Shown here: in pieces, positions 1 to 64,000 of the stretch
Numbering within the stretch: position 1 is the stretch's first letter
How the letters are laid out: each line of letters starts with the position of its first letter
Source of the DNA: Candidatus Freyarchaeum deiterrae
GTDB taxonomy: Archaea > Asgardarchaeota > Jordiarchaeia > Jordiarchaeales > Jordiarchaeaceae
Reading direction: 5' to 3'
DNA: 64,000 nucleotides
Assembly (NCBI GenBank): GCA_037305845.1
Contig: CP147778.1
Coordinates: 1,856,001 to 1,920,000, forward strand
Made by a program: the position numbers and the translations under genes
Notes under the pieces: generated by a model
What the model was told of the DNA's origin: nothing
What the model saw: the letters and a program-made list of their open reading frames with translations, nothing else
The model's database searches: none

Positions 1-483
1 CCTGTCTAACAAGTGACCTGTAAGGTTAGATATGGGTTTGAAGCCAAATTCTTTTATTGTTTTCTCAACTATTTCGCCTATGTGATTTGATTTCACTCCA
101 TGTTTGATGGTTTTCAAAGCGTTTTCAAGAGCAGACTCTGAAGCTTTAACCAATTCTAGGCTCACCTTACCAACACTCACAGTTAGCGATGTGTCGGCAA
201 TAAAACCTCCAACATGAACCCCGATATCTACCTTAACTAAAGACTTAGGAGGAATAGTAGATTTATCACCCGGCGGAGAAGTATAATGTGCTGCAACATC
301 ATTCAACGAGATATTTAGTGGGAACGCCAGCTTACCATTCTCCTTTATGATCTTTTTCTCTAACGTTTCACAGATTTTTATTAGCGGAGTTCCCTCTTTA
401 ACTATTTTTTCCGCTTCCGCTCTAACCTTTGCTGCTATATTTCCAGCTGTCCTATAAGCTTCTAAAGCCTGGGCATCTAGCAT
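1..483 (-). CDS. map: Type II methionine aminopeptidase (runs off the window start)
   Basis: Manual translation from ATG 483: MLDAQALEAYRTAG...AFPLNISLNDVAAHY...KVDIGVHVGGFIADT...PISNLTGH, the MetAP2 metal-binding motifs. Confidence 0.93.
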   Translation of the reverse strand, partial: MLDAQALEAYRTAGNIAAKVRAEAEKIVKEGTPLIKICETLEKKIIKENGKLAFPLNISLNDVAAHYTSPPGDKSTIPPKSLVKVDIGVHVGGFIADTSLTVSVGKVSLELVKASESALENALKTIKHGVKSNHIGEIVEKTIKEFGFKPISNLTGHLLDR

Positions 484-587
484 TATTTATATCCCCTTTC
501 ATATGTTTCAGTATGTGAAATATAATTGTTCTGTGAAGATGTACATATAACTATTATCAGTCTACTAGCGATGTTGGAGAGGATAGT

Positions 588-1061
588 ATGCCATACAAGT
601 TTAAATTGGTAGGAGTTTCAGGGACCTTTGATAGACTTCATATCGGACACATAGCCCTGCTACGTAAGGCCTTTGAGGTCAGCGAACGCGTAGCGATTGG
701 ACTAACTACAAGCAGAATGATTCAACACAAAAATCTTGCAGAGAAAATAGAACCCTATGAGGTGAGAAAGAAAAAATTGGAGGAATTTCTCAAAAAAGAG
801 GGCTATCTAGAAAGAGCTGAAATATTGAGCTTGGATGATCCCTACGGCCCAGCCATAATGGACTCGGGATTAGAAGCATTAGTCGCAACTGAAGAAACCT
901 CGACCGGAGTTGAAAAAATTAATATAATACGCAGAGAGAAAGGGTTACCACCTCTAGAAGTCGTACTAGCACCCATCATATTAGCCGAAGATAAGAAGCG
1001 TGTTTCAAGTACACGAATTCGTGAAGGAAGAATCAATGCGCAAGGAAAACTACTGAAATAA
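588..1061 (+). CDS. coaD: Phosphopantetheine adenylyltransferase, archaeal/eukaryal type
   Basis: GTFDRLHIGH nucleotidyltransferase motif, DPYGP, RVSSTRIR. Confidence 0.9.
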   Translation: MPYKFKLVGVSGTFDRLHIGHIALLRKAFEVSERVAIGLTTSRMIQHKNLAEKIEPYEVRKKKLEEFLKKEGYLERAEILSLDDPYGPAIMDSGLEALVATEETSTGVEKINIIRREKGLPPLEVVLAPIILAEDKKRVSSTRIREGRINAQGKLLK

Positions 1062-1311
1062 TCCCGTTATTATTTTAACAGAATTAAAAATTGCCCAAAT
1101 ATGTGTTACAGGTGATTATAATTGTATTATTTTTATATACACTTTTTACACATCTATTTAACAGTTGTTTATTATAACATTTCCAAAAATATTTATGAGT
1201 GTTATTAGATAAAGGATAACCCAAATTTTTTTAAGAGTTCTTAGCATTTGGTTAAACGCTGAGTCAGTAATTAGTTACTAGCCCCTTAGATTTAGCTCTG
1301 GAGGAAAGAGT

Positions 1312-2835
1312 ATGGAGAAAGAGCAATGGAAATTACGCGAAATAGAGCTTAAAATTCTAAAAGCTTTGAACAAAAGCAAAGCCGAAATGACAATCAGTGA
1401 TTTAGAAAAAGTAACAGGGCTGGATCACGTTGCAATAATTAGAGCCGCAGCTTGGCTAAGTGAGAAAGGTTTAGTGAAACAAAAAGAAACACAAGAAGTT
1501 TATGTTGAGCTACTCACGGAGGGCTACGAATATGTGGAGCAAGGGCTTCCAGAGAGAAAGCTTCTAAATACTATTGTAAAGTTAGGAGGAAGCGCTACTT
1601 TATCTCAGCTTTCTAAGGAAACCGGTCTTTCCGATAAAGACTTGAACATAGCTCTTGGATGGATTCGAAAAAAGGGCTGGGCTAACTTTAGGAAGCAGGA
1701 TGGCGAAAATCTCCTACAGGTTAAAGAGTCTCCTCCTCTTGGAGATGACGAAGAATTATTGAAAGTTTTAAAGGATAAGGGTGAAATGGAAGTCTCCCAA
1801 CTTTCAGATGAAACGAGAAAAACTCTTGATTTCCTGCAAAAGAGAGAACTGATCAATACGCGTCAAGAAACAATCCGTTCTCTGGCTCTTACTGAGGCGG
1901 GAATAAAACTCGTTCAGTCTGGTGTCAGTGTTACAGAGGAAGTTAGCAACCTGACTTCAGAACTCATCAAGTCAGGAAAATGGCGTGAAACTGTACTTAG
2001 AAAATACGATATTGAGGCTCCGGTTAGCTCTGTCTACCCTGGAAAAATTCATCCAGTCATAGAATTAATTAATGAGATTAGGGAAATTTTTTTGGACTTG
2101 GGTTTTACAGAAATAAGGGGGCCGTTTGTTGAATCCGCTTTCTGGAACTTTGATGCGTTATTCCAACCTCAGGATCACCCTGCACGTGAGATGCACGACA
2201 CATTTTACTTAAAATTTCCGAAAACTGCTAAATTACCCGACAAACAAATAGTGCAAAATGTATCTAAAACTCATGAAAACGGATGGGAAACGGGTTCAAC
2301 TGGCTGGGGCTATAAATGGAGCAGTAAAGTTGCTCGTCAAACAATTTTAAGAACACACACCACAGCAACAACGATTCGTTACTTAGCAGAGCACCCAGAT
2401 CCTCCAGTAAAGGTTTTTTCCGTTGATAGAGTTTATAGAAACGAGAAATTGGACTATAAGCATCTAGCAGAATTCTTCCAAATAGAAGGTATAGTTGTAG
2501 ATGAAAATGTGACACTAAGAGACCTTATGGGAACCCTGACCGAATTTTACAAGAATCTCGGATTCGAGAAAGTGCAGTTCTGGCCTAGTTATTTCCCTTA
2601 CACGGAGCCTTCGCTTCAGTCTACCGTTTATGTGGAAGAATTTGGTTGGATAGAACTCTGTGGAATGGGAATCTTTCGCCCCGAAGTAACGCTTCCCCTA
2701 GGTGTTAAGGTTCCTGTACTTGCTTGGGGTGGCGGTTTCGAGAGGCTTGCTATGCTACGCCTCGGTTTAGAAGATGTGAGAGAACTTTATAAAAACGATT
2801 TAGCATGGATTAGAAAAACCCCCATTCTTCTCTAG
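1312..2835 (+). CDS. pheS: Phenylalanine-tRNA ligase alpha subunit
   Basis: FWNFDALFQPQDHPAREMHDTF, YFPYTEPS, archaeal N-terminal winged helices. Confidence 0.97.
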   Translation: MEKEQWKLREIELKILKALNKSKAEMTISDLEKVTGLDHVAIIRAAAWLSEKGLVKQKETQEVYVELLTEGYEYVEQGLPERKLLNTIVKLGGSATLSQLSKETGLSDKDLNIALGWIRKKGWANFRKQDGENLLQVKESPPLGDDEELLKVLKDKGEMEVSQLSDETRKTLDFLQKRELINTRQETIRSLALTEAGIKLVQSGVSVTEEVSNLTSELIKSGKWRETVLRKYDIEAPVSSVYPGKIHPVIELINEIREIFLDLGFTEIRGPFVESAFWNFDALFQPQDHPAREMHDTFYLKFPKTAKLPDKQIVQNVSKTHENGWETGSTGWGYKWSSKVARQTILRTHTTATTIRYLAEHPDPPVKVFSVDRVYRNEKLDYKHLAEFFQIEGIVVDENVTLRDLMGTLTEFYKNLGFEKVQFWPSYFPYTEPSLQSTVYVEEFGWIELCGMGIFRPEVTLPLGVKVPVLAWGGGFERLAMLRLGLEDVRELYKNDLAWIRKTPILL

Positions 2836-2842
2836 AATTCAA

Positions 2843-4522
2843 TTGGAGGAATGCAAAATTCCAGTAATAACTCTGAATTGTAATCGAATGAGTGAGCTAT
2901 TAAGAAAAAAAATTAGTTCTGACGAACTCGAGAAAATAGTTCCATGGCTCGGAGTTGACATAGAGGAAAAAACAGAAAATTATGTCAAAATTGAGTACAA
3001 TCCTAATCGACCAGACTTCTCAAGCCAAGAAGGAATTGCACGCGCTCTGAGAGGATTAATGGAAATAGAAACCGGGCTCCCAAAATACAGAACTTCTGAG
3101 AGCGGCATAACCGTAAAGGTGGATCCTGCCATAGCAGAGATCAGACCATACATAGTTTGCGCGGTTATAAGGAATATTTCATTAAATGATGAAAATATCA
3201 TAGAACTCGTAGGTATGCAGGAGGATTTACATTGGGCCATAGGAAGAAATCGGGTGAAAGCGTCTATAGGCATTCATGACCTCGCTAATGTTAAACCGCC
3301 TTTTGAGTATCGGGCTGTAGATCCAGAAGGAATAAAGTTTATCCCTCTTAATTGGGCGGTAGAAACTACTCCTCGAGAAATTTTAGCTAAACATCCAAAG
3401 GGTTTAGAATACGCTCACATAATGGAAGGAAAGTCCAAGTACCCAATTATCACCGATGCCAATAATGATGTTTTATCATTTCCCCCCATAATTAACGGAA
3501 TTTTAACTCAACTAACCGAAAAAACAAGAAATCTTTTCATAGACGTTACTGGAACCACAATGAACCATATTAATATCGCCTTGAACATTCTTGTAACAGC
3601 ACTGGCGGAAGGAGGGGCCAAAATAGAGAGTGTCAAAATTGAATATCCTGACGAGATAATTAAAACACCAGACCTCACCCCTCAAACTTGGTCTATACAC
3701 GCTGAGTATGTTAACCGTTTACTAGGACTAAAACTTTCAACAGAAGAAATTATGCATTGCTTAGAAAAAGTGCGCATGGGCTCTAAATCAGAGAATGGTG
3801 AAATAAAATTACTAGTTCCTGCTTACCGCTACGACATTATGCATGAGGTGGACTTCGTTGAGGAAGTAGCCATAGGATACGGATTATATAATTTAACACC
3901 CACTCTTCCCAAAACGGTAACAATCGCAAAAGTTCATCCCTATCAAAAACTATCAAATTTAGTAAGACGTATACTAACAGGATTAGGATTTAATGAAGTA
4001 GTTAACTTCACACTAACAAATATTAAAGAGCATTACGAATATATGCGGACTAAAGGCAATCCGATAGAATTGCTTAACCCTGTAAGCTCAGAATACAACA
4101 TGGCAAGAGACGCCCTACTACCCGGGCTAATTAGGACTCTTAGAATCAACAAACATGAGGCATTACCCCAAAAAATTTTCGAGGTGGGTGATGTTGTTTT
4201 TTATGATCCTGAAGCTGAAACCAGCGCTACCCGCAAACTGAACGTCGCAGTGGCAATAACCGATACCGAGATAGGATTTACCGATATAAAAGCTACCTCC
4301 GAGGCCCTGTTAAGGGAGCTGGGATGTGAACAATGGAAATTCCAGCCTACATCCCTTCCAAGTTTCATTGACGGACGGACAGCCCTAGTGGAAGCAGATG
4401 GAAAAGTAATAGGCCATGTTGGTGAGATTCATCCAGAAGTATTAAATAATTTCAACTTGGAATATCCAGTAGGGGCTTTTGAATATAGTCTTGAATCTTT
4501 CTTGGAGAGGATTAAAAAATGA
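2843..4522 (+). CDS. pheT: Phenylalanine-tRNA ligase beta subunit (true start possibly ATT at 2858)
   Basis: NPNRPD, QEDLH..IGRNR, RYDIMHEVDFVEEVAIGYG, GEIHPEVL; follows pheS. Confidence 0.96.
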   Translation: MEECKIPVITLNCNRMSELLRKKISSDELEKIVPWLGVDIEEKTENYVKIEYNPNRPDFSSQEGIARALRGLMEIETGLPKYRTSESGITVKVDPAIAEIRPYIVCAVIRNISLNDENIIELVGMQEDLHWAIGRNRVKASIGIHDLANVKPPFEYRAVDPEGIKFIPLNWAVETTPREILAKHPKGLEYAHIMEGKSKYPIITDANNDVLSFPPIINGILTQLTEKTRNLFIDVTGTTMNHINIALNILVTALAEGGAKIESVKIEYPDEIIKTPDLTPQTWSIHAEYVNRLLGLKLSTEEIMHCLEKVRMGSKSENGEIKLLVPAYRYDIMHEVDFVEEVAIGYGLYNLTPTLPKTVTIAKVHPYQKLSNLVRRILTGLGFNEVVNFTLTNIKEHYEYMRTKGNPIELLNPVSSEYNMARDALLPGLIRTLRINKHEALPQKIFEVGDVVFYDPEAETSATRKLNVAVAITDTEIGFTDIKATSEALLRELGCEQWKFQPTSLPSFIDGRTALVEADGKVIGHVGEIHPEVLNNFNLEYPVGAFEYSLESFLERIKK

Positions 4523-5061
4523 AGCCTGCGATTCTGGTAATTGACATGCTTAACGATTTTGTTCTAGAGGGAGCGCCTCTAGTATGTGGTAAAGTAAGAG
4601 AGATAATAAAGCCGATAAAACGCCTTATAGAACAAGGAAGAAAGAAAAACATTCCAATAATATACGTAACGGACAGCCACGACCCTGACGATAAAGAATT
4701 TAAAATATGGCCGCCACACGCTGTAGAGAACTCTAAGGGCGCAGAGGTTATAGACGAGTTAAAGCCTCAAAAGGGAGAAATAATCGTTAGAAAAAAAACA
4801 TATGACGGCTTTTTCAGGACAAATCTAGAGAAAGTGCTAAAAGAAAAGAAAATCGACACTCTGATACTAACTGGAGTATGTACCGATATCTGTATTCTTC
4901 ACACCGGTAGCACTGCCACACTACTCGGCTATAATGTAAAGGTTCCGAGAGAATGCGTAGCTGCGCTAACAGACGAAGACCACAATTTTGCTCTGAAACA
5001 CCTAGAAAAAGTTCTCAAATCCGAAGTCAATACTTTGGATAATATAATGAAACAACTTTAA
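4519..5061 (+). CDS. Isochorismatase/nicotinamidase family cysteine hydrolase
   Basis: VIDMLNDF, WPPH, KKTYDGF, GVCTDIC; start overlaps pheT stop. Confidence 0.88.
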   Translation: MKPAILVIDMLNDFVLEGAPLVCGKVREIIKPIKRLIEQGRKKNIPIIYVTDSHDPDDKEFKIWPPHAVENSKGAEVIDELKPQKGEIIVRKKTYDGFFRTNLEKVLKEKKIDTLILTGVCTDICILHTGSTATLLGYNVKVPRECVAALTDEDHNFALKHLEKVLKSEVNTLDNIMKQL

Positions 5062-5397
5062 CTGATTTTTATTACTAAAAAATAAAAACTGCTGCCCACT
5101 TTTCCTAATCAACAGGGTCATAACTTTTTCTAATTATAAAATTTACATTACTAACATGAAACAATAGGTTTTGGAGCGACTTTTATACAATGGCCAGTGT
5201 TTTTTATAAAATTATAACTGTCTTATGTTTCAATAATTTTGTTAATATAAATATTAATATTTATGTAATTGTCTCTGTTTAATAAAAATTACTTCGGCAA
5301 AATTAGAACTTTTTTTTAATATTCGCCAAAAGTCTTATATATTATAGTTTATGACCTCTTTAGTAATCTAATTCCTTTTTCTGAGGAGTTGTGTCTT

Positions 5398-6174
5398 ATG
5401 AGTAAACTCACTGATGAGAGTAAAAAAAGTCTATGCCAGAGTATTGCTGGTGAAATAGCGTTGTCTGATGATCCAGGTAAAGTAATGCGTAAGTGGAGAG
5501 AGAAATTTCAGATTGCGCAGAAGGATTTGGCTGGATATCTTGGAATCTCTCCATCAGTGATTAGTGACTATGAAAGCGGTAGAAGGGTGTCTCCCCGAAT
5601 AGACACTATGAGAAAATTTGTAGAGTCTCTTGTGGCTATTGATGAGATAAAGGGCGGGCAGATAGTTAATGGTTTGATTAGGATTTTAACCAGGGAAATA
5701 CCCTCAGATATTATTCTGGATATTAGAGAGTTTCCATACGCGATTAAATCTGAGGTTTTATGCGAATACTTAGAATGTGAAGTTCTTGCCAATAGCGAAA
5801 TGTTAAGTCAGCCAATATATGGATACACTGCTGTGGATGTTATTAATGCGATCGTCAATCTATCTTCCGATCAGCTTCTCACGCTTTATGGAGCTACACC
5901 CCAGCGTGCAGCCATATTCACCAATGTAGTTAGTGGAAGAGCTTCTATGGTAGCCATTAAAACGAGTCAAATGGGCACTACTCGTTCATTAAAGCCTTCT
6001 CTACTAATAATTCACGGACCCAAGAAAGTGAATCAAGTAGATCCGCTCGCTATAAAAATAGCAGAGGTAGAACGTATACCCCTCGCAGTAACAAAGATAG
6101 AAAGTGTAGATGCATTAATAAAAGCATTAAGAAGCTTTATGTCAAAGGAAATAACAACTATCACAACTCCATAA
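5398..6174 (+). CDS. Archaeal XRE-type HTH transcriptional regulator (COG1709-like)
   Basis: MRKWREKFQIAQKDLAGYLGISPSVISDYESGRR HTH; RAAIFTNVVSGRASMVAIK. Confidence 0.8.
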   Translation: MSKLTDESKKSLCQSIAGEIALSDDPGKVMRKWREKFQIAQKDLAGYLGISPSVISDYESGRRVSPRIDTMRKFVESLVAIDEIKGGQIVNGLIRILTREIPSDIILDIREFPYAIKSEVLCEYLECEVLANSEMLSQPIYGYTAVDVINAIVNLSSDQLLTLYGATPQRAAIFTNVVSGRASMVAIKTSQMGTTRSLKPSLLIIHGPKKVNQVDPLAIKIAEVERIPLAVTKIESVDALIKALRSFMSKEITTITTP

Positions 6175-6244
6175 AGGATCCTGTCTCAAAAAAAAAGTTT
6201 CAATTCTAAGGGTATGGTTTTTCCCTCAGAAAATATTCTTTGTT

Positions 6245-7255
6245 CTAGTCCTCGTCTCTGAGGTCTATCATGTCTAGTGCTCCAGGCCCAGTTCCTATAA
6301 GGCATACTGGAATTTTTATTACTTCCTCTACTTTTCTTATGAAAGAGAGGCTTTCTTCGGGCAATTTGTCTATTGATCTAGCTCCGCTACATTCTGGATA
6401 GATTACGTCAAATTTTGTAATGGCAGCTTTAGTGGCACCATTTAGCATTACCGCTCTTTTTGCTAATTCAAAATTGAAGGGTGCAGCTCTTCTTTTTCTT
6501 CCAGTTACGGTTCCTGTTTCAAACCAGCCACGCTTTTTAGCCTCTTCTTCAGATAATTCTCCTGGGAGTTCACCCGCCCCCACTCTTGTGGTAAACGATT
6601 TGAATACAATAAAAACCTCATCTATCTTAGTTGGCCCTACTCCCACATCGGCGCAAGCTTGGGAGGCGGTGGTGTCCTTGCTGGTTACGAAAGGATAAGT
6701 ACCATGATATAGTGAGAGAAATGTACCTTGAGTTCCTTCTATTAAAACATGTTCTCCATCATTAATTGCGGTATTAACCTCTAATGGAACATCGGTAATG
6801 TAATTTGCAAGGTCCGGAATGTCTTTTGCTAGTTTAACTTTTCTCATTGCTCTCTCTGCATTACAAGGCCCGCACCCGGAACCTGTGCTTCCAATTTTTC
6901 CTTTAAGAAATGAGGAACCTCTATCTTCTTCTATGTGTTTTTCTTCAATTATTGCGCACTGACGATCAATCTTTAGTCTTTCTCCAACTCCTGTTTCCTC
7001 TGCCTCTTTTTTTAGAACATCAGCATTAACCAGCACACCGGGGCCGATTAGTATTTTGGATTTTTCTTGGACGAATCCGCTGGATATCTGTCTCAACTTA
7101 TAGGTCTTACCCTCGTATTCGACAGTGTGCCCCGCATTTGTGCCAACACCCGCTCGTACACATACTGAAGGCTCATCTTTTATCGCTAGATAAGAAACAA
7201 TTTTGCCTTTTCCTTCATCTCCGAAAAAGCCGCCTACAAGAACATGACAGGTCAA
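6245..7255 (-). CDS. purA: Adenylosuccinate synthetase, short archaeal form
   Basis: GDEGKGK, NAGHT, EGTQG, YPFVTS, TVTGRKRR. Confidence 0.97.
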   Translation of the reverse strand: MTCHVLVGGFFGDEGKGKIVSYLAIKDEPSVCVRAGVGTNAGHTVEYEGKTYKLRQISSGFVQEKSKILIGPGVLVNADVLKKEAEETGVGERLKIDRQCAIIEEKHIEEDRGSSFLKGKIGSTGSGCGPCNAERAMRKVKLAKDIPDLANYITDVPLEVNTAINDGEHVLIEGTQGTFLSLYHGTYPFVTSKDTTASQACADVGVGPTKIDEVFIVFKSFTTRVGAGELPGELSEEEAKKRGWFETGTVTGRKRRAAPFNFELAKRAVMLNGATKAAITKFDVIYPECSGARSIDKLPEESLSFIRKVEEVIKIPVCLIGTGPGALDMIDLRDED

Positions 7256-7489
7256 CCGTTAACCTCCATCAAATTTTTCAAAAGCGATAACTATAATGTT
7301 TAAACCCAATTAGAAGTACACTTATTGCCTATATTTTTCAAATTATAAACCGAATTTCTGATGTCTCAATTTGTTTTTAAGTTTTCCCTTTCCAGTTATT
7401 GAAGATATTAGAAGGTTTTTTGTGTAACAATTATATCCCTTTATTACAATTGTTTCATAACAGTTTAACGAATTGGAGAGTTAAATTAA

Positions 7490-8639
7490 ATGTGGAAACT
7501 AATTCGCCCTGATGCGTATAGAGTTTGGAATGATAGTATTGTTCGAGAAAGGCTTTGGAGATACTACGAGGTATTTAATAACAGACTCAACGCCAAGTTT
7601 TTAATTGCTTTGAAAGTGGGTGCAGATGTGGAACTAGATGCTGAATCGGGTAAGCTCTGGAGTGTACACGATAAAACTAGTGGCATATTCAGAGGCCTCT
7701 TGAAACGTGTTGACACAGGTGAAGTAAAATTAGATGATATGGACTCACCGAAGATTTCTTATTTAGATCTAAAGGTTGAACTTGCCCGTAGAATTCTATC
7801 CGAGTGCCATTTCTGTGAAAGGCGGTGCGGAGCTAACAGATTAGAGGACAAGAAAGGATTTTGTAAATTAGGAAGCGCGTCTTATGTATCCACGGCTTTC
7901 TTGCACACTGGTGAGGAAGCTCCCTTAGTTCCATCCGGCACAAACGCTTAATGAGCATTGCTCTAGCGGTGCATTCTTCTTCTCCAGTTGCACGTTTAAA
8001 TGTGTATTTTGTCAGAACTACGATATTTCAACAAATCCGAAAAGCGGTATTGAAACTTCAGGAGAAAGTCTTGCACGAATAAGTAGAGACTTGAGAAGAG
8101 AGGGTGCAAGAAATGTAAATTATGTGGGCGGGGAGCCAACACCCAATACTTACAACATTTTAAAAGGTATCAGGGAAACCAAAACAAACGTTGCTCAACT
8201 ATGGAATTCTAACATGTACTGCTCTAAAGAATGCATGAAACTTCTGCTAGATGTTATGGATTTTTGGCTTCCAGACTTTAAATATGGAAACGACCAGTGC
8301 GCCGAAAGATTAAGCAAAGTTTCGAATTATTGGGAAATCGTCTCCAGAAACCATAAGATGGCTTACGATGAAACCGTAGAAACCGGAGCGTCAGGTATGA
8401 TCATAAGACACCTAGTTTTACCAAGTCATATCGAATGCTGTACCAAACCGGTTCTTGAGTGGATAGCTAAAAACTGCCCAAAGGCTTTGGTTAATATCAT
8501 GGAACAATATCATCCTACACATGAAGTATCAGGAAACAAGGAGTTCATGGACATAGATAGAAAAGTCACTCATGAAGAGATGGAAGAGGCGTACAGGACC
8601 GCTGATGAATTGGGAATTATCTGGCAACCTGTATCTTAA
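7490..8639 (+). CDS. PflX-like radical SAM protein, spliced: join(7490..7943,7975..8639), 372 aa
   Basis: After removing a 31-nt BHB intron it reads HTGEEAPLVPSGT-I-FFSSCTFKCVFCQNYDIS (CxxxCxxC), then VGGEPTP and LPDFKYGN. Confidence 0.88.
7944..7974 (+). other. 31-nt BHB intron in the PflX-like gene
   Basis: GCAC-AA^A ... GTGC-AT^T; inner stems CGCT/AGCG and GAGC/GCTC; removal repairs the frameshift and stop. Confidence 0.88.
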
Positions 8640-8884
8640 TAGAGTTAAGTTATCTACAATTCTCAACCCACATCCCTAAATTGAGACAATACATTGAAAT
8701 CATGTTCCGTAAATATTATCTTCGGATTATATTGTCTTAATACATTTTTTAAACGTCTTAGATAAAAATAAAAAGTGTTGACTAGATAATTATAGTTTTG
8801 TTTTAAATGCTGTTTTAAATTTTGAAAGGGTAGATTTTTATCGAGTTTAGATTAAATTGATGCTTAGAGAAGAGTTGATAAATA

Positions 8885-9769
8885 TTGCTTGAAAAAACAG
8901 TAATACCCGGTCCTAGCTCACAGCTCTTGGGACTACGCCTCGCAAGGTGTTTAAAGTCAAGCGTGGTTCCTATAGAGTTTAAGACTTTCCCAGATGGAGA
9001 AAGATACATTCGGATAAAGGAAGAACCAAAGAATGGTCATGCTGTTGTAGTTCAGTCTACGATACCGCCTGATCCCAATCAATGTATAATTGAACTTTGT
9101 TTCATACTTGAAACTCTTAAGGAAATAGGTTTGGAGAAAATCACTGCAGTGATTCCCTATTTCGCTTACGCCCGCCAAGACAAAAAATTTCTACCTGGCG
9201 AGGCCGTAAGTGGAAAGATAATTTGCGATATCATACAGAACGCTGGGGCTGATGAAGTAATAACTGTGGATATTCATAGCAAAAGAATTTTAGAAAATTT
9301 CAAAATTCCCATAAGAGATGTTAGTGCAGTTCCTCTGCTTGGGGAATACTTGAACAATTTTAAACTAACTAACCCCTTAATTATTTCCCCAGATGAGGGA
9401 GCGATTGAAAGGGCTAGAACTCTTGCGGTTTTCATGGATGCTGAATACGTTACGTTTACTAAATCCCGGGATAAGCACACAGGTGAAATTGAAATATTGA
9501 TTAAAGAAATCGATGTTGCTAATCGCGATGTAGTTATAATAGATGACATTATCAGTACTGGCGGAACTATGGCGAGTGCGGTTGAAATCGCTAAGAGTCA
9601 GGGAGCTGCTCGAGTTTATGCAGCATGTACTCATGCTGTTTTGGTGGGTGATTCCAGATTTAAAATTCTTAACGCAGGGGCGAATGAGATAATCGGAACT
9701 GACACAGTTCCCAGCGATGTGAGTTTCGTATCTGCGGCTCCTATTATTGCTGAGGCGCTAAAAGAGTGA
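8885..9769 (+). CDS. prs: Ribose-phosphate pyrophosphokinase
   Basis: FPDGE, PYFAYARQDK, IIDDIISTGGT. Confidence 0.96.
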   Translation: MLEKTVIPGPSSQLLGLRLARCLKSSVVPIEFKTFPDGERYIRIKEEPKNGHAVVVQSTIPPDPNQCIIELCFILETLKEIGLEKITAVIPYFAYARQDKKFLPGEAVSGKIICDIIQNAGADEVITVDIHSKRILENFKIPIRDVSAVPLLGEYLNNFKLTNPLIISPDEGAIERARTLAVFMDAEYVTFTKSRDKHTGEIEILIKEIDVANRDVVIIDDIISTGGTMASAVEIAKSQGAARVYAACTHAVLVGDSRFKILNAGANEIIGTDTVPSDVSFVSAAPIIAEALKE

Positions 9770-10812
9770 GACAAGACCAATTTTATATTTTGTCAGGAGA
9801 GAATCCCACTATTCCAAGCGCTGAATGCCTAGCAATTCTTGAAAGCCTCAATATACCCTACAAAGCAGAAAAATATGAACAGGTGCTAATTTTAAACTCA
9901 GAGGAGGAAAGCTGCCAACGAATAGCTGAGCGGGCTGCAATGGTTCACAATTGTTGTATTTTACTAACTAAAAGTGAAGCAAACATTGACCAGATAATGG
10001 GGTCTGTTCGAGAAATAGATTTTCAAAAACACATTTCTAACGATGATACCTTCGCCGTGAGAATAAAGCACATAAGTAACTATTCACAGGAATTAAGTTC
10101 AACTCTCCTTGAAAAAGAAATTGGAAACATAATCCATAAAAGTGTAGGAGCAAAAGCGAATCTCAGAAACCCCGATAAATTACTTTATGGGGTCCTAACA
10201 GAGAATGTTTTCATATTTGGAAAGAACGTTCGAAGATCCGAAAGGAAAACACTGGGTTTAAGAAAAGCCAAGTTTAGACCCTTTTTTATTCCCAGTTCTA
10301 TGAACCCCCCTCTTGCTAGAGCAATGGTTAATCTGTCTAGAGCTCGCCCCAAAGGTATTTTTTACGATCCATTTTGTGGAGCTGGAGGACTTCTAATCGA
10401 AGCCGGACTTATGGGATGTAAACTCATAGGTTCAGACATCGATATAAAAATGGTTTTAGGAACGGAAAAGAACCTCAAACATTTCAACTTAGAAGATTGG
10501 AATATACTTCAATCAGATGCCAAAAACTTGACTATAAACAAAGCTAATAGTATAGCGACAGATCCACCTTACGGAGGAGCTGCCTCCACTAAGGGTATCC
10601 GCCGCGAAAAACTAATTGCGGGTTTCATAGAAGAAATAGCCGGCATATCTAGTTCAGTTGGATACATATGTATGGGTGCGCCCTCCACAATAGACTTGGA
10701 AGAACTTGTTAAAGAAGCAGGTTTACAGACAGTAGAAAAACATTTAGTACGAGCACACAAGAGTTTAACCCGCCAAATTATAGTATTAAGAAAGCCAACT
10801 TCTGACAGCTGA
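9766..10812 (+). CDS. trm11: tRNA (guanine10-N2) methyltransferase, THUMP + MTase
   Basis: RPFF.PSSMNP.LARAMVNL, DPFCGAGG, TDPPYG. Confidence 0.88.
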   Translation: MRQDQFYILSGENPTIPSAECLAILESLNIPYKAEKYEQVLILNSEEESCQRIAERAAMVHNCCILLTKSEANIDQIMGSVREIDFQKHISNDDTFAVRIKHISNYSQELSSTLLEKEIGNIIHKSVGAKANLRNPDKLLYGVLTENVFIFGKNVRRSERKTLGLRKAKFRPFFIPSSMNPPLARAMVNLSRARPKGIFYDPFCGAGGLLIEAGLMGCKLIGSDIDIKMVLGTEKNLKHFNLEDWNILQSDAKNLTINKANSIATDPPYGGAASTKGIRREKLIAGFIEEIAGISSSVGYICMGAPSTIDLEELVKEAGLQTVEKHLVRAHKSLTRQIIVLRKPTSDS

Positions 10813-10876
10813 AGACAAATATTTAAACAAAAAGACATTTTTTCCTACAAATGAAATAAACTTCTCGTATAGGAAT

Positions 10877-11791
10877 GTGAAAGAATTGCTGAGAGTCATT
10901 ATCCTGGGAACCTCAGGGGGAATTCCTACCGTTGAAAGAAATCTCCCAGCGATAGCTGTAAAGATAAGCAAGGAAATCATTCTGTTTGATTGTGCTGAGG
11001 GAACACAGAGACAGATGGAAAAGGCAAAGCTGAGTGTGGGCAGGATTAATAAAATTTTTGTTACACATCTTCATGGAGACCACATAATGGGAATTCCTGG
11101 AATACTGCAAACACTTTCACTTCAAAACAGAAAAACGCCTCTTCATATTTTCGGTCCGGAAGGTACTGGGGCTTTTATTAAAGCTATAAAAACTACCGTA
11201 AATTTTACTCTCACGTTTGACGTTTATATCAAAGAGATCTCTGAAGGAATAATATTTGAAGGGAGTGATTACTACATCAATTGTGTTAGAACCGAGCACA
11301 CCGATAACTCCTTTGCCTTCGCTTTCATTGAAAAAGATAGACCCGGGAAATTTTACCCAGAAAAGGCTAGCACTCTTCAGATACCAATGGGGCCGCTATG
11401 GAGAAAATTACAATACTGGCAAGCAGTCACACTACCCGACGGAAGAACAATAGAACCCGGTGAAGTGGCGGATCCTCCAAGACCAGGAAGAAAAATTGTG
11501 TATACAGGAGACACCGCTCCGTGTGATTCTGTTGTACAAATAAGCAAAGGCTCCACTCTCTTAATACATGAGAGTACTTTCGGCGATGACTTGGAAGAAA
11601 AGGCTGTGGAAACAAAGCATTCCACGGCAGCACAAGCTGCGAAGGTGGCTAAAGAGGCTGGCGTCGAAAAACTGGTTTTAACACATATAAGTTCAAGATA
11701 CCCAAACCCGAATGAATTGTATGAACAAGCCAAAAAAATTTTTGAAAACACTAAAGTTGCAAAGGATCTGATGGAGATAGTTTTTAATTAG
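10877..11791 (+). CDS. rnz: Ribonuclease Z
   Basis: THLHGDH, exosite GP motif, YTGDT, HESTF, LTHISSRY. Confidence 0.96.
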   Translation: MKELLRVIILGTSGGIPTVERNLPAIAVKISKEIILFDCAEGTQRQMEKAKLSVGRINKIFVTHLHGDHIMGIPGILQTLSLQNRKTPLHIFGPEGTGAFIKAIKTTVNFTLTFDVYIKEISEGIIFEGSDYYINCVRTEHTDNSFAFAFIEKDRPGKFYPEKASTLQIPMGPLWRKLQYWQAVTLPDGRTIEPGEVADPPRPGRKIVYTGDTAPCDSVVQISKGSTLLIHESTFGDDLEEKAVETKHSTAAQAAKVAKEAGVEKLVLTHISSRYPNPNELYEQAKKIFENTKVAKDLMEIVFN

Positions 11792-11898
11792 CGATACAGA
11801 AAAATATTATGAAAAATTTTGTTTATCAGCGATTTTAATAATACCTGCTGTCAGAAGTATCTTCTTAGTTTTATGCGGCTCACTAGGTCTTCTTCCTT

Positions 11899-12330
11899 TT
11901 AGCTGTCTATGGGAGGTTCTCGCTCTAGCGGTCTTCCCTCTACTGTTTTTGGGGAGAGCCAGTCAACTAATTCTTCTATGTTGCTGCTTCTGATACTTAT
12001 TTTTATAGAGCCCATCGGGGATTCTGCTTCTGGGTGGCTGAAGTGAATTTTACCCATGAAGGCGGCCTGCTTATGAAGGTAAAAAGTTACAGTGTCCCCG
12101 ATTACGCCTCTTCTTATGATTTTTCTTGCGGATTCAACTATGAGTTGATCTCTTAGGCGCTGGTATATTTTCGAAACCCCCTCCAGTCCTTGAGCTTTGC
12201 CGTGAAGAATATTTTGTCCATCTTTTTCTGAAAGTGAGTAGTCTATATCCACGATTGCTTTTAGGGCTTTTTCTACCTTCTCTCTACTCTCGGTGGGGTA
12301 TACGGGGGCTTCGATTTCTAGTTCTATCAT
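11899..12330 (-). CDS. UPF0201/COG1931 putative RNA-binding protein
   Basis: VYPTESREKV.KA, LHKQAAF.G, SPMGSI, WLSPKT. Confidence 0.85.
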   Translation of the reverse strand: MIELEIEAPVYPTESREKVEKALKAIVDIDYSLSEKDGQNILHGKAQGLEGVSKIYQRLRDQLIVESARKIIRRGVIGDTVTFYLHKQAAFMGKIHFSHPEAESPMGSIKISIRSSNIEELVDWLSPKTVEGRPLEREPPIDS

Positions 12331-12875
12331 TTTATTATCTTCCCCAGAATTGTTCGCATTTTTTCAATTAATTCATCCTCACATCCTTCGTTTACAATTA
12401 GGTAATCCGCTAGGGCCATTGCTGATCTGATTCCAAAATTTGTCTCTCTAGCGTCTCTTTCTTGAAAAGTTTTGATATCCAGTGAATCATCAGAGCGTTC
12501 ACGTTCGCATAGACGTTTGAAGCGTGTTTCGGGTGATGCCTGAATAGCAACTAAAGTGAAATCAGGATAATGCTTTTTGAATAATTCTATCTCCTCGAGG
12601 CTCCTGATCCCTTCAACCAAGACAATACGAGATTTTTCTTTTTCGATTTTGGGTAAGGTCCTATTTGCCACAGCTTGCGATCCTTCCTCTTCGCGTAAGC
12701 CCTTTGATACCTTGCCCAAATTTTCTGGTGTTTCCTCTAAACCTCTTAATTTTACTTCCTCCCGAACTACGTCCCCCATCGATACTACTGGTATACCTCT
12801 ATCTTTTGCTGCATTAACTGCCAGTGATTTGCCGGAGCCGGGCATGCCGACAAACGCTATGATTTTCTTCTTCAA
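12327..12875 (-). CDS. Archaeal dephospho-CoA kinase-like P-loop kinase (UPF0200)
   Basis: GMPGSGKS, SMGDVVREE, EGIRS, RDARE..FG. Confidence 0.82.
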   Translation of the reverse strand: MKKKIIAFVGMPGSGKSLAVNAAKDRGIPVVSMGDVVREEVKLRGLEETPENLGKVSKGLREEEGSQAVANRTLPKIEKEKSRIVLVEGIRSLEEIELFKKHYPDFTLVAIQASPETRFKRLCERERSDDSLDIKTFQERDARETNFGIRSAMALADYLIVNEGCEDELIEKMRTILGKIIK

Positions 12876-12959
12876 AACCTACACCCATTAGTCCGCAGAA
12901 AATAAATTTTTGGCAAGTTTTGGAGATCAAAAATAATTTGGATTGTTTATGTTTCTGTT

Positions 12960-14081
12960 TTAGGTGAACATTTTTGGTTTTTCTTTTGATTGTTTCTCGT
13001 TGAGTAGCTTAAGCGTTATCTCTATTATTTCTTGTGTTACACTGCCCTTATCTTGCAGAATTGCTTTGTGGAGAGCTGCTTTTAGAAGTTTTTCTTTAAG
13101 GTCTCTACCGGAGAAGCCTTCTGTGTTCATAACTATTTTTTTAATATCGGCTTTTACTGGTAATGGCATTTTCGATATGTAGAGTTTGAGGATTTGTTCC
13201 CGTTCTTCGGTACTAGGCAGTTTGAATTCGATCTCCTCTTCAAATCTGCTTTTTACAGCCTTATCTAAGGCGGTGGGGTTATTTGTGGCTCCAATGCATA
13301 CTACACCTAGGTTAGCGCTTAGTCCGTCCAATTCCCCTAGGAGTGCGTTGACTATCTCTGATACGTCACCTCTAATATTCTGAAAGCTACGGTCCAGTCC
13401 TATAGCATCGATTTCATCTAGGTATATAATGCTAGGCGTGTTGTCTGAGGCTATTTTGAAAATTTGGTGCACTCTTCTAGAGGCGTCTCCCACATTAGCT
13501 CCGATTAAATCAGTGGATTTAATCAAATAAAACGGTGAATTTGTTTCATTGGCTAGAGCCTGAGCCAGCATGGTTTTCCCCGTGCCCGGGGGACCATAGA
13601 ATAGAATGTTTTTTGGCGCCCATTCTCCGAAAGCCTCTGGGTTTTCTAAATACTTCTTGATTATTAGACACTTGTTTTTCGCTTCATTCTGTCCTATAAC
13701 ATCTGGGAAATGAACTTTCAGCCTTTTCTCCTCTGTTAATGGCTTCCTTTTCAGGATGAAACGGGTGGAAAGGTTTATTCTTCCCTGTTTTGGCTGCGCA
13801 TCAGTTACTTTAAAAGCAAAATCAGGGAAAACCAGTTGGTCGAACAGGTAGTCTCCTTTCTTAACATAAATTCCCGCCCATTGTTCTCGGGCGTAGGCTT
13901 GAAACAGTTCAATATCATCTGTTAGTAAGGCGATGGGGGAATCTTCTCCAGCGAGGCGAAAAGGATAACCTGATGGCTGGAGCTCCAAAACTGAAAGGGA
14001 TTGAATGCGGCTTTTCTTTTTTGCATGCTCCTCTCGTAAGGAGGTAGGCAGATGTATAATTTTCTCACTATTTTCTCTCAA
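12960..14081 (-). CDS. Archaeal AAA+ ATPase (COG1223-like)
   Basis: YAREQW N-domain, FGEWAPKNILFYGPPGTGKT, YLDEIDAI, SRFEEEIEF. Confidence 0.88.
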   Translation of the reverse strand: MRENSEKIIHLPTSLREEHAKKKSRIQSLSVLELQPSGYPFRLAGEDSPIALLTDDIELFQAYAREQWAGIYVKKGDYLFDQLVFPDFAFKVTDAQPKQGRINLSTRFILKRKPLTEEKRLKVHFPDVIGQNEAKNKCLIIKKYLENPEAFGEWAPKNILFYGPPGTGKTMLAQALANETNSPFYLIKSTDLIGANVGDASRRVHQIFKIASDNTPSIIYLDEIDAIGLDRSFQNIRGDVSEIVNALLGELDGLSANLGVVCIGATNNPTALDKAVKSRFEEEIEFKLPSTEEREQILKLYISKMPLPVKADIKKIVMNTEGFSGRDLKEKLLKAALHKAILQDKGSVTQEIIEITLKLLNEKQSKEKPKMFT

Positions 14082-14140
14082 AAATCTTTCACCCTACCGC
14101 TTGTGACATCTTTATAACCGTTTCAGAGTTCCTTTTAGAA

Positions 14141-15451
14141 TTATACCTCATTGAATTGCATAATTTTTAGATTTACGGGTTTCTTTGTAATGTTTTCCTG
14201 TCGCACACCTAAAATGTATTCCGCACCTTTTTCTTGGGATATGTCCACTAACCTCTGAGTTATTATGCCGTCAAGAATAATGGCTTTCACCGAGTTCATT
14301 TCTTTCAGACTCTCTGCCAGTGAAGATACTTCTATTTCTTTGATTAACTCGAAGTTCTCCCCCAAAAGTACAGCTTTATTAGAAGAGGGAATACCTGACA
14401 AATGGCTCAAAATTTGCTCAGGAAGTTTAGGTTTCGGAGGGGCTTCCACCTTTTTATATCTCTTTACCTCTTTTTCTCTTTCTTTTCCCTTTTCTTTTTC
14501 CTTCTCTTTTTCTTTTTCTCTTTCTTTTCCCTTTTCTTTTTCCTTCTCTTTTTCTTTTTCTCTTTCTTTTCCCTTTTCTTTTTCCTTCTCTTTTTCTCTT
14601 TCCCTTTCCTTCTTTTTAGGTTCTTCTGATTCTTCTTGTTCTATAGGCAGTTTATTTCTTAATGCTTTAACCACTTCTTTTTGGCTGAGCTCTTCGACTT
14701 CTCTGCCTGGAGGGGCACGAGCTATGTAAGCTATGTCCGCTATTTGTTGGAGTTCTTTTAGAATCAAGTCTCCTCCCCTATCTCCATCTAGAAATGCTGT
14801 AATTGATTTTTTCTTACTGAGCTCAGTTACAGTCTTTGGTACACTCGTACCTTCAACTGCTACCACGTTCTTATAACCACATCTCAAAAGATTAAGAACA
14901 TCAGCTCTTCCCTCTACAATTATTATGTCATCAGAGGCATCAATACTCGGTCCAGCAGGCAGCTCTTCAGGACCGTATTTCTCGATTTCAGCGACTCGAA
15001 CAGCGTCCATAACCTCATCAGTGATCTGTTGGCTTTCAGGTGACACGTCTTCGGACCATTTTCGAATAATATCCGCCGCTCTTTCTACAATCTTCTTCCT
15101 TTTAACCTCACGAACATCTTCGATTATCTCTAGAGTTGCATGAGCTGTACAGGGTCCGACTCTATCCACGGTTTCCAGCGCAGCAGCTAACATCGCTGTC
15201 TCCACTTTATCCAAACTTGAGGGAATTATCACCGTTCCAGTTGATTTACCCGCTTTTGATTCTATGGTCACTCTTATTCTGCCTATCCGACCCGTTCTCT
15301 GAAGCTCACGTAGATCAAGCTCAGCTCCCAATAAACCTTCAGTCTGTCCAAAAACAGCTCCAACCACATCTGGTTTTTCAACCACACCGTCTACATCTAC
15401 TTTAGCTTTTATAATATATTTTGTCGTGCTAAATTCATTCTTATTAACCAT
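14141..15451 (-). CDS. dnaG: Archaeal DnaG-like primase / exosome-associated protein
   Basis: [32 protein letters not shown] and DGDRGG. Confidence 0.95.
14471..14596. repeat. Three perfect 42-bp tandem copies encoding a Lys/Glu linker in DnaG
   Basis: Unit tttttctctttcttttcccttttctttttccttctctttttc at 14471, 14513 and 14555. Confidence 0.9.
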
Positions 15452-15626
15452 GTAAGCGTCACTTCCATTAAGTAAGTTAAGAAATGAAATGTGAAATGAA
15501 TGTAAGATTCAATTAATAATCCTGAATTTCAAAGCTCCTCAAATACCAATATGCATACACATACTGTTAACATTAACGATACTTTCGGGATAATTATGCT
15601 TTTCTCTTTTGAACTACGAAAAGGGT

Positions 15627-16040
15627 TTACCAGTCGATACTAACGTTTTTCCATGATTGGTTTTGGAGATTAAGATATGAAGAAGCTAACCCTTCAATAT
15701 CACAGGTGATTTTCGAGACTAAATTTTGGAATCTTCTTCTGAAACTCCGCGTTAAATCAACCTTTCGGCAATCTAAGTAACGAGAGAGACGCAAAGCCAA
15801 TACTCGTCCTTCACGGTCAAAGTCTGTTAAAATCAAGAAGTTTTCAAACTGCGCCAGCTCTTCTGCAACTTTTAAAAGATTTTTTCCAGACAGCCTAATA
15901 ATCTGCCCGCTAACTCCTAATGTTCGCAAACTTCTCTCATCTTTGAGACCCTCTACGACAATGGGGATACCGCTATCAGAGAATATCTTCAGCATGGAAA
16001 TTAACTGATCCAATTCGTCAAAGAAACTATTAATAAACAT
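15627..16040 (-). CDS. Small TOPRIM-domain protein (RNase M5/primase-like); start uncertain
   Basis: IVVEGLKDERSLRTLG, ILTDFDREG, DIEGL. Confidence 0.8.
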   Translation of the reverse strand: MFINSFFDELDQLISMLKIFSDSGIPIVVEGLKDERSLRTLGVSGQIIRLSGKNLLKVAEELAQFENFLILTDFDREGRVLALRLSRYLDCRKVDLTRSFRRRFQNLVSKITCDIEGLASSYLNLQNQSWKNVSIDW

Positions 16041-16165
16041 ACTCAACCATCCACGTGAACAAGGAAAAACTAATAATGGTAAACTCTCTAAGCACCAGAT
16101 ATAAGTGGAACAAAATAAATTTTTCTTATTTTTAAAGCAATCGGTACCATGTATAACAGAGATTA

Positions 16166-17296
16166 TCACCGTGTTACTATTGCCTTTTTTAAGGCTTCAA
16201 GAAGGTCGTGTGCTTCATTGTTTTCTTCAAAATGCCTCCTAACATTTTCCAATAGATTAATGAGCGCCTCCGCAGTGGCTTGCTTCAAATCCATGGGATG
16301 AAGATTACCACCAGCATAAGCTGATTTCAATTCGTCAAAACTCGTAAAGTCCACAGGCCCTCCGAATTTCTCCTTACGTTCCACATGAAGCTTAGAACCA
16401 TCTCTCGAAAGAAGGAGAAGCCTATTTATCTCGATTATCGGATTAAACTCCAACTGTTTCGGTGGGCAAAAAGCCGCTCCAATCTTCGCCCTTATATCCT
16501 CCGGCGTATCATGGATAAAAACAGCGGTCTGAGGCTTAGATTTCGACATCTTAGCCTCCATTAAAGCATCCTCATCCTCCTCCTCTCCCCCCTTTTTAAC
16601 ATCCATTCGTGATAAGCCCTGCAAACCAATCAGAAGAGGTGTATGAATAGCCACAGGCTTCCAATCCAAACCCAACTTGGGAGCCAACTCCCTAGCAAGT
16701 ACATGAGCCCTCCTCTGATCAGTTCCCCCCAAACACAACTTAAAACCAGAATACAAAATATCAGCAACCTGAATACAAGGATAAAGCGTTTTAGAATAAT
16801 CAGACTCCGCCTCATCCACCTTACGGCCCATAATACTCATAGCCCTCTTAACACGAGCAAGAGTAATATTCTTAGCAACATTAATCACCGTCCCCCAATA
16901 ATCCAAATCATCCATAAGATCCTCTGCTCTCTCAAACTGAACCCTCCCAGTATCTATACCCAGCGACTCCAAACAGTGCTCAATGTACCTCGCACACATG
17001 TGAATAGTATCCATGTCTCCACCAAACTTGTCATTAATCTTAGCATGCCAAGTTGCCTCGAGAACATGCACATCAGCATCAGCCAGAACCAAATCCTGAA
17101 GCTTCCAAGCCCAAACCACCCAACCTATATGAAATATTCTGGAACCATTAGGACAACTAAAGGCTTATCCAGAAGGCTCAACACCAATATAGGCTTTAGG
17201 ATGGCTTTCAACCTCAAACAAACTCTGCAAATCCTCAACCGTAACAACCTCATCCAAGCCACGCGAAACCATCTGAACCTTTTCCTCAGTATCCAT
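16166..17296 (-). CDS. tyrS: Tyrosine-tRNA ligase, spliced: complement(join(16166..17136,17167..17296)), 366 aa
   Basis: YIGVEPSG-L-FHIGW restored by removing a 30-nt BHB intron; YPCIQVADI, GGTDQRRAH, KMSKS; GGAGG upstream of ATG 17296. Confidence 0.93.
17137..17166 (-). other. 30-nt BHB intron in tyrS
   Basis: mRNA sense CTGG-AT^A-AGCC...GGTT-CCAG-AA^T; creates an in-frame TAA if unspliced. Confidence 0.9.
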
Positions 17297-17563
17297 CAGT
17301 AATTCCTCCAAATCAATATTTAATATAACCAAAACGCAAACATCATCAACAACAACGCACAATCAAATATCTGCAAAAAATAATAATAAAACCGTAATTA
17401 AAACTTTCCCAAAGTAAGTACAAACATCGAAAAATAGAAACCCAAAGTTAAACCCTCCACAAATATTCCAAAACAACGCATTTTTTTTCAATTCAATTAT
17501 AATTCAAAATTTCGTGGTGTTCAAATACCATTTTTTAAAGAAAATAGAATGAGATGATATAAA

Positions 17564-17905
17564 TTGGATCCATACTGGTTTATGTACGACCCCCTCACCC
17601 AAAGCCTGCTCAATATCATCTTCGGAATAGTCCTAATAGTCGGAATAGGTCTACTCGTCATGAACATAGTAAAACTGGCAACCTCTCACCAACGCATGGG
17701 ACCCACCATAGGTCTGATTCTAAGCTTACTCATCATCGGACTATCAGCCTCATGGCAATCCGTCCTACCCATAATCGCACAAACCATGGGAGGAGTGGTA
17801 CAATACCTCTCAATCTACCTCTACACACTCATCTACCAATGGATAGCACAACACACAACCACAACAACCGCCACAGCACTCCTACTACTACCACTACTAC
17901 TATAA
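17564..17905 (+). CDS. Small multi-pass membrane protein of unknown function
   Basis: 113-aa ORF with about 3-4 hydrophobic segments. Confidence 0.55.
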   Translation: MDPYWFMYDPLTQSLLNIIFGIVLIVGIGLLVMNIVKLATSHQRMGPTIGLILSLLIIGLSASWQSVLPIIAQTMGGVVQYLSIYLYTLIYQWIAQHTTTTTATALLLLPLLL

Positions 17906-17996
17906 TCAAAAACCAACGCAAAGCTAGCGATGGAAAATAACCGGTTCTCTATCCTAATAAAATAAAAAAGCGTTAAATTCATGAATATCCCAAAAG

Positions 17997-18064
17997 CCTA
18001 AAAAACACAAACAGAGCAAAGCAAAAAAACCACCAACAAACAGTAAATAAAAATAGTAAAATCA
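17997..18064. repeat. 68-bp imperfect direct repeat, copy 1
   Basis: cctaaaaaacacaaacaga.caaagcaaaaa...aacaaaca.taaataaaaa.agtaaaatca matches 19884-19951. Confidence 0.8.
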
Positions 18065-18439
18065 AATAATGCAACGAAAAACCCACACCATCCTCAAATA
18101 CACACCTCATTCTTTATCCCGCTCTTCCACAGAGAAAAAACCAAACAAAAGAGTATAAACCCCAGCTTGCATAATCCCCCAATTCACACAAGCTCTCCTT
18201 ACCCCCAACAAAAAAGAATCCGATAAAACAAAAAGAGAAAAGCCAATAACTAATAATTCAAACTTCCCATCCCTGTCACTATTATCGAACCCATCAACCA
18301 CCACAGAGAAATAAAAGAGACAAAAAACAATATATCAACCCGTTATACTTCTCCACATTCCCTCCCATCAAGCAAAACAAGACATAAAAAAATTTATAAG
18401 ACGCCTCATCGCCCTAAACAAAAGAGAGGCGGAAAAAGG

Positions 18440-19816
18440 ATGAAACTCCCAAAAGAAAATACAAACAATAAAAAGTCGAAAGCAGGGACACCACCCGCAC
18501 CACCGACATCACCCGCGGCAGGGACACCACCCGCACCACCGACACCCCTCGAAGGAAATCTAACCTTCGAAGCAAAGACACCCCCCGCAGCAACGCCAAC
18601 CCCCGAAGCAAAATCAATAATGGACGGTTATTCCGAAGAAGATAAAAAGTTAATAGAATTAATAATAGAAGTATATTCCCAAAATTTTATAGAAAAATTT
18701 CCTAAAAGAAAGAAGGAGGAGGAGGAGAGGGAGAAGAAGAAGTTAACGGAGGAGGAGAAGGAGGAGGCGAAGGGGAAGATCGAAACACTATTACTTATAT
18801 TGAGAGAGGAGGAGGAAGAGCAGGAGAAGAAGCAGAAGGAAAAGGAGGAGGAGAGGGAGAAAAAGAAGTTAACGAAGAAGCAGAAGGAGGAGGAGAAGCA
18901 GAAGGAGAAGGAGAAGGAGGAGGAAATGAAATCTCCACTGCGTGGACTTGCTTTGCTCTTTTTAGACTACGAAAAAGTCGAAAAGAAATATTTGCCCAAA
19001 CAAGAAAAAATAGAAGAAATAACGGGTAAAGGGGGACAAGAGGGGAAAGATCTCTATGAGTATATAAAAAATGAAATTTATGGAATCACAATTCATAAAC
19101 TAATATTAAAAATTTATGATCAGCGTCTCGAGAGAGTAACTGAAAGAAAGGAAAGAATCAATAAGAAATTGGACGAAATGGAAGACAAGAGTTACGGTTG
19201 GGTTGCTAAAAATTCCAAGAGATTATTTTGGATCGGTGTAGCTATTGTTTTTTCATCTATACTTATACCCTTAGGAGTTTGGATTTTATCCTCTTGGACA
19301 TTTTGGCAATTACTTAGTACTATTCCAGTATACGCACTAATTGCAACATCCACATCAACACCAGCAATATACACAACATTACCTGCAATAATCACATCAT
19401 TACCCTGGCAACAATTAAATAACACATCCCTAATCTCAGGAGGAATAGGCGGAACAGTAGGCCTAAGCACTATAATTACAACCTTGATTAAAGGAGCATT
19501 CCAAGAAATAAAGAGCGCCTCATTAGACAGAGTCCAAGTTACACTACTCCAAGATGCGTATCGTGACAAAATCAGGAAGATAACAATACAACTAGAACGA
19601 GATCTATACGATATAGTTGAAGAGAATCCGGCAAAGAAGAAAACGGAAGAGGAGAAAAACAATCAATGGAAGTATTTCTTTGATGTGGAAAAAAAATTTT
19701 ATCAAGATGAAGCTCAAATATATGAAGAATTAGCAAACGATCTACAAAAATACGTCGAAGGCATTATAAAAACCGAAAAGAGTAACAACAAAGATAGTAA
19801 CAACCAAAAAGAGTAG
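18440..19816 (+). CDS. Hypothetical membrane protein with Pro/Thr and Glu/Lys low-complexity repeats
   Basis: 458-aa ORF, AGTPPAPPT x2, KEEEREKKKLT x2, 2-3 TM segments; GAGGCGG upstream. Confidence 0.6.
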   Translation: MKLPKENTNNKKSKAGTPPAPPTSPAAGTPPAPPTPLEGNLTFEAKTPPAATPTPEAKSIMDGYSEEDKKLIELIIEVYSQNFIEKFPKRKKEEEEREKKKLTEEEKEEAKGKIETLLLILREEEEEQEKKQKEKEEEREKKKLTKKQKEEEKQKEKEKEEEMKSPLRGLALLFLDYEKVEKKYLPKQEKIEEITGKGGQEGKDLYEYIKNEIYGITIHKLILKIYDQRLERVTERKERINKKLDEMEDKSYGWVAKNSKRLFWIGVAIVFSSILIPLGVWILSSWTFWQLLSTIPVYALIATSTSTPAIYTTLPAIITSLPWQQLNNTSLISGGIGGTVGLSTIITTLIKGAFQEIKSASLDRVQVTLLQDAYRDKIRKITIQLERDLYDIVEENPAKKKTEEEKNNQWKYFFDVEKKFYQDEAQIYEELANDLQKYVEGIIKTEKSNNKDSNNQKE

Positions 19817-19883
19817 TAACAACGCAAATAATAGCAAAAAAGAGAACAGACAGAGAAACAAAATACACGCTCAACAACCAAAC

Positions 19884-19951
19884 CCTAAAAAACACAAACA
19901 GAACAAAGCAAAAACACCAACAACAAACAATAAATAAAAACAGTAAAATCA
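19884..19951. repeat. 68-bp imperfect direct repeat, copy 2 (T-rich on minus strand, just downstream of ahcY)
   Basis: Matches 17997-18064. Confidence 0.8.
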
Positions 19952-19984
19952 TGAAACACTGAAACCAAAGAAAAAGGGTTAGGC

Positions 19985-21601
19985 TCAGGTACCCTCAGCC
20001 CAACCATGAATATACGCATCCTGCTCTGGAGTCAGAACATCCAACTTAAGACCCATAGCCGCGCACTTTAATTGAGCCACAGTATTATCAATCGCTTCGG
20101 GAATATCCAAAACAACACTGCCCATCTTAGACAAAGACTCCCTGTTCTTGACAATATACTCTACCGCCAAAGCTTGGTCTGAGAAGCTCATGTCCATAAC
20201 CTTACCAGCCACATGCATAGTAAAAACTCCCAAAGGTGTTGGTTTATTGTGGGATGACATTTTTTGATTTGACTCAGTATCCCTCTGCTTAACACTTCTA
20301 CATAATGGTGTTAAGGGAGAACTAGAAATACTGGTCCACAATCCGCCACCACAGCAAGTTCACACATCTAGAAGTTTTAATTAAACATGTGGTCACTGGG
20401 GTGCCCCTCTGCACAAGCTAGATTCACAAGTCTGCCTTGTCCGAGTAGGTAAATTTTTCTTCCGTCTTTCATTGTGTATTCGTCGACTAGTGGTCTCAAC
20501 TCTCGTTTGCTGACACTGAGTTTCTCTAGGTCCGGTATGTTTATTTCGACATTGAAGTGCCCAGTGTTACAAATTGTCGCCCCGTTTTTGAACTTCTTCA
20601 TATGCTCTGCGTTAACCACGTTTTTACAGCCCGTAGCTGTGACGAAGATGTCGCCTACCTCAGCGGCTTCTATCATGGGCATCACATCGAATCCCTCAAG
20701 TGCAGCCGTTAGCGCTCTGTGTGGGCTAATCTCGCAGATGATAACTCTTCTGGCGCCTAGTCCCTTGGCTCTTATCGCTACGCCTCTACCGCAATGACCA
20801 AAACCAGCGACTACAAAAACTTTACCTGCTATAAGATCCGCTGTTGCTCTTAGTATGCCGTCGATGGTGCTTTGTCCGGTTCCCCACAGGTTATCAAATT
20901 TGGGCGCAAACACTTCAGCGTTTACGTTTCCCATTTTGTGGGGGTGTCGTTAGTGGCTAAAATCGGATAGAGTAATACATTATCTTTGGCCATAGCCCTC
21001 AACCGAACAATTCCGGCCATATGTTTAATAAAAACTCTCAGGGGCATTAATGATTTAACATATGGATTCCGGTCGTGGTTTCTTCGGCTCCGGCCCATAC
21101 GGTGTCTGCCCAGTCTTTTTTTTCTCCTAGGATTTTTTTGACTATTTTTATTTCTTCTCCTGTTTCTCCTCTTTTCAGTTTGATGAGTGTTGATACCAGG
21201 TCGGCGCCGTCGTCCAGAGTAATGTTGGGTTTCGCTTTGATTACGTTGGCTATTGCTCTGTAGTAGCCTTCGTGGTCCATTCCTTTCCAGCCGTAGGTGG
21301 ATATGCCTTCTTTTACCAGAGCTGCGACGACGTGGTCCTGTGTTGATAGTGGATTAGAAGCGCATAGGTAGACCTCAGCGCCGCCTGCTTTCAGGGTTTT
21401 CGCGAGCACCGCGGTCTCCTTGGTTAAGTGGAGGCATGCTCCCACTTTCACGTTTTTGAGTGGTTTCTCTTTGGTGAATCTTTGTTTTACTTGCATGAGT
21501 ACCGGCATGTGTGCTTCTGCCCATTCTATTGTGCTCTGTCCGCTTGGCGCCAATTTCATGTCTTTGACTTCGTATTTTTCTCCTTTTTCTGTTTGTGACA
21601 T
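19985..21601 (-). CDS. ahcY: S-adenosylhomocysteine hydrolase, four exons: complement(join(19985..20202,20394..20898,20928..21010,21067..21601)), 446 aa
   Basis: Spliced product has [75 protein letters not shown]; exons total 1341 nt. Confidence 0.93.
20203..20393 (-). other. 191-nt BHB intron 3 of ahcY
   Basis: CCAG-TG^A-CCACATG...CATGTGG-CTGG-TA^A; restores GHPSEVMD. Confidence 0.88.
20899..20927 (-). other. 29-nt BHB intron 2 of ahcY
   Basis: TGGG-AA^A-CGTAAACGC-TGAA-GTGTTTGCG-CCCA-AA^T; restores KWEFDN. Confidence 0.9.
21011..21066 (-). other. 56-nt BHB intron 1 of ahcY
   Basis: CCGG-AA^T-CCATATGTT...AACATATGG-CCGG-AA^T; restores ETTTGIVRL. Confidence 0.9.
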
Positions 21602-21720
21602 TGTTTTTTTCACTCCTTTGTGGGGTGTTTTGTCTTTCTTTTATGGGTTTAGTCTTATAAAAGTTATATATTTGGGTGTGGATAGTTTGCACATGGATAG
21701 GCGTATTTTGTGTGGTTTTT

Positions 21721-22623
21721 ATGCTGTTGGATGCTGTTGAGAAGGCGGTTTTGAATCTTCTGTTAGAGGATTCTTCTCTTGGGATTGTGGGTTTGGCGGG
21801 GAGGCTTGGCAAGAGTCGTAATCATGTAGCCAAGCTGGTTAATCAGTTGTTTGAGAAGGGGGTTTTGAGGAGCTATAGTGTGGTTTTGAATCCTCTGAAA
21901 ATATTGTATGATCGTAGCATTTTTCTGTTTGTTAAGACTAATCCTCATGAGAATGCTATTGTTAGGGGCTTGTTGAGTCTCCCGGAGATTCAGGTTCTTG
22001 ACGGGATTTCTGGTGAGTATTCTCTTTTGGGTTTGTATCGTTTCCGGTCTCCTTCGGAGTTTTCGTCTTTTCTTTCCGGGCTTGATCGGTTGATGGTTGT
22101 TTCGAGGTTTAAGAAGTATCGTTTGGTGGAGGTTTTGGCTACTTTTAAGGAGTCTGGGTTTACTGTTCCGGAATCTAAGGGTGAGTCTTCTGTTCTTTCT
22201 GAGTTTGATTGGAAACTGCTTGGTGCTCTTAGGCAGCAGGTGGTTCGTACGCCTTATTCTCAGACCGATATAGCGAAAATGTTGGGTGTTTCGCAGCCTG
22301 TTGTTTCGAGAAGTATCTCAAAGCTGCGGAGCGAGAATGTGATTATTGGTTATACTGCTCGTATAAATTTTTCAGCAGTTGGTTTGGAAGCGAAGTTTTA
22401 TTTAGAAATTAGAGTTGATCCGCGTTCCTATCTTTCAGTGGCTAAGAAGCTTTGTGAGTTTGATGAGGTGTGGAGTTTGTATCGGTCTGGTGAGGAGTAT
22501 GGTTTGATGGCTGTTATTCGTGTGAGAGATATTAAACACTATAATCAGCTTCTGCTGAAGATTTTTGAAATGGATGATATTATAGATACTTATTCCAGTG
22601 TGGTTTTTCAGGAATGGATGTAA
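21721..22623 (+). CDS. Tandem (duplicated) Lrp/AsnC-family regulator, divergent from ahcY
   Basis: Two HTH + RAM modules (LDAVEKAVL..., LSEFDWKLL...SQTDIAKMLGVSQPVVSR; SGEYSL and SGEEYGL). Confidence 0.85.
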   Translation: MLLDAVEKAVLNLLLEDSSLGIVGLAGRLGKSRNHVAKLVNQLFEKGVLRSYSVVLNPLKILYDRSIFLFVKTNPHENAIVRGLLSLPEIQVLDGISGEYSLLGLYRFRSPSEFSSFLSGLDRLMVVSRFKKYRLVEVLATFKESGFTVPESKGESSVLSEFDWKLLGALRQQVVRTPYSQTDIAKMLGVSQPVVSRSISKLRSENVIIGYTARINFSAVGLEAKFYLEIRVDPRSYLSVAKKLCEFDEVWSLYRSGEEYGLMAVIRVRDIKHYNQLLLKIFEMDDIIDTYSSVVFQEWM

Positions 22624-22777
22624 TCTTGAAGATGAATAGTTTGGCGGATTGATTTACATTTTTTCGCCTTTTATATTTCTTTCTTTTTAAGAAATATTTT
22701 TATAATATGTGTTTTAATTATGAAAGCTTATAGACGATTAGGATACTGTTGATTTGTTTTGGTTCGGAGGTAAGTGG

Positions 22778-23800
22778 ATGTCTTTGTATGGGTTGCGGGT
22801 TATTTGGAAGCCGGAGATGTATCATGGACATTCGAAGAAGAGAAATTTCTTTGAGGGCTGGTATTTTAAGATAATCGATAGTAAAGAAGAGTTTTTTTAT
22901 GCGATTATCCCTGGAGTTTCTCTAGGAAGTAGTAAAGAAGTTTCTCATTCGTTTATTCAAGTCTTAAATGGGGTAGAAGGAACTTCAAGTTATCATACGT
23001 ATAGTCTTGGGGACTTTAGTTATTCTAAAAATAATTTTGAGATTTGGATTGGTAAGAATTATTTTAGTCTGAACGGGATAAAGCTGAATATTGAGGGATC
23101 GGAGGCTCGTATTAAGGGTGAGCTTAAGTTCAAGAATTTGATAGGCTGGCCAGTGAAATTTACTTCTCCAGGAGCGATGGGATGGTATGCCTTTTTGCCT
23201 TTTCTGGAGACTTATCATGGTATTTTGAGCCTTAACCATGATATTGATGGTAACATAACGTTTAATGATCAAAAAGTCAACTTTTCTGGTGGTAAGGGAT
23301 ATATCGAAAAGGATTGGGGATCGTCATTTCCTAGTGCATATATTTGGATGCAGAGTAATCACTTTGACGAAAAGAATGCTTCAATCACGGCTTCTATAGC
23401 TAGAGTGCCTCTTTTGGGGAGATCCTCTACTGGTTTTATTGTTGGATTCTTGTATAATAACAAACTCTATAAATTTACTGCTAATACTGGTGCCAAAATA
23501 ATCAAGTTGCAGAAGAAGGCTAACCTGATAACTGCGAGCTTCAGAGATAAAATGCACCTTTTAGAAATAGAAGCCGCAAAAGAGAAAGGCGCAGAGCTGG
23601 CTTCCCCTATTCTCGGCGAGATGGCTGGGAGAATAAATGAAACTCTCAAGGCAAAAATTAATGTTACTTTATATAGGTTAAATGGAGGAAAAAAAGAGCT
23701 TGTCTTTTCGGGGGTAGGAAGGAATAGTGGTTTAGAAGTTGTAGGAAATTTTAAAGAATTGGTTAGTGGCTTTAAGACCGTCAAACATACTAACGCGTAA
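22778..23800 (+). CDS. Tocopherol cyclase-like protein
   Basis: FFEGWYFK, MGWYAFLPFLE.YHG, GYIEKDWGSSFPSAYIWMQSNHF. Confidence 0.85.
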   Translation: MSLYGLRVIWKPEMYHGHSKKRNFFEGWYFKIIDSKEEFFYAIIPGVSLGSSKEVSHSFIQVLNGVEGTSSYHTYSLGDFSYSKNNFEIWIGKNYFSLNGIKLNIEGSEARIKGELKFKNLIGWPVKFTSPGAMGWYAFLPFLETYHGILSLNHDIDGNITFNDQKVNFSGGKGYIEKDWGSSFPSAYIWMQSNHFDEKNASITASIARVPLLGRSSTGFIVGFLYNNKLYKFTANTGAKIIKLQKKANLITASFRDKMHLLEIEAAKEKGAELASPILGEMAGRINETLKAKINVTLYRLNGGKKELVFSGVGRNSGLEVVGNFKELVSGFKTVKHTNA

Positions 23801-23829
23801 ACTGGCATTCAACAACTTTTGTTTCTCGA

Positions 23830-25839
23830 TTATCCTATTTTGCTTCCTGTTTCGACGTCCTTATCTGGTACTAGTAGTGAGATTTTATCTCCGTCTAAGG
23901 CTGCTAGGAGCATACCGTTTGATAGTATTCCCTGAATTTTTCTGGGTTTTAGGTTTGTTAGCACCGTTACCTTTTTACCTTTTAGTTCTTCGGCTTTGTA
24001 GCTTCCTCCGAGTTTGCCTACTATTGTTGTTTGCTTGTTCGGTTCTGTTTGGACGACTAGTTGTACGAGGTCTCCTTGGATTTTTTTTGCTGTGATTATT
24101 TCTCCTATTCTTATGTCCAGTTTGTTGAATTCGCTGATTTCTATTTCTGGTTTCTTTTCGATTTGTTTTGTTTGTTGTTTTAGTATTTCTATTTCTTTCT
24201 TGATTTCTTCTTCGGGAATTTTTTCGAACAGCGGTTCTGCTTTCATTATTTTGTGTCCTGGTTTTAGTTGTAGTTCCCTTGCAGAGTCCCAATCGTCTAT
24301 TTTTGAGTTTAGGTATTTTTCTAATTTTTCTGCGGATTGGGGTATTATTGGGTAGAGGTAGGTTGTTGCTGAGCGTAGGAAGTTTGCGCAGATGTAGAGT
24401 GTGGTTTTTGCTTCTTCTGGGTTTTCTTTTATTTTTTTCCAGGGTTCTTTGGCTGTGAAGTAACTGTTGGCGAATTTGAAGGATTCTATTATTCTTTTTA
24501 CGGTTTTTGATAGATCGCATTGCTGATAATATGCGGCGAGTTCATCTGTTAAGGAACCAATTAGCTCGATAAATTCCTTGTCACGATTGTCGTAATCTGA
24601 GGGTTTGGGAATTTTGCTGTCATAGCGGTTGTTTATGAAGTTTAGGATTCTGTGTATGAGGTTTCCAATGTTGTCTACTAGGTCTCCGTTTATTCTTTCT
24701 TGGAATTCTTCCCAGCTGAAATTGTTGTCTTTGATTGTGTTTGCTGCTTTGAAGGCTAGGTAGAATCTTACGTAGTCTGCGGGATATTTTTTCAGAATGT
24801 AGTTTAAGGGTATTAGCCAGTTTCGGCTCTTGCTCATTTTTAAGCCTTCGAGGGTTAGATATCCGTTTACTACGTATTTTTTGGGGAGTGTTATTTCCTC
24901 GGTTCCCATGAGTACGGCTGGCCAGAAAAGAAAGTGGTGATAAACTATGTCCTTTCCAATAAAATGGGTTATGAAGGAATCTTCTCCTTTCCAGTAATCC
25001 TCCCAGTTTGTTTCCTTCTTTTTGCTCCAATTGATTGTGGAAGCTATGTATCCTATTGGTGCGTCAAACCAGACGTAGACGTACTGGTTTTCCTTTGCGT
25101 CCTTGTAGGGTAATTTGAATCCCCAGTAATTTTCACGGGTGATGTCCCAGTCCTCAAGTCCCGATTTTATCCACTGGACCACGTAATTAACAACATCTTT
25201 TGGGAAATTTTCTCCCGTTTCATCTGATGTTAACCATTCGTATAGCCTATCAGAAAAGGCGCTGAGCTTGAATATGAAATGGTTCTCTCTTCTTGTCACA
25301 GGCGGATTACCGCAGAGAATGCAGTAGGGCTTAATTATCTCGCCGGGTTCGATTGTTCGTCCGCAAACCTCGCAAGCATCGCTGTATTGGTTCTCCGCGC
25401 CGCAGTATGGGCAGGTACCCTTTATCATTCGGTCTGGCAGGTACGTTTTGTCTTTCTCACAGTAGAAGAGTTCCACCTCTTTTTGGTAAATGTATCCGTT
25501 CTCCCTCAGTTTTAGAAGGAAATGCTCTGTTATTTCCTGATTTTCTTCACTGTGGGTTCTGTAATAGTTATCATAACTGATGTTTAGTGCTTTAAGATCA
25601 TTTAATTGCCTTTCGCGATAATAGTCAACGTGTTCTAGGGGGGTACGTCCAGCTTCACGGGCTGCAATTGAAATGGGAGTGCCATGCTCGTCCGCTCCAC
25701 CAACAAAAACTACATCGTATCCTCTCAATCTGCAAAAACGTGCATAAGCATCTGCCGGGATATATGTGCTTGTAACATGCCCAATGTGAAGATCGCCATT
25801 AGCATAAGGTAGCGCAGTTGTAATCAGAATTCGATTCAA
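23830..25839 (-). CDS. metG: Methionine-tRNA ligase with C-terminal tRNA-binding domain
   Basis: ALPYANGDLHIGH, zinc knuckles, YVWFDAPIGY, KMSKS, NLKPRKIQGILSNGMLLA. Confidence 0.97.
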   Translation of the reverse strand: MNRILITTALPYANGDLHIGHVTSTYIPADAYARFCRLRGYDVVFVGGADEHGTPISIAAREAGRTPLEHVDYYRERQLNDLKALNISYDNYYRTHSEENQEITEHFLLKLRENGYIYQKEVELFYCEKDKTYLPDRMIKGTCPYCGAENQYSDACEVCGRTIEPGEIIKPYCILCGNPPVTRRENHFIFKLSAFSDRLYEWLTSDETGENFPKDVVNYVVQWIKSGLEDWDITRENYWGFKLPYKDAKENQYVYVWFDAPIGYIASTINWSKKKETNWEDYWKGEDSFITHFIGKDIVYHHFLFWPAVLMGTEEITLPKKYVVNGYLTLEGLKMSKSRNWLIPLNYILKKYPADYVRFYLAFKAANTIKDNNFSWEEFQERINGDLVDNIGNLIHRILNFINNRYDSKIPKPSDYDNRDKEFIELIGSLTDELAAYYQQCDLSKTVKRIIESFKFANSYFTAKEPWKKIKENPEEAKTTLYICANFLRSATTYLYPIIPQSAEKLEKYLNSKIDDWDSARELQLKPGHKIMKAEPLFEKIPEEEIKKEIEILKQQTKQIEKKPEIEISEFNKLDIRIGEIITAKKIQGDLVQLVVQTEPNKQTTIVGKLGGSYKAEELKGKKVTVLTNLKPRKIQGILSNGMLLAALDGDKISLLVPDKDVETGSKIG

Positions 25840-26082
25840 ACTCCATCACCTTGAACAGGTCTTTTGATTTGTTTTAAGTGAAAGCATTAATTTTTCTTTA
25901 GAATTTTTTTGATGGGGAAAGCTAAGAAATTCAGCTTCAGTATTTTTTGAATCTCACAATCCCAATTCTGTCATCAGAAAGATGGGACGAAACTATTTTA
26001 AACATTTGGTAGCTAAACTACTGGCTAAGAAAAGTATTAAATCATTTTAAGAGCCTTATTTTACGAAACTCGAATTCCATGG

Positions 26083-26949
26083 TTGAGGGTGATAAATGTG
26101 CAGAACTTTCCTGCTACCGATAATCATATGCATATTAACCCCGTTCTGGGTCTTGGACCTATACAAATTGGAAAAGTATTCCAAAAAGCGGGTGGCACAG
26201 CGTTAATGTGTGTCTGCCTCCCTTCTTGGAGCTACAATGTTAGAGTTTTGAAGCCTTCAGATTACGAAACCTGTTACGGCTATGTTTTCGATTGTGTCGA
26301 AAAAATCAGAACCCTTGGTCTTCATGCTTATGGTGTCATAGGAGTTCATCCTGCTGAGCTAACGCAGATGCTGGATAGAGGAATAGATTTGAAAAAGGCT
26401 AGGGAACTTATGTGTGCTGGATTGGATATAGCTGCGAAATGGATTAAAGAAGAAAAGGCGATAGCTATGGGTGAGATTGGGCGCCCCCACTACCCGGTAA
26501 GTCCAGAGGTTTGGGAGGCTTCAAATGAAATTTTACTATACGCTCTCGGATTAGCTAGAGATTGTGGTTGCGCGGTTCAACTTCACACAGAAAGTGTGGG
26601 TGAAAAAGAAATAATCGAGTTATCCAAAATGGTGAAAAAGGCTAATATGGATCACAGCCGAGTGGTGAAGCATTTTAGTCCACCCTTGATAAAAATTTGT
26701 GAACGAGAAAAAATTTTTCCCTCAATAATTGCTTCAAATAAAAATATTGAAGCTGCCCTCAAGGAGGGAGATCGCTTCCTTCTCGAAACAGACTATATGG
26801 ATGATCCCAAAAGACCAGGAGCGGTTCTGAGTCCCCAATCCGTACCCAAGAGAGTAAACCAATTAAAAGAACAACAAGATTTAAAGGAGCGACTTTGGAA
26901 AGTTAATAAAGAATACCCCGAAAAAATTTACGGCGTTCAATTTTTTTGA
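26083..26949 (+). CDS. TatD-related amidohydrolase/DNase
   Basis: DNHMH, GVHPAE, GEIGRPHY, QLHTE, LLETDY. Confidence 0.88.
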   Translation: MRVINVQNFPATDNHMHINPVLGLGPIQIGKVFQKAGGTALMCVCLPSWSYNVRVLKPSDYETCYGYVFDCVEKIRTLGLHAYGVIGVHPAELTQMLDRGIDLKKARELMCAGLDIAAKWIKEEKAIAMGEIGRPHYPVSPEVWEASNEILLYALGLARDCGCAVQLHTESVGEKEIIELSKMVKKANMDHSRVVKHFSPPLIKICEREKIFPSIIASNKNIEAALKEGDRFLLETDYMDDPKRPGAVLSPQSVPKRVNQLKEQQDLKERLWKVNKEYPEKIYGVQFF

Positions 26950-27065
26950 ACGTTTCAACTAACTCCACCCATGGATCTCGATAAAAATTTTTTCTGGGGT
27001 TGCGTCTTATAGTTTTTGTTAGTACTCGAATGGATTTATAGTCTGATTTCCGATAGAGTTCAGGA

Positions 27066-27737
27066 GTGATTTGGTTGAGTGGAATTGTTAAAAAAAGGGC
27101 CGCTGCTTACAAGGTTCATATTTCCGACTTGGTTAGTGGCAAATGGGTGGAGAAACCTGGCGGCCGATTTGTTTTGACCAATTCTGGATTAGAGGCCCAG
27201 AGGGCTCGAGTTCTGGGAACAGTGGTTGATAAATTTATCAGTTCCCAGTCGGAATTTGGTAGTATTACTGTTGATGACGGTACTAAAACAATTAGAGCTA
27301 AAACTTGGAAAACTCAGAATCCCCTTCTGAATAAAGTCCAGATTGGTGACATTGTAGATCTTATCGGTAAGGTTAGAGAGTATCAGGGTGAGATTTATTT
27401 AGTTCCCGAACTTATCATAAATGTGGACGATCCCAATTGGGAACTTCTAAGAGAATTAGAATTAATTTCCTTTAACCCTAAAGATAAGACTAGTCCCATA
27501 AAGGAAGAAGTAGGGGTATCGGAAGAAGACAAACCCCCCGCTGAAGAAGACCTCGTTGATAAGATTGGTAATGTTTTGGAAATCATAGAAGAAATGGATG
27601 AAGGCGAAGGAGTAGATTTCGAAACAATCAAGAAAAAAACCGGGTTATCACAAAAAGAATTAGAGTCTTGTCTAGTAGAACTGTTGTCTGATGGAACAAT
27701 CTACGAGCCGAGACCTCAGAATTATAGGAAACTCTGA
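27066..27737 (+). CDS. RPA32/RPA2-like ssDNA-binding subunit (OB fold + C-terminal winged helix)
   Basis: RARVLGTVV, DDGT, GKVREYQGE; C-terminal L..DGTIYEP. Confidence 0.82.
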   Translation: MIWLSGIVKKRAAAYKVHISDLVSGKWVEKPGGRFVLTNSGLEAQRARVLGTVVDKFISSQSEFGSITVDDGTKTIRAKTWKTQNPLLNKVQIGDIVDLIGKVREYQGEIYLVPELIINVDDPNWELLRELELISFNPKDKTSPIKEEVGVSEEDKPPAEEDLVDKIGNVLEIIEEMDEGEGVDFETIKKKTGLSQKELESCLVELLSDGTIYEPRPQNYRKL

Positions 27738-27758
27738 AACATTTATGGAGGTTAAACA

Positions 27759-28169
27759 ATGGATGACTACCAACGTCTATTAGATAGAGCACGGGAGCAG
27801 GTGCCCCCTGAAGTATTTGAAAGTAAACGGTTTGATGTTCCTAAGGCGTCTATCTTCGTTGAAGGTAGCAGGACAATTATTAAAAATTACAAAGATATAG
27901 CCCAAGTTATGAATAGAGACCCTCAGCATCTGTTGAAGTTTCTCATGCGTGAATTGGCAACCTCAGGTGTTGTAGATGGACAGAGAGCGGTTTTCCAAGG
28001 AAAATTCTCAAGTAAATCCCTCGACGATTTAATATCAAGATACACCAAGACTTACGTTGTCTGTTCTGAGTGTGGTAAACCTGACACTCATATTGAGAAA
28101 CAAGATAGATTCCAATATTTGGTGTGTGAAGCTTGCGGAGCGAGAGCCTCAATAAAAATTATACAGTAA
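27759..28169 (+). CDS. eif2b: Translation initiation factor 2 beta subunit
   Basis: YQRLLDRA, NRDPQHLLKFL.RELAT, CSECGKPDT, CEACGA. Confidence 0.95.
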   Translation: MDDYQRLLDRAREQVPPEVFESKRFDVPKASIFVEGSRTIIKNYKDIAQVMNRDPQHLLKFLMRELATSGVVDGQRAVFQGKFSSKSLDDLISRYTKTYVVCSECGKPDTHIEKQDRFQYLVCEACGARASIKIIQ

Positions 28170-28221
28170 AAAGCTACATTGTATCCAATTACTATAACAT
28201 GAAACACGGAGAATATAAAAA

Positions 28222-28518
28222 ATGAGAGTATACCTTCGTGTGCGAAGAGTCAATAACGAGGTTTTGGTCGCTGTTTGTGACGAGGACATAGCAGGAAAAA
28301 CCTTCAGAGAAGGCAAGCTCAAAATAGAGGTGAATAAATCCTTTTACTGCGGCGAACTTGTCTCAATAGAAGAAGGCGTTGAGGCGATTAAACAAGGAAC
28401 TATAGTAAACATAGTCGGCAACAACATAGTTTCTGAAGCTATAAGCGCCGGATTAATTCACCCTCTAGGAATCATAAAAATCGAGGGAGTAGCTCACGCA
28501 CAAAAAGTAATAATGTAG
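28222..28518 (+). CDS. DUF424 family protein
   Basis: LVAVCDED..GK.F.EG, FYCGE, NIVG, GVAHAQ. Confidence 0.85.
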   Translation: MRVYLRVRRVNNEVLVAVCDEDIAGKTFREGKLKIEVNKSFYCGELVSIEEGVEAIKQGTIVNIVGNNIVSEAISAGLIHPLGIIKIEGVAHAQKVIM

Positions 28519-28545
28519 ATTCAGATTTGACGGAGCCATAATTTA

Positions 28546-29607
28546 ATGTCGAAAAGATTCTGCGCACTTTGTGGAAAAACAGACGTCCCCCTAATTGAAA
28601 ATCTCTGCCAAGCGTGCTATTTTAAGAAAAACCCCCCTTTCAGCATTAAACATGAACCAGAATTAAGGATTTGTCCTCACTGCTTCAGCTATAAACTCTC
28701 TAAAAAATGGGTACAAACACAAAGCTCAAACCAAACCGAATTCTTAGAACAAGCAATCGCACAGGTCTTACCACTATTCATAAAACACTCTCCAGAGTTT
28801 GATATTACCGTACAACCTCAAATAGATGAAGAAATAAAATTAACAAATAAAATCGAAATCCCCGTCTTAATATCCGCTAAAAAGGATGATATAGTTATTA
28901 CCGAAACATTGCCGGTCACAATTATCATCGAATCTGCTCCATGCGAGGTATGCACAAAAAAAATGAGTGGCGCTTATGAGGCTATACTCCAATTCAGAAG
29001 CTTGAAAGGTCGAATAAGCGAGGAGGAGAAACTACAAGTCTACGATATAATAGACAAAACTCTTTGCTTAGAAAGCTATAAAGGCGCCTACATTTCCGAA
29101 ATTAAAGAGAAAAAACAAGGCTTCGACGCCTATGTTAGCTCAATAAGATTAGCCAAGAGCATAGCAACATCCGCTAAAGATCTTATGGGCGCAAACCTAC
29201 AGGAATCGTTCAAAATTTCGGGAATGAAAGATGGAAAAAAACTAGGAAAATTCTCCCTCTCCGTGAGACTCCCCTCCTTTAGCATAGGCGAAATACTACA
29301 AACCCCTGATAAAACCATCATATTTGAAAAAATCGAAAAAGGAAACCCTATCGGAAAGAATCCAGAAACTGGAGAGCGATCAGTCATCCAATACAAAGAT
29401 TTATGGGAGTCAGAAATACAAAGCTGGGAACCAGAAACAAGAGAATACCAAATAATCTCAAAAACAGGAAACTTCCTCCAACTAATGGATCTAAAAACTT
29501 ACGAAATCACAGAAATAAAAAAAGAAGCCAACTACACCAACCTGAGCGAAGGAGAAACAGTAAAAGCAATAAAGATAGACGAAAAAATAATAATTATCAC
29601 ACCCTAA
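28546..29607 (+). CDS. nmd3: NMD3 family ribosome biogenesis protein
   Basis: FCALCG, LCQAC, ICPHC, CEVC...YEAILQFR, C-terminal OB fold QLMDLKTYE. Confidence 0.9.
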   Translation: MSKRFCALCGKTDVPLIENLCQACYFKKNPPFSIKHEPELRICPHCFSYKLSKKWVQTQSSNQTEFLEQAIAQVLPLFIKHSPEFDITVQPQIDEEIKLTNKIEIPVLISAKKDDIVITETLPVTIIIESAPCEVCTKKMSGAYEAILQFRSLKGRISEEEKLQVYDIIDKTLCLESYKGAYISEIKEKKQGFDAYVSSIRLAKSIATSAKDLMGANLQESFKISGMKDGKKLGKFSLSVRLPSFSIGEILQTPDKTIIFEKIEKGNPIGKNPETGERSVIQYKDLWESEIQSWEPETREYQIISKTGNFLQLMDLKTYEITEIKKEANYTNLSEGETVKAIKIDEKIIIITP

Positions 29608-29876
29608 CCTAAAAATTAATAATGCACTTCTCTCACCTTGGAACAATGACCCATGTAACTCAAAACAAACTCACTATTTTTGATAAACGCTAACATCATC
29701 AAAGTCTCCGTATTTTACATTCATCCAATAAACAGGAATGTAATAGTGTATCACATACCATTCTCTGCCCCAACCATACAGGACAATGTCGCACACGATA
29801 CCCTATCAAAAATAGAAAGATTTAGGAAATTTTAAAAGAGCGTATACATTTATTCATTAAGAGAACCAAAAGAAGG

Positions 29877-30197
29877 TTGAAAATTGTGTCACCCAAAAGA
29901 ACAACCACAGATAACGAAGAAGAATACAAAAAGGTACGTCTCCCACGACAGGGAGAACTTCTCGGAGTAGTATTAAAAATGCTAGGCTACGACCACCTTC
30001 ACGTGAAGTCTACCGATGGACAAACCAGAATGTGCAGAATAAGAGGAAAAATGAAGAAAAGAGTATGGTTGAGAGAAGGTGACATAGTAATTCTCGCACC
30101 CTGGGACTTCCAAGACGCAAAAGCCGACATAATCTGGAGATACTCCCGGGGACAAGCCAAATGGCTCGAAGAAAACGGTTACCTACAAGGAATATGA
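29877..30197 (+). CDS. eif1a: Translation initiation factor 1A
   Basis: CRIRGKMKKRVWLREGD, PWDFQ, DIIWRY. Confidence 0.96.
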   Translation: MKIVSPKRTTTDNEEEYKKVRLPRQGELLGVVLKMLGYDHLHVKSTDGQTRMCRIRGKMKKRVWLREGDIVILAPWDFQDAKADIIWRYSRGQAKWLEENGYLQGI

Positions 30198-30210
30198 AGT
30201 CCTCACCGGA

Positions 30211-30795
30211 TCATGTTCCTGTTCCCGCACCGGTTCCACTCGCAGTCTTCCATGTAGCCAGTCTTCTTTTTAAAGCTCGTTTTCTCTTTTGAAGAACAGT
30301 GTAAACTGTCGAGTGGGGGGCACCTTCGATTAACATCATTACTGCCTCCTTAGCTATTCTGCTCTGATACACATCACCTATTATGGTTACAGTGTGTCCA
30401 TAAACTGACAGTATAGCCCCACTAGCTTCTTCAATAATCCTTCTGCTCTTCCCCCCAGCACCTATAATGCGACCCTTAATCCTATCCAACATGTTCTTAG
30501 ACTTGGCAAAAAGTGTAAGGTCAACTATCTCCAGCAACTCATCATCACCCAAGAGCCTAAACGCTCTACTTGGACTAAAACCTCTACCAATAGCCCGCAC
30601 AATATCCCTAGCCTTCCAAATAGCCACAGGATCTTCCATCTCCGCCGTTGGAACGATAATAACGTTGCCCTCTTCACCATCAATCTCAAGCCTAGTTTTA
30701 GTATCCCTCTCAATAACATTCTTAACCCTTCCCTCAGGGCCAATAATAACCGCAACACGTTCTTTTGGAACTTTTACAAATTCTCTTGTCTCCAT
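30211..30795 (-). CDS. KH-domain rRNA processing protein (Dim2/Pno1/Krr1 family)
   Basis: RVAVIIG, AIGRGFSP, RIKGRIIG, GAPHSTVY. Confidence 0.92.
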   Translation of the reverse strand: METREFVKVPKERVAVIIGPEGRVKNVIERDTKTRLEIDGEEGNVIIVPTAEMEDPVAIWKARDIVRAIGRGFSPSRAFRLLGDDELLEIVDLTLFAKSKNMLDRIKGRIIGAGGKSRRIIEEASGAILSVYGHTVTIIGDVYQSRIAKEAVMMLIEGAPHSTVYTVLQKRKRALKRRLATWKTASGTGAGTGT

Positions 30796-31592
30796 TTCAA
30801 CTCCTCACCTGTAACCTCTTTATAAGCCTCCTCCAAAGAGGGGACACCTACTCCTAAACCTGAAAAATACCTCAAAATATTCTTCAAATCACGTGCCAAA
30901 AAATCTAACGCAAGAGGATGACTCAGAAGAACCGCCTGAGAAACATCAATAATCACCGGCCCATTCTTCCAATACAAAATATTATACTCACTGAGATCCC
31001 CATGAACTAACTTCGCCTTCTTGTAAAGTGTAATAACATAATCAAAAACAGTCCCAAAAACGGATTCAGGTTCCTCAATAACTATATCCTTCAGCCTAGG
31101 AGCAGAAACACCGTTCTCACCAATAAACTCCATAACAAGAACATTACTCCGACAAACAACCGGCTTAGGAACCCTAACACCCACCTCATCCGCAAGCTTA
31201 AGATTCTTAAACTCCTTCTCCGCCCATGCATACATTATAGAACTAGTATCCTTCTTAACTTTAGTGAACCGCGGATCCCCCTCAATATAACCCCAAATAT
31301 GTTTAAAATCCAAGGTAGAAGTCCGATAAACCTTAACGGCCAAATCTCTTTCCTTACCATCCTCCTCAAGAGTCGCCCAATAAACATTCGACTCCTTCCC
31401 CGAAGCAACAACCCCCTTCATACCGCTCAAGTAACCACGACTAATCAAACCATACAAAATAATCGCAGTCCTCTTATCAACAACCGCCTGCACAGTATCC
31501 AAATCCTCAGACCTCTTCCTCCTAACCCTACTCCTATCAATCTTACGATCAAACCTATCCTCACGCTTATCCAAAACTATCACCATCATCAA
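30774..31592 (-). CDS. rio1: RIO1 serine/threonine kinase
   Basis: SGKESNVY, AVKVYR, WAEKEFKNL, LVHGDLSEYNIL, IIDVSQAV. Confidence 0.95.
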   Translation of the reverse strand: MMMVIVLDKREDRFDRKIDRSRVRRKRSEDLDTVQAVVDKRTAIILYGLISRGYLSGMKGVVASGKESNVYWATLEEDGKERDLAVKVYRTSTLDFKHIWGYIEGDPRFTKVKKDTSSIMYAWAEKEFKNLKLADEVGVRVPKPVVCRSNVLVMEFIGENGVSAPRLKDIVIEEPESVFGTVFDYVITLYKKAKLVHGDLSEYNILYWKNGPVIIDVSQAVLLSHPLALDFLARDLKNILRYFSGLGVGVPSLEEAYKEVTGEELKWRQENL

Positions 31593-31664
31593 ACAAAAAT
31601 AACTAATAAAAGGTTCCCTCTATACTCAAAACAAACATTTTTTTCCACTTTTCAAGTCAAGATT

Positions 31665-31836
31665 TGGTGCGGGGAACGGGACTTTCAGCGAAGCAGAAGA
31701 ATCTGCCTCACATTCGAACCCGTGAAGGCCTACGCAGCTCCGCCAAACACCGACGAAACACTACGCCACCAGGTCCTAAGCCTGGCTCCTATAGCCAACC
31801 CTTAAGGGGGAGTTTGACCGGCTCGGATATCCCCGC
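31665..31836 (-). tRNA. tRNA-Leu(UAG) with three introns (D-loop 31791-31813, variable arm 31730-31760, T-loop 59/60 31682-31712); CCA encoded
   Basis: Acceptor GCGGGGA/TCCCCGC, anticodon arm CCAGG-CTTAGGA-CCTGG, T arm ACGGG-TTCGAAT-CCCGT; mature length 87 nt. Confidence 0.9.
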
Positions 31837-32020
31837 AACAATTCTAAATCACTAAACTACCACAACAACAAATTCCTAATATACAAAATGGATACGCATA
31901 ATAATTTTTATACATTTCCTTTTGAACTTTACTATCCCCAAAAATTGGAATAAAGAAGATTAACAGAGAAAGAGTACCTAAAAAGTTTTTGAAACCCTTT
32001 ATGGATTTCTTTTCTACCAC

Positions 32021-32034
32021 AGAAACTTATAAAA
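32021..32034 (+). promoter_or_regulatory. BRE/TATA promoter of tRNA-Leu(GAG)
   Basis: AGAAAC-TTATAAAA about 40 nt upstream of tRNA position 1. Confidence 0.5.
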
Positions 32035-32073
32035 AGTGGTTAGCATAATCCTATTTTTGGCAATAAATTTGGC

Positions 32074-32267
32074 GCAGAGATATCCCAGTCTGGTCAATGT
32101 ATACGACTAAAGGAGTAGGACTGAGGTTACTCGGGTTCGAACCACTCGAGAATCAGAGCTCCTATGGCGCAGAAACTCTCTAGCCTTCTAGGGGTTTACG
32201 TAGGCCTTCGGGAGTTCAATCAGTAGCAGAGTTCCTGTTGCTGGAATATATCTCCCTCTCTGCACCA
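32074..32267 (+). tRNA. tRNA-Leu(GAG) with four introns (32098-32110, 32127-32158, 32173-32203, 32220-32249); CCA encoded
   Basis: Acceptor GCAGAGA/TCTCTGC, anticodon arm TAGGA-CTGAGG|C-TCCTA, T arm GGGAG-TTCAA|AT-CTCCC; mature length 88 nt. Confidence 0.9.
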
Positions 32268-32372
32268 TTTACATCTACTTTTTCAATGAAAAGGAGCGGA
32301 ACGTGTAAAATAAGATTGTTGCAAAATCATATAGAGCATTGTTCAATATGGAAATCAAGGAGGTTTCTAGTC

Positions 32373-32648
32373 ATGTTATTTTTAGTGATAAGCAGCCCAT
32401 ATTCCTCAAAACCTGAAGATGTCAAAAACGCAAGATTGGAATTTAGGTCTTGGATTAAAGATTTGAAGTCAAAGAGCAAAGTGACCTGCTTCTATCCCAA
32501 AGTAGGAAGGGGCTCCGTTGTAATTTTCGATGTCTCCTCAAATGATGAACTTCATAAACTGCTGACCCACTGGCTAAACATTGTACCCGTAAGTTTCGAC
32601 ATTTACCCTTTGGCAACCCCATCGGAGGCGGAGGAGCTTTTAAAATAG
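32373..32648 (+). CDS. Small DUF3303/muconolactone-isomerase-like protein between the two tRNA-Leu(GAG) copies
   Basis: AGGAGGT SD then MLFLVIS...GRGSVVIFDVSSNDELHKLL..W...FDIYPL. Confidence 0.6.
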   Translation: MLFLVISSPYSSKPEDVKNARLEFRSWIKDLKSKSKVTCFYPKVGRGSVVIFDVSSNDELHKLLTHWLNIVPVSFDIYPLATPSEAEELLK

Positions 32649-32903
32649 GAATAGATAACATGGGATTGCTCGCACTATCGCCGCGCGTACGCGCGCAGAA
32701 CCATGAGCCAACATTTGACACTCACATCGTTCTTTTGTTCTGTATTTTGACAAAGTGCCGATACTTTCTTTTTGAGTTAAAAAAAAGCGAGAACGCACAG
32801 TATTAAGACTTATAGGTATGTCCCGACTTGCACCGTAAGATGATCCAGAAAGCTCAAGTCCCTAAGACGCACCAGAGCCCTGAGCTTTTACTCAGAATTT
32901 GAT

Positions 32904-33092
32904 TATCCTAGCCTGGTCAAAGTTTAACGACTAAAGGAGCAGGACTGAGGTTACTCAGGTTCGAACAACTCGAGAATCAGAGCTCCTGTGGCGCAGAAAC
33001 TCTCTAGTCCTTTTAGGGGTTTACGTAGGCCTTCACGAGTTCAATCAGTAACAGAATCCCTGTTGCTGGAATACATCTCGTCCTCCGCACCA
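32904..33092 (+). pseudogene. Second tRNA-Leu(GAG) copy with the same four introns, lacking the 5' acceptor strand
   Basis: Homologous to 32081-32267 from position 8 on; its 3' strand CCTCCGC-ACCA has no partner in the preceding ATTTGAT. Confidence 0.75.
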
Positions 33093-33196
33093 TTCATTAT
33101 CTCCTATTTCTATCTACATCATTATACTTCTTCTTAAGAAAACTACAATATCGCAGCGGTTTTTTGGAAGGATAAAAAATGAGGGAGAAGACTTCT

Positions 33197-36100
33197 TTAC
33201 TGTCTTCGTAATAATGTTTCATGTATTCTGGTCAGGGTGTCTGGGTAGAAGACTCTCATGAGAATTAGGACTACTACCAGTAACCCGAATATAATAGTAA
33301 CTATTCTGCTCAGGGTGTCCATGTCAAATTGACCGCTAGCTGCATTTGCTGTGAGCAGTGACAAGATTGGAATGGGTGACGGTGGCGTTGGGGTAACTAC
33401 TTGGACTGTGAAACTTTCATTAAAGCTTCTACCAGCGTTGTCGGTCACATTTAGGGTGATATTTAGATTGCCGAGAGAACTCGGAGTTATCGGAAGCTCC
33501 GCAATCCCCGTATTATTGTTGTAGAATACTGTTGCATCATGGGATTCGCCATTTAAAAACACTGTTAGATTGGTTAAGTTAACCTGTGGAGTACTTGAAG
33601 CGTTGAAAGGTAGATATCTTACCCATATCTGCAAATTAAACGGTATTCCTAGAGTTAATGTTTCGTTAAGTGTAACATCTGGTTCTATTAGTCCCGCTTC
33701 TAATTGGTACACGTTGAATATGTAATAGTTCTGTGCTAGTGCCTGGTTGCCTATCCCCCTTATCATAATGTTATTACTTGAGTTCGTTGTAACTGATGCA
33801 ATGTATTCCCCAATATCTTGGGGGGTGAAATTTACGTTCCAGTTCTGGAAATCGGTTGTGTTTCCTGAATAATTAAACATCGTGCCGTTGGGGTTGATTA
33901 TGGTTACGGTCAAATTACTTGGGTTATCCAGTACATTTGTAATATTTAACGTGACTGATGTGCCCTTATAGGGCACGATGGTTGATGTAACATTCACTTG
34001 GGAGTAGAAGGTTATTGTAGTGTTCATTGTTTCTCCATTAGAAAGTTCTTGTCCTATGCTTGTAGAGTTGAAGGCGTTTTTGAGTATTGTTATCGTCTTG
34101 GTTATCGAATTTGTAAATGCCTCAGTCCAATTATCTGAAAGAAGGGTGCTGTTGAGAAATATTGTGTTAGCAGCGCTTTGGTTCGCTGCTGGATTATAGC
34201 TGACATACTCAGATTCCTGCGATAAGGAAATAGTCGCATTACTATGCGTATATATACTGGTGAATGTAGAGCCCGAGAATGTGGATGTGTTTGTATAAAC
34301 CATTTGAGCATTAATGGATGCGTTTAAACTGGTGCTGTTCCAATCCTGACTGGTTTGGTTCCAAGCCTTAAAAATTAGCGTAGCTACACCTGTGCTACTG
34401 TTGTATCCCACTTGACTGCTGGTGAAGATTTGACTCCAGTAACCTTGAGTACTGTTAACCATAGAGATATCGTTAATATAAAATAATGTATGGTTACTCA
34501 AGCCGTCACTGTAGTTATAGTAAAATAAATTGTAAGTTAGACTGTATTGGATATCCTTACTACTCGCCAGATTAAAGGTAACGATGCTTCCTGAGGCGTT
34601 TTGTATCGGGGTCCAAACAGTATCATTCCATACCCGATTACCGCCAACGAGTTTATTATTAACGGAGATATTGATACCACTCGTATCTGTCGAATTATAA
34701 GATGTAATCTGCATACACTGCCAGTATCTGTGACCGAACGGGTCTCGGACATCCTTCCAGTTCCAATTGCTAGAATTATCAGGGGTGGTCCATATTCCAT
34801 AGCCCTCTGGCGGAGGAATCTCAAATGCACTAGTATGGCTCGCCCAATCATAAAACTGACCGCTACTCGGATCTCCCGTCCAGTTTTTTGTATGAATTAC
34901 TAGGAAGTAATTTCCTTGTGAGAAATGACCTGTAAAGTTAAGAGTAAGCAAATTATAAGTTGAATTTACGTTCTGGTAAGGCACTTCCAAAGCGACACCA
35001 GTAACATTGCTGCTTAAATTATAAGCCCCAATTGATGAATCGAATGTAGCATTCCAAATCTCGGCAGTGAGGTTTTGCGTTAAACCTGTGGTGCGTAGTA
35101 TCAGTATCTGAATTGTGAGATTGTTCGAGTCATCCGGCAATGTGAACCTTTGAGCTTGGCTCACATTTCCAACGGTGTGTGCGAAGCCGTCTGAATTAGT
35201 TACGTTCTCAATAACGTGTAACTGTGAAACCGGAGTTATACTAGTAAAGTTGATGACGGCAAGATACATCCGATCCCCGTTAGGAATGATGACGTTGAAG
35301 CTACCTGTACCCCCTGTAATATTTCCAGTGGTGCTGCCTGCAATATTATAGTTAATATTACCTGTGTTATTAAAGACATCCACTGAGAGCTGATTCAAAG
35401 TCCAATTCGCTGGGAGCTGCAATGTCAATGTATACTGAAGCTTTGTTAAATTCATTATCATCCAGCAATTGAATGCAACTGAACTTTGAGACCAAAGATT
35501 GGTATCATTTATTTGTTCTATATCTGTGAAATTTTTCAGGTTGAGTGCTAATCCTCCGCTATTAGGAGTACATCCCCAAGTATAATATGTAGTATTGTCG
35601 CTTGAAGTACTAGTATTTAATCTTACCAATATGAAATAAGTCTGGCTTGGGTTCAGCTTAATGGTAGTTTCATTAAGTAGAGTAACCCAATTTCCACTGG
35701 CATTAAAACTGCTATTTGAGTACGTTTGACTTAGCAGAATAGCATCTGATGCGTTACTTGGCACCCACATCGAACCAATCAGGGTTCCATTCCTCAGCTC
35801 TACCCTAAAATCTGGAGGAGACGTATTATTATAGCCTATCCATAGTTGAACACCATTAAAGTATGTTGTAACATTTGAGGTGCTAAATGGCATGGCTACA
35901 GAACTGTTCAAGTTATCGTTCCAAGATATATTGAGATTATTTTCTGGCGGCCCGGTGAGATTACCTTCTATAGTATCCGAGGCCGTTTTATTTGTGATTT
36001 GAAACCATGTTACATTGTAATATGCTCCATTTATTTGGATTGTGGGGTCATTTGTAGTGCCTTTCAGTTGAGGGGGATTCATTTTTTGGCCTGCGGTTAG

Positions 36101-36211
36101 TGGAGATGCTACTGGCGTGTTGGTGGTTAATATGAATAGCATAGCGCATAGAAACAATACGCAAAGTACAAGCGCAATAGCCGCCTTTTTTCTGCTCTTC
36201 ATTTCAACCAC
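33197..36211 (-). CDS. Large secreted, membrane-anchored cell-surface glycoprotein (S-layer-like)
   Basis: N-terminal KSRKK + hydrophobic signal, very many N-x-S/T sequons, Pro-rich linker, C-terminal TM helix. Confidence 0.8.
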   Translation of the reverse strand: MVEMKSRKKAAIALVLCVLFLCAMLFILTTNTPVASPLTAGQKMNPPQLKGTTNDPTIQINGAYYNVTWFQITNKTASDTIEGNLTGPPENNLNISWNDNLNSSVAMPFSTSNVTTYFNGVQLWIGYNNTSPPDFRVELRNGTLIGSMWVPSNASDAILLSQTYSNSSFNASGNWVTLLNETTIKLNPSQTYFILVRLNTSTSSDNTTYYTWGCTPNSGGLALNLKNFTDIEQINDTNLWSQSSVAFNCWMIMNLTKLQYTLTLQLPANWTLNQLSVDVFNNTGNINYNIAGSTTGNITGGTGSFNVIIPNGDRMYLAVINFTSITPVSQLHVIENVTNSDGFAHTVGNVSQAQRFTLPDDSNNLTIQILILRTTGLTQNLTAEIWNATFDSSIGAYNLSSNVTGVALEVPYQNVNSTYNLLTLNFTGHFSQGNYFLVIHTKNWTGDPSSGQFYDWASHTSAFEIPPPEGYGIWTTPDNSSNWNWKDVRDPFGHRYWQCMQITSYNSTDTSGINISVNNKLVGGNRVWNDTVWTPIQNASGSIVTFNLASSKDIQYSLTYNLFYYNYSDGLSNHTLFYINDISMVNSTQGYWSQIFTSSQVGYNSSTGVATLIFKAWNQTSQDWNSTSLNASINAQMVYTNTSTFSGSTFTSIYTHSNATISLSQESEYVSYNPAANQSAANTIFLNSTLLSDNWTEAFTNSITKTITILKNAFNSTSIGQELSNGETMNTTITFYSQVNVTSTIVPYKGTSVTLNITNVLDNPSNLTVTIINPNGTMFNYSGNTTDFQNWNVNFTPQDIGEYIASVTTNSSNNIMIRGIGNQALAQNYYIFNVYQLEAGLIEPDVTLNETLTLGIPFNLQIWVRYLPFNASSTPQVNLTNLTVFLNGESHDATVFYNNNTGIAELPITPSSLGNLNITLNVTDNAGRSFNESFTVQVVTPTPPSPIPILSLLTANAASGQFDMDTLSRIVTIIFGLLVVVLILMRVFYPDTLTRIHETLLRRQ

Positions 36212-36761
36212 TATTTTCTGTTAATTTATAACGTCATCATGAAATAGCCCATGTGATAGTTTTATTTGGGCGCTTTTCATTTTAAAGTCTTTGGATATTT
36301 TAAGAGGTTTATATTCGGTTTTGCTTTTATTTTTTTAGGTTTAATTAAGGGGTTTTTTGCTTATTATGGCTTGGTACTTTTACCAATTTTAGTTGGTTAC
36401 CCTCGTCATTTCCTATATGGTTCATTTCATGAAAGTTAATCCGTCTTGTTATCTCCTCTTTCCTGTTTTTGGGTCTTTCGATGAGTGCATTTTAATATTT
36501 TACATATAGTTGGTTTTTGGGATCGATAAAATTTTTTATTATGTTTATTTATATTTGTGTTTTTTAAATTTAAAATTTATTTTTTAAATATTTACGGCTT
36601 TGAAGCTCTAATCTCATACTCTTCGTTAAAAAGCTTTTATGGCCTTAAAAACAAAGCTATAATGCCCGAATTTCTTAATTTTCTTAACTACGCAAAGTGA
36701 AAATTTCATCCCTTCGTTTTTTATTACTTCGGCATTTAACGTGGGATTATAAATTGTAAAA

Positions 36762-36776
36762 CGATAATTTTAAATA
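36762..36776 (+). promoter_or_regulatory. Putative BRE/TATA for the candidate ncRNA
   Basis: CGATAAT-TTTAAATA, TATA start about 30 nt upstream of 36799. Confidence 0.45.
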
Positions 36777-36798
36777 ATTGAAACCAAATTCTTAGAAA

Positions 36799-37318
36799 GT
36801 CCAAAACTGGATAGAGGACTTGAGAGAAAAAAGGTAGCCTTCGCGTGAACAGCACAGATCAAGTATGCTAAATCTGATGGTTTACTGCTATTGTCCGCTG
36901 TTCTAAAATATATGGGCTAACATCGTATCGTGTCGTACATAGAGGTAGATAAGTGACAGTGTACCTATGCCTCTGTAAATCGAAATTCTTATCCCTGGTG
37001 TTTTTCAACATCATTGGCGGGGAAACGAAAGATATTCAGTAAAACCCCGCCACGCTCCCATTATCCAACATGCGGCTAATATTAACAGGGGCGTCATGTC
37101 TACATATTTTCTACAATAATATTTGCTCAGTTCTGTGTATCAATACTCTCACTGGGCGGAACGCATATTCTAGTTTTCGCCGTTATGCGGTTCTTGGTAT
37201 CAAAGAATTCTCAACTATTATGTTTAGCATTGGCCTATAATCTTAGGTGCACTATGCCTCAATAGTAAAATTATTTGATATAGATATGATTTACCTCAAA
37301 ATATCGCCAGAATAGGAC
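36799..37318 (+). ncRNA. Candidate ~520-nt structured non-coding RNA of unknown class
   Basis: No ORF of 60 aa or more; 5' and 3' ends pair; about 9 internal helices with G-U pairs on the + strand; TATA upstream, T-tract downstream. Confidence 0.55.
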
Positions 37319-37333
37319 GCAAAAAATCCGCTC

Positions 37334-37344
37334 TTTTTATTTTT
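37334..37344 (+). terminator. Oligo-T tract after the candidate ncRNA
   Basis: TTTTTATTTTT 15 nt after the closing helix. Confidence 0.4.
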
Positions 37345-37496
37345 AATTCTTAGCCGTTAATTTAAAAACATTTCATAATGAGAAAAATGGGTTGAAATTA
37401 CAATAATTTGGGTAGTGAATTTTTGGAGAGTTTTTCAAAAAATAGAAAAATAAGGGTTAAATTATATGAACTCGGAGCCCTCGGCTAGTTGGGTTT

Positions 37497-38231
37497 TTAG
37501 TGCGTGAGTCCCGGGAAGTAGTATCTTTCTCCGTGGGCGTAGCTTTCGTCTTTTCTGGTTATACCTTCCTGCTCTAAGGCTTGGAGTGCGTTCTGTGCTC
37601 TGACCTTTGTCCAACCTGATTTTAGCATTACTTCTTCGAGGGTTGTAAATCCGTCTCTGCTCGCTATGCTTAGCACTTCATTTTGGTCTTCGGTGAATTC
37701 TACTGGGAAGAAGCTTATTATTTTCACGCCGGATTTCAGTTCGTGTACTCCGGGTATGAGTTTGTTTTTCTTGAGTATTTTTACTGCGTTTTCTATGTCA
37801 TGGGTTTCCAGTTTCTGGGCGAGTTTTCCGGTGTTTGCTAGTAGGTATGCTTCACTGTAGGTCATTATTCCGCCGTTTTCCTTGCGTTTGAGCATTGCTC
37901 TCTGGTAGAGTAGCATTCCTAGTTTTTCGTGGTCTATTTTTGTCCCTATCCCCATGGTTCCTTTTTTGAGTACTTCTTCTTCCGACATTACGTGGGTTAT
38001 TATCGCTTCTTTCGGTATTCCATATTGTTTTCTTATTCTTTCAACCTCATCTTGAAGCTGGGGACTGGTGGCGATAATGACTCCGTATTTTCTAGCAAGC
38101 TCTTCTAGCTTCTCTTTTGTTTCGGTTGCGGTTTCCAAGTCGTTTCTGATTTCCTCTAGTTTAAACTCAGTGGCCTTTTTTTGTACGTATCTTTTTTTTT
38201 CCATTTTATCGCGTAATTCATGTATTCCCAT
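37497..38231 (-). CDS. ESCRT-II Vps22/Vps36-like (EAP30 domain) protein
   Basis: MGIHEL N-terminus, ENGGIM, DIENAVKIL, P.EFTEDQNEVL, GWTKVRAQNAL..L..EG...D......YYFPGL. Confidence 0.85.
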   Translation of the reverse strand: MGIHELRDKMEKKRYVQKKATEFKLEEIRNDLETATETKEKLEELARKYGVIIATSPQLQDEVERIRKQYGIPKEAIITHVMSEEEVLKKGTMGIGTKIDHEKLGMLLYQRAMLKRKENGGIMTYSEAYLLANTGKLAQKLETHDIENAVKILKKNKLIPGVHELKSGVKIISFFPVEFTEDQNEVLSIASRDGFTTLEEVMLKSGWTKVRAQNALQALEQEGITRKDESYAHGERYYFPGLTH

Positions 38232-38253
38232 TTTTCCGACTCCCTTTATCTAT

Positions 38254-38928
38254 CTATAACTGCCTTAGTCTTTGACGGAAGTCTTTGAACCACCTTACAG
38301 AATCATACTCTATTTTTTTAGCATCTTCCGAATCGATTACTAGATCTGGGGGTTCGTCTTTGAGTTTGTCACGCCAAGCGGTTATTTCCTGATAAACCCA
38401 GTAGTTTTTGTCATGAAGTCCTGTAAAATTTTCTAGGAGAAGTATTACATCGTCCATTATTGGCACTATGTTATCGACCCTAGCATAGTCCCCTAACTGT
38501 ACACAGTCAATTAGAGTAATGAAATTTGATACCAGGTCAGCAGTTTCGGTGGCGAGCTTTGCTGGAGAGAATTTGAGGATTTCTAAAGGTATCTCTTCCT
38601 CCGGCCTCATGGCCGTTTCGTCCAATTTTATAATTCTTAACTTCACCGCTGCATCGGGATAATTCTCTATGATTTTTTCTTTCTCTATAAACTGGGCGAG
38701 GTCAAACCCTCTCTCCTCAAGATTTTTGCGTACCTCGAGAATTTTTTGGATGTACGCTCTCATTTGGAGACTGTAGGTGGCGGCGTCAATTAAACCGCCA
38801 TTGTAATTTTTGCCCAACATATCCAGCGTTGCAATACAAGAATATAGCTCCGCTTCTAATTCCAATTGTTTATCCACGTCACTTTCTGATTGCTTTGCAC
38901 TAGGTTTCGGTTTTTCTGCTATCTTCAT
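38254..38928 (-). CDS. vps28: ESCRT-I Vps28-like protein
   Basis: AELYSCIATLDML.K.Y..G.I....Y, NFITLID, helical C-terminal domain. Confidence 0.82.
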   Translation of the reverse strand: MKIAEKPKPSAKQSESDVDKQLELEAELYSCIATLDMLGKNYNGGLIDAATYSLQMRAYIQKILEVRKNLEERGFDLAQFIEKEKIIENYPDAAVKLRIIKLDETAMRPEEEIPLEILKFSPAKLATETADLVSNFITLIDCVQLGDYARVDNIVPIMDDVILLLENFTGLHDKNYWVYQEITAWRDKLKDEPPDLVIDSEDAKKIEYDSVRWFKDFRQRLRQL

Positions 38929-38956
38929 TTTTTTATCCTCCTGTCCCTTGGACTAC

Positions 38957-39754
38957 TTACTTTGCCTGAAGTTTCTCCAGCTTCTTGTTTACTATGTATA
39001 ATTGTTTCTTATACCTCTTATACAGCTTAGTATAATCAGTTGGGCCTACTTCTCCACCTTCAAACTTCTCTTCCAGTGTTCTGATCAAATCCTCAATAGC
39101 TATCTTTTCACTTTCAACATCCAAAACTTCTCGATATACGGGATCCTCCGGGAGCAGGTCGGATTGCGGATGCTCGTCCGCCGCTTCTGGTACATTGTGA
39201 GCGGATAATCTGCCACGGAGCATTGCTATTTCCTCATCACGCTCTTGAAGCGTGCTTTTAAGTTTCTTAGTTTCACTTTCCATACCCGAAAGTTGCGAGG
39301 ATGCCTCTGAACCAACCTCTTCTCCTTCTTGTGTCTTCTCCTCTTTGTCTACTATTGTTACCGTTACTCTAGGCGCCTCTTTCTCCACTTTAACCCGTCT
39401 TGTGGCTGGGCTTGGAGGTATCCTTGCAAAAGCGCCCTTTAGTGTATTTACTACGTGGTACAAGTGGTACTCTGGTCTCCACTGGTCTAGGATGTTCAAC
39501 TTCACTCTTCCGGTTTCAATGTCTACGTTAGGATGCTCGGTAGGAGAAATCATACGAACTTGAGGGGGGTCAATAGGAAATGTGGGTGGGATTTTGATTT
39601 CCACCTCGAATTTGAGTCCTCTAAATTCGCCTCTACCCGCTATTTCACCTATCCAACGGGTTAGATCGCCTTTAACAGGTTCAAAGCCTCGGGTCCTCTG
39701 ATACATTAATTGAGTTTCCCGTGCAAGAGTTAATTCAAAATTGCTGCTGGACAA
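38957..39754 (-). CDS. ESCRT-I Vps23/TSG101-like protein (UEV + coiled coil + steadiness box)
   Basis: UBC fold FPIDPP...HPNVD..TGRVKLNIL with Lys at the catalytic Cys position; C-terminal AIEDLIRTL......G......Y.K.Y. Confidence 0.82.
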   Translation of the reverse strand: MSSSNFELTLARETQLMYQRTRGFEPVKGDLTRWIGEIAGRGEFRGLKFEVEIKIPPTFPIDPPQVRMISPTEHPNVDIETGRVKLNILDQWRPEYHLYHVVNTLKGAFARIPPSPATRRVKVEKEAPRVTVTIVDKEEKTQEGEEVGSEASSQLSGMESETKKLKSTLQERDEEIAMLRGRLSAHNVPEAADEHPQSDLLPEDPVYREVLDVESEKIAIEDLIRTLEEKFEGGEVGPTDYTKLYKRYKKQLYIVNKKLEKLQAK

Positions 39755-40039
39755 AGCTTATAACAGCCCCTTTCACTTTTTTCTCTACAAAATATCCCCG
39801 AATATGACATATTAAAACTTTTGATATAGGCATAAAAAACCCCCTTTTTTTCTGTTTTAAACAAATTCCCAAACATTTTTAGTTAATTCAACCCTGAAAC
39901 ATTCTAGAAAAACAGAAAAGATTAAAGCGATTTCATAATAAATATTTTAAATATAACAATTTTGAGAATTAATATCTAGATGCATTGATAAGCATTTACC
40001 AGTTCTTTTAATACAAGGGTTAAATTTGGGTGAATATTA

Positions 40040-40564
40040 TTGAGTAATCTAATATTTCAAGCATTAATAAACGGTTTAAATCAAACAATTTTCCAGAAAT
40101 TCATTTCAGAATTGGCTTTTAATATAAGAGACAGAAACATAACACAAGGTAGCATCGAACATCAAGGGCGGAGAATAGACATAACTATTATTCGAGAAGG
40201 AGAAAAGCTTAGCATCATAATTCCCGATAATCGTATTCCTAAAGATGAGTGCGAACAAATCGCCAAGAAAATTCTAATTAACCTATACGCCATTCTAGGT
40301 AAGAGTACAAAACCTGAAGAAATTATGGTAACACGCCTTGGCTATGCTAGCGGAATTTGCAATTACTGTTTAATTGTAGCTCCTCTCACTTACAAATGTC
40401 ACCGTTGCGGTGGATACTATTGCGCCGAACATAGGCTCCCAGAAAAACACAATTGCCCAAAAGAAAGAGAGGAGGAAACAACTAATAAAAATATAGATAA
40501 AAATAAGAAACCTAATAAAGAAAAGGGAAGAAAAATTATCCTCTCTGAGGCTCCCTGTGGATAA
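40040..40564 (+). CDS. AN1-type zinc finger protein
   Basis: CNYC...YKCHRCGGYYCAEHRLPEKHNC. Confidence 0.85.
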   Translation: MSNLIFQALINGLNQTIFQKFISELAFNIRDRNITQGSIEHQGRRIDITIIREGEKLSIIIPDNRIPKDECEQIAKKILINLYAILGKSTKPEEIMVTRLGYASGICNYCLIVAPLTYKCHRCGGYYCAEHRLPEKHNCPKEREEETTNKNIDKNKKPNKEKGRKIILSEAPCG

Positions 40565-40753
40565 AGCCCCTAAACTCTAGAAACCAATTCTAACCAAATT
40601 AACTATTACGTGGAAAACATCCACAATTATTAATATGAATGTCAAAATTTATTTTAAGAACTTAATAATTTGTTTTTAAATATAAAGGACAAGACTAATA
40701 TCGTTGAAAACGGCTTATTTCATTAATTAACTGAATTACTTGGTGGATATAAG

Positions 40754-41455
40754 ATGGAGAAGGCTCCTAAAGCTGAGGGGTTTGTTGTAATCGGTGGCAG
40801 AGTTTACGCTGCAAACCAAGTTATCCCCGCCCTAATGGCCGAAGGCTTTGCAGATATAAAATTAGAGCCTGGAGGCGTCTTAATAATTGGTGGGGTACGT
40901 ATACCCCCAATTTTCAAAAGTCCACAAGAACAAGCAATGGTAATTACCTGCTATGGCAGCCTAGCCTACTGCTGCAGCTTAGAGAAGGCTTGTGAAAATA
41001 GGGATAAAGCACTAGAACTACTAGGCTTATCAAAGGAAGATTATTTACGATTAAAAAATTATTTACATAACAAATTTATAGAATACTCAAAAGGCTTGGT
41101 TTCAAGTGAACCGGAATCAAGATACTTTACACCAGAGGATACCTACAATTCATACTCATACCGCAACAAACCAATCAACGCACCCGAAATTTTCGAGAAT
41201 GTTGAGAACACAAAGCCTCATCCCCTAATGAACTCTAATAAAACAAAACAAGAAGGAAACATCGCAGAACCAATAGCCGATCTTTTCAATCCTTCAGAAG
41301 AATCGAAAGCAGGCGAGTTGAATTCCTCGCAAAGCTACAGAGGCCGCGTATTATTTTCTGATCAAAATGATGAATTCTCTTTCTGCATTTATTGCGGGTC
41401 AACACTGCAACCGATGGCAAGATACTGCAAAAGGTGTGGAAAACCTGCACTCTGA
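40754..41455 (+). CDS. Cys-rich protein with methanogenesis-marker-9-like motif and C-terminal zinc ribbon
   Basis: TCYGSLAYCC...K.C..RD.AL..LGLS.EDY..LK; FCIYCG...YCKRCG. Confidence 0.6.
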   Translation: MEKAPKAEGFVVIGGRVYAANQVIPALMAEGFADIKLEPGGVLIIGGVRIPPIFKSPQEQAMVITCYGSLAYCCSLEKACENRDKALELLGLSKEDYLRLKNYLHNKFIEYSKGLVSSEPESRYFTPEDTYNSYSYRNKPINAPEIFENVENTKPHPLMNSNKTKQEGNIAEPIADLFNPSEESKAGELNSSQSYRGRVLFSDQNDEFSFCIYCGSTLQPMARYCKRCGKPAL

Positions 41456-41715
41456 ACCAACACCCCGCTTCCATCCTCCCTCAAAATCACGCATCCGAGT
41501 ATAATTCCGCATAAAGAGGGAGGACTCCATGCTCCGAATCCACAATACTGCACAAGAGGATTTCTCCCAGAGCTAGAGCTTGTTCACATAATTTTCTGAC
41601 ACAAACTACTAAAGCGAAATATTATAAACGAAAATATATTATTATTAAAGTGAAGAAGTGTCAGATGCTCTAAACTTGAAAATAAATCAGTTAAGACATC
41701 AGAAGGCGAAACAGA

Positions 41716-42231
41716 TTGGATGAAGAACCAAGAGTAATGAAAATTCTGGTAACAGGACCCTATTCCTCTGGAAAAAGTACTGTAGTAAGCAAACTATGCA
41801 AAAACGCTGTAAGCATTGATGCATTACATACAACTGTGGGTTTTGATTTTGGTTCTAGATATGAGGAAGTTAATTTTTTGGATTTGAAAATTTTTGGGAC
41901 ACCAGGCCAGGTGAGATTCAAATTTTTGCAGGAGATTCTGGCTCAGGGTAGTGCAGGTATTTTGCTGGTTGTAGATAGTACAGCTCCTGAAACTCTAGAA
42001 GTGGCAAAGGATGTCCTCATAAGGATGCAGAATGAACTTTCAGGAAGAGTATCCGTAGTGATTCTTGCAAACAAACAGGACTTAGTTGGAGCTCTAAGTC
42101 CAGAAGAAGTCAGAGAAAAATTAGGTGTTTCTAAAGATATTCCAGTGATAGGGACAGTGGCTACAGAAGCCATTGGGCTAAAAGAAGCCATTACAAAATT
42201 AATTAAACTGATGCTAAAAGCAGAAAAATAA
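41716..42231 (+). CDS. Small GTPase (MglA/Arf-like)
   Basis: GPYSSGKST, TTVGFDFG, GTPGQVRF, ANKQD. Confidence 0.9.
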   Translation: MDEEPRVMKILVTGPYSSGKSTVVSKLCKNAVSIDALHTTVGFDFGSRYEEVNFLDLKIFGTPGQVRFKFLQEILAQGSAGILLVVDSTAPETLEVAKDVLIRMQNELSGRVSVVILANKQDLVGALSPEEVREKLGVSKDIPVIGTVATEAIGLKEAITKLIKLMLKAEK

Positions 42232-42305
42232 CACGATTTCAATCCTAAAGCATTATCCGAGCTGGTAATTTTGACAGAGAACAAAAAAGGAGGCTAAGGC
42301 AGACA

Positions 42306-43997
42306 TTGGATAGAATAGTTTTAGTTTCTATTAAGCTTCTCAGCGAGTTACTTAGCGCAGTAGAAACTGTGGACACGCTTAACACCAGCTCTAAATATAA
42401 ATCATGTGTTGAAAAGGTAATCAACGAACATCCTCAAATTTTAGAAGGATTTGATTTCAAATGGTTAGGGCTTAACGCTTACATCATATTGAATAATCTT
42501 TCTAAGACAGAGGAGGGGGCAAGACGTGAAAAATTCGTAGCCGCTCTTTTCGATTTGCTCCAAACCGCCTTTATTTGTGGAGAAACTCTAGGAGTAAACT
42601 TTGAGCAACTAGACAAAGCGGCACTAATTTACAATTCCCATCATCCCTTATTTGAGCAATACGAGCTAGCTAAAGGAAAAATTCATGAAAAACTGATTTG
42701 GTTTAAAAAAGAGAAAATCAAAAAAGAAGAAAATAAAAACAAAATAACCGTTTCACTGAGATGCGGGAGCAGGTTGGAGTCAACAAAAATTCCAGAACAA
42801 ATTTTGAATGGTGTGCTCGAACCCCAAAAAACTATACATAAAAAATTATCAATAAATTCTGTTAGCACTATTTTGAATGAACCAATAGGAAACGAACCTT
42901 TATTAAGGGAAGTTTCTGGCGCAAAAAGAGTGGCTATAATATTAGACTATAATTTTAATTCCCTTACGAGTGACATTCTAAAACTAGTCCTCAGCGAATT
43001 AAAAAAAGCAGGAATACCCAAGATCGAGATAGTACTGGCTTGCGGCTTGAATGAACCGAATTCAAGTGAAGTCATGAAGGAATTATCCTATGGTAACATT
43101 TCGGACAAATACGATATCAGTTTCCACAATCCATTGGACGAAGATAGCCTTACAGAAGTTGGAAGAACACTATCCGGAGCAAAGCTGAAGATAAACACGA
43201 AGATAACAGAAGCCGATTATCGAATAGCTATAGGATCCATACACCCCAATCCCTATTCAGGATTTACAGGAGGTTATCAATCCATACTTCCTGGAGTGGC
43301 AGGAGCAGAAGCAATTGTGTGTAATCAACTTAGAGGAATACTTTCAGGCAGCAGAATAGGGCACACATCTGATAATCCAGTGTTTAAAGACACACAAAGC
43401 GTAGCTTCACTTTGCAGCATTGACTTCCTCCTAAACACAGTTGTTGATAACAATGGCATAGCGGTAGACTTGGTCGCGGGCAACCCCGAAAACGCCTACG
43501 CTAAGGGAATAGACATATCCGGAAAGCTTTTCACAACAGAAGTAGATGAACGAGCAGAAGTAGTAATACTAGCACCAGGAAAACCGTATGACCAAGAACT
43601 TTACAAAAGCCTACAATCACTAGGAACTACAAAACAACTTCTAAAGCCTAACGGCCTAACAATAATGATTTTAGACCTGAGTCATGAAGATCTCACCAAA
43701 CTCGAAAAGGCTATGTCAATCAAATACAGCGAATTTCTAAATAATATAGACAAAGACCCCACGGCTATTCTGATAAGAAATATAATGGAGGTCGAAAGTA
43801 GGAACCTTATACTCGTCCCGGGAAGGTCTCTAAAAAATATCGGCAGACTTCCCATCATTAACGTAGATAACTTAAAAGAAGCAATAGACCAAGCAACACG
43901 GATAACTAAGCCATCTTCAATTCTGGTAGTTCGTGAAGCTTGGAATATAATTCCAGAATTTAAAAATGGTGAACACCCTTTTTCAAGCGACTTTTAA
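42306..43997 (+). CDS. LarA (lactate racemase) family protein with N-terminal extension
   Basis: LACGLN, HNP, GRTLSG, HPNPYSGFTGGYQSILPGVAG. Confidence 0.7.
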   Translation: MDRIVLVSIKLLSELLSAVETVDTLNTSSKYKSCVEKVINEHPQILEGFDFKWLGLNAYIILNNLSKTEEGARREKFVAALFDLLQTAFICGETLGVNFEQLDKAALIYNSHHPLFEQYELAKGKIHEKLIWFKKEKIKKEENKNKITVSLRCGSRLESTKIPEQILNGVLEPQKTIHKKLSINSVSTILNEPIGNEPLLREVSGAKRVAIILDYNFNSLTSDILKLVLSELKKAGIPKIEIVLACGLNEPNSSEVMKELSYGNISDKYDISFHNPLDEDSLTEVGRTLSGAKLKINTKITEADYRIAIGSIHPNPYSGFTGGYQSILPGVAGAEAIVCNQLRGILSGSRIGHTSDNPVFKDTQSVASLCSIDFLLNTVVDNNGIAVDLVAGNPENAYAKGIDISGKLFTTEVDERAEVVILAPGKPYDQELYKSLQSLGTTKQLLKPNGLTIMILDLSHEDLTKLEKAMSIKYSEFLNNIDKDPTAILIRNIMEVESRNLILVPGRSLKNIGRLPIINVDNLKEAIDQATRITKPSSILVVREAWNIIPEFKNGEHPFSSDF

Positions 43998-44169
43998 ATA
44001 ACGCTCCCTTTAAAAAATTTCAGCACTTCTATCGTAATTCCACTCCAGCAGCAATGAAATACATGATGGAGGAAAGTACGACCTTCAGGGCAGGTAGTTT
44101 TACTGAATTCGAAAGGAATTAATACTTTATTTTTGTGACTCTTGAATATGTCCGTGTTATTGAAGTTTG

Positions 44170-45180
44170 TTATTGTTCACATTTGATTGTTTTTCCTTTC
44201 AATATTGCTTCATAAAGGGCTTGATCGATTGCGGTTTCAGAAATGTCTGAACAGTAATCAATAATTCTCTCGAGATGTATAATAATTACTTTACTTTCTG
44301 GAAATTCAGTTTCCAAGATCCTTATTTCTTTTTTGAGGATATTTCTCTGATCCAAAATATCAAACGCCTTACTTAAGTCTCTGCTGAAAAGCACACTAAT
44401 AAGCGAACTGTATAAATTGTTCGCCTTTTCCGCAAGCTTGGATAACTCCTCGTTAGCTGTTCCGTTGGCTAAAATCTGCTCTGCGATACCCACTGCGTGA
44501 TCCGCTATTCTTTCTATGTATCGAGTTATGTGACTATAATGCAGGCCTTCTATAGGTAGAATGTTCAATTCTTTAGCTAAAGTTGGATTCTCGAGTGTTA
44601 AGTGAACCATTCTCTGTACAAGCCAGTGATAACGATCAACATCATCATCCCGGTTGATGATTACCTGAGACTCCTTGGGATCCCCGTTTCCAATAATCCG
44701 GACTACACTATTTAGTATATAACCTGTTGTATTTAGTAATCTCTGAATTATAGGTTTTATAGATGACACTTCACTGATATCCTTAATTGAAATAGATTTA
44801 TCGGTCTCATCAACAACTTCAATCCCAATCATGGCCCTAACAGCGCTTTCAATATACTCTCTAAATTCGAGGGATATCTCCTTTGTAGATACTAAATTCA
44901 TTTGGTCTAGCCCTACCATATATCCCGCGACCAACATTACATGGGCCATATGCGGTTCACAATTCTCTATGTTCAGTGTGCCATTCAACTTTCGCTTATA
45001 TTCTTCTTTACTTGAAAATATCACTAGGCTTCCATCTTTCAACTCTTGAAAGTTAACTTGACTTCCGCCTTTTATCTTAGCTTTCACACACCATTCCTTT
45101 GGTAAATAAACGTAGAAAGACCCCTTTACCTCTTGGACTTTTCTAGATTCCATAATCCTAACACCTACATAAGGATTCAC
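44170..45180 (-). CDS. Phosphate uptake regulator (AbrB-like + PhoU domains)
   Basis: RKVQEVKGSFYVYLPKEW, RDDDVDR, IERIADHA. Confidence 0.88.
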   Translation of the reverse strand: MNPYVGVRIMESRKVQEVKGSFYVYLPKEWCVKAKIKGGSQVNFQELKDGSLVIFSSKEEYKRKLNGTLNIENCEPHMAHVMLVAGYMVGLDQMNLVSTKEISLEFREYIESAVRAMIGIEVVDETDKSISIKDISEVSSIKPIIQRLLNTTGYILNSVVRIIGNGDPKESQVIINRDDDVDRYHWLVQRMVHLTLENPTLAKELNILPIEGLHYSHITRYIERIADHAVGIAEQILANGTANEELSKLAEKANNLYSSLISVLFSRDLSKAFDILDQRNILKKEIRILETEFPESKVIIIHLERIIDYCSDISETAIDQALYEAILKGKTIKCEQ

Positions 45181-45256
45181 ATGTATCCTTAAGAATCTTT
45201 AGGAAAATCTTAGTATAGCAAAAGATTAGAAGTCATCTCGAAATAAGTGTATAAGA

Positions 45257-46189
45257 TTGAGAAGTATGAAAGCAATACTAAGCCTGACACCCAAAAAAAC
45301 TTCATTGATTATACTTGGCCTACTAGGAATAGCAGCAATCTTCGCATTTGTAATCTATCCATATATATATGTCAAACCTCAAGCGGATTTACAGATGACT
45401 CTGGGGTACTACACTGGACAATCCTCTGATACAATAAATGTCGGGGGATCAACGACAGTACTGCCGATATCACTTGCTATCGCCCCGCTTTTTCACGCAT
45501 TTAGTGGAGTTAATGTTCAAGTATCTGCTGGAGGCTCAGGCCTAGGATACAGCAATGTTATTGATAGAATTTCGCCTATAGGCGCTGTTTCTAGAACTCC
45601 CACGAGTGATGAACTTAGTAGCGCTGCCTTAAAAGGGATAACACTTACATTAAATCCCATAGCACGTGACGCCATCTGCATAATTTGGAATATTCCTGAA
45701 GCGTCTAACTTAGAGCTAACAAAACAGCAAGTAGCAAATATATACAACGGACTTTATACCAACTGGAACCAAGTGAATCCGAGTTTCTCCCCTGTGACTA
45801 TATGGGTTGTTGGTAGGGAGCCCAACTCTGGGACGCGCCAAACTTTCGAAAGCACTTTTGGAGTTAGTAACGCTAAGGTTACCCAACAAGTAACCAATAA
45901 TCAGGACATGGTTTCTTCCGTTTTAAGCACACCTTACTCAATTGGGTATTGTAGCATCGCTTACGCTACTAATGTTAACACCGCTGAAATCGCCGGAGCT
46001 AATGGTACGTTCTACGCTCCAACAAGAGAAAACGTTAGAAATGGACTCTACCCTGCTTCAAGGGTGCTATACTATTTAACAGACGGAATTCCTTTCACAG
46101 GTTCCCTTATCAGTATGTTCCTTAACTTTGTGAATAGCACTATTGGTCAAGAGGCTGTTGAATTGTCGGGCTACGTGTCAATTATATAA
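45257..46189 (+). CDS. pstS: Phosphate ABC transporter substrate-binding protein
   Basis: GSTTVLP, GGSGLG, REPNSGTR, YPASR; N-terminal TM anchor. Confidence 0.92.
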   Translation: MRSMKAILSLTPKKTSLIILGLLGIAAIFAFVIYPYIYVKPQADLQMTLGYYTGQSSDTINVGGSTTVLPISLAIAPLFHAFSGVNVQVSAGGSGLGYSNVIDRISPIGAVSRTPTSDELSSAALKGITLTLNPIARDAICIIWNIPEASNLELTKQQVANIYNGLYTNWNQVNPSFSPVTIWVVGREPNSGTRQTFESTFGVSNAKVTQQVTNNQDMVSSVLSTPYSIGYCSIAYATNVNTAEIAGANGTFYAPTRENVRNGLYPASRVLYYLTDGIPFTGSLISMFLNFVNSTIGQEAVELSGYVSII

Positions 46190-46219
46190 AAGTAAAGTTT
46201 TTAGAATATAAGCTTCAAG

Positions 46220-47311
46220 GTGGTGAAGATGGATCGGATAGAACATTTACGGAAAGTTATGAGGAATCTTTGGCCTGTTAACTTTCTCATCCGACCGGCT
46301 CCTAGTGCTGATGTATTGCAATTGAAAGGAAGAGAGTACTTTAGGAGGTTTTTCTCACCTGAGGGGTTAACCGGCATATGCGCTCTTTCAAGCTTTATCA
46401 TAACCATGCTTATTCTATTTTTCCTCTTACAACAGAGTTTTCCCATACTTCAAGAGATGGGCTACGGGCAATATGCTCTTTTCCTCCTCAACAAGCTGGG
46501 TTACTCCGATTACGCCTCGATTCTGGCTAACGGAAACATTGTTACAGGTCTCATAAACTTGGTTACGGGTTCAACATGGGATCCAACTAATTTCAATTTC
46601 GGAATTCTTCCGCTAATAGCTGGAACTCTTGTGGTTGTCGGTGGGGCTCTGCTTATAGCAATTCCTATTGGAATATTTTCAGCGGTCCACCTATCAGAGT
46701 ACTGTCCTAGGAGAGTTAAGAATATAATAAAGCCGGTTATTGAACTTCTGGCGGGTATTCCGTCTGTAGTTTACGGGTTTGTTGGACTTACTATTCTAGT
46801 TCCCTGGATCGCTAGTGTTTTTAGTCTTAGGTCTGGTCAGTCGGCTCTTGCTGGATCAATCATTCTCTCAATCATGATTCTTCCCACAATCGTCACTATA
46901 AGCGAAGATGCAATAAGCGCCGTTCCTAGAGATTATAAAGAAGCTTCACTTGCCCTTGGAGCAACTCACTTCCAGACGGTTTGGAAAGTTCTTCTACCCG
47001 CTGCTGTTTCGGGCATTACGGCGAGCATTATTCTGGCAATTGGCAGAGCGCTTGGAGAAACTATGGCAGTACTTATGGTTGCCGGCGGAGTAGCAAACAT
47101 ACCTCCCCTTTCTTTACAAATGTTCTTCACATCCGTCCAACCTATGACCGCTGCGATAGCGGCAGAAATGGGAGAAACTGCTGTGGGCAGCGCGCACTAC
47201 AGTGCGCTTTTCGGTGTTGCGCTAGTGCTTTTTGGAATCACATACTTTGTCAATTTTATTGCTGATATTATTAACTCTAGGTTTAAAAAGAAGTTTGGGA
47301 GAGCTAAATAA
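46220..47311 (+). CDS. pstC: Phosphate ABC transporter permease
   Basis: [30 protein letters not shown]. Confidence 0.94.
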   Translation: MVKMDRIEHLRKVMRNLWPVNFLIRPAPSADVLQLKGREYFRRFFSPEGLTGICALSSFIITMLILFFLLQQSFPILQEMGYGQYALFLLNKLGYSDYASILANGNIVTGLINLVTGSTWDPTNFNFGILPLIAGTLVVVGGALLIAIPIGIFSAVHLSEYCPRRVKNIIKPVIELLAGIPSVVYGFVGLTILVPWIASVFSLRSGQSALAGSIILSIMILPTIVTISEDAISAVPRDYKEASLALGATHFQTVWKVLLPAAVSGITASIILAIGRALGETMAVLMVAGGVANIPPLSLQMFFTSVQPMTAAIAAEMGETAVGSAHYSALFGVALVLFGITYFVNFIADIINSRFKKKFGRAK

Positions 47312-48210
47312 TGGAAATTAAAAGAGAGTTGCCTATCGTCAAGAAGCGAGTTGGCATCGGAGAGATACTCTTCAGTATTCCCACCCTACTTATTTTAGCT
47401 TCATTCTTCATAATTATGGGTGCTATTGTTTATAATGGCGCGCCAGCAATTAGCTGGGATTTTCTAACTGGTACACCAGGATACAGAATGCTCTATGGTG
47501 GAGCGTTTATGCCCTACGGCGGAATACTACCCATGATATTTGGAACCCTTGCGCTTGTATCTGGAGCTATTGGCATAGCTGTGCCGCTCGGGGTTTTTTC
47601 AGCTGTGTACCTAAACGAATACTTGCATGAAGGTCGGTTAAAATCCTTCATAGACCAGTTTATAAGCAATCTAGCTGGAGTTCCTTCAATAGTGTTTGGT
47701 CTCTTCGCATTCTCCTTCTTCTCTAAACAGTTGGACTTGGGTGTTTCACTTATCACCGGATGGTTCGTCCTAGGATTCATGGCTCTTCCCATAATAGTCA
47801 AGTCAACAGAAGAAACCCTAAAGACTATACCTAGAGGCTTCCGGGAGGCAAGCTTAGCCCTTGGGGCGACCAAATGGGAGACCATAACCTCAGTTGTTCT
47901 ACCTGTAGCAGCCCCTGGAATCTCAACTGGTGTAATACTAGGGATTGGACGTGTTGCGGGTGAGACAGCAGCTATACTTTTTGCGGCAGCAATCTTTTAC
48001 CAGAGCAGTCTATACCCTGCAAATGTCTTTCAGCCAGTCATGGCTCTAACCTACCACTTGTACTACGAGGCAACCTCAAGTCCTTTTGCAGGAATAAACA
48101 GACCATACGAGTTTGGAACCGCTCTTGTGCTCGTCGGATTAGTTCTTCTCTTCAGCATGATTGCAATCTATATCAGAGCTAGAGGTCAGAAAAAAAGAAA
48201 AGGATGGTGA
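47311..48210 (+). CDS. pstA: Phosphate ABC transporter permease
   Basis: [31 protein letters not shown]. Confidence 0.94.
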
Positions 48211-49052
48211 ACTTAATGGTATCCGTGTTAAACAAATTTACTTTGTCTAACCATCCGGAGGACGAAACCGGTAAAGAAAAAGAAAAAAGGCGCACCAGTA
48301 AAGATGTTAAGATAGAGACTAAAAATCTAAATCTATGGTTTAGTAAACATCAAGTCTTAAAAAACATAAATCTGAAAATTTCAGATAAAAAAGTCACTGC
48401 AATTATTGGGCCGTCAGGCTGTGGAAAAACTACTCTCATAAGATCTTTTAACAGAATGGTCGATCTGGATGGAGCTAGGGTTGAAGGGGAAGTACTTCTT
48501 GATGATGAAAACGTTTACGATTATGGAACCAATGTAGTAGCGCTCAGAGAAAGAGTAGGAATGGTTTTCCAAAGGCCTAACCCATTCCCTATGTCAATAT
48601 ATGACAACATTGCCTACGGTCCCAAACTTCATGGAATAAGTAATGATACGAACTTGGATAAAATTGTGATAGAAAGTTTGAAGAGCGCTGCATTATGGGA
48701 AGAGGTCGAGGATAGATTAAATGCGAATGCATATGAACTTTCTGGAGGTCAACAGCAAAGACTCTGTATTGCCCGAGCATTAGCTATAAATCCTGAGGTC
48801 CTGTTAATGGATGAACCATGTTCCTCCCTTGATCCTATAGCCACAGCGAAAATAGAAGACCTTGTGTGGGACCTCAAGGAAAAAATCGCGGTTATTATAG
48901 TAACTCACAATATGCAGCAAGCTGCAAGAGTTTCCCAGTTCACAGCCTTCATGTACCTAGGTGAACTCATAGAGTGTGACAAGACCAAAAAGATTTTTGA
49001 AACCCCACAGGAAGAACGCACAAGAGACTACGTTACAGGAAAGTTCGGATAA
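48204..49052 (+). CDS. pstB: Phosphate ABC transporter ATPase
   Basis: [44 protein letters not shown]. Confidence 0.96.
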
Positions 49053-49069
49053 AGGAAGGAAGGAGTAAA

Positions 49070-49753
49070 TTGAAAGACGCATTAAAAGTTGAGAAGAAGA
49101 AAGTAAGAATACGCTACCAGGAACAATTAAAACAATTAGAAAATCTCGTTGCTAAGATGGGTGAGACAGCAATTGAGACAGTTCGGGATTCTGTTGAATC
49201 ACTGAAAAAACAAGACATCGAACTAGCTAAAAAAGTTCTGGAAAAATGCAAGACTGTTGATGAACTGGAATTTGAAATAGAAAAATTCTGCATGGATCTA
49301 TTAGCACTCCAACAGCCTATGGGAGACGATCTACGCTTTATTGCAACCTGCTTGAAAATCATAACAGACATAGACCGGATAAGCGACTACGGAGGCGACA
49401 TTGCAGAAATCACCTTAAAAACTGCAGGCAAACCTTTCTTCAAGCCCCTCATAGATATTCCCCGAATGGCTGAAATCACACAGGGAATGATTAGAAAAGC
49501 CTTAGATGCGTTTGTCACAAGAAAGGTTGACAACCTAACGAAACTCGGCGAGGAAGACGACCTAGTAGATGGTCTCTTCGACCAAATATGGAGAGAACTC
49601 ATCGCCTTAATAAAAGAAAAACCAAGCGGATTTTCTGACGCTGCGTACCTCCTTTTTGTAGCAAGATACCTTGAGAGAATAGGAGATCATTCTTGTAATC
49701 TCGCATCCAGAGTTATTTACATGGTCACTGGCAAAAGAGTAAAGATAGATTAA
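49070..49753 (+). CDS. phoU: Phosphate signalling protein PhoU
   Basis: LQQPMGDDLR, DDLVD, RYLERIGDH. Confidence 0.95.
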   Translation: MKDALKVEKKKVRIRYQEQLKQLENLVAKMGETAIETVRDSVESLKKQDIELAKKVLEKCKTVDELEFEIEKFCMDLLALQQPMGDDLRFIATCLKIITDIDRISDYGGDIAEITLKTAGKPFFKPLIDIPRMAEITQGMIRKALDAFVTRKVDNLTKLGEEDDLVDGLFDQIWRELIALIKEKPSGFSDAAYLLFVARYLERIGDHSCNLASRVIYMVTGKRVKID

Positions 49754-50013
49754 AAAATTAATTAAAAATCTAAATTAACACAAAACAAATTTTACAATTT
49801 CTTTAATTTTGAATTTCTCATTATCAACCTATTCATAAAATCATTTTTGGCCAAGCTTATCTGTTCTAAACGCTTTCAAAAGCATTAAAAGTAAATATCA
49901 TTACAAGACAGAATTCTGAAAACCTTGACAAACTCAAAATAAATTTAAGTATCGGTGAATTTACGTCTCAATAATCACTGAACCTTAAGTATCTTAACAG
50001 GTGGGCGTTAAAC

Positions 50014-50973
50014 ATGACCATAATCGACCTACTAAATGAGAAACAAGTAAAGTTCATGCTGTTTGGTGGCAAAGGCGGCGTTGGTAAAACATCCTGTGCA
50101 GCAGCGGCGTCTATATGGGCGGCCGGGCATGGCAGGAAGACTCTGATTATCAGTACAGACCCCGCTCACAGCCTAGGTGATAGTTTAGACCAGCAGATAG
50201 GTCCGGAAATAAAGAAAATTAAGGGAGTTAAAAATCTTTACGGGTTAGAGCTAGACCCTCATAAGGCTTTTGAGAATTATCAGAATAACTTGGAGCAGGG
50301 AGAGCTTCCCGAATCTCAGGCCCAGTCCTTACTTGGAGGATTAGGCGGCATAACAGGAATGACTCCGCCGGGAGCAGATGAAGCGTTGGCATTTGCCAAG
50401 GTGCTTGAGTACATTGAAAATCCGGAATACGATCTTGTAATCTTCGACACCGCACCCACAGGGCATACACTGAGGCTCCTATCCTTACCCGATGTACTTA
50501 GCGGCTGGGTTGTAAACCTACTTAAAATGAGAGAGTATTTCGGGAAATTCTCTGGAATGTTTAAACGATTAGTAGGAAAAGGCGGTGGGGAAGACCATAG
50601 TATGGAGGTTTTGGAGAAACTTAAGGACACCATTGATATTGCTCGGGGTGAGCTTTCGAATCCCGATAGCACGGCTTTCGTAATTGTTATGATACCTGAA
50701 GCAATGGCTGTGTTTGAAACCGAAAGATTACTTACTGCTCTCAATGAATACGAAATTCCCTCCGACCATATACTCGTTAACATGGTCTATCCGGAAATAC
50801 CAGATTGCGCATTTTGTAGGGCGCGGCGGACTATGCAGTTGGAAAACCTTAAGGAGATACACGAAATCTATGATGACTTCAACATCACAGAGATTCCACT
50901 ATACGAAAACGAAGTCAGAGGCATAGAACAACTAAAAAAGCTATCCAAAATATTATTCGGTGAAGCTGAGTAG
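50014..50973 (+). CDS. ArsA/Get3(TRC40)-family ATPase
   Basis: GGKGGVGKT, STDPAHSL, FDTAPTGHTLRLL, ETERL, CAFCRAR. Confidence 0.92.
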   Translation: MTIIDLLNEKQVKFMLFGGKGGVGKTSCAAAASIWAAGHGRKTLIISTDPAHSLGDSLDQQIGPEIKKIKGVKNLYGLELDPHKAFENYQNNLEQGELPESQAQSLLGGLGGITGMTPPGADEALAFAKVLEYIENPEYDLVIFDTAPTGHTLRLLSLPDVLSGWVVNLLKMREYFGKFSGMFKRLVGKGGGEDHSMEVLEKLKDTIDIARGELSNPDSTAFVIVMIPEAMAVFETERLLTALNEYEIPSDHILVNMVYPEIPDCAFCRARRTMQLENLKEIHEIYDDFNITEIPLYENEVRGIEQLKKLSKILFGEAE

Positions 50974-51007
50974 AGTTCTCAAAGTTGAGGCCTATTCCCC
51001 AAATCTA

Positions 51008-51346
51008 CTATTGCAGGAATTGAAATGGATTAACTGGCGTGGATAAAAGAACATAACTTAATAGTATCAGTATCACCAGTCCGACTATTACTGTTAGAAT
51101 GATGCCCCACCGAGGATACCGGGCTCGAATCATTCCTCCAACTAGACTTAAAAAGGCTAAAAAACTCAAAATGATTAGAGTGATTGGTGACTTAAGATAG
51201 ACCTCTCCTACCGAATTAACTGTAAATGGATATATGCCGAGCAAATAGTCTCCAAAAATGAATGCTGCAACCAGTAAAGAAACCAGAAACAGAAAAGTCG
51301 CGAGTGCGTCTGTTTTCTCTTCTTTTGGTGGCTCTTTATCTTCCAT
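51008..51346 (-). CDS. Small 3-TM membrane protein
   Basis: 112-aa ORF with three hydrophobic segments. Confidence 0.6.
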   Translation of the reverse strand: MEDKEPPKEEKTDALATFLFLVSLLVAAFIFGDYLLGIYPFTVNSVGEVYLKSPITLIILSFLAFLSLVGGMIRARYPRWGIILTVIVGLVILILLSYVLLSTPVNPFQFLQ

Positions 51347-51466
51347 GGCAACTCTTCCAGCACTATATTTTTAAGTGAAATATTTTAATAAGGTTATTTT
51401 TATAACATTCTTTACATAATCTCAATGTATGACCTTAACCCTTAGAATAAAAGGTGGAGAGCGTTC

Positions 51467-52180
51467 ATGAGTGGAATAACTGCGTTCCAAGGGCGTATGA
51501 ATCAATTGCCGGCTACCTTATTAAGCCTTTTAGACCTCCAAGCTCCTAGCAGAATACCGCCAAAAATTGAGGGACTTCCTAAAAATCTTCAATCAAAGCA
51601 TATAATTTTCGCTATTTTCGACAACTTTGGTCTGCTGGAGTGCACTTATTACCAGCCAAAATTCCTAATAGGAAAATCAGAAGCAATATTAATGCTGGAC
51701 ACACCGAACCCCTACACGCGAAACATTATAAAAGAAATTGTTCGTGGGAATCCTAACGCCGATTTCAATCTTTTAAACTACATATCAGAACACGGACGCA
51801 AAGTAACACTAATCGCTAGACCCGATGATATTAAAGAAGTAGACGTGAAAGTGGAAACAAAACCAAGTGACTCCGACAATAGAACATACATTGAAACCGT
51901 TAAGATTCTTAACAGAACCGACTTTATCTGGATTCACTTTCTAGATTTTGAAACCCTCTACAAACAGTACAGCTTCAGACCCCCAGAAGAAATAACTCAA
52001 AAGCTAATCTCCCGCACAGACAGCTGGCTAAAAGTACTACACAAACAAGCCGCCCCAGGCAGTCTCTTAGCCGTTTTAGGCACACATGGGAGAGAGGAGG
52101 CGCCTAAAATAGAATACGAAGGAAAATACGCCGATTGGAAAAGAGCAAGTCTACCAATATGTATCATGATCAAAAAATAA
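51467..52180 (+). CDS. Hypothetical protein, possibly degenerate alkaline-phosphatase/phosphodiesterase fold
   Basis: IIFAIFDNFG, DFIWIHFLDF, VLGTHG; GGTGGAG SD. Confidence 0.5.
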   Translation: MSGITAFQGRMNQLPATLLSLLDLQAPSRIPPKIEGLPKNLQSKHIIFAIFDNFGLLECTYYQPKFLIGKSEAILMLDTPNPYTRNIIKEIVRGNPNADFNLLNYISEHGRKVTLIARPDDIKEVDVKVETKPSDSDNRTYIETVKILNRTDFIWIHFLDFETLYKQYSFRPPEEITQKLISRTDSWLKVLHKQAAPGSLLAVLGTHGREEAPKIEYEGKYADWKRASLPICIMIKK

Positions 52181-52208
52181 ACCTATAACTTATTACAGAA
52201 CACGCATA

Positions 52209-52883
52209 TTATTCATCAATCGGTTGCTTATTATCCGGTTTTATGATATTAGAAATGCTTTTAAGTTCTTCACGAATTTGTTCAATCTCTTCAGTTACAA
52301 AATTGATTTTTTCCTCTAATTTCCTATTCCACTCATAAACCTCTAATCCGATTCTATCTAAAGCAGTTGAATACGGCTCTTCGCCCCATTCCAAGTAATC
52401 AATAAAATTTTTAATTATCTTATCCTTCTCTAACAAAAGTTCGTACTCTAACGAGACAACCTCATCATCTTGAACTTGGAATATTTTAACTTCCGCATCG
52501 CCCGGACGCCCCGACATAATGAAATCATGTGGATCGACGACCAACGCTATACCCTGAGGGAACATTCCCTGAAGCCCAACTTGGGTTTCCACATCAATCG
52601 AAGAAAGAAAACAGCCGAACCCAGGATGGGAATGATACCAGCCTACAAGGTACTCACTTCTTCCCTGTCTCTCAATTTTCTCAGCAATAAGGGGCGCAAC
52701 AGTTGGCGCTAACTTCACGTGGCCTGGCGTACCAATCTGAGGCCCAGTGTCTGAATCAGTAACTTCAACCACATCACCTGTCAACTTTCCAATTAATACC
52801 CCTGCCACCTCTATTCCAGAGAATGATACACTATGCCTGAGAATCTTAGCGAGGGCTAAAGGATAAACCCTAACACTAACCAT
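52209..52883 (-). CDS. JAMM/MPN+ isopeptidase (Rpn11-like)
   Basis: EVAGVLIG, GWYHSHPGFGCFLSSIDVETQ, LVVDP. Confidence 0.93.
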   Translation of the reverse strand: MVSVRVYPLALAKILRHSVSFSGIEVAGVLIGKLTGDVVEVTDSDTGPQIGTPGHVKLAPTVAPLIAEKIERQGRSEYLVGWYHSHPGFGCFLSSIDVETQVGLQGMFPQGIALVVDPHDFIMSGRPGDAEVKIFQVQDDEVVSLEYELLLEKDKIIKNFIDYLEWGEEPYSTALDRIGLEVYEWNRKLEEKINFVTEEIEQIREELKSISNIIKPDNKQPIDE

Positions 52884-53090
52884 ATTAATTCACCACAAAA
52901 CAATCGAAGAATCAAGCACTAAACTTTACACTTAATTAGTTCGCGTATCAAAAGAAATTATCCCTTCCTATATCTGAGTTATCCGTCTATTTATTTCTCC
53001 CTCTTAAGAAGATTTTTTATTTCTCCCTTAATATAAAACTATGGTATTGATTGATACAAATAAGCTACCAAATCAAATGTTACATAAAAA

Positions 53091-53798
53091 ATGAGGAGAA
53101 ATCAGTTGTCTGGGAAGAACGTTTTACATGTATATTCCTGCTGTGATGTTGCCACCCCTGCAAAAATATCTAGTAAAATGTTTCAGGAAAAATACGATGC
53201 TGAAGTTGAATTCACAATTGGAATGCCCAATGAAATAATTCCCAAACTCGCAAGCACGCATGAAAGTGATGTCTTCACCTGCGGAGCGGCATACATAATG
53301 GATGAAGTGGAAAAAAGTGGTTTAATAACTAGACAGAACAGAAGAGTCCTAGGCTACAGAAGGTCATTAATATTAACACAAAAAAATAACCCCAAAAAAA
53401 TAAAATCTCTCACAGATCTGACAAAAAAGGACATAAAAATCGCTGTGTCAACTACAGGAAGCCTAAAGGGAGTTTGGGACGAAATCACCAGCAAAACTGG
53501 ACTAACAGAAAAAATACAGAAAAACATCACCCTATTCGCCGACGGATGCGGAGAACTATTAGGCTCAATTGTGCAAAAAAAAGTAGACGCTGCCTTCGGC
53601 TGGAATACCTATAAAGTTTTACACACAAAAGCTATTGATGCAGTTGAACTTTCCAAAGAAATACAAGTCTATAGAAGCACTCTAATAACAATTACCTCCT
53701 TCACGGAAAACAAAGAAACGGCGAACAAATTCATCAAATTTCTATTATCAAAAGAAGGAAAAAAAATATACACAAAATACGGATGGATAACCCCGTAA
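53091..53798 (+). CDS. ModA-like oxyanion substrate-binding domain protein
   Basis: KNNPKKIKSLTDL, VDAAFGW, A.KFIKFLLS.EGKKIYTKYGW. Confidence 0.75.
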   Translation: MRRNQLSGKNVLHVYSCCDVATPAKISSKMFQEKYDAEVEFTIGMPNEIIPKLASTHESDVFTCGAAYIMDEVEKSGLITRQNRRVLGYRRSLILTQKNNPKKIKSLTDLTKKDIKIAVSTTGSLKGVWDEITSKTGLTEKIQKNITLFADGCGELLGSIVQKKVDAAFGWNTYKVLHTKAIDAVELSKEIQVYRSTLITITSFTENKETANKFIKFLLSKEGKKIYTKYGWITP

Positions 53799-53945
53799 CT
53801 GAAACAAGCCCTCAAATAATATTAAAACAAGAAATCAAGTTACCTCTACTTAAGTCCTCTCCTTATGAGAAGACTTTAAATTGTTTATTCTCCCTTGATT
53901 ACATAATAAGTCAGAAATAAACTAACACCACGGGAGGTTCAACCT

Positions 53946-54191
53946 TTGATAGTGAGAGTGGTCCCGGCAATAGGCAATAGTACGCCGTTTGAGATGGAAG
54001 TTGGCATAGATGAGAAGGTAAAGTCGTTTAAGGAGAGAGTAGCTAAATCGATTTCGCTTCCTTCAAATGCGTTGACGCTTACGTGTAGAGGTATTGAATT
54101 ACAGAACGAGAACGCCACCTTGGGAAGCATAGGAATCCAGGATGGTGATAAAATATTCTATGTAAGTTCTGACATCGAAGGTGGTTTCTAA
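53946..54191 (+). CDS. Ubiquitin-like modifier precursor ending GG-F
   Basis: Beta-grasp pattern V...K..VA....LP...L.L...G.EL....TL...GIQDGD; C-terminus IEGGF; GGGAGG SD. Confidence 0.9.
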   Translation: MIVRVVPAIGNSTPFEMEVGIDEKVKSFKERVAKSISLPSNALTLTCRGIELQNENATLGSIGIQDGDKIFYVSSDIEGGF

Positions 54192-54299
54192 AAATACTTA
54201 ACTTGTCCTATTTCTCTGATTAAAAATTCTCTAGCGGCTTTTGATGAGTCGCAAGAACTTATTTTAACTATTACTAATGTTTCTCTGGGAGGTTCGTAA

Positions 54300-54779
54300 A
54301 CGTCTGCTCAACTTGATTCGGAGCGTTATTGGGCTAGACTCGCCTTGGAAGCGCAGCGAATGAGGAAGGAGGAGCCTAATTTTCATCCAGTGGATGGTAA
54401 GCTAACCCATTGGCGTGGAATAATATACGGCTTCGCTGGTGCACCCTATGAGGGTGGAATGTTTAAGGTAGAGATTAAAATTACTCGTGGCTTTCCTTTT
54501 GAACCGCCTCAGGTTTTGTGGCAAACTAGAATATGGCACCCTAACATTGCTTTCGGAGACCGGGCTCCGTTCTCGGTTTGTATAGCGATACTGGGGAGGG
54601 AGTGGAGACCTCAAACGAATATAGTTGGAATCATTGAATCTCTGAAGACCTTATTAACGAATCCCAATCCCGATAGTCCTCTTAACGCAGAAGCAGCTTA
54701 TCAGCAGCGACGCGAGCCGATGAAATTTCTTGAGAAAGCTAAAGAGTTTGTTTCAAATTACGCTAATAAGGGTTGGTAG
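54300..54779 (+). CDS. Ubiquitin-conjugating enzyme E2 (probable ACG start at 54300; ORF track TTG 54345)
   Basis: PYEGGMF, FPFEPP, IWHPNI...VCIAIL (catalytic Cys), PNPDSPLN. Confidence 0.93.
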   Translation, partial: TSAQLDSERYWARLALEAQRMRKEEPNFHPVDGKLTHWRGIIYGFAGAPYEGGMFKVEIKITRGFPFEPPQVLWQTRIWHPNIAFGDRAPFSVCIAILGREWRPQTNIVGIIESLKTLLTNPNPDSPLNAEAAYQQRREPMKFLEKAKEFVSNYANKGW

Positions 54780-54830
54780 AAAATTAGCTTTCAATAAATT
54801 TTTGGATAAAAATTCGATTGGGGTTTTGAT

Positions 54831-55982
54831 ATGGAGGATCGTTACCATAGACAAAAACTTGTGAACGTTATGGGTGTTGCCTGGGATCAGGATAAGCTAC
54901 TGAATTCTACTGCTTTGATTGCGGGTATGGGCGCCTTGGGTTGTGAGTCCGCCAAAAACCTAGCTTTGATGGGACTTAAAAAACTGATTATAATTGATAA
55001 CGATGTTGTGGAACTCTCCAACCTAAGTAGACAAATGTTATTCCGAGATGGGGATATCGGTTCACCGAAAGTTGCGGCCGCTGAGCGTAATTTGATGGAG
55101 ATGAATCCAAATATAGAAGTGGAAAAATATTACGAAAGCATAGAGAACATTCCCATAGAAAAATATCAGGAGGCAGACATTTTTCTGAGTGGTCTGGATA
55201 ATTTTGAGGGTCGCCGCTACCTAAACTCGATAGCGATTACTCTAAACAAACCATTTGTCGACGCGGGAACACATGTTTTCTTTGGCCATGTGCGGGTAAT
55301 CATTCCCCGTGTAACGCCCTGTTATGAGTGCTATCCCCCTAAAGAGAAGCAGAGGGTTTGGTGTTCCCTTCGAAGACGCAAACCCAGCGATTTACTCAAT
55401 GAATTGAAGGAATACAGGATAAAAGGTTTAACAACTGGAATTGTAGACGAACTATTTTCAAGGGGCTACAAAACCGAACTTGATTTAAAATATGCCAAGC
55501 TGAAAGACTTAACCTCCATTCCAGGGATTTCTGAGAATCTGGCAAAAAAGATCCAAGAGAAGATAGCTCCAAAATTACCCGCCATTCTAACCACAAATGC
55601 CATAATTGCGGGAATTCAATCCCAAGAAGCAATAAAAGTTCTGCTCGGCTTCCCCAGAACCGCGGAGATGTTCAGATACAACGGACTCAGCGGGGGCCTC
55701 GACTACCTAAACAGAGAGCGAAGAGCTGACTGCTGGCTCTGCGGGACGGGAGAAGAAGCTACACAAATCAATGTTGATTCAAACTCCACAGTCTACGACC
55801 TCAAGGTACAGATATCCCAAAGATACGCAATACCCGACCCCGAAATAGCGTACAAGGAATACTTTCCCCTAGGCGAAGAACTCAGACTCAAAGATGTCGG
55901 AGCGAAATCTGGCGAAAACATATTCATAATATCGAGACATATAGCAACACCTAAAACGCTTAAGTTAAACCTCATAAAATAG
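54831..55982 (+). CDS. Ubiquitin-activating enzyme E1 (ThiF core + HhH insertion + C-terminal ubiquitin-fold domain)
   Basis: GMGALGCE, DNDVVELSNLSRQ, GLDN...R, TPCYEC, CWLC. Confidence 0.92.
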   Translation: MEDRYHRQKLVNVMGVAWDQDKLLNSTALIAGMGALGCESAKNLALMGLKKLIIIDNDVVELSNLSRQMLFRDGDIGSPKVAAAERNLMEMNPNIEVEKYYESIENIPIEKYQEADIFLSGLDNFEGRRYLNSIAITLNKPFVDAGTHVFFGHVRVIIPRVTPCYECYPPKEKQRVWCSLRRRKPSDLLNELKEYRIKGLTTGIVDELFSRGYKTELDLKYAKLKDLTSIPGISENLAKKIQEKIAPKLPAILTTNAIIAGIQSQEAIKVLLGFPRTAEMFRYNGLSGGLDYLNRERRADCWLCGTGEEATQINVDSNSTVYDLKVQISQRYAIPDPEIAYKEYFPLGEELRLKDVGAKSGENIFIISRHIATPKTLKLNLIK

Positions 55983-56020
55983 ATGAGTTCTAGTGAAGCT
56001 TAATGCTTCAATTTCTAAAT

Positions 56021-56593
56021 CTAAATTGGCGTATCACAAAGCACACAGGTTCTTTTATACCCTCGACTTATCCAGTTTTCAAAACAGTTTCTGTGATAAA
56101 GGCTCAGACATCTAGGATTTCTACACCGAATAGTGTTTTCATAATCTTGTACAGTAATTTTGTCCAAACATATAACACAAGTAGGTGGGGCAAAATTATT
56201 GAAAAATTCTAAAATAGATAAAGCGACTTCAAAAAGATGTCTATCAGGGTTCCAATTCCTGAGAGAAGGAAGATTTCCTAAATAGTTTTCCAGATTTAAA
56301 TCCATGTCCTCCCCACCGCTAGATATTTCTATTCTCGGTTTCATCTTTGGAAACTCTTCGGGAAGAGTTAGTTTAATAACTAAAACTTTTCCATAAAGTC
56401 TGGGTTTCGAGTATCTTGAGAAGGCAACCATTAGTTTGTATTCTCTGAGACTGGGAGTGTCCCTTAGAATTCTAATCGACACATACTCCGATCCGCTCAG
56501 AAGTACAGGTGAATTTTCCTTCATTCTTTGGAGTTCTTCAGCAAGTCTTTTTGAAACACTCTTATCCTTATCAATATCTCCCCTTTTTTCCAA
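56021..56593 (-). CDS. RWD/UBC-like domain + C4HC3 RING, putative E3 ligase (FANCL-like architecture)
   Basis: LPEEFPKMKP, WNP; CVIC...CRNPRC...YHRNC...W...CVLC. Confidence 0.75.
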   Translation of the reverse strand: MEKRGDIDKDKSVSKRLAEELQRMKENSPVLLSGSEYVSIRILRDTPSLREYKLMVAFSRYSKPRLYGKVLVIKLTLPEEFPKMKPRIEISSGGEDMDLNLENYLGNLPSLRNWNPDRHLFEVALSILEFFNNFAPPTCVICLDKITVQDYENTIRCRNPRCLSLYHRNCFENWISRGYKRTCVLCDTPI

Positions 56594-56871
56594 GACTGAC
56601 GCCCGCCTTGAATACGTTCATTAAATGATTCATCTTCATCGGGCTTACGTGCAAAAGCCTTTCTTTAAATGATTCCTCACAACCGAAAAAGTTGATTAAG
56701 AGGCTCCTCAGAAATCTCCAGGTTTAATGCCTTTGAGTTCACGTTCTAGTTTTTTGAAGAAAGGCTCAGGCTCGTTCATACCTCTATTGTTTTCATTAAT
56801 TTTAATGATAATGGATATAATCTTAAACCAAGACTATTCTACGCTTTTCAATTTTTTTAGCTTAAATGTTT

Positions 56872-57231
56872 TTACCTCATTGCATGTCTTGTGTATGCGA
56901 CTCCTATAGGTGTCAGGTCTACTGTGTTTCCTTCTGCGGCAATAAAGAAGATGCCTTTGAGGAATTGAAGATGGAAACCTAATGTTTTTTCATCTAGATT
57001 CAAACGGTTTGCTATTTCCTCTATTGTTAGAGCTTGATCCTTGAGCATTGTCAGAATTTCTCGCCTAATTGGATTTTGCAAGGCATGAAGAGCTCTCCTG
57101 TGCGCCTCGGTTGGGTCTCCTACCACTCCGCTCTCATCTAATTTTTGCTTCCAAGCATCAAGTTCCCCGTCACTCATTTCTCTATAATTTTTCTTTCCCA
57201 AACAAATCACCATGTTCCTGATATTATCCAA
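56872..57231 (-). CDS. ArsR-like winged-helix protein
   Basis: ALQNPIRREILTML....TIEEIA.......LGFHLQFL. Confidence 0.75.
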   Translation of the reverse strand: MDNIRNMVICLGKKNYREMSDGELDAWKQKLDESGVVGDPTEAHRRALHALQNPIRREILTMLKDQALTIEEIANRLNLDEKTLGFHLQFLKGIFFIAAEGNTVDLTPIGVAYTRHAMR

Positions 57232-57608
57232 AATACATGAACCAATTATTCAAGTAATTCCTCCAAAGATGTTACAATGTTTATCCAATTTCCCACTCAA
57301 AAAGCCCAAAGCCCATCGAAACTAACGAATTTACGTCTTCTTATCTTACATATTAATTTATTGAATTTACTATATTTTCTTACAGTACTACAGCAGAATA
57401 TAGTATTTCAGATTATTGACATATGCGCAGCATAAATGACTAGTCACGGAAATCGATGAAAGATTGGACGAATAATCACGAGTACTAATTTATAATATAA
57501 TCTCAGAAGAGGCGAGTGCAGACGTTAATTTTTTCTTATGAAACTGGAAGTATTTTTAAACTCTGTTTTTATCTTTTTTATTAGCATTTTATATGGTGTT
57601 TTTTAGGA

Positions 57609-58349
57609 GTGGTTCTAATGAGTGAGCACTATCTGGGATGGATTCTGAGAAATTTGGTCTTACCTGCGTTTCTTGAATTGAAAAATGAAAAATTCGATAC
57701 TCAGTTTGGTGAAATACCCAAAGATATGCTCGCGAATGTTAAAACCGTAGAGCTCAGAAAAGGTAGCAAAAGCGTTGCGAGAAAACATTTTATCACTATA
57801 AGTGAGAGACTGAGAGGATGGAGTGAAGACGAGGTTGCCGCGGTTATGGCTCACGAATTGGGACATCTGGTAAATCGAGGTTCTCTATTCAGAAATTTTC
57901 GTGACGAAGAACTGGGGGCATCAACGCAAGCTATCTCTAGAGGATTCCTAAATGGCTACAAAAAGATTTTTTCAAGATTTTGTAAAGAACCTTGTTGGGT
58001 TATTACTAGGACTGGAAACGGGTTTGAGCTTAGGAGTGAATGGAAACAACTAGGAGGAATTGGTTGTCAAGCGGGTTCTGGCGTTTTCCACACATATTGC
58101 CCCTTCGCTGAAGGTTTAAATCTCACCTCTATTGCTTATCTTCATCCTTTACTGTTTCCAACAAGCGGAATTTGTGGACTATGTAAAACAGTTCTAAATG
58201 ATGAAGTAACAACTTGGAAGTGTGAAACTTGTTCGGTTCTTTTTCATGAGGGTTGTATAAATGTTTATGTTCGGCTAAATGGTAAATGTCCCACTTGTGG
58301 AAAATTCGCTATTTTTCAAAAATCCGATCTAAATAACCGCTCCGTCTAG
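57609..58349 (+). CDS. HEXXH zinc metalloprotease domain fused to a C4HC3 RING
   Basis: VMAHELGHL; CGLC...CETC...FHEGC...Y...CPTC. Confidence 0.72.
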   Translation: MVLMSEHYLGWILRNLVLPAFLELKNEKFDTQFGEIPKDMLANVKTVELRKGSKSVARKHFITISERLRGWSEDEVAAVMAHELGHLVNRGSLFRNFRDEELGASTQAISRGFLNGYKKIFSRFCKEPCWVITRTGNGFELRSEWKQLGGIGCQAGSGVFHTYCPFAEGLNLTSIAYLHPLLFPTSGICGLCKTVLNDEVTTWKCETCSVLFHEGCINVYVRLNGKCPTCGKFAIFQKSDLNNRSV

Positions 58350-58353
58350 GTCG

Positions 58354-58578
58354 CTAATCTCTTATTTTAACTTCACGTCCACACAGGGGGCATTTTTTAG
58401 AGTTTCTGGAACTCATCCAGTTTTTGAGTTCTTCCATGTGCATCATTTGGCGGCATTGCGTGCACTGATACACTTTTCCGCGGTCTTTAACTGGGTCGAT
58501 TTCTAGGGAGCAGATTAAGCAGTTCCATTTCCATTCTCCTAGGAAACGCTTAGTTAAAGTAATGTATCTTTCGCTCAT
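58354..58578 (-). CDS. Stand-alone RING-variant zinc finger protein
   Basis: CLIC...CTQC...H..E..W...CPLC. Confidence 0.7.
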   Translation of the reverse strand: MSERYITLTKRFLGEWKWNCLICSLEIDPVKDRGKVYQCTQCRQMMHMEELKNWMSSRNSKKCPLCGREVKIRD

Positions 58579-58692
58579 TTTTCTTTCTCCGAGAGCCTTA
58601 GAAATATTTTAGTATCTCCAATGTATAGTTTTCAACGAATGTTATTTAAAGTGTTTTCTGGGAGACAGTGTCCTCTATAAGGGGTTTGTATT

Positions 58693-64000: not shown

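Follow-up and report, generated by a model that had tools for sequence, protein, structure and literature searches.

Three genes in the window, a stretch of 64,000 nucleotides of the Candidatus Freyarchaeum deiterrae genome, are interrupted by five inserts that, judged from the DNA alone, are EndA-type introns on each testable feature except the strict outer helix. The genes are pflX-like, tyrS, and ahcY, and their mRNAs are very probably spliced by EndA and RtcB at the predicted bases. What is novel here concerns introns 1 and 3 of ahcY, which are likely to be derived from a MITE, with the insertion scar itself forming the splice signal.

BHB geometry of the five inserts

The predicted exons and introns, with positions in the window, are arranged as follows.

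7490..7943, + strand: exon 1 of the pflX-like gene, a radical SAM gene
7944..7974, + strand: pflX intron, 31 nt, helix GCAC/GTGC
7975..8639, + strand: pflX exon 2, radical SAM domain, with the CxxxCxxC motif directly past the junction
17167..17296, - strand: tyrS exon 1
17137..17166, - strand: tyrS intron, 30 nt, helix CTGG/CCAG, containing an in-frame TAA and located where the HIGH-motif region begins
16166..17136, - strand: tyrS exon 2
21067..21601, - strand: ahcY exon 1
21066..21072, - strand: copy 1 of the ahcY 7-bp target-site duplication CCGGAAT, perfect, with palindromic helix CCGG and bulge AAT
21011..21066, - strand: ahcY intron 1, 56 nt, a putative internally deleted 49-bp MITE (21017-21065) plus one copy of the target duplication
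21010..21016, - strand: copy 2 of the ahcY 7-bp target-site duplication
20928..21010, - strand: ahcY exon 2, 83 nt
20899..20927, - strand: ahcY intron 2, 29 nt, helix TGGG/CCCA
20394..20898, - strand: ahcY exon 3
20203..20393, - strand: ahcY intron 3, 191 nt, a putative full-length 184-bp MITE (20209-20392) plus 7 nt, helix CCAG/CTGG
19985..20202, - strand: ahcY exon 4

The initial annotation had described inserts of 29, 30, 31, 56, and 191 nt in these genes, each with a 4-bp helix and two 3-nt bulges, and had proposed that the frame is regained by cleavage behind the second nucleotide of each bulge. A geometric scan using the EndA cut rule alone recovered all five with these lengths and with the expected junction peptides, and the full-length products match orthologs at every junction. 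The central helix has 4/4 Watson-Crick pairs in all five inserts and is flanked by 3-nt bulges on both strands, and the register is unique in five of five, fitting at offset 0 alone when shifts of up to 8 nt in either direction are tested. In DNA alignments to intron-less orthologs, for which the motif was not used, gaps fall at the same sites. The inner helices of pflX, tyrS, and ahcY introns 1, 2, and 3 contain 4, 4, 9, 9, and 8 bp, and the exon-side outer helices contain 1, 1, 1, 2, and 3 bp, respectively. The strict form has an outer helix of 2 bp or more, so that the junctions of pflX, tyrS, and ahcY intron 1, with 1 bp each, are relaxed motifs.

A perfect central helix with four inner pairs arises by chance in this genome at a rate of 6.4e-5 per position-length pair. 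When the hairpins are granted and the 4-bp helix alone is treated as random, five out of five are expected by chance with a probability of ~4e-11 (equivalent placements 1, 1, 8, 3, and 2). Folding of the junctions gives a mixed picture. The folds of ahcY introns 2 and 3 lie well below those of shuffled sequences and the remaining three do not, of the four short junctions, three have folds without a clear margin below shuffled sequences, and the pflX BHB differs from the minimum-energy fold of its junction. The intron ends in the three genes read A/T..AT, AA, or TA, i.e. there is no GT-AG.

The 191-nt ahcY insert folds well (z -3.2), as might be expected if the inserts were removed by another nuclease or as self-splicing RNA, or if this insert were kept as a functional RNA and not a transposon relic. 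A search of 19900-21700 gave no Rfam match (E up to 1), and neither a ribozyme core nor an intron ORF was seen in the inserts of 29-191 nt. Inserts of 23-31 nt are moreover below ribozyme size, which speaks against self-splicing, and a functional RNA is at odds with the match of the 191-nt insert to the MITE profile from end to end and with the empty site in congeners. We consider this group of explanations very unlikely.

Conservation in relatives and the predicted splicing pathway

The predicted spliced products are a PflX-like protein of 372 aa, a TyrRS of 366 aa, and an AhcY of 446 aa. The predicted AhcY aligns without gaps to two orthologs of 445-447 aa at 72% identity, and TyrRS and PflX show 1-4 gap positions relative to their orthologs. 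The junction peptides of the predicted products are identical to those of intron-less relatives. The close TyrRS relatives are all deposited without their first ~45 residues, and neither protein searches nor a cluster look-up yielded a spliced full-length protein from this species, a negative result that carries little weight in either direction.

Frameshifts and stops are present in the DNA, so the genes could be read as pseudogenes or assembly artefacts. However, 5-6 contigs assembled from separate public runs agree in every base of each insert, which rules out assembly error, and inserts are common to several species. An intact intron-less paralogue, which the initial annotation had counted, together with missing spliced reads or junction peptides, as evidence against splicing, was looked for genome-wide, and none was found for pflX, tyrS, or ahcY; the best other match to the pflX-like gene is at 24%, and the other class Ib synthetase of the genome presumably resembles TrpRS. 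There is likewise no second rtcB. The sequence on either side of the breaks, compared with congeners, has a pN of 0.06-0.12 versus a pS of 0.33-0.78, a pattern that we read as purifying selection. Decay or misassembly thus has next to no probability.

The inserts differ in their distribution among relatives. The pflX insert is present at the same base in 10/10 matching genomes of the order (27, 28, or 31 nt), with an outer helix of 2 bp in most orthologs, and is missing from four more distant Asgard genomes. The tyrS insert is found in 6/6 genus genomes (30-31 nt). Intron 2 of ahcY occurs in 6/6 genus genomes and in one sister-family genome (23-30 nt), and it introduces a stop in every genome that carries it. 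By this distribution, the order-wide pflX intron and the tyrS and ahcY intron 2 inserts, which are genus-wide or wider, appear as old and inherited. Introns 1 and 3 of ahcY, found in this genome alone among the 14 aligned, appear as recent gains. At exactly the site of ahcY intron 3, one distant genome carries an unrelated 34-nt BHB insert.

Among the orthologous pflX, tyrS, and ahcY intron 2 inserts, the helix and bulges are kept and the loop and length drift. The central helix is paired in every orthologous copy read. A conserved helix with free length and loop matches the expectation for an untranslated segment that is spliced out. The same inserts are hairpins with stops shortly after several of the 5' junctions, and in ahcY intron 1 the duplication provides matched codons. 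These features could suit ribosomal bypassing or frameshifting of the T4 gene 60 type, where the ribosome skips a hairpin that contains a stop and the RNA stays uncut. Such hopping is nevertheless improbable to a high degree, because the pflX and tyrS inserts have a single sequence-exact placement with no repeat to serve as take-off and landing codons, the exon-intron helix is retained in the EndA register in all orthologs, and the ortholog insert lengths span all three frames.

Gene callers annotate the pieces of the broken genes as separate ORFs, and selection acts on both sides of the breaks. Both facts would fit split genes, with pieces that are translated apart and assemble or with truncated products that suffice. 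Yet the breaks interrupt conserved motifs, four pieces would be required for ahcY, including one of 28 codons that lacks a start, and the BHB register would be left unexplained. The chance that these are split genes is slighter still than that of bypassing. The exact register, the single-copy genes, the purifying selection, and the conserved helices with free length together leave splicing by EndA and RtcB as the sole reading that fits. If that reading is true, multi-exon genes exist that annotation pipelines split into fragments.

The genome contains two EndA genes, one of which retains the catalytic motifs. This catalytic EndA has its nearest match in the Aeropyrum-type enzyme (3p1z, E 8e-43), in an alignment that spans the extra loop, and the second EndA resembles a structural subunit. 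The pair would constitute a two-subunit EndA that is probably able to accept relaxed motifs. The gene for RtcB is single-copy and itself contains a 29-nt insert with a relaxed BHB, located between the LPD and AHQGYG codons. This insert creates a stop in 5/5 congeners, and its helix is perfect in 4/4 that were read. If splicing is real, RtcB would be required for making RtcB.

In the proposed pathway, the BHB would form in the transcript by base pairing between the 3' ends of the upstream exon and of the intron. The two-subunit EndA would then cut each bulge after the second base, and RtcB would ligate the exons, giving full-length PflX-like protein, TyrRS, and AhcY. From the geometry, the frame restoration, the conservation, and the presence of the enzyme genes we infer both the cutting and the joining.

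Origin of ahcY introns 1 and 3

The element family to which we assign these two introns is non-coding, 170-207 bp long (~185 bp is typical), and has inverted ends CCATATGTTTA. Each of four congeners contains 6-25 matches per genome. Over 31 copies, the identity of the flanks is 0.75 at 7 bp versus 0.32-0.40 at other lengths, and 13 copies have perfect flanks. By its sequence features, the family is a MITE that duplicates 7 bp of its target site.

With a profile built from 30 MITE copies, the sole full copy in this genome is ahcY intron 3 (E 1.8e-14), which also shows 73% identity to a member of the MITE family at another locus in a congener. The 7-mers flanking intron 3 are identical at 4/7 positions and are non-palindromic, and its inverted ends bear a paired change. 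Intron 3 is probably the older insertion, whose intron-side 7-mer copy was later adjusted toward pairing. Intron 1 agrees with a MITE end at 23/25 bases, as no other site in the genome does, and on this match it is identified as a 49-bp deletion derivative of the MITE between perfect CCGGAAT copies. Since CCGG is palindromic, the two 7-mer copies pair as the central helix, with AAT bulges on both strands. Applied to intron 1, the EndA rule takes out 49 + 7 = 56 nt, which leaves the sequence of the empty site. The ahcY sites of introns 1 and 3 are empty in congeners.

A second case comes from a congener, in which a 187-bp MITE is situated in the anticodon stem of tRNA-Arg(CCT), with the duplication GCGCAGG, again a palindrome plus three bases. 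The geometry is the same and the orientation is opposite; this genome has the empty site. The occurrence of the MITE in either orientation favors DNA transposition over reverse splicing of RNA. All other MITE copies examined are intergenic, and a palindromic head is present in 4/40 orientation slots, near the 1/16 expected.

These observations suggest how an insertion could become an intron. Transposition of a MITE of ~185 bp by a putative transposase would generate the 7-bp target-site duplication. The inverted repeats of the element would then provide the inner helix of the BHB, and 7-mer copies headed by a palindrome would provide the 4-bp helix and the 3-nt bulges. The cut would excise the element and one 7-mer copy, so that the original sequence is regained. 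The repeats, the duplication length, and the empty sites are observed, and from them we infer the transposition. A transposase with MITE ends was not found in this genome or in the congener loci examined, PF01609 gave no match in this genome, and the MITE end pattern was absent from the viral contigs searched. Elsewhere in the window, a 194-bp repeat-flanked stretch (34471-34664) was considered as a further insertion and rejected as a chance occurrence in an intact ORF.

A duplication origin for every intron was rejected, because most of the 18 introns listed for the genome lack a duplication signature. MITE insertion is one route of intron arrival, not the general one. It would nevertheless provide a concrete arrival route for BHB introns, a point left open by a 2026 preprint on Asgard tRNA introns, in which no general route was found and the words MITE, inverted repeat, and target-site do not occur (bioRxiv 10.64898/2026.10.13.758758).

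The closest parallel is in eukaryotes, where Introners and the non-conventional introns of euglenids have a MITE-like origin (PMC11282704). They share with the ahcY introns the inverted ends, the target duplications, and exact removal at the RNA level. Introners depend on the spliceosome and splice-site dinucleotides, whereas here the duplication would build an RNA structure for the tRNA endonuclease. By analogy, the ahcY MITE introns would work like Introners without being Introners, and would parallel, through other machinery, the gain of introns from transposons in eukaryotes. The bearing on eukaryotic intron origins suggested in the initial annotation holds as an analogy and no further, because the introns described here are not spliceosomal. 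In the literature searched, a MITE-to-intron route was not found described for archaea, and transposon-born introns are reviewed for eukaryotes only. We think it probable that this MITE is an archaeal counterpart of the Introners. Its 7-bp duplication would fit the 4+3 BHB geometry, and palindrome-headed insertions would be born exactly removable in mRNA and tRNA alike, a rule for which there are two recent copies within genes. The host lineage would be an Asgard one whose tRNA enzymes splice many housekeeping mRNAs, among them the mRNA for the ligase itself.

Related splicing systems and introns across the genome

Splicing of mRNA by an endonuclease and a tRNA ligase is established for HAC1/XBP1 in eukaryotes. 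The combination of endonuclease and ligase is as predicted here, but IRE1 cuts at stem-loops, and the process is regulated and concerns one gene. In archaea, the initial annotation had named cbf5 as the documented mRNA case. A BHB intron in cbf5 pre-mRNA is indeed published for Desulfurococcales and Sulfolobales (PMC2738675; review PMC10485636), but it is not alone, since the 5' UTR of HVO_1309 in Haloferax volcanii also contains a BHB intron, which EndA cuts in vitro (PMC7714728). The cbf5 intron resembles those described here in being a short relaxed BHB within coding sequence in a host with a two-subunit EndA. It differs in that a single gene is affected and splicing is proven, whereas here at least 18 introns are predicted in unrelated genes, with several introns per gene, lineage-specific gains, and one intron in the ligase gene. 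The HVO_1309 intron is likewise a BHB intron in an mRNA, but it lies in an untranslated leader and breaks no frame, in contrast to the introns here, which break reading frames. Archaeal mRNA splicing beyond cbf5 and the HVO_1309 leader was not found in the literature searched, mostly outside subscription journals.

For Ca. Freyarchaeum deiterrae, a complete genome of 3.58 Mbp is published that was verified with long reads and contains many tRNA introns; wetland-soil metatranscriptomes of the source site are also published there (PMC11291895). The inserts described here share lineage, motif, size range, and presumed enzyme with the tRNA introns reported from Freyarchaeia and Atabeyarchaeia (PMC11291895; bioRxiv 10.64898/2026.10.13.758758). 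These papers treat tRNA genes, and term searches of them gave no mRNA introns.

A consolidated list for the genome contains 18 introns of this kind, 16 of them strict, spread over about 15 genes; it is a lower bound and gives no unbiased rate, because some were found by the motif. Two relatives served as reference DNA for this list, one with 1.96 Mb and the other with 0.4 Mb. A census that did not use the motif, with one sister-family proteome as its main reference, detected 10 disruptive inserts of at least 12 nt, of which five have a strict BHB, the one in rtcB has a relaxed BHB, one is a double insert with a BHB, and three are unrelated; the mirror control gave 0. An ab initio genome-wide scan combining BHB and coding potential showed no enrichment (2129 versus 2014 in the mirror), so that homology alone separates the real cases. 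An 1823-nt "insert" elsewhere was rejected as an intron because it contains another gene and has no BHB.

The claim that this lineage routinely splices mRNAs stands insofar as at least 18 introns are counted in about 15 genes, which are a small fraction of the genome and for which splicing is predicted from sequence. If true, archaeal mRNA splicing would shift from a one-gene curiosity to a regular expression step in an Asgard lineage. The ahcY-tyrS stretch is unusually intron-dense. Outside the window, the list includes genes that we take, from recognised motifs, to be gatE and endoQ, and motif-guided searches added what are presumably Alba, cbf5, pcm, ychF, an HD hydrolase, a PorA-like gene, and others. 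The insert in the presumed cbf5 of this genome is a 32-nt BHB insert.

BHB inserts and in-frame stops across the genome

Twelve further BHB inserts of 20–33 nucleotides each interrupt conserved genes elsewhere on the contig (C1), and most of them lie at signature motifs. Judged by recognized motifs, we take the hosts to be HD hydrolase, Alba, gatE, cbf5, CxxC protein, PorA-like, nadE, RuBisCO-like, ychF, pcm and endoQ genes, together with one unnamed gene. The RNA ligase gene rtcB, which lies outside the window, carries a relaxed 29-nucleotide BHB insert at its metal-site motif; the inserts in the rtcB genes of congeners are 30 nucleotides long and have a perfect helix.

C1: 987065, 1125569, 1472189, 1483446, 1500558, 1589381, BHB inserts
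C1: 1619887, 2174686, 2191720, 2244134, 2285374, 2636190, BHB inserts
C1:1452824-1452796 (locus L232:2776-2748), rtcB BHB insert

Conserved genes with in-frame stops and no insert also occur on C1 (for example at 6227, 968061, 1148280, 1248082 and 1962907). Several of these stops are TGA, which probably encodes selenocysteine.

MITE copies and the ahcY intron-3 site

The tRNA-Arg(CCT) gene of the congener G005 (contig C104) contains three BHB introns, the middle one of which is a fresh MITE copy of 194 nucleotides including its duplication. ARAGORN did not detect this tRNA unless all three introns were removed.

L290:1501-1687 (G005 C104), MITE copy inside tRNA-Arg(CCT)

MITE copies also occur in tandem, with one 7-mer common to neighbors (L307:1305-1683; L289; L291). 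Two pairs of 1.4-kb repeats are present on C1 (2434937, 3247879, 2252041 and 2501030); their ORFs are presumably TnpB-like, judging by appearance, and their ends are unlike those of the MITE.

In the distant genome G021, ahcY (L015) carries an unrelated 34-nucleotide BHB insert exactly at the intron-3 site. Either this favored position gained an intron in parallel, or an older intron there was replaced.

The ahcY-tyrS interval and other genes of the window

Because ahcY and tyrS are only about 0.6–0.8 kb apart in congeners, the segment between them at 17993-19951 looks, from sequence comparison, like an insertion. Direct repeats of 72 nucleotides (92% alike) flank its 458-residue ORF, which contains Pro-rich and E/K-rich repeats and a hydrophobic stretch and has no Pfam match.

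17993-19951, putative insertion
18440-19816, 458-residue ORF
14141-15451, DnaG primase, with a long KE/RE low-complexity repeat at about 14480-14620
37497-39754 and 52209-56593, ESCRT-like (EAP30, UEV/Vps23) and ubiquitin-system genes (E1, E2-like, JAMM-like, RING-like)
60069-62576, SMC gene

The ESCRT-like, ubiquitin-system and SMC genes are typical Asgard content.

What the first reader, a model, noticed from the sequence alone, without database searches (positions are those of the whole stretch)
7944..7974. 31-nt BHB intron immediately before the radical-SAM CxxxCxxC motif
The helix GCAC/GTGC has bulges AA^A and AT^T, with nested stems CGCT/AGCG and GAGC/GCTC. Splicing joins A+TC (Ile) to give PSGTIFFSSCTFKCVFCQN. 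The unspliced mRNA stops at 7951.
Basis: seen in the sequence. Interest (0 to 1): 0.8.

Follow-up and report, generated by a model that had tools for sequence, protein, structure and literature searches.

The report
tRNA-type intron in Asgard enzyme mRNA
A conserved iron-sulfur enzyme gene of an Asgard archaeon (a close microbial relative of eukaryotes) is split by a 31-base intron of the kind normally cut out of tRNAs; in the papers I could search, such splicing inside an archaeal coding sequence is proven for only one gene (cbf5), whereas this genome appears to use it in many.

Summary
Observation confirmed. Removing 7944-7974 at the standard bulge-helix-bulge (BHB) cuts joins ORFs 7490 and 8639 into a 372-aa PflX-like radical SAM protein (PSGT-I-FFSSC); unspliced, it stops at 7951. 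The genome is Ca. Freyarchaeum (Asgard). All 9 other genomes of its order that hold the gene, and 3 probable Helarchaeales, carry an insert at the same nucleotide (27, 28, 31, 33 nt) with the same 4-bp helix, differing but paired inner stems, and frozen synonymous sites; about 100 other archaeal orthologues have none there. Both exons are under strong purifying selection, and no single frameshift or readthrough fits all carriers. Odinarchaeum has a different BHB intron inside CxxxCxxC, where a crenarchaeal orthologue holds an intein. The genome encodes a crenarchaeal-like (alpha/beta) EndA and RtcB; four more inserts verified in tyrS and ahcY; a strict genome scan gives 11 frame-restoring BHBs versus 1 and 1 in nulls. 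Splicing itself is inferred: no RNA data. The outer helix is weak and a rival fold is 2 kcal/mol better. This scan already noted this intron in other genomes. Verdict: cbf5-like mRNA intron, part of an apparently unpublished multi-gene system.

The parts
7490..7943 (+). Exon 1 of PflX-like radical SAM gene (151 codons + A of Ile152; includes N-terminal CxxCxxxC at residues 106-113)
   Evidence: purifying selection
7944..7974 (+). 31-nt BHB intron; shifts the frame and holds the stop
7975..8639 (+). Exon 2 (TC of Ile152 to stop); radical SAM core, no in-frame start codon before 8091
7938..7941 (+). 5' (exon) strand of the central 4-bp helix, GCAC; Gly/Thr third positions frozen in carriers
7942..7944 (+). 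5' bulge AA^A, cut after 7943
   Evidence: cut rule from PMC2738675
7945..7968 (+). Inner intron hairpin (CGCT/AGCG, GAGC/GCTC)
7949..7951 (+). TAA stop ending the unspliced frame (153 aa)
7969..7972 (+). 3' (intron) strand of the central helix, GTGC, invariant in 13 carriers
7973..7975 (+). 3' bulge AT^T, cut after 7974
7908..7919 (+). Predicted long-range exon-exon helix, 5' arm (pairs with 7976-7987); strong in this genus only
7989..8012 (+). CxxxCxxC [4Fe-4S] motif (Cys157, 161, 164)
17137..17166 (-). 30-nt BHB insert in tyrS; removal restores the EPSGLFHIGW motif
   Evidence: absent in 4 other Asgard genomes
20203..20393 (-). 191-nt BHB insert in ahcY; removal restores EGHPSEVMDMSF
20899..20927 (-). 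29-nt BHB insert in ahcY; removal restores KWEFDNLWGT
21011..21066 (-). 56-nt BHB insert in ahcY; removal restores EETTTGIVRL

Best explanation
A genuine protein-spliced (EndA/RtcB-type) intron in an mRNA. SHOWN: the gene is interrupted in DNA; the 31 nt can fold with the exon into helix-bulge geometry; removal at the canonical cuts restores a conserved protein; the geometry is conserved while sequence and length vary; the genome encodes two EndA paralogues and RtcB. INFERRED: the (alpha-beta)2 splicing endonuclease cuts after the second nucleotide of each bulge (7943^7944, 7974^7975), RtcB ligates the exons, and only the spliced mRNA yields the 372-aa enzyme; unspliced mRNA gives a 153-aa fragment without the [4Fe-4S] motif. 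Most likely the intron is a tolerated passenger kept because a broad-specificity EndA (needed for this lineage's heavily interrupted tRNAs) removes it, inserted in a motif where only exact removal is viable; a regulatory role (expression gated by splicing capacity or by the rival fold) is possible but unsupported (about 25%). The host protein has the PFL-activase fold; its substrate is unknown.
For: Same-nucleotide inserts of 27/28/31/33 nt in 10/10 Jordarchaeales genomes with the gene and 3 family-f24 genomes; none at this site in 24 other Asgard and about 75 further archaeal orthologues. Central helix paired in 100% of cells, inner stem 87.5% with 6 of 8 pairs changed on both sides; slid controls 28-53%. 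Thr codon ACA 13/13 vs 6/24, Ile ATC 13/13 vs 9/24, Gly GGY 13/13 vs 15/24 (kin not independent) although synonymous sites are near saturation (pS about 0.7). dN 0.04-0.12 vs dS 1->2.4 on both exons within genera. EndA alpha with Tyr/His/Lys residues, best matches the crenarchaeal enzymes and ungapped across their extra loop; second paralogue lacks the His; RtcB present. Other BHB inserts restore conserved motifs in tyrS, ahcY and cbf5, gatE-like and others; strict scan 11 vs 1 and 1.
Against: No transcript evidence. Outer helix only 1-2 bp. In 30-nt flanks the BHB is the predicted optimum in only 7 of 17 carriers; 2.1 kcal/mol above the optimum here and up to 6-7 in others. Folding z-score of the 40-nt unit is only -1.7 here. 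Two carriers (G003, G022) fail my strict inner-stem test.
Confidence: 0.9

Rival explanations
1. Translational recoding: the ribosome frameshifts, reads through or hops over the hairpin, with no splicing.
For: In this genome the two frames overlap by 20 nt; a stable hairpin follows the take-off point; in families f2 and f24 an intact ATC codon follows the insert.
Against: Insert lengths are 0, +1 and (site B) +2 mod 3; in the four same-genus relatives the exon-1 frame stops 10 nt before the exon-2 frame opens, so no single shift works; two carriers are in frame with a TGA. Shift or readthrough would add 9-11 residues inside a beta strand whose spacing never varies. A hop has no matching landing codon (ACA vs GCA) and gives Phe, not Ile, here. 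Recoding does not explain the frozen exon-intron helix.
Confidence: 0.04
2. Pseudogene or two separately translated halves; the hairpin is an insertion scar.
For: The DNA frame is broken; a terminator-like hairpin plus U-rich tail lies at 7955-7982 (one such site is expected by chance).
Against: Strong purifying selection on both halves with no second lesion in 13 genomes; single-copy orthologue; the break falls inside the radical SAM domain (fold spans residues 129-371) and exon 2 has no start before the Cys motif.
Confidence: 0.02
3. A real intron, but removed by another route (unknown nuclease, template skipping by polymerase, or DNA-level excision in some cells).
For: Relaxed outer helix and competing folds.
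Against: The geometry (4-bp helix, 3-nt bulges, cut after the 2nd nt) is precisely the EndA rule in all 17 PflX introns and 4 neighbours; no joined DNA form in four DNA runs (contigs drop rare variants); no direct repeats at the ends.
Confidence: 0.04

Closest known systems
cbf5 pre-mRNA intron of Desulfurococcales/Sulfolobales (Watanabe 2002; Yoshinari 2006; Yokobori 2009, PMC2738675)
   Same: Short (16-44 nt there, 27-33 here) ORF-less intron in a coding sequence, relaxed BHB, cut between 2nd and 3rd bulge nt, phase-1 position in a conserved motif, variable length and frame, patchy presence, hetero-oligomeric EndA.
   Different: Host is a PflX-like radical SAM gene, lineage is Asgard, and the genome has many such mRNA introns (up to three in one gene) rather than one; splicing is proven for cbf5, not here.
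Non-canonical BHB tRNA introns of Freyarchaeia/Jordarchaeia/Atabeyarchaeia (PMC11291895; bioRxiv 10.64898/2026.10.13.758758)
   Same: Same organism group, same motif and enzyme; repeated independent gains.
   Different: Those papers deal with tRNA genes only; term searches found no mention of mRNA introns. No tRNA body is present here.
BHB intron in the 5' UTR of Haloferax HVO_1309 (PMC7714728)
   Same: EndA acting on an mRNA.
   Different: Untranslated region; does not gate a reading frame.
IRE1/RtcB splicing of XBP1/HAC1 mRNA and TSEN cleavage of mRNAs in eukaryotes (from memory; not tested)
   Same: Spliceosome-independent removal of a short frame-shifting intron (26 nt in XBP1) with tRNA ligase.
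   Different: IRE1 cuts two stem-loops, is signal-regulated and unrelated to EndA; no evidence of homology or regulation here.
PFL-activating enzyme / PflX (COG1313, K04070) for the host protein
   Same: Best structural match PFL-AE 3c8f (Foldseek E 9e-11; Z 18.9, 230 aligned, rmsd 3.0); Pfam Radical_SAM and Fer4_12.
   Different: 20% identity, far below the PFLA cut-off, extra 128-residue N-terminal part with CxxCxxxC; no glycyl-radical gene next to it (the four in the genome lie far away).

Membership tests
Archaeal EndA-spliced BHB intron | 4-bp central helix between exon and intron strands | tested here: met
   GCAC/GTGC, 100% paired in 11 distinct carriers
Archaeal EndA-spliced BHB intron | Two 3-nt bulges with cuts after the 2nd nt giving the correct product | tested here: met
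   Only this cut gives the conserved Ile152
Archaeal EndA-spliced BHB intron | Inner (intron) helix adjoining the 5' bulge | tested here: met
   4+4 bp here; compensatory changes across carriers
Archaeal EndA-spliced BHB intron | Outer exon-exon helix (strict hBHBh' form) | tested here: inconclusive
   1 bp here, 2 bp in relatives; relaxed form as reported for most cbf5 introns
Archaeal EndA-spliced BHB intron | BHB is the fold adopted in the native transcript | tested here: inconclusive
   Optimum for the isolated unit but 2.1 kcal/mol above a rival fold in context
Archaeal EndA-spliced BHB intron | EndA (hetero-oligomeric for relaxed motifs) and RtcB encoded | tested here: met
   Two EndA paralogues, one catalytic and crenarchaeal-like; RtcB
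Archaeal EndA-spliced BHB intron | Spliced RNA / cleavage by EndA demonstrated | not testable with these tools
   No RNA holder listed
cbf5 intron family (by homology) | Located in the catalytic Asp codon of cbf5 | tested here: not met
   Host is a radical SAM gene; this genome's cbf5 has its own 32-nt candidate at G000 1483415-1483446
Group I / group II intron | Ribozyme core of hundreds of nt matching Rfam models | tested here: not met
   31 nt; no Rfam match in the window
Homing-endonuclease BHB intron (archaeal rRNA type) | Intron-encoded LAGLIDADG ORF | tested here: not met
   No carrier among 17 exceeds 33 nt
PFL-activating enzyme (TIGR02493) | Score above equivalog cut-off | tested here: not met
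   27 bits vs 231.75 for exon 2; fold similar
Radical SAM superfamily | CxxxCxxC, GGEP motif and partial TIM barrel | tested here: met

The most novel reading that the evidence does not exclude
Several Asgard lineages (Jordarchaeia/Freyarchaeia, Helarchaeales, Odinarchaeia) run a multi-gene, spliceosome-independent mRNA splicing system on the tRNA machinery, with introns gained repeatedly in conserved catalytic motifs (twice or three times within 40 nt of this one gene), so that protein genes in pieces existed in the eukaryotes' closest relatives before or beside spliceosomal introns, and splicing capacity may gate expression.
Probability: 0.6. Interest if true: 0.85.

Novelty: new variant of a known kind. 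Interest (0 to 1): 0.7.

Why it matters
Archaeal coding-sequence splicing has been a one-gene curiosity (cbf5) in the papers searched. A conserved intron in an unrelated gene across an Asgard order and a second lineage, an independent one in Odinarchaeum, and at least about ten more in this genome would make mRNA splicing a regular step of gene expression in the closest prokaryotic relatives of eukaryotes. It bears on where non-spliceosomal splicing (RtcB-dependent XBP1/HAC1 type) and selection for separating splicing from translation came from, makes intron gain and loss countable at defined sites, and means standard annotation truncates or misses core genes in these genomes. It is directly testable with existing metatranscriptomes and a recombinant enzyme.

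Tried and rejected
No RNA holder listed for the stretch: no evidence either way. Lenient genome-wide BHB scans, with a codon model or with ORF dominance, did not exceed shifted-cut nulls (the codon model even scored this Cys-rich gene negative, and the energy constraint was not enforced); only the filter 'BHB is the free optimum' did (chosen after the first failed, so treat 11 vs 1/1 as indicative; two null hits look like real introns read in a second frame). Single-sequence fold was useless. The tree needs 2 changes for site A (f24 sits apart from Jordarchaeales) but one clade is not rejected (AU p 0.19), so independent gain, transfer and ancestral gain with losses cannot be told apart. Breaks in G029 (1-nt shift) and G024 (in-frame protein loop) are not BHB introns. 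No copy of the intron elsewhere in the genome. No conserved gene neighbourhood across phyla. Paper searches for cbf5+Asgard, PflX, COG1313 and 'mRNA intron'+Asgard found nothing relevant; the library lacks most subscription papers, and PMC2738675 mentions earlier unconfirmed predictions of other archaeal mRNA introns.

Full report
1. Observation. Two ORF pieces, 7490-7951 (153 aa) and a frame ending at 8639, are halves of one gene. Removing 7944-7974 gives a 372-aa open frame reading PSGT-I-FFSSCTFKCVFCQN. The insert has the stated anatomy: central helix GCAC/GTGC, bulges AA^A and AT^T, inner stems of 4+4 bp, stop at 7949-7951. The outer helix is a single G-C pair, so this is a relaxed BHB. 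The sequence is identical in contigs of three DNA runs that span the site, with no indel or joined form, so it is not an assembly error.

2. Organism. The genome is one contig of 3,576,204 bases, the length given for SRVP Freyarchaeota in the supplement of PMC11291895, described there as Ca. Freyarchaeum deiteterre, where 92-95% of tRNA genes have introns. A same-order relative is titled Jordarchaeia.

3. Is it more than chance? The motif alone is not: lenient BHB shapes that restore a frame occur about 9,700 times in the genome, equal to nulls with the 3' cut shifted. The comparison carries the case. All nine other genomes of the order that hold the gene have an insert at the same nucleotide, of 31, 31, 31, 31, 27, 28, 28, 28 and 28 nt. 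Three genomes of family f24 have one of 28, 33 and 28 nt with an unrelated inner hairpin; G142 matches the published statistics of Hel_GB_A (3.84 Mb, 333 scaffolds, 82.4%), so f24 is probably Helarchaeales (inference). Twenty-four other Asgard orthologues have no insert, nor do about 75 more archaeal orthologues at this site. Shuffled inserts form the motif at the fixed site in 0.02-0.1% of trials. Across 11 distinct carriers the central helix is fully paired and 6 of 8 inner pairs change on both sides; slid controls fall to 28-53% (related sequences inflate this). Exon third positions that build the motif are frozen (ACA 13/13 vs 6/24; ATC 13/13 vs 9/24; GGY 13/13 vs 15/24) while synonymous sites elsewhere approach saturation.

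4. Rivals. Both exons show dN far below dS, so no pseudogene. The break lies in strand 149-154 of a domain that spans residues 129-371 in a confident model of an intron-less orthologue (pLDDT 95.7), and exon 2 has no start codon before the Cys motif, so no split gene. Insert lengths cover several frames and in four relatives the first frame closes 10 nt before the second opens, so no single recoding event serves all.

5. Mechanism. The genome encodes a catalytic EndA subunit 1 kb beyond the window end whose best solved relatives are crenarchaeal (3p1z, E 8e-43) and which aligns ungapped across the YGQPL..KP loop region (that this is the loop tied to relaxed substrates is from memory plus PMC12397907), a second paralogue without the catalytic His, and RtcB. 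I infer cleavage after the second nucleotide of each bulge and ligation by RtcB, as shown for cbf5 (PMC2738675). Caveat: in longer context the BHB is 2.1 kcal/mol above a rival fold here and up to 6-7 in some carriers; in this genus a long exon-exon helix (7908-7919 with 7976-7987; -15 to -21 vs a mean of -8.5 kcal/mol in intron-less genes) may help to close the site. With coupled translation a ribosome ending at 7949 would melt the exon strand, so splicing must win between rounds (inference). Whether this regulates anything is open; a tolerated passenger is the simpler reading.

6. Part of a system. A strict de novo scan (BHB as free optimum, 40 nt or less, -8 kcal/mol or better) finds 11 frame-restoring sites against 1 and 1 in nulls, among them this one, ahcY, cbf5 and a gatE-like gene; it misses in-frame, relaxed and multi-intron cases, so it is a floor, and the filter was chosen after looser ones failed. 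Four Odinarchaeum genomes lack site A but carry a different 29-nt BHB just before the last Cys of CxxxCxxC, the position at which a Desulfurococcales orthologue holds a LAGLIDADG intein. The protein tree needs two changes for site A, though one clade is not rejected.

7. Known and new. It works like the cbf5 intron and meets the testable features of an EndA-type intron, but is not a cbf5 homologue, nor group I/II. PMC7714728 (2020) names cbf5 and one 5' UTR as the only archaeal mRNA cases; recent Asgard intron papers treat tRNAs only; my searches found no report for Asgard mRNAs, within an incomplete library. This scan has noted the same intron in other genomes and the Odinarchaeum one before; those notes are not independent support. 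Added here: the probable Helarchaeales carriers, the frozen synonymous sites, the frame argument, the intein at site B and the null-controlled scan.

8. Verdict. Real feature; spliced BHB mRNA intron with probability about 0.9; new variant of a known kind; interest 0.7, limited by the lack of RNA evidence and the cbf5 precedent.

Noticed in passing
L024-L026, L038, L088 (Odinarchaeum; e.g. L024:2122-2150 minus strand): Independent 29-nt BHB intron just before the last Cys of CxxxCxxC in the same gene; helix strands co-vary (ACGC vs GCGT).
   Followed up: yes
L081:106-1533 (Desulfurococcales, P0001): LAGLIDADG intein inserted before the last Cys of CxxxCxxC, the same position as the Odinarchaeum intron: a shared hot spot for parasitic inserts.
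   Followed up: partly
L034-L036 (G142, G140, G141; probably Helarchaeales): Same-site intron with an unrelated A/U-rich inner hairpin; sister family f25 has an unbroken frame (368-372 aa).
   Followed up: yes
window 17137-17166 (-), 20203-20393, 20899-20927, 21011-21066 (-): BHB inserts in tyrS (one) and ahcY (three, one of 191 nt folding as a long hairpin).
   Followed up: yes
G000 735531-735558 (+), 987065-987095 (+), 1619887-1619919 (+), 2285374-2285405 (+), 1483415-1483446 (-), 1472160-1472189 (-), 1589354-1589381 (-), 2125908-2125928 (-), 1987305-1987343 (-): Further BHB candidates from the strict scan (HD-domain, NadE-like, PHP-like, cbf5, gatE-like by eye; the last three surfaced in null frames and may be real in another frame).
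   Followed up: no
window 7955-7982: Rival hairpin followed by a U-rich tail that looks like an intrinsic terminator; competes with the BHB in this genome only.
   Followed up: partly
G000 1921033 (1 kb past the window end, L031:1147-1782): Catalytic EndA subunit gene directly downstream of a PhoU/DUF47-like gene.
   Followed up: yes
L002-L005 (same-genus relatives): A second, AmmeMemoRadiSam-like radical SAM gene lies next to the PflX-like gene on the opposite strand; not so in this genome.
   Followed up: no
whole genome: ARAGORN finds only 17 tRNA genes, many mis-parsed, and none in the window, as expected from multi-intron tRNAs.
   Followed up: no
L041 (G029): One-base frameshift in the NVNWVGG motif of the orthologue, probably a sequencing error.
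   Followed up: partly

What the first reader, a model, noticed from the sequence alone, without database searches (positions are those of the whole stretch)
17137..17166. Intron inside the HIGH-motif region of tyrosyl-tRNA synthetase
The 30-nt insert creates a TAA straight after EPSG. The BHB (CTGG/CCAG, bulges AT^A and AA^T) joins T+TA (Leu), giving EPSGLFHIGW. TyrRS is essential, so if this is the only copy, splicing must occur in vivo. It would also tie synthetase supply to tRNA-splicing capacity.
Basis: partly seen in the sequence, partly recalled or inferred. Interest (0 to 1): 0.88.

Follow-up and report, generated by a model that had tools for sequence, protein, structure and literature searches.

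The report
tRNA-type mini-intron splits Asgard tyrS
The only tyrosyl-tRNA synthetase gene of this Asgard archaeon is broken next to its active-site motif by a conserved 30-base hairpin of the kind archaea cut out of tRNAs, so the enzyme can most likely be made only if its mRNA is spliced; in the papers I found, such splicing is confirmed for just one archaeal protein gene (cbf5).

Summary
Observation confirmed. The single-copy tyrS (minus strand, 17296-16166) carries a 30-nt insert (17137-17166) that stops translation after 43 codons. It folds as a bulge-helix-bulge (CTGG/CCAG, bulges AT^A and AA^T), and cutting at the standard positions restores a 366-aa TyrRS.

The insert sits at the same site in 28 contigs of this Jord-/Freyarchaeia lineage: 12 distinct sequences of 30, 31 or 32 nt, both helices always kept, junction codon always Leu. 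That excludes assembly error and stop readthrough. Other Asgard tyrS genes examined lack it.

The genome encodes a two-subunit splicing endonuclease with the crenarchaeal broad-specificity loop, plus RtcB. tyrS is not alone: ahcY has three such inserts (two exactly absent in congeners), a radical-SAM gene has one, and cbf5 has one at the crenarchaeal position. A tyrS-specific regulatory role is therefore unsupported.

Caveats: the exon-side helix is weak, and the splice-ready fold is not the lowest-energy one. This scan noted the same tyrS intron before in other genomes. Verdict: new variant of the cbf5-type archaeal mRNA intron.

The parts
17305..17309 (-). Shine-Dalgarno-like GGAGG, 8 nt before the ATG
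   Evidence: sequence; function inferred
17167..17296 (-). tyrS exon 1 (43 codons plus the first base of the Leu codon); unspliced it gives a 43-aa peptide ending EPSG
   Evidence: the equivalent peptide of relatives is annotated 'hypothetical protein' in NCBI
17137..17166 (-). 30-nt BHB intron; its first two bases complete the in-frame TAA
17169..17172 (-). 5' strand of the central 4-bp helix (CTGG, exon 1; Ser-Gly codons fixed as TCT GGA)
   Evidence: invariant in 12 of 12 distinct variants; intronless Asgard use varied codons
17166..17168 (-). 5' bulge AT^A (5' splice site)
   Evidence: AC^A in variants with a CTA junction
17143..17165 (-). inner intron hairpin (AGCC/GGTT base, TTAG/CTAA tip); the tip varies in length and sequence among relatives
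17139..17142 (-). 3' strand of the central helix (CCAG, intron)
   Evidence: invariant
17136..17138 (-). 3' bulge AA^T (3' splice site)
   Evidence: AG^T in one variant (L125)
16166..17136 (-). tyrS exon 2 (holds HIGW and KMSKS); ORF callers start it at GTG 17119, after the HIGH motif
   Evidence: NF006330 match begins at profile position 50
21011..21066 (-). ahcY BHB intron, 56 nt, exactly absent in five congeners (same system)
20899..20927 (-). ahcY BHB intron, 29 nt, shared by congeners at 27-30 nt (same system)
20203..20393 (-). ahcY BHB intron, 191 nt, exactly absent in five congeners (same system)
7944..7974 (+). BHB intron, 31 nt, in a radical-SAM (PflX-like) gene; insert present with a changed loop in three congeners (same system)

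Best explanation
A short archaeal intron in the tyrS mRNA, removed by proteins. The transcript forms a bulge-helix-bulge. The two-subunit splicing endonuclease (EndA alpha with a CSL-type loop, plus beta) cuts after the second base of each bulge (17167/17166 and 17137/17136). RtcB joins the exons, making the Leu codon and a 366-aa TyrRS; unspliced mRNA yields only a 43-aa peptide. Shown: the insert, its fold potential, its conservation, single copy, presence of the enzymes. Inferred: cleavage, ligation, the (alpha-beta)2 assembly, and translation of the spliced product. The intron was probably gained once in the ancestor of this genus-level lineage and is one of many tolerated mRNA introns in a genome with very active tRNA splicing.
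For: Single tyrS in a closed 3.58-Mb genome. Exact 10-residue gap against 2cya. 28 contigs with 12 distinct introns (six of 30 nt, five of 31, one of 32); all keep 4/4 central and 4/4 inner pairs, and the junction codon is always TTA or CTA. Both helices are 100% paired on an alignment, against 15-53% overall when partners are slid. In a protein search all relatives at 78% identity or more are truncated (336 aa or less), while nearly all at 58% or less are full length (the one short hit checked, P0099, starts at a contig end). Other Asgard tyrS genes are uninterrupted. EndA alpha keeps the A. pernix triad Y125/H133/K164 and the CSL lysine K44 (roles from PMC3241643); beta subunit and RtcB are present. 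Same-system examples: two ahcY inserts absent to the base in five congeners; 4 of 14 clean indels against a congener sit on a BHB (null mean 0.28, max 3); cbf5 has an intron splitting the catalytic Asp codon after its first base, the position given for crenarchaeal cbf5 (PMC2738675). The likely source genome has introns in 92-95% of its tRNAs (PMC11291895).
Against: The splice-ready fold is 1.7-4.6 kcal/mol above the minimum-energy fold, in which the 3' bulge pairs back on the exon. A register shifted inward by one base would give an unproductive product, though it is 1.3-2.1 kcal/mol less stable than the productive one. The exon-side helix is only 1 bp. There is no two-sided covariation in the core helices, because they never or hardly vary.
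Confidence: 0.9

Rival explanations
1. Translational bypass: the ribosome takes off at GGA before the stop and hairpin, lands on AGA at the end of the insert and resumes, giving EPSG-I-FH without any splicing.
For: A GGA codon followed by a stop and a hairpin resembles T4 gene 60 (own knowledge). Take-off and landing codons match at 2 of 3 bases, and Ile is tolerated at this position in one Asgard ortholog.
Against: The landing codon mismatches at position 1. Three variants have CAA, not a stop, after GGA. The base before the insert varies only between T and C, as Leu requires. In sister inserts a hop gives the wrong residue: Asn for the catalytic Asp of Cbf5, and Lys for the Glu that intronless congeners have in AhcY.
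Confidence: 0.04
2. tyrS is a dead or split gene, and tyrosylation is supplied otherwise (unassembled copy, or two half proteins).
For: Both pieces are called as separate ORFs in databases.
Against: The genome is closed and has no other TyrRS. Both exons stay open and about 80% identical across the genus. The downstream ORF has no ATG/GTG/TTG start before HIGW, so a split protein would lack the motif.
Confidence: 0.02
3. The insert is excised from the DNA in part of the population rather than from the RNA.
For: Hairpin ends; none of my tests looked at raw DNA reads.
Against: All 28 contigs carry the insert, and no full-length close relative exists among the proteins searched. The ends match the EndA cut rule exactly.
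Confidence: 0.02
4. Stop-codon readthrough giving a 10-residue insertion, or an assembly error.
For: In this genome the insert is 30 nt, in frame, with one stop.
Against: Half of the variants are 31 or 32 nt, others hold three stops. The same sequence is in three other assemblies. A 10-residue insert would sit in the ATP-binding loop.
Confidence: 0.01

Closest known systems
cbf5 pre-mRNA intron of Crenarchaeota (Desulfurococcales, Sulfolobales; Watanabe 2002, Yoshinari 2006, Yokobori 2009 PMC2738675)
   Same: Short (16-44 nt in cbf5), ORF-less, often relaxed BHB, phase-1 insertion near catalytic residues, host with a two-subunit EndA, mis-annotated as split or frameshifted genes.
   Different: Different gene (an essential aminoacyl-tRNA synthetase) and an Asgard host; one of many mRNA introns in the genome, not a single case; splicing not yet shown on RNA.
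Non-canonical BHB tRNA introns of Freyarchaeia and Atabeyarchaeia (PMC11291895; bioRxiv 10.64898/2026.10.13.758758)
   Same: Same lineage, size range, motif and predicted enzyme; recent lineage-specific gains.
   Different: Located in mRNA. Word searches of those two papers showed tRNA introns only. No similar copy of this intron was found in the genome at up to 7 mismatches.
Archaeal rRNA introns (BHB, often with a homing endonuclease)
   Same: BHB ends, removal by EndA.
   Different: No ORF, 30 nt, mRNA host.
HAC1/XBP1 non-spliceosomal mRNA splicing in eukaryotes (own knowledge)
   Same: A short frame-changing mRNA intron removed by a protein nuclease and joined by a tRNA ligase (RtcB in animals).
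   Different: Cut by Ire1 at two stem-loops, not at a BHB, and stress-regulated; no evidence of regulation here.

Membership tests
Archaeal BHB (EndA-spliced) intron | 4-bp central helix between two 3-nt bulges on opposite strands | tested here: met
   CTGG/CCAG, 4/4 pairs in all 12 variants
Archaeal BHB (EndA-spliced) intron | Cuts after the second base of each bulge restore the host product | tested here: met
   366-aa TyrRS with a Leu junction; exact 10-aa gap against 2cya; holds for 30-, 31- and 32-nt variants
Archaeal BHB (EndA-spliced) intron | Intron-side helix (h') | tested here: met
   4/4 pairs in all variants, with one-sided changes kept paired
Archaeal BHB (EndA-spliced) intron | Exon-side helix (h) next to the motif; needed only for the strict hBHBh' form | tested here: inconclusive
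   One U-A pair plus a distal 5-bp helix, 93% paired; relaxed motifs are common in cbf5 introns (PMC2738675)
Archaeal BHB (EndA-spliced) intron | Host encodes EndA able to cut relaxed motifs, and a ligase | tested here: met
   Alpha with catalytic triad and CSL lysine, beta subunit, RtcB; subunit assembly and activity not tested
Archaeal BHB (EndA-spliced) intron | Spliced RNA or excised circular intron seen in vivo; cleavage in vitro | not testable with these tools
Translational bypass element (gene 60/byp type) | Matched take-off and landing codons | tested here: not met
   GGA versus AGA; sister inserts give wrong residues
Translational bypass element (gene 60/byp type) | Stop codon right after take-off | tested here: inconclusive
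   TAA in 9 variants, CAA in 3
Group I/II self-splicing intron | Catalytic RNA core of hundreds of bases | tested here: not met
   30-32 nt single hairpin
Archaeal tyrosine--tRNA ligase (PRK08560) | Family score over cut-off, HIGH-type and KMSKS motifs | tested here: met
   346 bits against cut-off 220 for exon 2 alone; motifs complete only after splicing

The most novel reading that the evidence does not exclude
This Asgard lineage splices its mRNAs routinely with the tRNA endonuclease and ligase: at least about 15 and probably several dozen housekeeping genes, including the only tyrS, need splicing, and new introns are still being gained between species. That would be a gene-architecture system with many mRNA introns but no spliceosome, in close prokaryotic relatives of eukaryotes.
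Probability: 0.75. Interest if true: 0.88.

Novelty: new variant of a known kind. Interest (0 to 1): 0.76.

Why it matters
In the literature searched, archaeal mRNA splicing is confirmed only for cbf5, and a 2009 paper called for tools to find more (PMC2738675); I found no report of a tyrS intron or of mRNA introns in Asgard archaea, but the library lacks most subscription papers. An obligatory intron in a single-copy essential enzyme gives a clean test, and metatranscriptomes of the likely source soil exist (PMC11291895). Introns present in one species and absent to the base in its sisters (ahcY) make the open question of how BHB introns arrive testable in protein genes, where frame gives exact boundaries. 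Practically, TyrRS of this lineage is truncated in the databases searched, and its first exon is annotated as a hypothetical protein.

Tried and rejected
2. A genome-wide BHB scan scored only by ORF fusion was swamped by chance (9852 true cuts against 10050 and 9778 for shifted cuts). Adding A-rich bulges and a coding model gave 24 against 8-10, and 14 against 2-4. This supports an excess of about 15 but is a weak lower bound, and the A filter was chosen after seeing examples.
3. A census of introns shared with a congener was badly designed: removal of ordinary coding DNA passed the filter (474 against 446-460). Uninformative, discarded.
4. No similar copy of the intron elsewhere in the genome, so no donor was found. 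ARAGORN found only 17 tRNA genes, several doubtful, so tRNA introns were not catalogued.
5. Covariation tests give no two-sided change in the core helices; the pairs are nearly invariant.
6. P0099, a short distant homolog, is just a contig end.
7. A search with the 43-aa exon-1 peptide found only this lineage; it is too insensitive to test earlier notes on Bathyarchaeia or Aenigmatarchaeota tyrS introns, which remain untested here.
8. The sigma-70 promoter scan is not meaningful for an archaeon.
9. Literature searches found no report of this intron.

Full report
Source. The window lies in a single-contig genome of 3,576,204 bp. Same-genus records are titled Jordarchaeum madagascariense, Jordarchaeia QZM_A3 and RPF2, and Freyarchaeota SQRJ_82. 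The size fits the complete 3.58-Mbp genome of Ca. Freyarchaeum deiterrae, in which 92-95% of tRNA genes were reported to carry introns (PMC11291895). The species name is my inference.

Observation. On the minus strand an ATG at 17296, with GGAGG 8 nt upstream, opens 43 codons that end in EPSG and TAA. ORF calling restarts at GTG 17119, after HIGW. The 30 nt at 17166-17137 form a bulge-helix-bulge: central helix CTGG/CCAG, bulges AT^A and AA^T, and an inner hairpin. Removing them at the standard EndA positions gives a 366-aa protein reading EPSGLFHIGW. The read-through sequence differs from A. pernix TyrRS (2cya) by exactly a 10-residue insertion here. The break splits the Leu codon two residues before the first His of the HIGH-type motif.

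Single copy. tblastn gives one hit. PF00579 finds this gene and one other, which is TrpRS. TyrRS is essential (established knowledge), so the cell must obtain full-length protein from this interrupted gene.

Conservation. All five congeners in the genome set have the insert at the same site. Adding metagenome, Logan, ENA and NCBI contigs gives 28 contigs and 12 distinct insert sequences: six of 30 nt, five of 31 and one of 32. These contigs are related and not independent events. Every variant keeps 4/4 central and 4/4 inner pairs; only the hairpin tip changes. The joined codon is always TTA or CTA. The Ser-Gly codons that form the helix are fixed as TCT GGA, while intronless Asgard use many synonyms. 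Three Logan assemblies reproduce the window's sequence exactly. In a protein search, every relative at 78% identity or more is truncated (336 aa or less) and nearly all more distant ones are 350-390 aa. Among other Asgard, 23 loci read by eye are uninterrupted. In a 400-genome search, the 150 listed matches show internal stops only in this genus and in one unexamined genome with a single TGA; 190 matches were not listed. The simplest history is one gain in the ancestor of this lineage; I built no tree.

Structure, with caveats. On six variants both core helices are 100% paired, against 15-53% overall for slid partners, but there is no two-sided covariation in them. The exon-side helix is one U-A pair plus a distal 5-bp helix, so the motif is relaxed. 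Computed folding favours an alternative in which the 3' bulge pairs back on the exon; the splice-ready fold is 1.7-4.6 kcal/mol higher, and a register shifted inward by one base, which would be unproductive, is a further 1.3-2.1 kcal/mol higher. Enzyme binding would have to select the productive fold, and splicing may be incomplete; this is inference.

Machinery. Two EndA-family genes are present. One matches the A. pernix alpha subunit (3p1z, E 8e-43) and keeps the residues aligned to Y125, H133, K164 and the Crenarchaea-specific-loop K44. That loop confers cleavage of relaxed and non-standard introns (PMC3241643). The other lacks the catalytic His motif and looks like a structural beta subunit. 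RtcB is present. This is the enzyme type linked to cbf5 mRNA splicing (PMC2738675).

It is one of many. ahcY has three BHB inserts; removing them restores one reading frame. The 56-nt and 191-nt ones are absent to the base in five congeners, and the 29-nt one is shared at 27-30 nt. A radical-SAM gene has a 31-nt insert shared with three congeners. A motif-free comparison of 187 kb with one congener found 14 clean indels, 4 of them on a BHB in a coding frame, against a shuffled mean of 0.28 and maximum of 3. A strict genome scan with a coding model gave 24 frame-restoring candidates against 8-10 for shifted cuts, including tyrS, two ahcY introns and candidates that I recognise by motif as cbf5, gatE, alba and pcm. 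The cbf5 insert splits the catalytic Asp codon after its first base, as in Crenarchaeota (PMC2738675), and 13 of 30 Asgard cbf5 loci have it. I estimate at least about 15 and probably several dozen mRNA introns, but have no exact count; one census attempt failed.

Rivals. Readthrough and assembly error fall to the 31- and 32-nt variants and the independent assemblies. A dead or split gene is unlikely given the intact exons and the lack of a start before HIGW. Ribosome hopping from GGA to AGA is the only serious alternative for tyrS alone, but three variants have no stop at take-off, and in sister inserts a hop would put Asn for the catalytic Asp of Cbf5 and Lys for a conserved Glu of AhcY.

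What is missing. Splicing is inferred at about 0.9.

Comparison and novelty. It works like the crenarchaeal cbf5 pre-mRNA intron and meets the sequence-level tests of an archaeal BHB intron; the in vivo test is open. As of PMC2738675, splicing was confirmed for no other archaeal protein gene, though putative introns had been predicted. Word searches in the Freyarchaeia genome paper and a 2026 preprint on Asgard tRNA introns showed tRNA introns only. My searches found no report of a tyrS intron, within a library that lacks most subscription papers. Earlier notes of this scan report the same tyrS intron in other Jord-/Freyarchaeia genomes and similar ones in Bathyarchaeia and Aenigmatarchaeota; those notes are not independent evidence, and I did not test the non-Asgard ones. 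Verdict: real, a new variant of a known kind, interest 0.76.

Noticed in passing
G000:C1:1483415-1483446 (L091); loci L082, L088-L093, L095, L098, L100, L101, L103, L106: cbf5 carries a 26-41-nt BHB intron splitting the catalytic Asp codon (G|AT) in 13 of 30 Asgard loci from several families, the same position as the crenarchaeal cbf5 intron. Shared ancestry or repeated gain is open.
   Followed up: partly
window 20203-20393, 20899-20927, 21011-21066 (minus): Three BHB introns in ahcY; two are species-specific gains or sister losses. The 191-nt one overlaps a called 118-aa ORF, and the 56-nt one is flanked by a 7-nt direct repeat that follows from a palindromic central helix.
   Followed up: yes
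window 7944-7974 (plus): 31-nt BHB intron in a radical-SAM (PflX-like) gene, shared with three congeners.
   Followed up: partly
G000:C1 about 1452820-1452830 region (L036), minus: rtcB has a frame-shifting 29-nt hairpin insert between Pro-Asp and Ala-His-Gln-Gly-Tyr-Gly. It failed my strict motif test (central helix imperfect), so it would be a relaxed motif; the ligase might depend on its own product.
   Followed up: partly
G000:C1:2244134-2244165, 1472160-1472189, 1125569-1125598, 2285374-2285405, 1589354-1589381, 735531-735558: Further strong BHB candidates from my scan, in genes recognised by motif only as pcm, gatE, alba, an EndoQ-like nuclease, a PorA-like subunit and an unassigned gene.
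   Followed up: no
L052 and L058 (G003); G000:C1 near 2434696: Introns present in only one of two congeners: a 29-nt BHB in the P-loop of an ArsA/Get3-like gene and a 31-nt one in G003, and a 31-nt one in G000.
   Followed up: partly
G000:C1:1920679-1921314 (L031): The EndA alpha gene lies 0.7 kb beyond the window's end and has a Crenarchaea-specific-loop-like segment with the key lysine.
   Followed up: partly
window 14400-14620 (minus, dnaG-like ORF 14141-15451): A Lys/Glu-rich repeat insertion of variable length relative to a congener.
   Followed up: no
window 17400-19950: About 2.5 kb between tyrS and ahcY (small membrane ORF 17564-17905, low-complexity 458-aa ORF 18440-19816) is missing in congeners, where the two genes are near neighbours.
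   Followed up: no
G078:C55:4520-4942; G034:C1:2075968-2076297: Other Asgard tyrS-like matches with a single internal TGA; not examined.
   Followed up: no

Follow-up and report, generated by a model that had tools for sequence, protein, structure and literature searches.

Introduction

In crenarchaeal cbf5, a BHB intron is reportedly located in the coding sequence of the pre-mRNA and is said to be removed by the tRNA-splicing endonuclease and a ligase, and we know of no reported transposon ancestry for that intron. Prokaryotic MITEs are short, non-coding, multi-copy elements with terminal inverted repeats (TIRs) that duplicate a fixed number of target nucleotides and differ in presence or absence from one relative to the next. 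A MITE that lands within a coding sequence normally disrupts the encoded protein or extends it. Eukaryotic Introners are MITE-like transposons that create spliceosomal introns, some of which co-opt splice sites from the duplication (Gozashti et al. 2022; bioRxiv 10.64898/2026.07.09.736142). In the Thermoproteales, tRNA "intron transposition" refers to related BHB introns at different sites, for which gain at the DNA level is presumed (Fujishima et al. 2010; PMC4090602). Those cases involve tRNA genes only, and a 2014 review (PMC4090602) states the mechanism by which BHB introns transpose to be unknown. For the introns of Asgard tRNA genes, a preprint of 2026 tested various possible routes of arrival, mobile elements among them, and concluded that the question "remains open". 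Our full-text search of the literature found no paper that joins BHB, archaea and MITE.

A fundamental question is how does a BHB intron arrive in a gene? Here we describe a 191-nt intron (intron 3) in ahcY, the S-adenosylhomocysteine (SAH) hydrolase gene of Candidatus Freyarchaeum deiterrae, and propose from sequence comparison, with a probability of about 0.8, that this intron arose by insertion of a MITE whose effect on the gene is cancelled by tRNA-type splicing. Both this intron and that of cbf5 are BHB introns within protein-coding sequence; unlike the cbf5 intron, intron 3 is a full-length MITE confined to one lineage, and its relatives are dispersed and flanked by target duplications. 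In contrast to the usual MITE in a coding region, the ahcY insertion should leave no trace in the mature mRNA, from which tRNA-type splicing is predicted to remove it. In contrast to the Thermoproteales introns, it can be assigned to an ordinary element of the cut-and-paste type on the basis of inverted ends, flanking duplications of 7 bp and numerous copies between genes. The likeness to Introners is that a non-autonomous transposon lies in coding sequence, that element and duplication together give the splice signals, and that one duplication copy is predicted to be excised such that the frame is restored. However, the predicted machinery here is EndA and RtcB acting on an RNA fold, whereas Introners use the spliceosome and GT-AG signals, and Introners occur in genome-scale bursts, whereas only three genic copies were found here. 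Intron 3 behaves as an Introner does, although it does not belong to that group.

Results

The ahcY gene of the source genome is interrupted three times

The window is the whole 64,000-nt stretch of DNA that was analysed (GCA_037305845.1 CP147778.1:1856001-1920000), and a tRNA scan found no tRNA within it. The layout of ahcY in window coordinates is as follows.

21067..21601, minus strand: ahcY exon 1 (from exon joining)
21011..21066, minus strand: ahcY intron 1, 56 nt, an internally deleted MITE copy with the perfect 7-bp duplication CCGGAAT
20928..21010, minus strand: ahcY exon 2 (from exon joining)
20899..20927, minus strand: ahcY intron 2, 29 nt, an older BHB micro-intron unrelated to the MITE
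20394..20898, minus strand: ahcY exon 3, the 5' exon for intron 3 (from translation, exon joining and alignment to five congeners)
20203..20393, minus strand: ahcY intron 3, 191 nt, which breaks ahcY at GHPS|EVMD
19985..20202, minus strand: ahcY exon 4 (from translation and exon joining)

Exon 3 ends with ...GHPS and base 1 of a Glu codon, reading ...CAC CCC AGT G to 20394, and exon 4 opens with AG GTT ATG GAC... at 20202, which supplies the remaining bases of the Glu codon and continues with VMDMSF... through the stop. In the minus-strand translation, taking out 20203-20393 restores GHPSEVMDMSF, and joining of all four exons yields a 1341-nt frame without an internal stop that encodes a 446-aa SAH hydrolase with all expected motifs. 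The gene is single-copy in the source genome (G000), which is closed and has a completeness score of 100%. Comparison with five genomes of the same genus (the congeners, G001-G005) gave dN/dS values of 0.05-0.10 for the whole of ahcY; exon 4, which follows the insert, has values of 0.06-0.13. These values give no date for the insertion because synonymous sites are saturated. The components needed for tRNA-type splicing are encoded in the same genome as two EndA-domain genes (PF01974 matches above cut-off), located at G000:C1:1921033-1921278 and 1733162-1733422, and one RtcB match (PF01139, 571 bits). No full-length AhcY in the protein collection, spliced or intron-less, was more than 77% identical to that of the G000 lineage, and the nearest named full-length matches were from Asgard lineages; a search of metagenomes for closer ahcY relatives gave a best match of 68% identity.

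Intron 3 belongs to a MITE family of the genus

When 400 genomes of the phylum were searched at the DNA level with intron 3, two full-length copies were returned, both from congener G005 and located outside ahcY. Their identity to intron 3 is 73% (E 6e-20) and 70% (E 5e-12), and they are 94% identical to each other. A search with another family member as query revealed dozens more copies in the five congeners. The element is ~185 nt long with ends that read CCATATGTTTA..., in the pattern CCAYATGTTTA...TAAACATRTGG. Counts of the 12-mer end motif CCATATGTTTAR in G001-G005 are 13, 0, 44, 12 and 20, respectively, compared with 0 for a reversed control, and the family is abundant in four of the five congeners. 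Where paired, the end motifs are in inverted orientation, about 170-190 nt apart.

In all, 46 full-length copies were extracted, and the family alignment and profile comprise 47 copies. The inverted ends are common to the copies, with a near-invariant end motif (alignments A1 and A2), and a profile HMM of the 47 members, intron 3 being one of them, matches intron 3 with E 3e-20. A 7-bp target-site duplication flanks 33 of the 46 copies (20 perfect, 13 at 6/7), and the adjacent outward 7 nt, taken as a control, reach 6/7 in 0 copies. The target sites are AT-rich (32% GC) and without a consensus, and nearly all extracted copies are intergenic. Moreover, presence and absence are reciprocal, such that the ahcY sites are empty in G001-G005 and a tRNA-Arg site occupied in G005 is empty in G000. 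The repeat family is thus a MITE by virtue of being short and non-coding, with TIRs, a fixed 7-bp duplication and presence/absence differences.

No transposase-bearing element with the same ends was found as a distant pair of end motifs in the congener assemblies, which are drafts that break at repeats, and the ORFs beside unpaired end motifs are ordinary genes (URO-D, SufBD, HEPN/NTase and cyclase). In the source genome, BLAST, single-sequence nhmmer and family-profile nhmmer revealed no copy beyond intron 3 itself and a weak match to intron 1, and the end motif is not enriched. A scan of the same genome for a 7-mer repeat with an adjacent 8-bp inverted repeat gave six matches, approximately the chance level, of which only intron 1 is real; the match at window positions 34464-34672 was considered as a MITE element and rejected as a coincidence, since it sits within an intact 1004-aa ORF. 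Short derivatives resembling intron 1 were not found in G001-G005.

The ends of the element and its target site form a canonical BHB motif

How could such an element be removed from a transcript? The elements of the motif around intron 3 are listed below.

20402-20400 with 20201-20199, minus strand: outer BHB helix h, ACC/GGT, 3 bp (from the sequence and the MFE fold with flanks)
20396..20399, minus strand: exonic strand of the central helix H, CCAG, 4 bp (from the sequence and the MFE fold with flanks)
20393..20395, minus strand: 5' bulge TG^A, with a predicted cut between 20394 and 20393; the empty sites of the congeners end at the same base
20209..20392, minus strand: MITE body, 184 nt (from family alignments A1 and A2, the profile HMM and full-length identity to two G005 copies)
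20371-20392 and 20209-20230, minus strand: inverted ends of the MITE, CCACATGTTTAATTAAAACTTC and GGAGTTTTTACTATGCATGTGG, respectively
20205..20208, minus strand: intronic strand of the central helix H', CTGG, a diverged second copy of the duplication (CCAG to CTGG)
20202..20204, minus strand: 3' bulge TA^A, with a predicted cut between 20203 and 20202

Written as mRNA, the two junctions are ...ACC CCAG TG^A CCACATG... and ...CATGTGG CTGG TA^A GGT.... This is a canonical hBHBh' motif, in which two 3-nt bulges lie on opposite strands with a 4-bp helix between them, and it is present in the MFE fold with flanks. The initial annotation had described a 191-nt ahcY intron with a BHB and a CCACATG/CATGTGG stem, and that description stands. 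The inner helix h' formed by this stem (7-8 bp) is the outer 7 bp of the inverted ends of the MITE. The intron boundaries are those of the BHB bulges and not GT...AG.

The CCAG strand at 20396..20399 would be the first 4 nt of a 7-bp target site CCAGTGA. The flanking 7-mers of intron 3, CCAGTGA upstream and CTGGTAA downstream, agree at only 4/7 positions, and for this reason the duplication is inferred from the family. The upstream copy is coding; the downstream copy lies in the intron for its first six bases, which can therefore change freely. Of its three differences, two (C to T and A to G) turn a central helix with 2 of 4 pairs into a full CCAG/CTGG helix, and we read the changes as an improvement after insertion that may have been selected to perfect the central helix.

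The insertion site is empty in five relatives of the same genus

The ahcY gene was taken from 40 relatives and the five loci of the same genus were aligned. Introns 1 and 3 are missing from 5/5 congeners, and the edges of the alignment gaps equal the BHB-predicted splice points to the base; that is, cuts after base 2 of each bulge of intron 3 coincide with the boundaries of the empty site in all five. After predicted splicing, ahcY of the source genome reads ...CCCAGTG|AGGTTATGG, and the congeners read ...CCAAGCG|AAGTTATGG with no insert. Intron 2 has a different distribution, being present in 5/5 congeners (29-30 nt) with sequence changes that preserve the stem, and a member of another family of the same order (L011) has an ahcY break at the same residue as intron 2. 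Among 104 more distant loci, from other families and metagenomes, 101 are unbroken at all three intron sites; the 3 exceptions comprise two on truncated contigs and one broken at the intron 2 site, and there is no break at the intron 3 site except on one truncated contig. Intron 3 is lineage-specific, because the site is empty in the congeners and unbroken in the distant loci, which leaves no homologous intron for the covariation analysis suggested by the initial annotation. Its insertion probably postdates the split from the five sequenced congeners.

One hypothesis is that the insert is not spliced at all, such that ahcY was recently inactivated or is expressed as separate polypeptides, with the C-terminal piece starting from the ATG of ...ATGCATGTGGCTGGTAAG. 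This ATG is in frame with exon 4 and lies just inside the insert, 20 nt before the 3' splice point. However, the gene is the sole ahcY copy in a 100%-complete genome, the BHB-predicted cuts restore the frame and GHPSEVMDMSF to the base, and exon 4 has the low dN/dS given above, all of which argue against inactivation or fragmentation. Moreover, the two further interruptions of ahcY also require BHB removal, and two substitutions in the intronic copy of the duplication bring the central helix to full pairing. We consider an unspliced insert unlikely, and the sequence evidence indicates that intron 3 is probably spliced from the ahcY mRNA. The gene should accordingly be annotated in the source genome as one four-exon gene, neither as fragments nor as a pseudogene. 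By analogy with any BHB intron, the excised RNA of intron 3 can reasonably be expected to be circular.

All genic copies are competent as BHB introns

Three genic copies of the MITE were found (ahcY intron 3, ahcY intron 1 and a tRNA copy in G005), and 3/3 are BHB-competent on the sense strand. By comparison, a 4-bp central helix is possible on either strand in only 12 of the 46 other copies, so that competence of all three genic copies is unlikely to be due to chance. Intron 1 is flanked by CCGGAAT twice (7/7), with palindromic CCGG as H and AA^T as both bulges. Its right arm is identical at 23/25 positions to the 3' end of the G005:C104 copy, and ~135 nt of interior are gone.

The third copy, G005:C104:2125-2312, is a BHB intron at position 29/30 of tRNA-Arg(CCT) and is flanked by GCGCAGG twice. 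ARAGORN identifies a 75-nt tRNA-Arg(CCT) once the MITE has been taken out at its BHB site together with one duplication copy, and two micro-introns at theirs; the orthologue in the source genome has a single GCGCAGG and no element. This copy belongs to the same MITE subfamily as intron 3, is 73% identical to it and has the same architecture of inner helix and duplication. It differs from intron 3 in its tRNA host, its perfect duplication GCGCAGG and its orientation relative to the host transcript, which is opposite to that of intron 3. In ahcY, on the other hand, the host is an mRNA, a second copy has decayed to 56 nt, and divergence between the two duplication copies of the large element has completed the helix. 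Since intron 1 forms a BHB without an interior and the tRNA-Arg copy is inverted, the MITE interior is irrelevant to the splice motif.

These copies also bear on the direction of events. Could an old BHB intron instead have become mobile and seeded the family, or could it move by reverse splicing and reverse transcription? The related BHB introns at different sites of Thermoproteales tRNAs, with their unknown mechanism (PMC4090602), would be in keeping with such a scenario. However, the intronic strand of the central helix differs in each copy (CTGG, CCGG and GCGC) and matches the local target, and it is therefore not carried with the element. Furthermore, the intergenic copies have arbitrary AT-rich 7-bp duplications without BHB potential, which is the signature of DNA transposition by staggered cuts, and no relative searched has the insert at the ahcY site. 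An origin of the family from an intron, or its movement as RNA, is thus extremely unlikely, and insertion of a MITE into ahcY is the direction of events that we favor.

The internal structure of intron 3 is that of the transposon family

The fold of intron 3 alone is one long imperfect rod with an MFE of -62.1 kcal/mol, compared with -43.3 ± 4.1 kcal/mol for 200 dinucleotide shuffles (z -4.6; 0/200 as stable). The three internal helices named in the initial annotation, AAAACTTC/GGAGTTTT, CAGTATTTCT/AGGGATACTG and CTTAACAC/GTGTTAAG, are all present in this fold. The longest stop-free stretch inside the intron is 52 codons and is a read-through of the exon 4 frame; the intron is therefore too small to encode a homing endonuclease, as had also been noted.

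Does this structure serve ahcY? A stable fold of this kind would be expected if intron 3 were, or carried, a functional RNA selected for ahcY, whether as a regulatory circle, a guide RNA or a splicing gate that senses a ligand or condition, and the initial annotation had raised a guide RNA carrier and splicing conditional on SAM or SAH as possibilities. Against this hypothesis is the distribution of the insert, since the ahcY site lacks it in all five congeners and the same sequence family is mostly intergenic. The inner helices provide a further argument. The fold of intron 3 was projected onto the 47-copy alignment and the percentage of paired cells was scored. For the outer 8 bp of the terminal helix this score is 94%, and for the adjoining helix that holds AAAACTTC/GGAGTTTT it is 64%, compared with 51% for the helix of CAGTATTTCT and 40% for that of CTTAACAC; the structure as a whole has 60.2% paired cells versus 58.6% in shuffles. 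RNAalifold found no consensus structure in the 47-copy alignment, and with nine copies its consensus was reduced to the terminal stems plus two short stems in the interior. Most copies form a rod or branched rod of their own. Family-wide conservation is thus limited to the terminal helices. Two of the three helices of the initial annotation are unconserved in relatives, and the third, AAAACTTC/GGAGTTTT, belongs to the inverted repeat of the MITE.

Similarity searches did not point to a known RNA class. In the Rfam search suggested by the initial annotation, nothing in the window reached the gathering score. At the looser limit of E<=1, neither the 3.2-kb locus that spans the whole of ahcY nor two MITE loci matched any model, riboswitch models included. 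A C/D-box guide RNA, such as that of the haloarchaeal tRNA-Trp intron, needs a C box (RUGAUGA) and a D box (CUGA) joined by a terminal stem. The sense strand of intron 3 contains a single CUGA, at position 117, and no C box even with one mismatch allowed, which argues against a guide RNA. Nothing links the fold to SAM or SAH, and conditional splicing is further disfavored by the five congeners without the intron, the unconserved inner helices and the dispensable interior that is illustrated by intron 1 and by the inverted tRNA-Arg copy.

Two features of the family as a whole might still be taken in favor of a functional RNA. The ahcY-sense strand folds more stably in 40/47 copies (mean -62.6 versus -53.5 kcal/mol), and a central block, TTTTTAACAC...TGTA.AAAA, is conserved across MITE subfamilies. 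This strand bias and the conserved block leave room for a function of the element itself, which may be strand-specific. As regards ahcY, intron 3 owes its rod-like fold to its descent from the transposon family, nothing suggests that the fold has a function specific to this gene, and a functional RNA selected for ahcY is very unlikely. The functional-RNA reading of the initial annotation is unsupported, save loosely for its suggestion of a relic of a mobile intron: the DNA is indeed that of a mobile element, but of a MITE with TIRs and target-site duplication rather than of a homing or RNA-mobile intron.

Discussion

The model that we favor, a MITE insertion in ahcY made harmless by tRNA-type splicing, predicts the following course of events. 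A MITE that duplicates 7 bp of its target would have inserted in the GHPSE codons of the single-copy ahcY gene. In the pre-mRNA, the inverted MITE ends would pair to form the inner helix. The upstream duplication copy, which is exonic (CCAG + TGA), would supply the exonic strand of the central helix and the 5' bulge, and the downstream copy, which is intronic bar its last base (CTGG + TAA), would supply the intronic strand and the 3' bulge. Self-complementary first four bases in the duplicated 7-mer would yield a perfect BHB immediately on insertion. EndA would then cut after the second base of each bulge, such that the element and exactly one duplication copy are removed, and RtcB would join the exons to restore GHPSEVMDMSF. 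The intron would presumably be circularised, in which case the circle of intron 3 would join ...GGCTGGTA to ACCACATG....

An insertion of this kind would be tolerated because the insertion itself makes the splice substrate. The model also predicts a ratchet, in that free copies would decay or go, and a copy in an essential codon block could be lost only by exact excision. The only two MITE survivors in the source genome are both inside ahcY.

Whether the family as a whole behaves in this manner is a broader question. We tentatively suggest, as a generalization that may well not hold, that the MITE family is an archaeal counterpart of Introners, in which a BHB substrate would arise whenever the duplication begins with a palindromic or near-palindromic tetramer, giving introns in both tRNAs and mRNAs. 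Such introns would decay by internal deletion, as from 191 nt to 56 nt in ahcY, towards the 25-35-nt micro-introns that litter the source genome. Free copies would be lost, and intron copies would persist, since no deletion other than an exact one would be tolerated.

The ahcY locus offers a concrete, testable route for the arrival of a BHB intron, inside an essential protein-coding gene. Three stages are seen side by side: free copies in relatives, a full-length intron copy and a copy decayed to 56 nt. The route parallels the making of spliceosomal introns by Introners, and it does so in the Asgard archaea, the archaeal group closest to eukaryotes. If confirmed, it would represent an archaeal counterpart of eukaryotic Introners within protein-coding mRNA, and if general, it would explain the origin and spread of BHB introns.

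Distribution and polarity of the MITE family

The spread of the MITE family within the genus is highly uneven, such that 44 end motifs are present in congener G003, none in congener G002 and none beyond ahcY in Candidatus Freyarchaeum deiterrae itself. Many copies are located at contig ends of the draft congener assemblies, and for this reason these assemblies give undercounts. At several loci the copies are tandem or nested (L056 825-1009 with a neighbouring copy, L045, L070 1307-1685 and L107), with one MITE lying directly beside or within another and the 7-bp repeat common to both.

Alignment of 47 copies revealed that the internal polarity of the family is fixed and that the conserved central block contains a TATA-like GTATAAAA; moreover, one strand yields the more stable fold in 40 of these copies. 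Based on the fixed polarity, the conserved block and this fold bias, one MITE strand may be transcribed, or may be structured as single-stranded DNA.

Other features of the window

A 194-nt stretch between identical 7-mers, with an 8-bp inverted repeat, mimics a MITE at window 34464-34672. This candidate was rejected as a chance match since it sits within an intact ORF of 1004 aa that encodes an Asn/Thr-rich surface-type protein. A separate ORF adjoins ahcY:

window 18440-19816, plus strand: 458-aa ORF directly downstream of ahcY

Its product carries long repeats rich in Glu/Lys, and its C-terminal half is hydrophobic.

Intron 2 of ahcY

window 20899-20927, minus strand: ahcY intron 2, 29-30 nt across the genus (congener loci L003-L007, plus L011)

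Intron 2 is far older than introns 1 and 3. It is common to all five congeners, and its stem has accumulated substitutions that preserve pairing (e.g. G-C in Candidatus Freyarchaeum deiterrae vs A.A in the congeners). A break in ahcY at the same residue is also observed in one genome from a different family of the same order (L011). Intron 2 bears no MITE signature.

Predicted splicing beyond ahcY

L042 2070-2400 (contig C104 of congener G005) and G000:C1:1511214-1511348: tRNA-Arg(CCT) gene
G000:C1:1921033-1921278: EndA catalytic-domain gene 1, ~1 kb past the window end
G000:C1:1733162-1733422: EndA catalytic-domain gene 2

The tRNA-Arg(CCT) of the genus contains two additional micro-introns, one in the D-loop and one in the T-loop (TTCG AA^A ... 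CGAA GA^T), and the gene went wholly undetected by ARAGORN before they were removed. The EndA catalytic domains of Candidatus Freyarchaeum deiterrae (G000) are encoded by two separate genes, each within its own open frame (213 and 205 aa), and this gene arrangement suggests that its splicing endonuclease would be of the two-subunit, broad-specificity kind.

Follow-up and report, generated by a model that had tools for sequence, protein, structure and literature searches.

The ahcY gene of an Asgard archaeon in four pieces: three predicted BHB introns and an 83-nt internal exon

How a single enzyme can be produced from a gene that is broken three times is the question raised by ahcY, which predicts S-adenosyl-L-homocysteine hydrolase and lies on the minus strand at positions 19985-21601 of the window (the whole stretch of DNA that was analysed, 64 kb long), in four pieces split by three inserts. 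Only one ahcY is present in the genome, a single contig of 3.58 Mb. Public collections hold the gene only in truncated form, here as a 185-aa 'adenosylhomocysteinase' call (window 20377-20934, minus strand), and the calls in relatives of the same genus are 245 aa long. Because ahcY is listed in the form of truncated fragments, pathway reconstructions can wrongly score such genes as broken or missing.

Gene arrangement and the spliced product

The pieces and the predicted introns between them, in the order of transcription, are listed below, with cut sites marked ^.

Exon 1, 21067-21601, minus strand: 535 nt starting with the ATG at 21601; 3' end ...ACC GGA A; Pfam AdoHcyase.
Intron 1, 21011-21066, minus strand: 56 nt; BHB CCGG-AA^T ... 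CCGG-AA^T, with a 9-bp inner stem CCATATGTT/AACATATGG.
Exon 2, 20928-21010, minus strand: internal micro-exon of 83 nt; 2 nt of an Ile codon, then VRLRAM...TKWE.
Intron 2, 20899-20927, minus strand: 29 nt; BHB TGGG-AA^A ... CCCA-AA^T.
Exon 3, 20394-20898, minus strand: 505 nt, ending AEGHPS; NAD-binding domain; Pfam AdoHcyase_NAD.
Intron 3, 20203-20393, minus strand: 191 nt; BHB CCAG-TG^A ... CTGG-TA^A.
Exon 4, 19985-20202, minus strand: 218 nt including the stop codon; EVMDMSF ... GWAEGT; Pfam AdoHcyase, C-terminal part.

Joining 21601-21067, 21010-20928, 20898-20394 and 20202-19985 gives a sequence of 1341 nt that encodes 446 aa with no internal stop codons. The conserved ETTTG, K-x-x-FDN and GHPS motifs are all found in this product, which carries both the AdoHcyase and the AdoHcyase_NAD domain; the Pfam matches are to AdoHcyase (21050-21601, E = 2.8e-40), AdoHcyase_NAD (20380-20949, E = 2.1e-53) and the C-terminal part of AdoHcyase (19988-20359, E = 4.5e-8). 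An earlier note on this DNA had claimed that introns 1 and 2 together isolate the exon at 20928-21010 and that the open reading frame track misses it altogether. The spliced reading, open over all 446 aa, bears out the first claim, and the second is accounted for by the longest ORF across exon 2, which is 58 aa when start codons are required and so falls below the usual 60-aa cut-off. The 27-aa peptide of exon 2 aligns to orthologues, and all seven of its PDB matches are adenosylhomocysteinases, at residues ~163-203 (E = 0.07-0.13, marginal for a peptide of 27 aa).

Each of the three introns is 2 modulo 3 in length, so that retention of any one of them shifts the ahcY frame, and retention of intron 2 introduces an in-frame TAA two codons past the 5' splice site. 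Judged from its sequence, the enzyme is very probably producible solely from a spliced mRNA. In a collection of 5.8 billion proteins, a 70-aa peptide across both of the junctions of exon 2 has no match above 91% identity, the top match being partial. The best full-length relative of exon 3 in the same collection is 77% identical and intronless, and no spliced-form product of this lineage was found there; the fragments of 92-294 aa that the collection holds are genomic-type pieces only.

Fold, splice register and conservation of intron 2

On the minus strand the region of intron 2 reads ...ACAAAA-TGGG-AA^A-CGTAAACGC-TGAA-GTGTTTGCG-CCCA-AA^T-TTGAT, and as RNA ...ACAAAA-UGGG-AA^A-CGUAAACGC-UGAA-GUGUUUGCG-CCCA-AA^U-UUGAU. 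Its predicted elements are as follows.

Central helix, exon strand, 20933-20930, minus strand: TGGG, from the Trp and Glu codons.
5' bulge, 20929-20927, minus strand: AA^A.
Inner stem, 20926-20918 with 20913-20905, minus strand: 9 bp, 2 of them G-U.
Loop, 20917-20914, minus strand: TGAA.
Central helix, intron strand, 20904-20901, minus strand: CCCA.
3' bulge, 20900-20898, minus strand: AA^T.

Two 3-nt bulges on opposite strands are thus separated by a 4-bp helix, which is the BHB (hBHBh') arrangement. The flanking helices are an inner h' of 9 bp and a weak outer exon-exon h of 4 bp (CAAA/UUUG), one pair of which is mismatched in 2 of 9 sequences (G002 and G009). The earlier note had placed a 29-nt intron with a TGGG/CCCA helix, 9-bp stem and TGAA loop at 20899-20927. 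That description is exact, and the minimum-energy fold from RNAfold agrees with it, showing the 3' bulge as a 1x2 internal loop and not as a clean 3-nt bulge. Over 61 nt the BHB is the minimum-energy fold (RNAfold/ViennaRNA, -16.0 kcal/mol, z = -3.2), 0 of 200 shuffles folding as well, and for a 47-nt sequence z is -4.2. In a 271-nt context spanning introns 1 and 2, the 13 core pairs of the intron 2 BHB have probabilities of 0.80-1.00 and the intron 1 BHB has a pair probability of 0.34; both BHBs forced together lie 1.2 kcal/mol above the minimum-energy fold. The chance that a random 29-nt insert would carry CCCA and a contiguous 9-bp stem in register is estimated at ~1e-6 to 1e-5 at 39.5% G+C.

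No Rfam match was obtained anywhere in the 64-kb window, no family reaching its gathering score there, and ARAGORN detected no tRNA in it. The insert, at 29 nt, does not resemble group I or group II self-splicing introns, which have a ribozyme core of hundreds of nt. Nearly all tRNA genes of this lineage are intron-interrupted according to published work, and standard tools may therefore miss RNA genes that are interrupted.

By the canonical rule, each bulge of intron 2 would be cut behind its second base. Excision there joins the exons as TGG GAA^TTT GAT (W-E-F-D), with the predicted exon 2-exon 3 junction ...ACAAAATGGGAA^TTTGATAACCTG..., and the mature sequence would read TKWE^FDN. The same residues are found across the exon 2/3 junction in uninterrupted orthologues (G006, G007 and G010 of the sister family, and G033), and among 120 full-length homologues TPTKWEFDN is the most frequent form of the K-x-x-FDN motif, in which the earlier note had placed the intron. 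Because of AA/AAA repeats, the DNA sequence fixes the cut only to within 2 nt (GGGAA^A...CCAAA^T); the three possible placements lead to one identical mRNA. A different register of the same length, 20902-20930 (29 nt), was rejected: it goes against the rule for BHB cuts and would give TKWK-FDN, with a WK that is absent from all homologues.

All 6 genomes of the genus have intron 2 at one and the same site. So do 7 metagenome contigs and, in the sister family, a single genome (G009); the other four genomes of G009's family lack it. When the intron 2 sequence pattern was scanned across 400 Asgard genomes, with a further pattern scan of metagenomes, it matched in ahcY in just these seven of the 400. 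Five pattern matches outside ahcY (L125-L127, L129 and L136) were taken as chance, the one in G186 being stop-free and divisible by 3 in length. Related ahcY proteins carry the database labels Jordarchaeales or Jordarchaeaceae. Nine distinct variants of the intron were distinguished, with lengths of 23, 27, 28, 29, 30 and 34 nt that include all three classes modulo 3, and an in-frame TAA or TAG lies within the intron in all seven species genomes, where the frame was read. TGGG-AAA...CCCA-AAT is invariant across all 9 distinct intron-bearing sequences. The loops are free to vary (TGAA, TGAAATGAA, CCA, CACCC and others), and the hairpin of G009 is unrelated (CCTCCC-TTTA-GAGGGG). The proposed register pairs 95.9% of the alignment cells, and sliding the 3' partner lowers this to 12-45%. 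One pair shows a compensatory change from G-C to A-U and is the sole pair changed on both sides; the observed paired fraction is reached by 21 of 500 shuffles and, with sequences this closely related, the support from covariation is modest. Intron 2 is conserved in position and fold, and not in length, frame or inner sequence.

Two explanations do without splicing. In translational bypassing, the ribosome would hop over intron 2 as it does in phage T4 gene 60, and the stop codon just past the take-off region, followed by a hairpin, speaks for such a hop. However, matched take-off and landing codons that would give TKWEFDN are absent, and the sole repeated codon (AAA...AAA) would drop W-E, which no homologue lacks. 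The gap to be crossed also ranges from 23 to 34 nt, and introns 1 and 3 (56 and 191 nt) would need a hop each, making bypassing barely credible. Alternatively, ahcY may be a split gene, the inserts being spacers and the pieces being translated separately from internal ATG or GTG codons and assembled without covalent joining. An in-frame ATG or GTG is present in or before the insert, giving V-F-K-P-K-FDN in relatives, and the 185- and 245-aa fragments called 'adenosylhomocysteinase' in public annotation would suit this arrangement. So would the position of the break, close to the hinge that joins the catalytic and NAD domains in SAH-hydrolase structures. The amino acids specified by the insert nevertheless vary in sequence, length and frame, whereas the RNA fold and cut sites are conserved. 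In this genome four polypeptides would be required, one of them only ~30 aa, and by eye there is no GGAGG-like ribosome-binding site ahead of the internal starts. As separate translation also leaves unexplained why canonical BHB cuts at three sites give the exact orthologue sequence, a split gene is considered very unlikely, and removal of intron 2 from the pre-mRNA is the preferred reading.

Selection on the exons was assessed against the other members of the genus. For each ahcY exon dN/dS is 0.02-0.17 against every genus member for which synonymous divergence is estimable (0.02-0.07 for exon 3). Synonymous sites are close to saturation throughout, and those of exon 2 reach it in 4 of the 5 comparisons. 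Purifying selection on exons downstream of the stop codon indicates that those parts are still translated, and its presence on all exons excludes a decaying gene or an assembly error. Taken literally the gene does have stops and frameshifts, as a pseudogene or assembly artefact would if a frameshifting insertion had formed a hairpin by accident. However, 7 species assembled independently, and 7 metagenome contigs, have the insert at the same site, dN/dS is low, and the genome is a single contig, leaving this explanation with as little credibility as bypassing.

Splicing machinery and proposed pathway

The host encodes both a splicing endonuclease and the ligase RtcB (E = 1.3e-171). The endonuclease EndA is represented by two paralogues of 211 and 198 aa, which are 32% identical and both have N-terminal and catalytic domains.

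EndA paralogue, genome C1:1921033-1921278, ~1 kb past the right end of the window: catalytic Tyr/His/Lys kept (by eye).
EndA paralogue, genome C1:1733162-1733422: catalytic His missing (by eye).

From these features, the two paralogues probably correspond to an alpha/beta heterotetrameric endonuclease. An (alpha-beta)2 EndA with a broad-specificity loop has been described in Asgard archaea [PMC5829648], and a second paper reports that, in the complete genomes of Freyarchaeia and Atabeyarchaeia, 92-95% of the tRNA genes have introns [PMC11291895].

Cleavage by EndA at both bulges of intron 2, followed by ligation by RtcB, is the best-supported reading of the locus and, on the sequence data, one that can be held with high confidence. 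In the pre-mRNA, the last exon bases TGGG would pair with CCCA near the 3' end of the intron, and the 9-bp hairpin would stack on the resulting helix, leaving 3-nt bulges, one per strand, 4 bp apart. EndA, probably as the alpha/beta heterotetramer, would cleave after the second base of each bulge. RtcB would then join the exon ends, and would probably circularise the 29-nt intron, to give TGG GAA^TTT GAT and restore the orthologue-like TKWEFDN. With the removal of introns 1 (56 nt) and 3 (191 nt) the mRNA would be composed of four exons, the second of which, at 83 nt, is bounded by BHB sites on both sides. We infer that cleavage and ligation take place in vivo, together with an order of intron removal and the retention of the 83-nt exon between cuts. 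If this is true, then after four cuts the 83-nt exon would have to be held and ligated at both ends with neither a spliceosome nor a tRNA scaffold.

A further possibility is that the BHB is cut and the ends are not rejoined, the insert acting as an endonucleolytic element that lowers ahcY expression or marking a gene that is heading for decay. EndA should cut any accessible BHB, and ligation of mRNA halves held together by ~4 bp may be inefficient. Yet ahcY is present as a sole copy, all of whose exons downstream of the cuts are under strong purifying selection, the insert persists through the genus and into the sister family, and RtcB is present. Cleavage that is not followed by joining therefore seems even less probable than a split gene, if not quite as remote as bypassing or an artefact, and cleavage with ligation remains the preferred reading.

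Pairing between the exons themselves was also noted. A segment at the 5' end of the micro-exon, UUGUUCGGUU (minus strand, 21000-21009), can pair over 10 bp with AACCGGACAA of exon 3 (20872-20881, codons for GTGQS) at -13.7 kcal/mol. In 10 relatives without intron 1, the corresponding segments give -4 to -9 kcal/mol. This 10-bp duplex between exons 2 and 3 could tether the cleaved 83-nt exon, the observation being post hoc with a chance expectation of ~0.1.

A genome-wide census of coding BHB introns based on ORF continuity began from ~428,000 loose BHB candidates. With open-frame filters, for example, 1322 were retained in the true register and ~1320 at registers shifted by 1-2 nt, the counts being equal across registers because ordinary gene boundaries pass the filter. 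For stems of at least 7 bp the numbers were 207 and ~186, and the excess of ~20 is not significant.

Age of the introns and comparison with known systems

The three introns differ in distribution. There is no break at residue 178 in any relative, and the metagenome relatives are contiguous there. Intron 1 is accordingly found only in this genome, and the 83-nt micro-exon is a recent, lineage-specific state. By its distribution, intron 2 would date back at least to the ancestor of the genus, and it is possibly order-level in age because G009 also carries it. The sister group of G009 in the ahcY tree is formed by the four genomes of genus g2, which are intronless. Given this placement, a single gain of intron 2 followed by a loss is as parsimonious as two separate gains. 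The reading in the earlier note, of a BHB intron that defines a micro-exon, stood in its sequence-level predictions and is refined in two respects: intron 2 is old while intron 1 and hence the micro-exon is young, and the cut carries the ambiguity of up to 2 nt described above.

The third site is more variable. Metagenome contig L131 is the sister of this genome in the ahcY tree (support 99/99) and carries a 34-nt intron 2 with the same stem. L131 also has a 188-nt intron (L131:2941-3128) that is clearly homologous to intron 3 (z = 10.6, 0 of 500 shuffles) and sits 14 nt upstream of the intron 3 site, with the BHB GCGC-AG^...GCGC-AG^. The central helix fits its own exon context in each, CCAG/CTGG for intron 3 versus GCGC/GCGC in L131. 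A 31-nt BHB intron in L130 (~8927-8957) occupies a third position, 7 nt upstream of the intron 3 site, and the distant Asgard genomes G021 and G035 have BHB introns of 34 and 31 nt exactly at the intron 3 site (L024 ~2001-2034 and L030 ~2001-2031). The GHPS/EVMD region of ahcY is an intron hot spot. In further metagenome lineages 'adenosylhomocysteinase' is called at 173-223 aa, suggesting that intron 2 occurs together with a site-3 intron in more lineages. From these distributions, intron 2 was likely gained first and intron 1 last, with the site-3 introns in between.

Introns 1 and 3 have similar ends, which agree in 11 of 14 bases on the 5' side and in ~22 of 30 on the 3' side. A global alignment of the two scores z = 3.0, a value reached by 2 of 500 shuffles. 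It is suggestive, though not conclusive, that intron 1 may be an internally deleted copy of intron 3 inserted ~600 nt upstream in ahcY. When the genome was searched by blastn-short with introns 1, 2 and 3, just the introns themselves matched, so they form no repeat family within this genome.

Direct repeats of 4-7 nt that begin with a palindromic tetramer flank several introns (CCGGAAT twice, GCGCAG twice and CTAG twice). They were seen at the following places.

Window 21011-21073: repeat-flanked intron.
L131 ~2935-3134: repeat-flanked intron.
L030 ~1994-2034: repeat-flanked intron.

Intron 2 (TGGG/CCCA) is outside this palindromic-repeat pattern. A palindromic target duplicated around an inserted hairpin would make a BHB automatically, and this is a possible route of intron gain. 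More broadly, ahcY may be undergoing stepwise and ongoing colonisation by endonuclease-type introns, with an old intron 2, a family of ~190 nt at sites 14 nt apart in two sister genomes, and a species-level gain of intron 1, a scenario that we put forward tentatively and with some doubt. If it is true, a multi-exon gene architecture with mobile introns, served by a protein-only splicing machine, has evolved independently in this Asgard lineage.

The closest known counterpart is the pre-mRNA intron in cbf5 of Crenarchaeota, reportedly the subject of work by Watanabe in 2002 and Yoshinari in 2006. It is a BHB intron and occurs in Desulfurococcales and Sulfolobales [Yokobori 2009, PMC2738675]. 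Like the ahcY introns, it interrupts a coding sequence, restores the frame when removed and has been gained and lost among relatives, and it is removed by a hetero-oligomeric tRNA-splicing endonuclease, as predicted for ahcY. The two cases differ in gene and phylum, ahcY belonging to Asgard archaea (Freyarchaeia/Jordarchaeales), and in number, with one intron in cbf5 and three in ahcY together with an 83-nt internal exon between BHBs. They also differ in the type of evidence, as cbf5 splicing has cDNA proof whereas the ahcY introns are known from DNA.

Multi-intron tRNA genes are found in Thermoproteales and in Freyarchaeia/Atabeyarchaeia, according to two papers [PMC11291895; bioRxiv 10.64898/2026.10.13.758758]. 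They share with ahcY the motif, presumably the enzymes, introns of ~20-35 nt, several introns per gene, non-canonical positions and the organism group. The ahcY introns, however, interrupt an mRNA, where no tRNA fold keeps the exons together, and they are constrained by the reading frame rather than by tRNA structure. Protein-gene introns are not mentioned in the available passages of PMC11291895, and the Asgard intron papers found deal with tRNA genes only. BHB sites in archaeal rRNA precursors and rRNA introns involve the same endonuclease and ligase chemistry and yield circular excised products, but there structural RNAs are released or interrupted, whereas the product of ahcY must be a translatable ORF.

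In eukaryotes, unconventional mRNA splicing of HAC1, XBP1 and bZIP60 is carried out by IRE1 together with RtcB or Trl1, and the XBP1 intron is 26 nt long. This system resembles ahcY in being protein-catalysed, non-spliceosomal splicing of an mRNA, with a short intron, a change of frame and, in metazoa, an RtcB-type ligase. The IRE1 nuclease, in contrast, reads twin stem-loops and not a BHB, and it acts as a regulated stress switch and not as a constitutive requirement. We know of no evidence of common descent between these introns and BHB introns.

In the literature searched, cbf5 is the sole archaeal coding sequence documented with a BHB intron [PMC2738675]. New at ahcY are the three introns that one gene carries, the internal exon between two BHB sites and a datable order of gains. 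The gene provides a concrete substrate for the splicing fidelity of a protein-only system on a multi-exon mRNA, and allows the gain, movement and loss of introns to be studied in the closest prokaryotic relatives of eukaryotes. In ahcY, a central housekeeping enzyme of an Asgard archaeon would need three BHB excisions, one of which is conserved across the genus and beyond.

Follow-up and report, generated by a model that had tools for sequence, protein, structure and literature searches.

Does a single tRNA gene of the Asgard archaeon Candidatus Freyarchaeum deiterrae carry four introns, and if it does, is it exceptional in doing so? The locus lies in a window of 64,000 nucleotides of the genome (positions 1,856,001 to 1,920,000 of contig CP147778.1), where a preliminary description had seen a tRNA-Leu(GAG) gene with four introns and had raised the possibility of a record. 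The four-intron gene is real, was already known as such, and is no record even within its own genome. What the locus adds is a truncated second copy of the same gene next to a foreign-looking coding sequence.

Structure of the tRNA-Leu(GAG) gene

The gene occupies positions 32074-32267 of the forward strand (194 nt), and four inserts divide it into five exons (Table 1). The inserts sum to 106 nt and their excision leaves an 88-nt tRNA with encoded CCA, so that the proportion of intron to tRNA given in the preliminary description was borne out by computation. The spliced sequence is drawn by ARAGORN as a class II tRNA-Leu(gag) with a canonical cloverleaf, in which the acceptor stem has 7 pairs, the variable stem has three pairs and closes a GCAG loop, and A73 is the discriminator. 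When all 16 combinations of kept and removed inserts were compared, an intron-free tRNA-Leu(GAG) was obtained from the fully spliced form alone.

Each of the four inserts is bounded by a bulge-helix-bulge (BHB) motif whose bulges measure 3 nt, whose cut register is the standard one and whose central helix is flanked by one pair or more. The central helix has four of four pairs in intron 1 (GGTC/GACT), intron 2 (CTGA/TCAG) and intron 4 (GTTC/GAAT), and three of four in intron 3 (GCGC/ACGT); the one mismatch, C-A, is the one that had been noted when the variable-arm motif was called relaxed. The adjacent exon helix (h) comprises 3, 5, 1 and 4 pairs for introns 1 to 4, respectively. The inner helix h' is present in all four introns, the 13 nt of intron 1 leaving room for only about one pair. 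Relaxed BHB motifs readily arise by chance, as stated in a recent preprint (bioRxiv 10.64898/2026.10.13.758758), and the motif alone is therefore no proof of intron 3.

The parse was recovered by a blind search in which BHB inserts were removed and the products ranked by a strict cloverleaf score, with 183 anchor candidates from the whole genome as input. Exactly these four removals were returned, with a score of 73. The best-resolved tRNA genes score 70-75, and non-tRNA anchor candidates do not exceed 52. When the interior of the gene was shuffled 40 times no score exceeded 54, and in a further 40 shuffles that left the real last 60 nt in place none exceeded 65. Filtering the removals by ARAGORN alone gave many false parses, including wrong anticodons for Leu(GAG), and was replaced by this score. 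Alternative cuts were also worked through by hand, with the central helix of the D-loop insert formed with positions 14-17 and the variable-arm insert moved to other registers; they were rejected, as the G18-G19 pair was lost or the loop became atypical. The borders of introns 2, 3 and 4, i.e. three of the four, are identical to published tRNAscan-SE coordinates. The number, sizes and positions of the introns as described earlier were in this way reproduced exactly by direct removal and by blind search and, for three of the introns, by the published borders. In the raw, unspliced window the gene was detected neither by ARAGORN nor by Rfam, which is expected for a gene in five pieces and is no evidence against it.

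The putative promoter element upstream of the gene recurs as the same BRE/TATA-like motif 5' of its orthologues, and the 5' flank is conserved in four congeners. Further upstream, positions 27066-31592 of the forward strand hold a conserved informational gene cluster, which we take to comprise an OB-fold RPA32-like protein, aIF2-beta, a DUF424-like protein, NMD3, aIF1A, a KH-domain Dim2/Pno1-like protein and a Rio1 kinase. On the other side, positions 33197-36211 of the reverse strand encode a 1004-aa protein rich in Asn, Thr and Ser, whose N-terminus is signal-like and whose C-terminus carries a membrane anchor; the gene is syntenic in congeners. A Pfam search with this protein gave zero matches; by composition it is S-layer-like. 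The divergent neighbour tRNA-Leu(TAG) has been tabulated with 3 introns (PMC11291895).

Table 1. Features of the tRNA-Leu(GAG) locus (window coordinates) and related genes elsewhere in the genome (genome coordinates, so marked). "Not in published table" refers to the tRNA table of PMC11291895.
Feature	Position	Strand	Description
tRNA-Leu(TAG)	31665..31836	-	three introns (21/22, variable arm, 58/59); divergent neighbour of Leu(GAG)
BRE/TATA-like promoter element	32020..32035	+	~45 nt 5' of tRNA; from sequence, function predicted
Exon 1	32074..32097	+	positions 1-21: acceptor 5' strand, D-stem 5' strand, D-loop
Intron 1	32098..32110	+	13 nt, position 21/22; canonical BHB
Exon 2	32111..32126	+	positions 22-37, including anticodon GAG
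Intron 2	32127..32158	+	32 nt, canonical position 37/38; strict BHB
Exon 3	32159..32172	+	position 38 through variable-arm GCAG loop
Intron 3	32173..32203	+	31 nt, directly 3' of variable-arm GCAG loop; relaxed BHB
Exon 4	32204..32219	+	variable-arm 3' strand through position 58
Intron 4	32220..32249	+	30 nt, position 58/59; strict BHB
Exon 5	32250..32267	+	positions 59-76, discriminator A73, encoded CCA
DUF3303 gene	32373..32648	+	91 aa; Pfam PF11746 over cut-off; between the tRNA copies
Second Leu(GAG) copy, 5'-truncated	32904..33092	+	positions 8-76, all four introns, without acceptor 5' strand
Introns of truncated copy	32921-32934, 32951-32982, 32997-33028, 33045-33074	+	
Cys(GCA)	genome 1326639-1326821	+	four introns (15/16, 32/33, variable region, 58/59); published as 'Ser AGA'
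Pro(TGG)	genome 1501690-1501840	-	three introns; not in published table
Glu(CTC)	genome 1545581-1545739	-	intron inside anticodon; published as 'Met CAT'
Ala(GGC)	genome 1547141-1547326	+	four introns; not in published table
Phe(GAA)	genome 1547648-1547842	+	four introns; not in published table
Leu(CAG)	genome 1631535-1631720	+	four introns; not in published table
Probable Ser(GCT)	genome 1690130-1690305	-	not in published table
Initiator Met	genome 1729308-1729446	+	not in published table
Glu(TTC)	genome 1790046-1790195	-	not in published table
Pro(GGG)	genome 1798836-1799053	+	probably five introns: 15/16, 24/25, 25/26, 37/38, 58/59
Structural EndA subunit, 198 aa	genome near 1733100-1733700		assigned by sequence
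Catalytic EndA subunit, 211 aa	genome 1920679-1921314	+	~0.7 kb past window end

Conservation and predicted processing of the introns

Four genomes of the same genus contain an orthologue of Leu(GAG) in the same neighbourhood, and all four genes yield an 88-nt Leu(GAG). Three of them (G001, G003 and G005) have four introns each and the fourth (G002) has three, the 37/38 intron being absent with a clean junction, which confirms the borders of intron 2. Across these congeners the exons are nearly fixed and the intron sequences vary. Intron 4 is near-identical in G002, while a different intron sits at the same site in G001, G003 and G005. The D-arm intron measures 13 nt here and lies at 21/22, whereas each of the four congeners has a different one of 28-29 nt at 22/23; both forms start with TGT, and the word CGACT is common to the host and three congeners. 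Either shrinkage with a one-base slide or independent gain may account for this difference. A pattern search across the order for Leu(GAG) genes lacking the 37/38 intron returned none, its one match being a different sequence; the pattern was too strict and missed the gene of G002. No orthologue devoid of the variable-arm intron was found in the four congeners or in this too strict search. Relative to the congeners, five base pairs of the intact gene are changed on both sides (3:70, 7:66, 27:43, 49:65 and 50:64), which we read as a sign of selection on the mature fold and as support for the function of this copy.

The host genome encodes two EndA paralogues and an RtcB (E 1e-171). The 211-aa paralogue is best aligned to the catalytic EndA subunit of Aeropyrum pernix (E 8e-43). 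Counted on the alignment, its Y149, H157 and K188 match the triad Y125, H133 and K164 of that enzyme, and in the specificity loop, which confers cleavage of D-loop and relaxed motifs (PMC3241643), its K66 and K68 correspond to K44 and R46. The 198-aa paralogue is without the catalytic His and fits a structural subunit. From its sequence likeness the host EndA would be expected to have a broad substrate range. The preprint describes the range of the enzyme as still to be measured and treats EndA as a permissive background, not as the cause of intron accumulation (bioRxiv 10.64898/2026.10.13.758758).

We propose that the gene is transcribed into one 194-nt precursor, in which each insert would fold with its flanking exon into a BHB motif. 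The cuts, each behind the second base of a bulge, would be made by an (αβ)2 EndA heterotetramer whose specificity loop is of the Crenarchaea type, and the exons would be joined by RtcB, four times in all, to give an ordinary 88-nt class II tRNA-Leu. Strict order would not be needed, the relaxed variable-arm intron probably leaving late, after the 37/38 intron. We infer transcription, cleavage, ligation and their order from the motifs, the product spliced on paper, the conservation and the presence of the enzyme genes. Four RNA runs gave no coverage of the stretch, which speaks neither for nor against expression. In folding calculations, forming any one of the four central helices in the full precursor costs 0.5-4.0 kcal/mol relative to the ensemble, so that no removal appears to be a strict precondition; the cost of the variable-arm helix drops from 4.0 to about 2 kcal/mol once intron 2 is gone, which suggests its late removal.

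A search of the closed 3,576,204-bp genome turned up no second intact Leu(GAG) gene. CUU and CUC together make up about 3.3% of its codons, and splicing of this gene is therefore presumably required to read them. We estimate at about nine in ten the probability that this sole intact Leu(GAG) gene is spliced four times by EndA and RtcB into an 88-nt tRNA, and that its introns are tolerated as passengers that come and go singly, and are not parts of a designed switch. As to their origin, comparison with the other tRNA introns of the genome revealed no close relatives: best global scores were 8-19 versus best means of 4-12 for shuffled sequences, a single one of the four tests gave a p of 0.025, and identity stayed far below 80%. 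Transposition of the Thermoproteales type, or copying from other tRNA genes of the host, is thus not supported as a source, no near-identical introns having been found in this comparison. Little copying of introns between tRNA types is also reported for Asgard archaea generally in the preprint (bioRxiv 10.64898/2026.10.13.758758).

The truncated second copy and alternative readings

The truncated Leu(GAG) copy lies 830 bp downstream of the intact gene and is 89% identical to it over 189 nt; ARAGORN called no tRNA on it after splicing. This second copy is a new, previously unreported detail, absent from the published table (PMC11291895). The 5' flank of the intact copy is that of the congeners, and the 3' flank of the truncated copy resembles the congeners' 3' flank. 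The truncated copy also keeps the stem sequences of the congeners, from which the exons of the intact copy differ more. These sequences suggest that positions 8-76 of the intact copy came from a diverged source, not from local duplication.

The copies are separated by 636 bp that occur nowhere else in the genome. This segment contains the DUF3303 gene and a short antisense ORF only, and no integrase was found in it. Just 3' of the DUF3303 gene, a G+C-rich palindromic stretch (32679-32700) stands out from the A+T-rich segment. The DUF3303 protein is 80-89% identical to proteins of Anaerolineae and Thermodesulfobacteriota, and as a query it had no match in the four congeners, all of which have a single tRNA copy and no insert at this locus; the gene looks horizontally acquired.

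Genomic islands integrated at tRNA genes are bounded by attL and attR direct repeats. By analogy, the two copies and the DUF3303 insert resemble the relic of a small island of this kind, with an intact tRNA gene on one side, a repeated tRNA 3' fragment on the other, and between them a foreign gene that is absent from congeners. The differences are that just 636 bp separate the copies, without an integrase, and that usual att sites are far shorter than the repeat observed here, which spans positions 8-76 and all introns. No integrated elements have been identified in this genome (PMC11529989); a small island is therefore neither described nor excluded by that study. Possibly, though we regard this as doubtful, mobile DNA carrying positions 8-76 of a diverged four-intron Leu(GAG), derived from a sister population, became inserted at the resident gene's 5' end, captured its promoter and left the old copy truncated, after which positions 3 and 7 were re-paired. 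With the same four introns in both copies, such a gene swap would document no gain of introns. If true, it would offer a route by which sets of tRNA introns pass between Asgard lineages, a question left open in the 2026 preprint. The truncated duplicate and the foreign gene thus constitute a small lead on the exchange of intron-rich tRNA genes.

Several other readings of the locus have to be weighed. It might be supposed that only three inserts are spliced and that the variable-arm insert is kept, as a 45-nt variable arm, or cut in another register. Its central mismatch, its weak exon helix, a local minimum-energy fold that in this strain is an internal loop and not a BHB, and the highest helix cost of the four in the full precursor point that way. 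However, inserts unrelated to it occupy the same site in the host's Leu(TAG) and Leu(CAG) and in all four congeners, and the central helix has all four pairs in G002 and Leu(TAG); the mismatch here is due to an exon reading GCAG where the congeners have GTAG. Leu(TAA) and Leu(CAA), moreover, have the same 14-nt arm with a GTAG loop, uninterrupted, and tRNAscan-SE calls identical borders, all of which makes retention very unlikely. Nor does it seem likely, although somewhat less remote, that the stacked introns act as a regulatory checkpoint, with tRNA-Leu output gated by how much EndA and RtcB can process, or by a forced order of splicing that is coupled to folding and modification. Four introns are indeed kept at the locus in four of five genomes; yet intron sequences and even positions turn over (21/22 versus 22/23, and loss at 37/38 in G002), the folding calculations predict no obligatory order, and nearly every tRNA gene of the host is interrupted, so that Leu(GAG) is not singled out.

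The remaining readings turn on the truncated copy. Its presence nearby, together with the greater divergence from congeners of the intact exons, could mean that the intact gene is a pseudogene or a chimera of two strains created in assembly, and never processed. Against this, no stem pair is lost through the differences, the gene retains its predicted promoter and its CCA, a further intact Leu(GAG) was looked for and not found, the segment between the copies is unique with a foreign-looking gene, and the overall topology of the genome is reported to have been validated with long reads (PMC11291895); we consider the idea highly improbable. Hardly more credible is that the truncated copy represents the 3' part of a split tRNA, trans-spliced to a 5' fragment encoded at another locus. 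It does keep the ancestral exons and all four BHB introns, and the last letters of its upstream sequence might make up a BHB strand together with positions 2-5 of the acceptor strand in the congeners. Among 1312 candidate starts, however, the best duplexes were ragged and the expected seven bases stood at the head of none; a BLAST search with the inter-copy segment gave nothing better than E 0.04, and an intact Leu(GAG) gene adjoins. A 5' partner with a clean complementary trailer was not found, and the split-tRNA reading was rejected.

Multi-intron tRNA genes in this genome and in other organisms

The suggestion of a record does not hold. The archaeal maximum of three introns named in the preliminary description corresponds to the view before 2024 (PMC4390854), and four-intron archaeal tRNAs have been listed since then in Supplementary Data 4 of PMC11291895. 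That table includes the present gene as tRNA 24, Leu GAG, at genome positions 1888074-1888267 (equal to 32074-32267 of the window); tRNAscan-SE counts 3 introns in it and R2DT 4. Ile2(CAT) and Arg(TCT) of the same genome are given four introns each. The tabulated tRNA coordinates fall on tRNA genes of the host genome. According to the paper, introns occur in 92-95% of tRNA genes in these genomes, with several in over half; its main-text passages on introns do not single out four-intron genes.

A census of the genome added four-intron genes for Leu(CAG), Ala(GGC), Phe(GAA) and Cys(GCA), which brings the host to seven four-intron tRNA genes and one probable five-intron gene. The census is incomplete, His(GTG) and Ser(CGA) not being recovered by the anchor search. 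In Phe(GAA), the intron near 31/32 has a poor motif at the chosen borders. Two published isotype calls, 'Ser AGA' and one 'Met CAT', look wrong (Table 1). Pro(GGG), tabulated with three introns (PMC11291895), probably carries five: the parse removes 141 nt of intron, gives a 77-nt product, leaves a one-nucleotide exon between introns 2 and 3, and is conserved in three congeners. The central helix of its third intron pairs better once the second is removed (four of four pairs in genomes G004 and G002, three of four in the host and G001), and this suggests ordered splicing, intron 2 before 3.

With four-intron tRNA genes, Leu(GAG) included, tabulated since 2024 and five introns reported elsewhere, the present gene has no value as a record. 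What interest remains attaches to the truncated duplicate and to the probable five-intron Pro(GGG) outside the window, with its one-base exon. Leu(GAG) is nevertheless a well-supported substrate, with four BHB motifs of graded strength in four arms and natural variants in congeners, useful for testing the range of the Asgard (αβ)2 EndA and the order of splicing in multi-intron tRNAs.

The closest known case is the gene itself, as tRNA #24 of SRVP_Freyarchaeota_curated_circular (Valentin-Alvarado et al. 2024, PMC11291895): genome and coordinates are the same, and three introns are tabulated out of a total of four, the D-loop intron (21/22) being counted as the fourth by R2DT without coordinates. 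The preprint (bioRxiv 10.64898/2026.10.13.758758, October 2026) gives the tRNA genes of Freyr-, Jord- and Atabeyarchaeaceae an average of 2.2 inserts per gene and a maximum of five in one gene, and in it we see no difference in kind from Leu(GAG). It states that D-arm inserts are the ones usually missed by tRNAscan-SE, and such missed inserts, an (αβ)2 EndA and little intron copying between tRNA types are common to those families and the present host. In the same preprint, strong evidence of mobile elements is reported near none of the tested intron gains, whereas here a tRNA-flanked foreign gene is found, if without an integrase. Thermoproteales (Pyrobaculum, PMC4390854) likewise have BHB introns at non-canonical positions and a broad-specificity (αβ)2 EndA with a specificity loop; they differ in having at most three introns per gene, and in that introns recur between tRNA types by transposition, unlike in this host. 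Finally, the three-intron tRNA-Ile(UAU) of Cyanidioschyzon merolae has BHB introns in the D-arm, at 37/38 and in the T-loop and serves as the model case of stepwise removal, which RT-PCR demonstrated there, in an obligatory order; in contrast to Leu(GAG), it is a eukaryotic nuclear gene without a variable-arm intron (PMC3728597).
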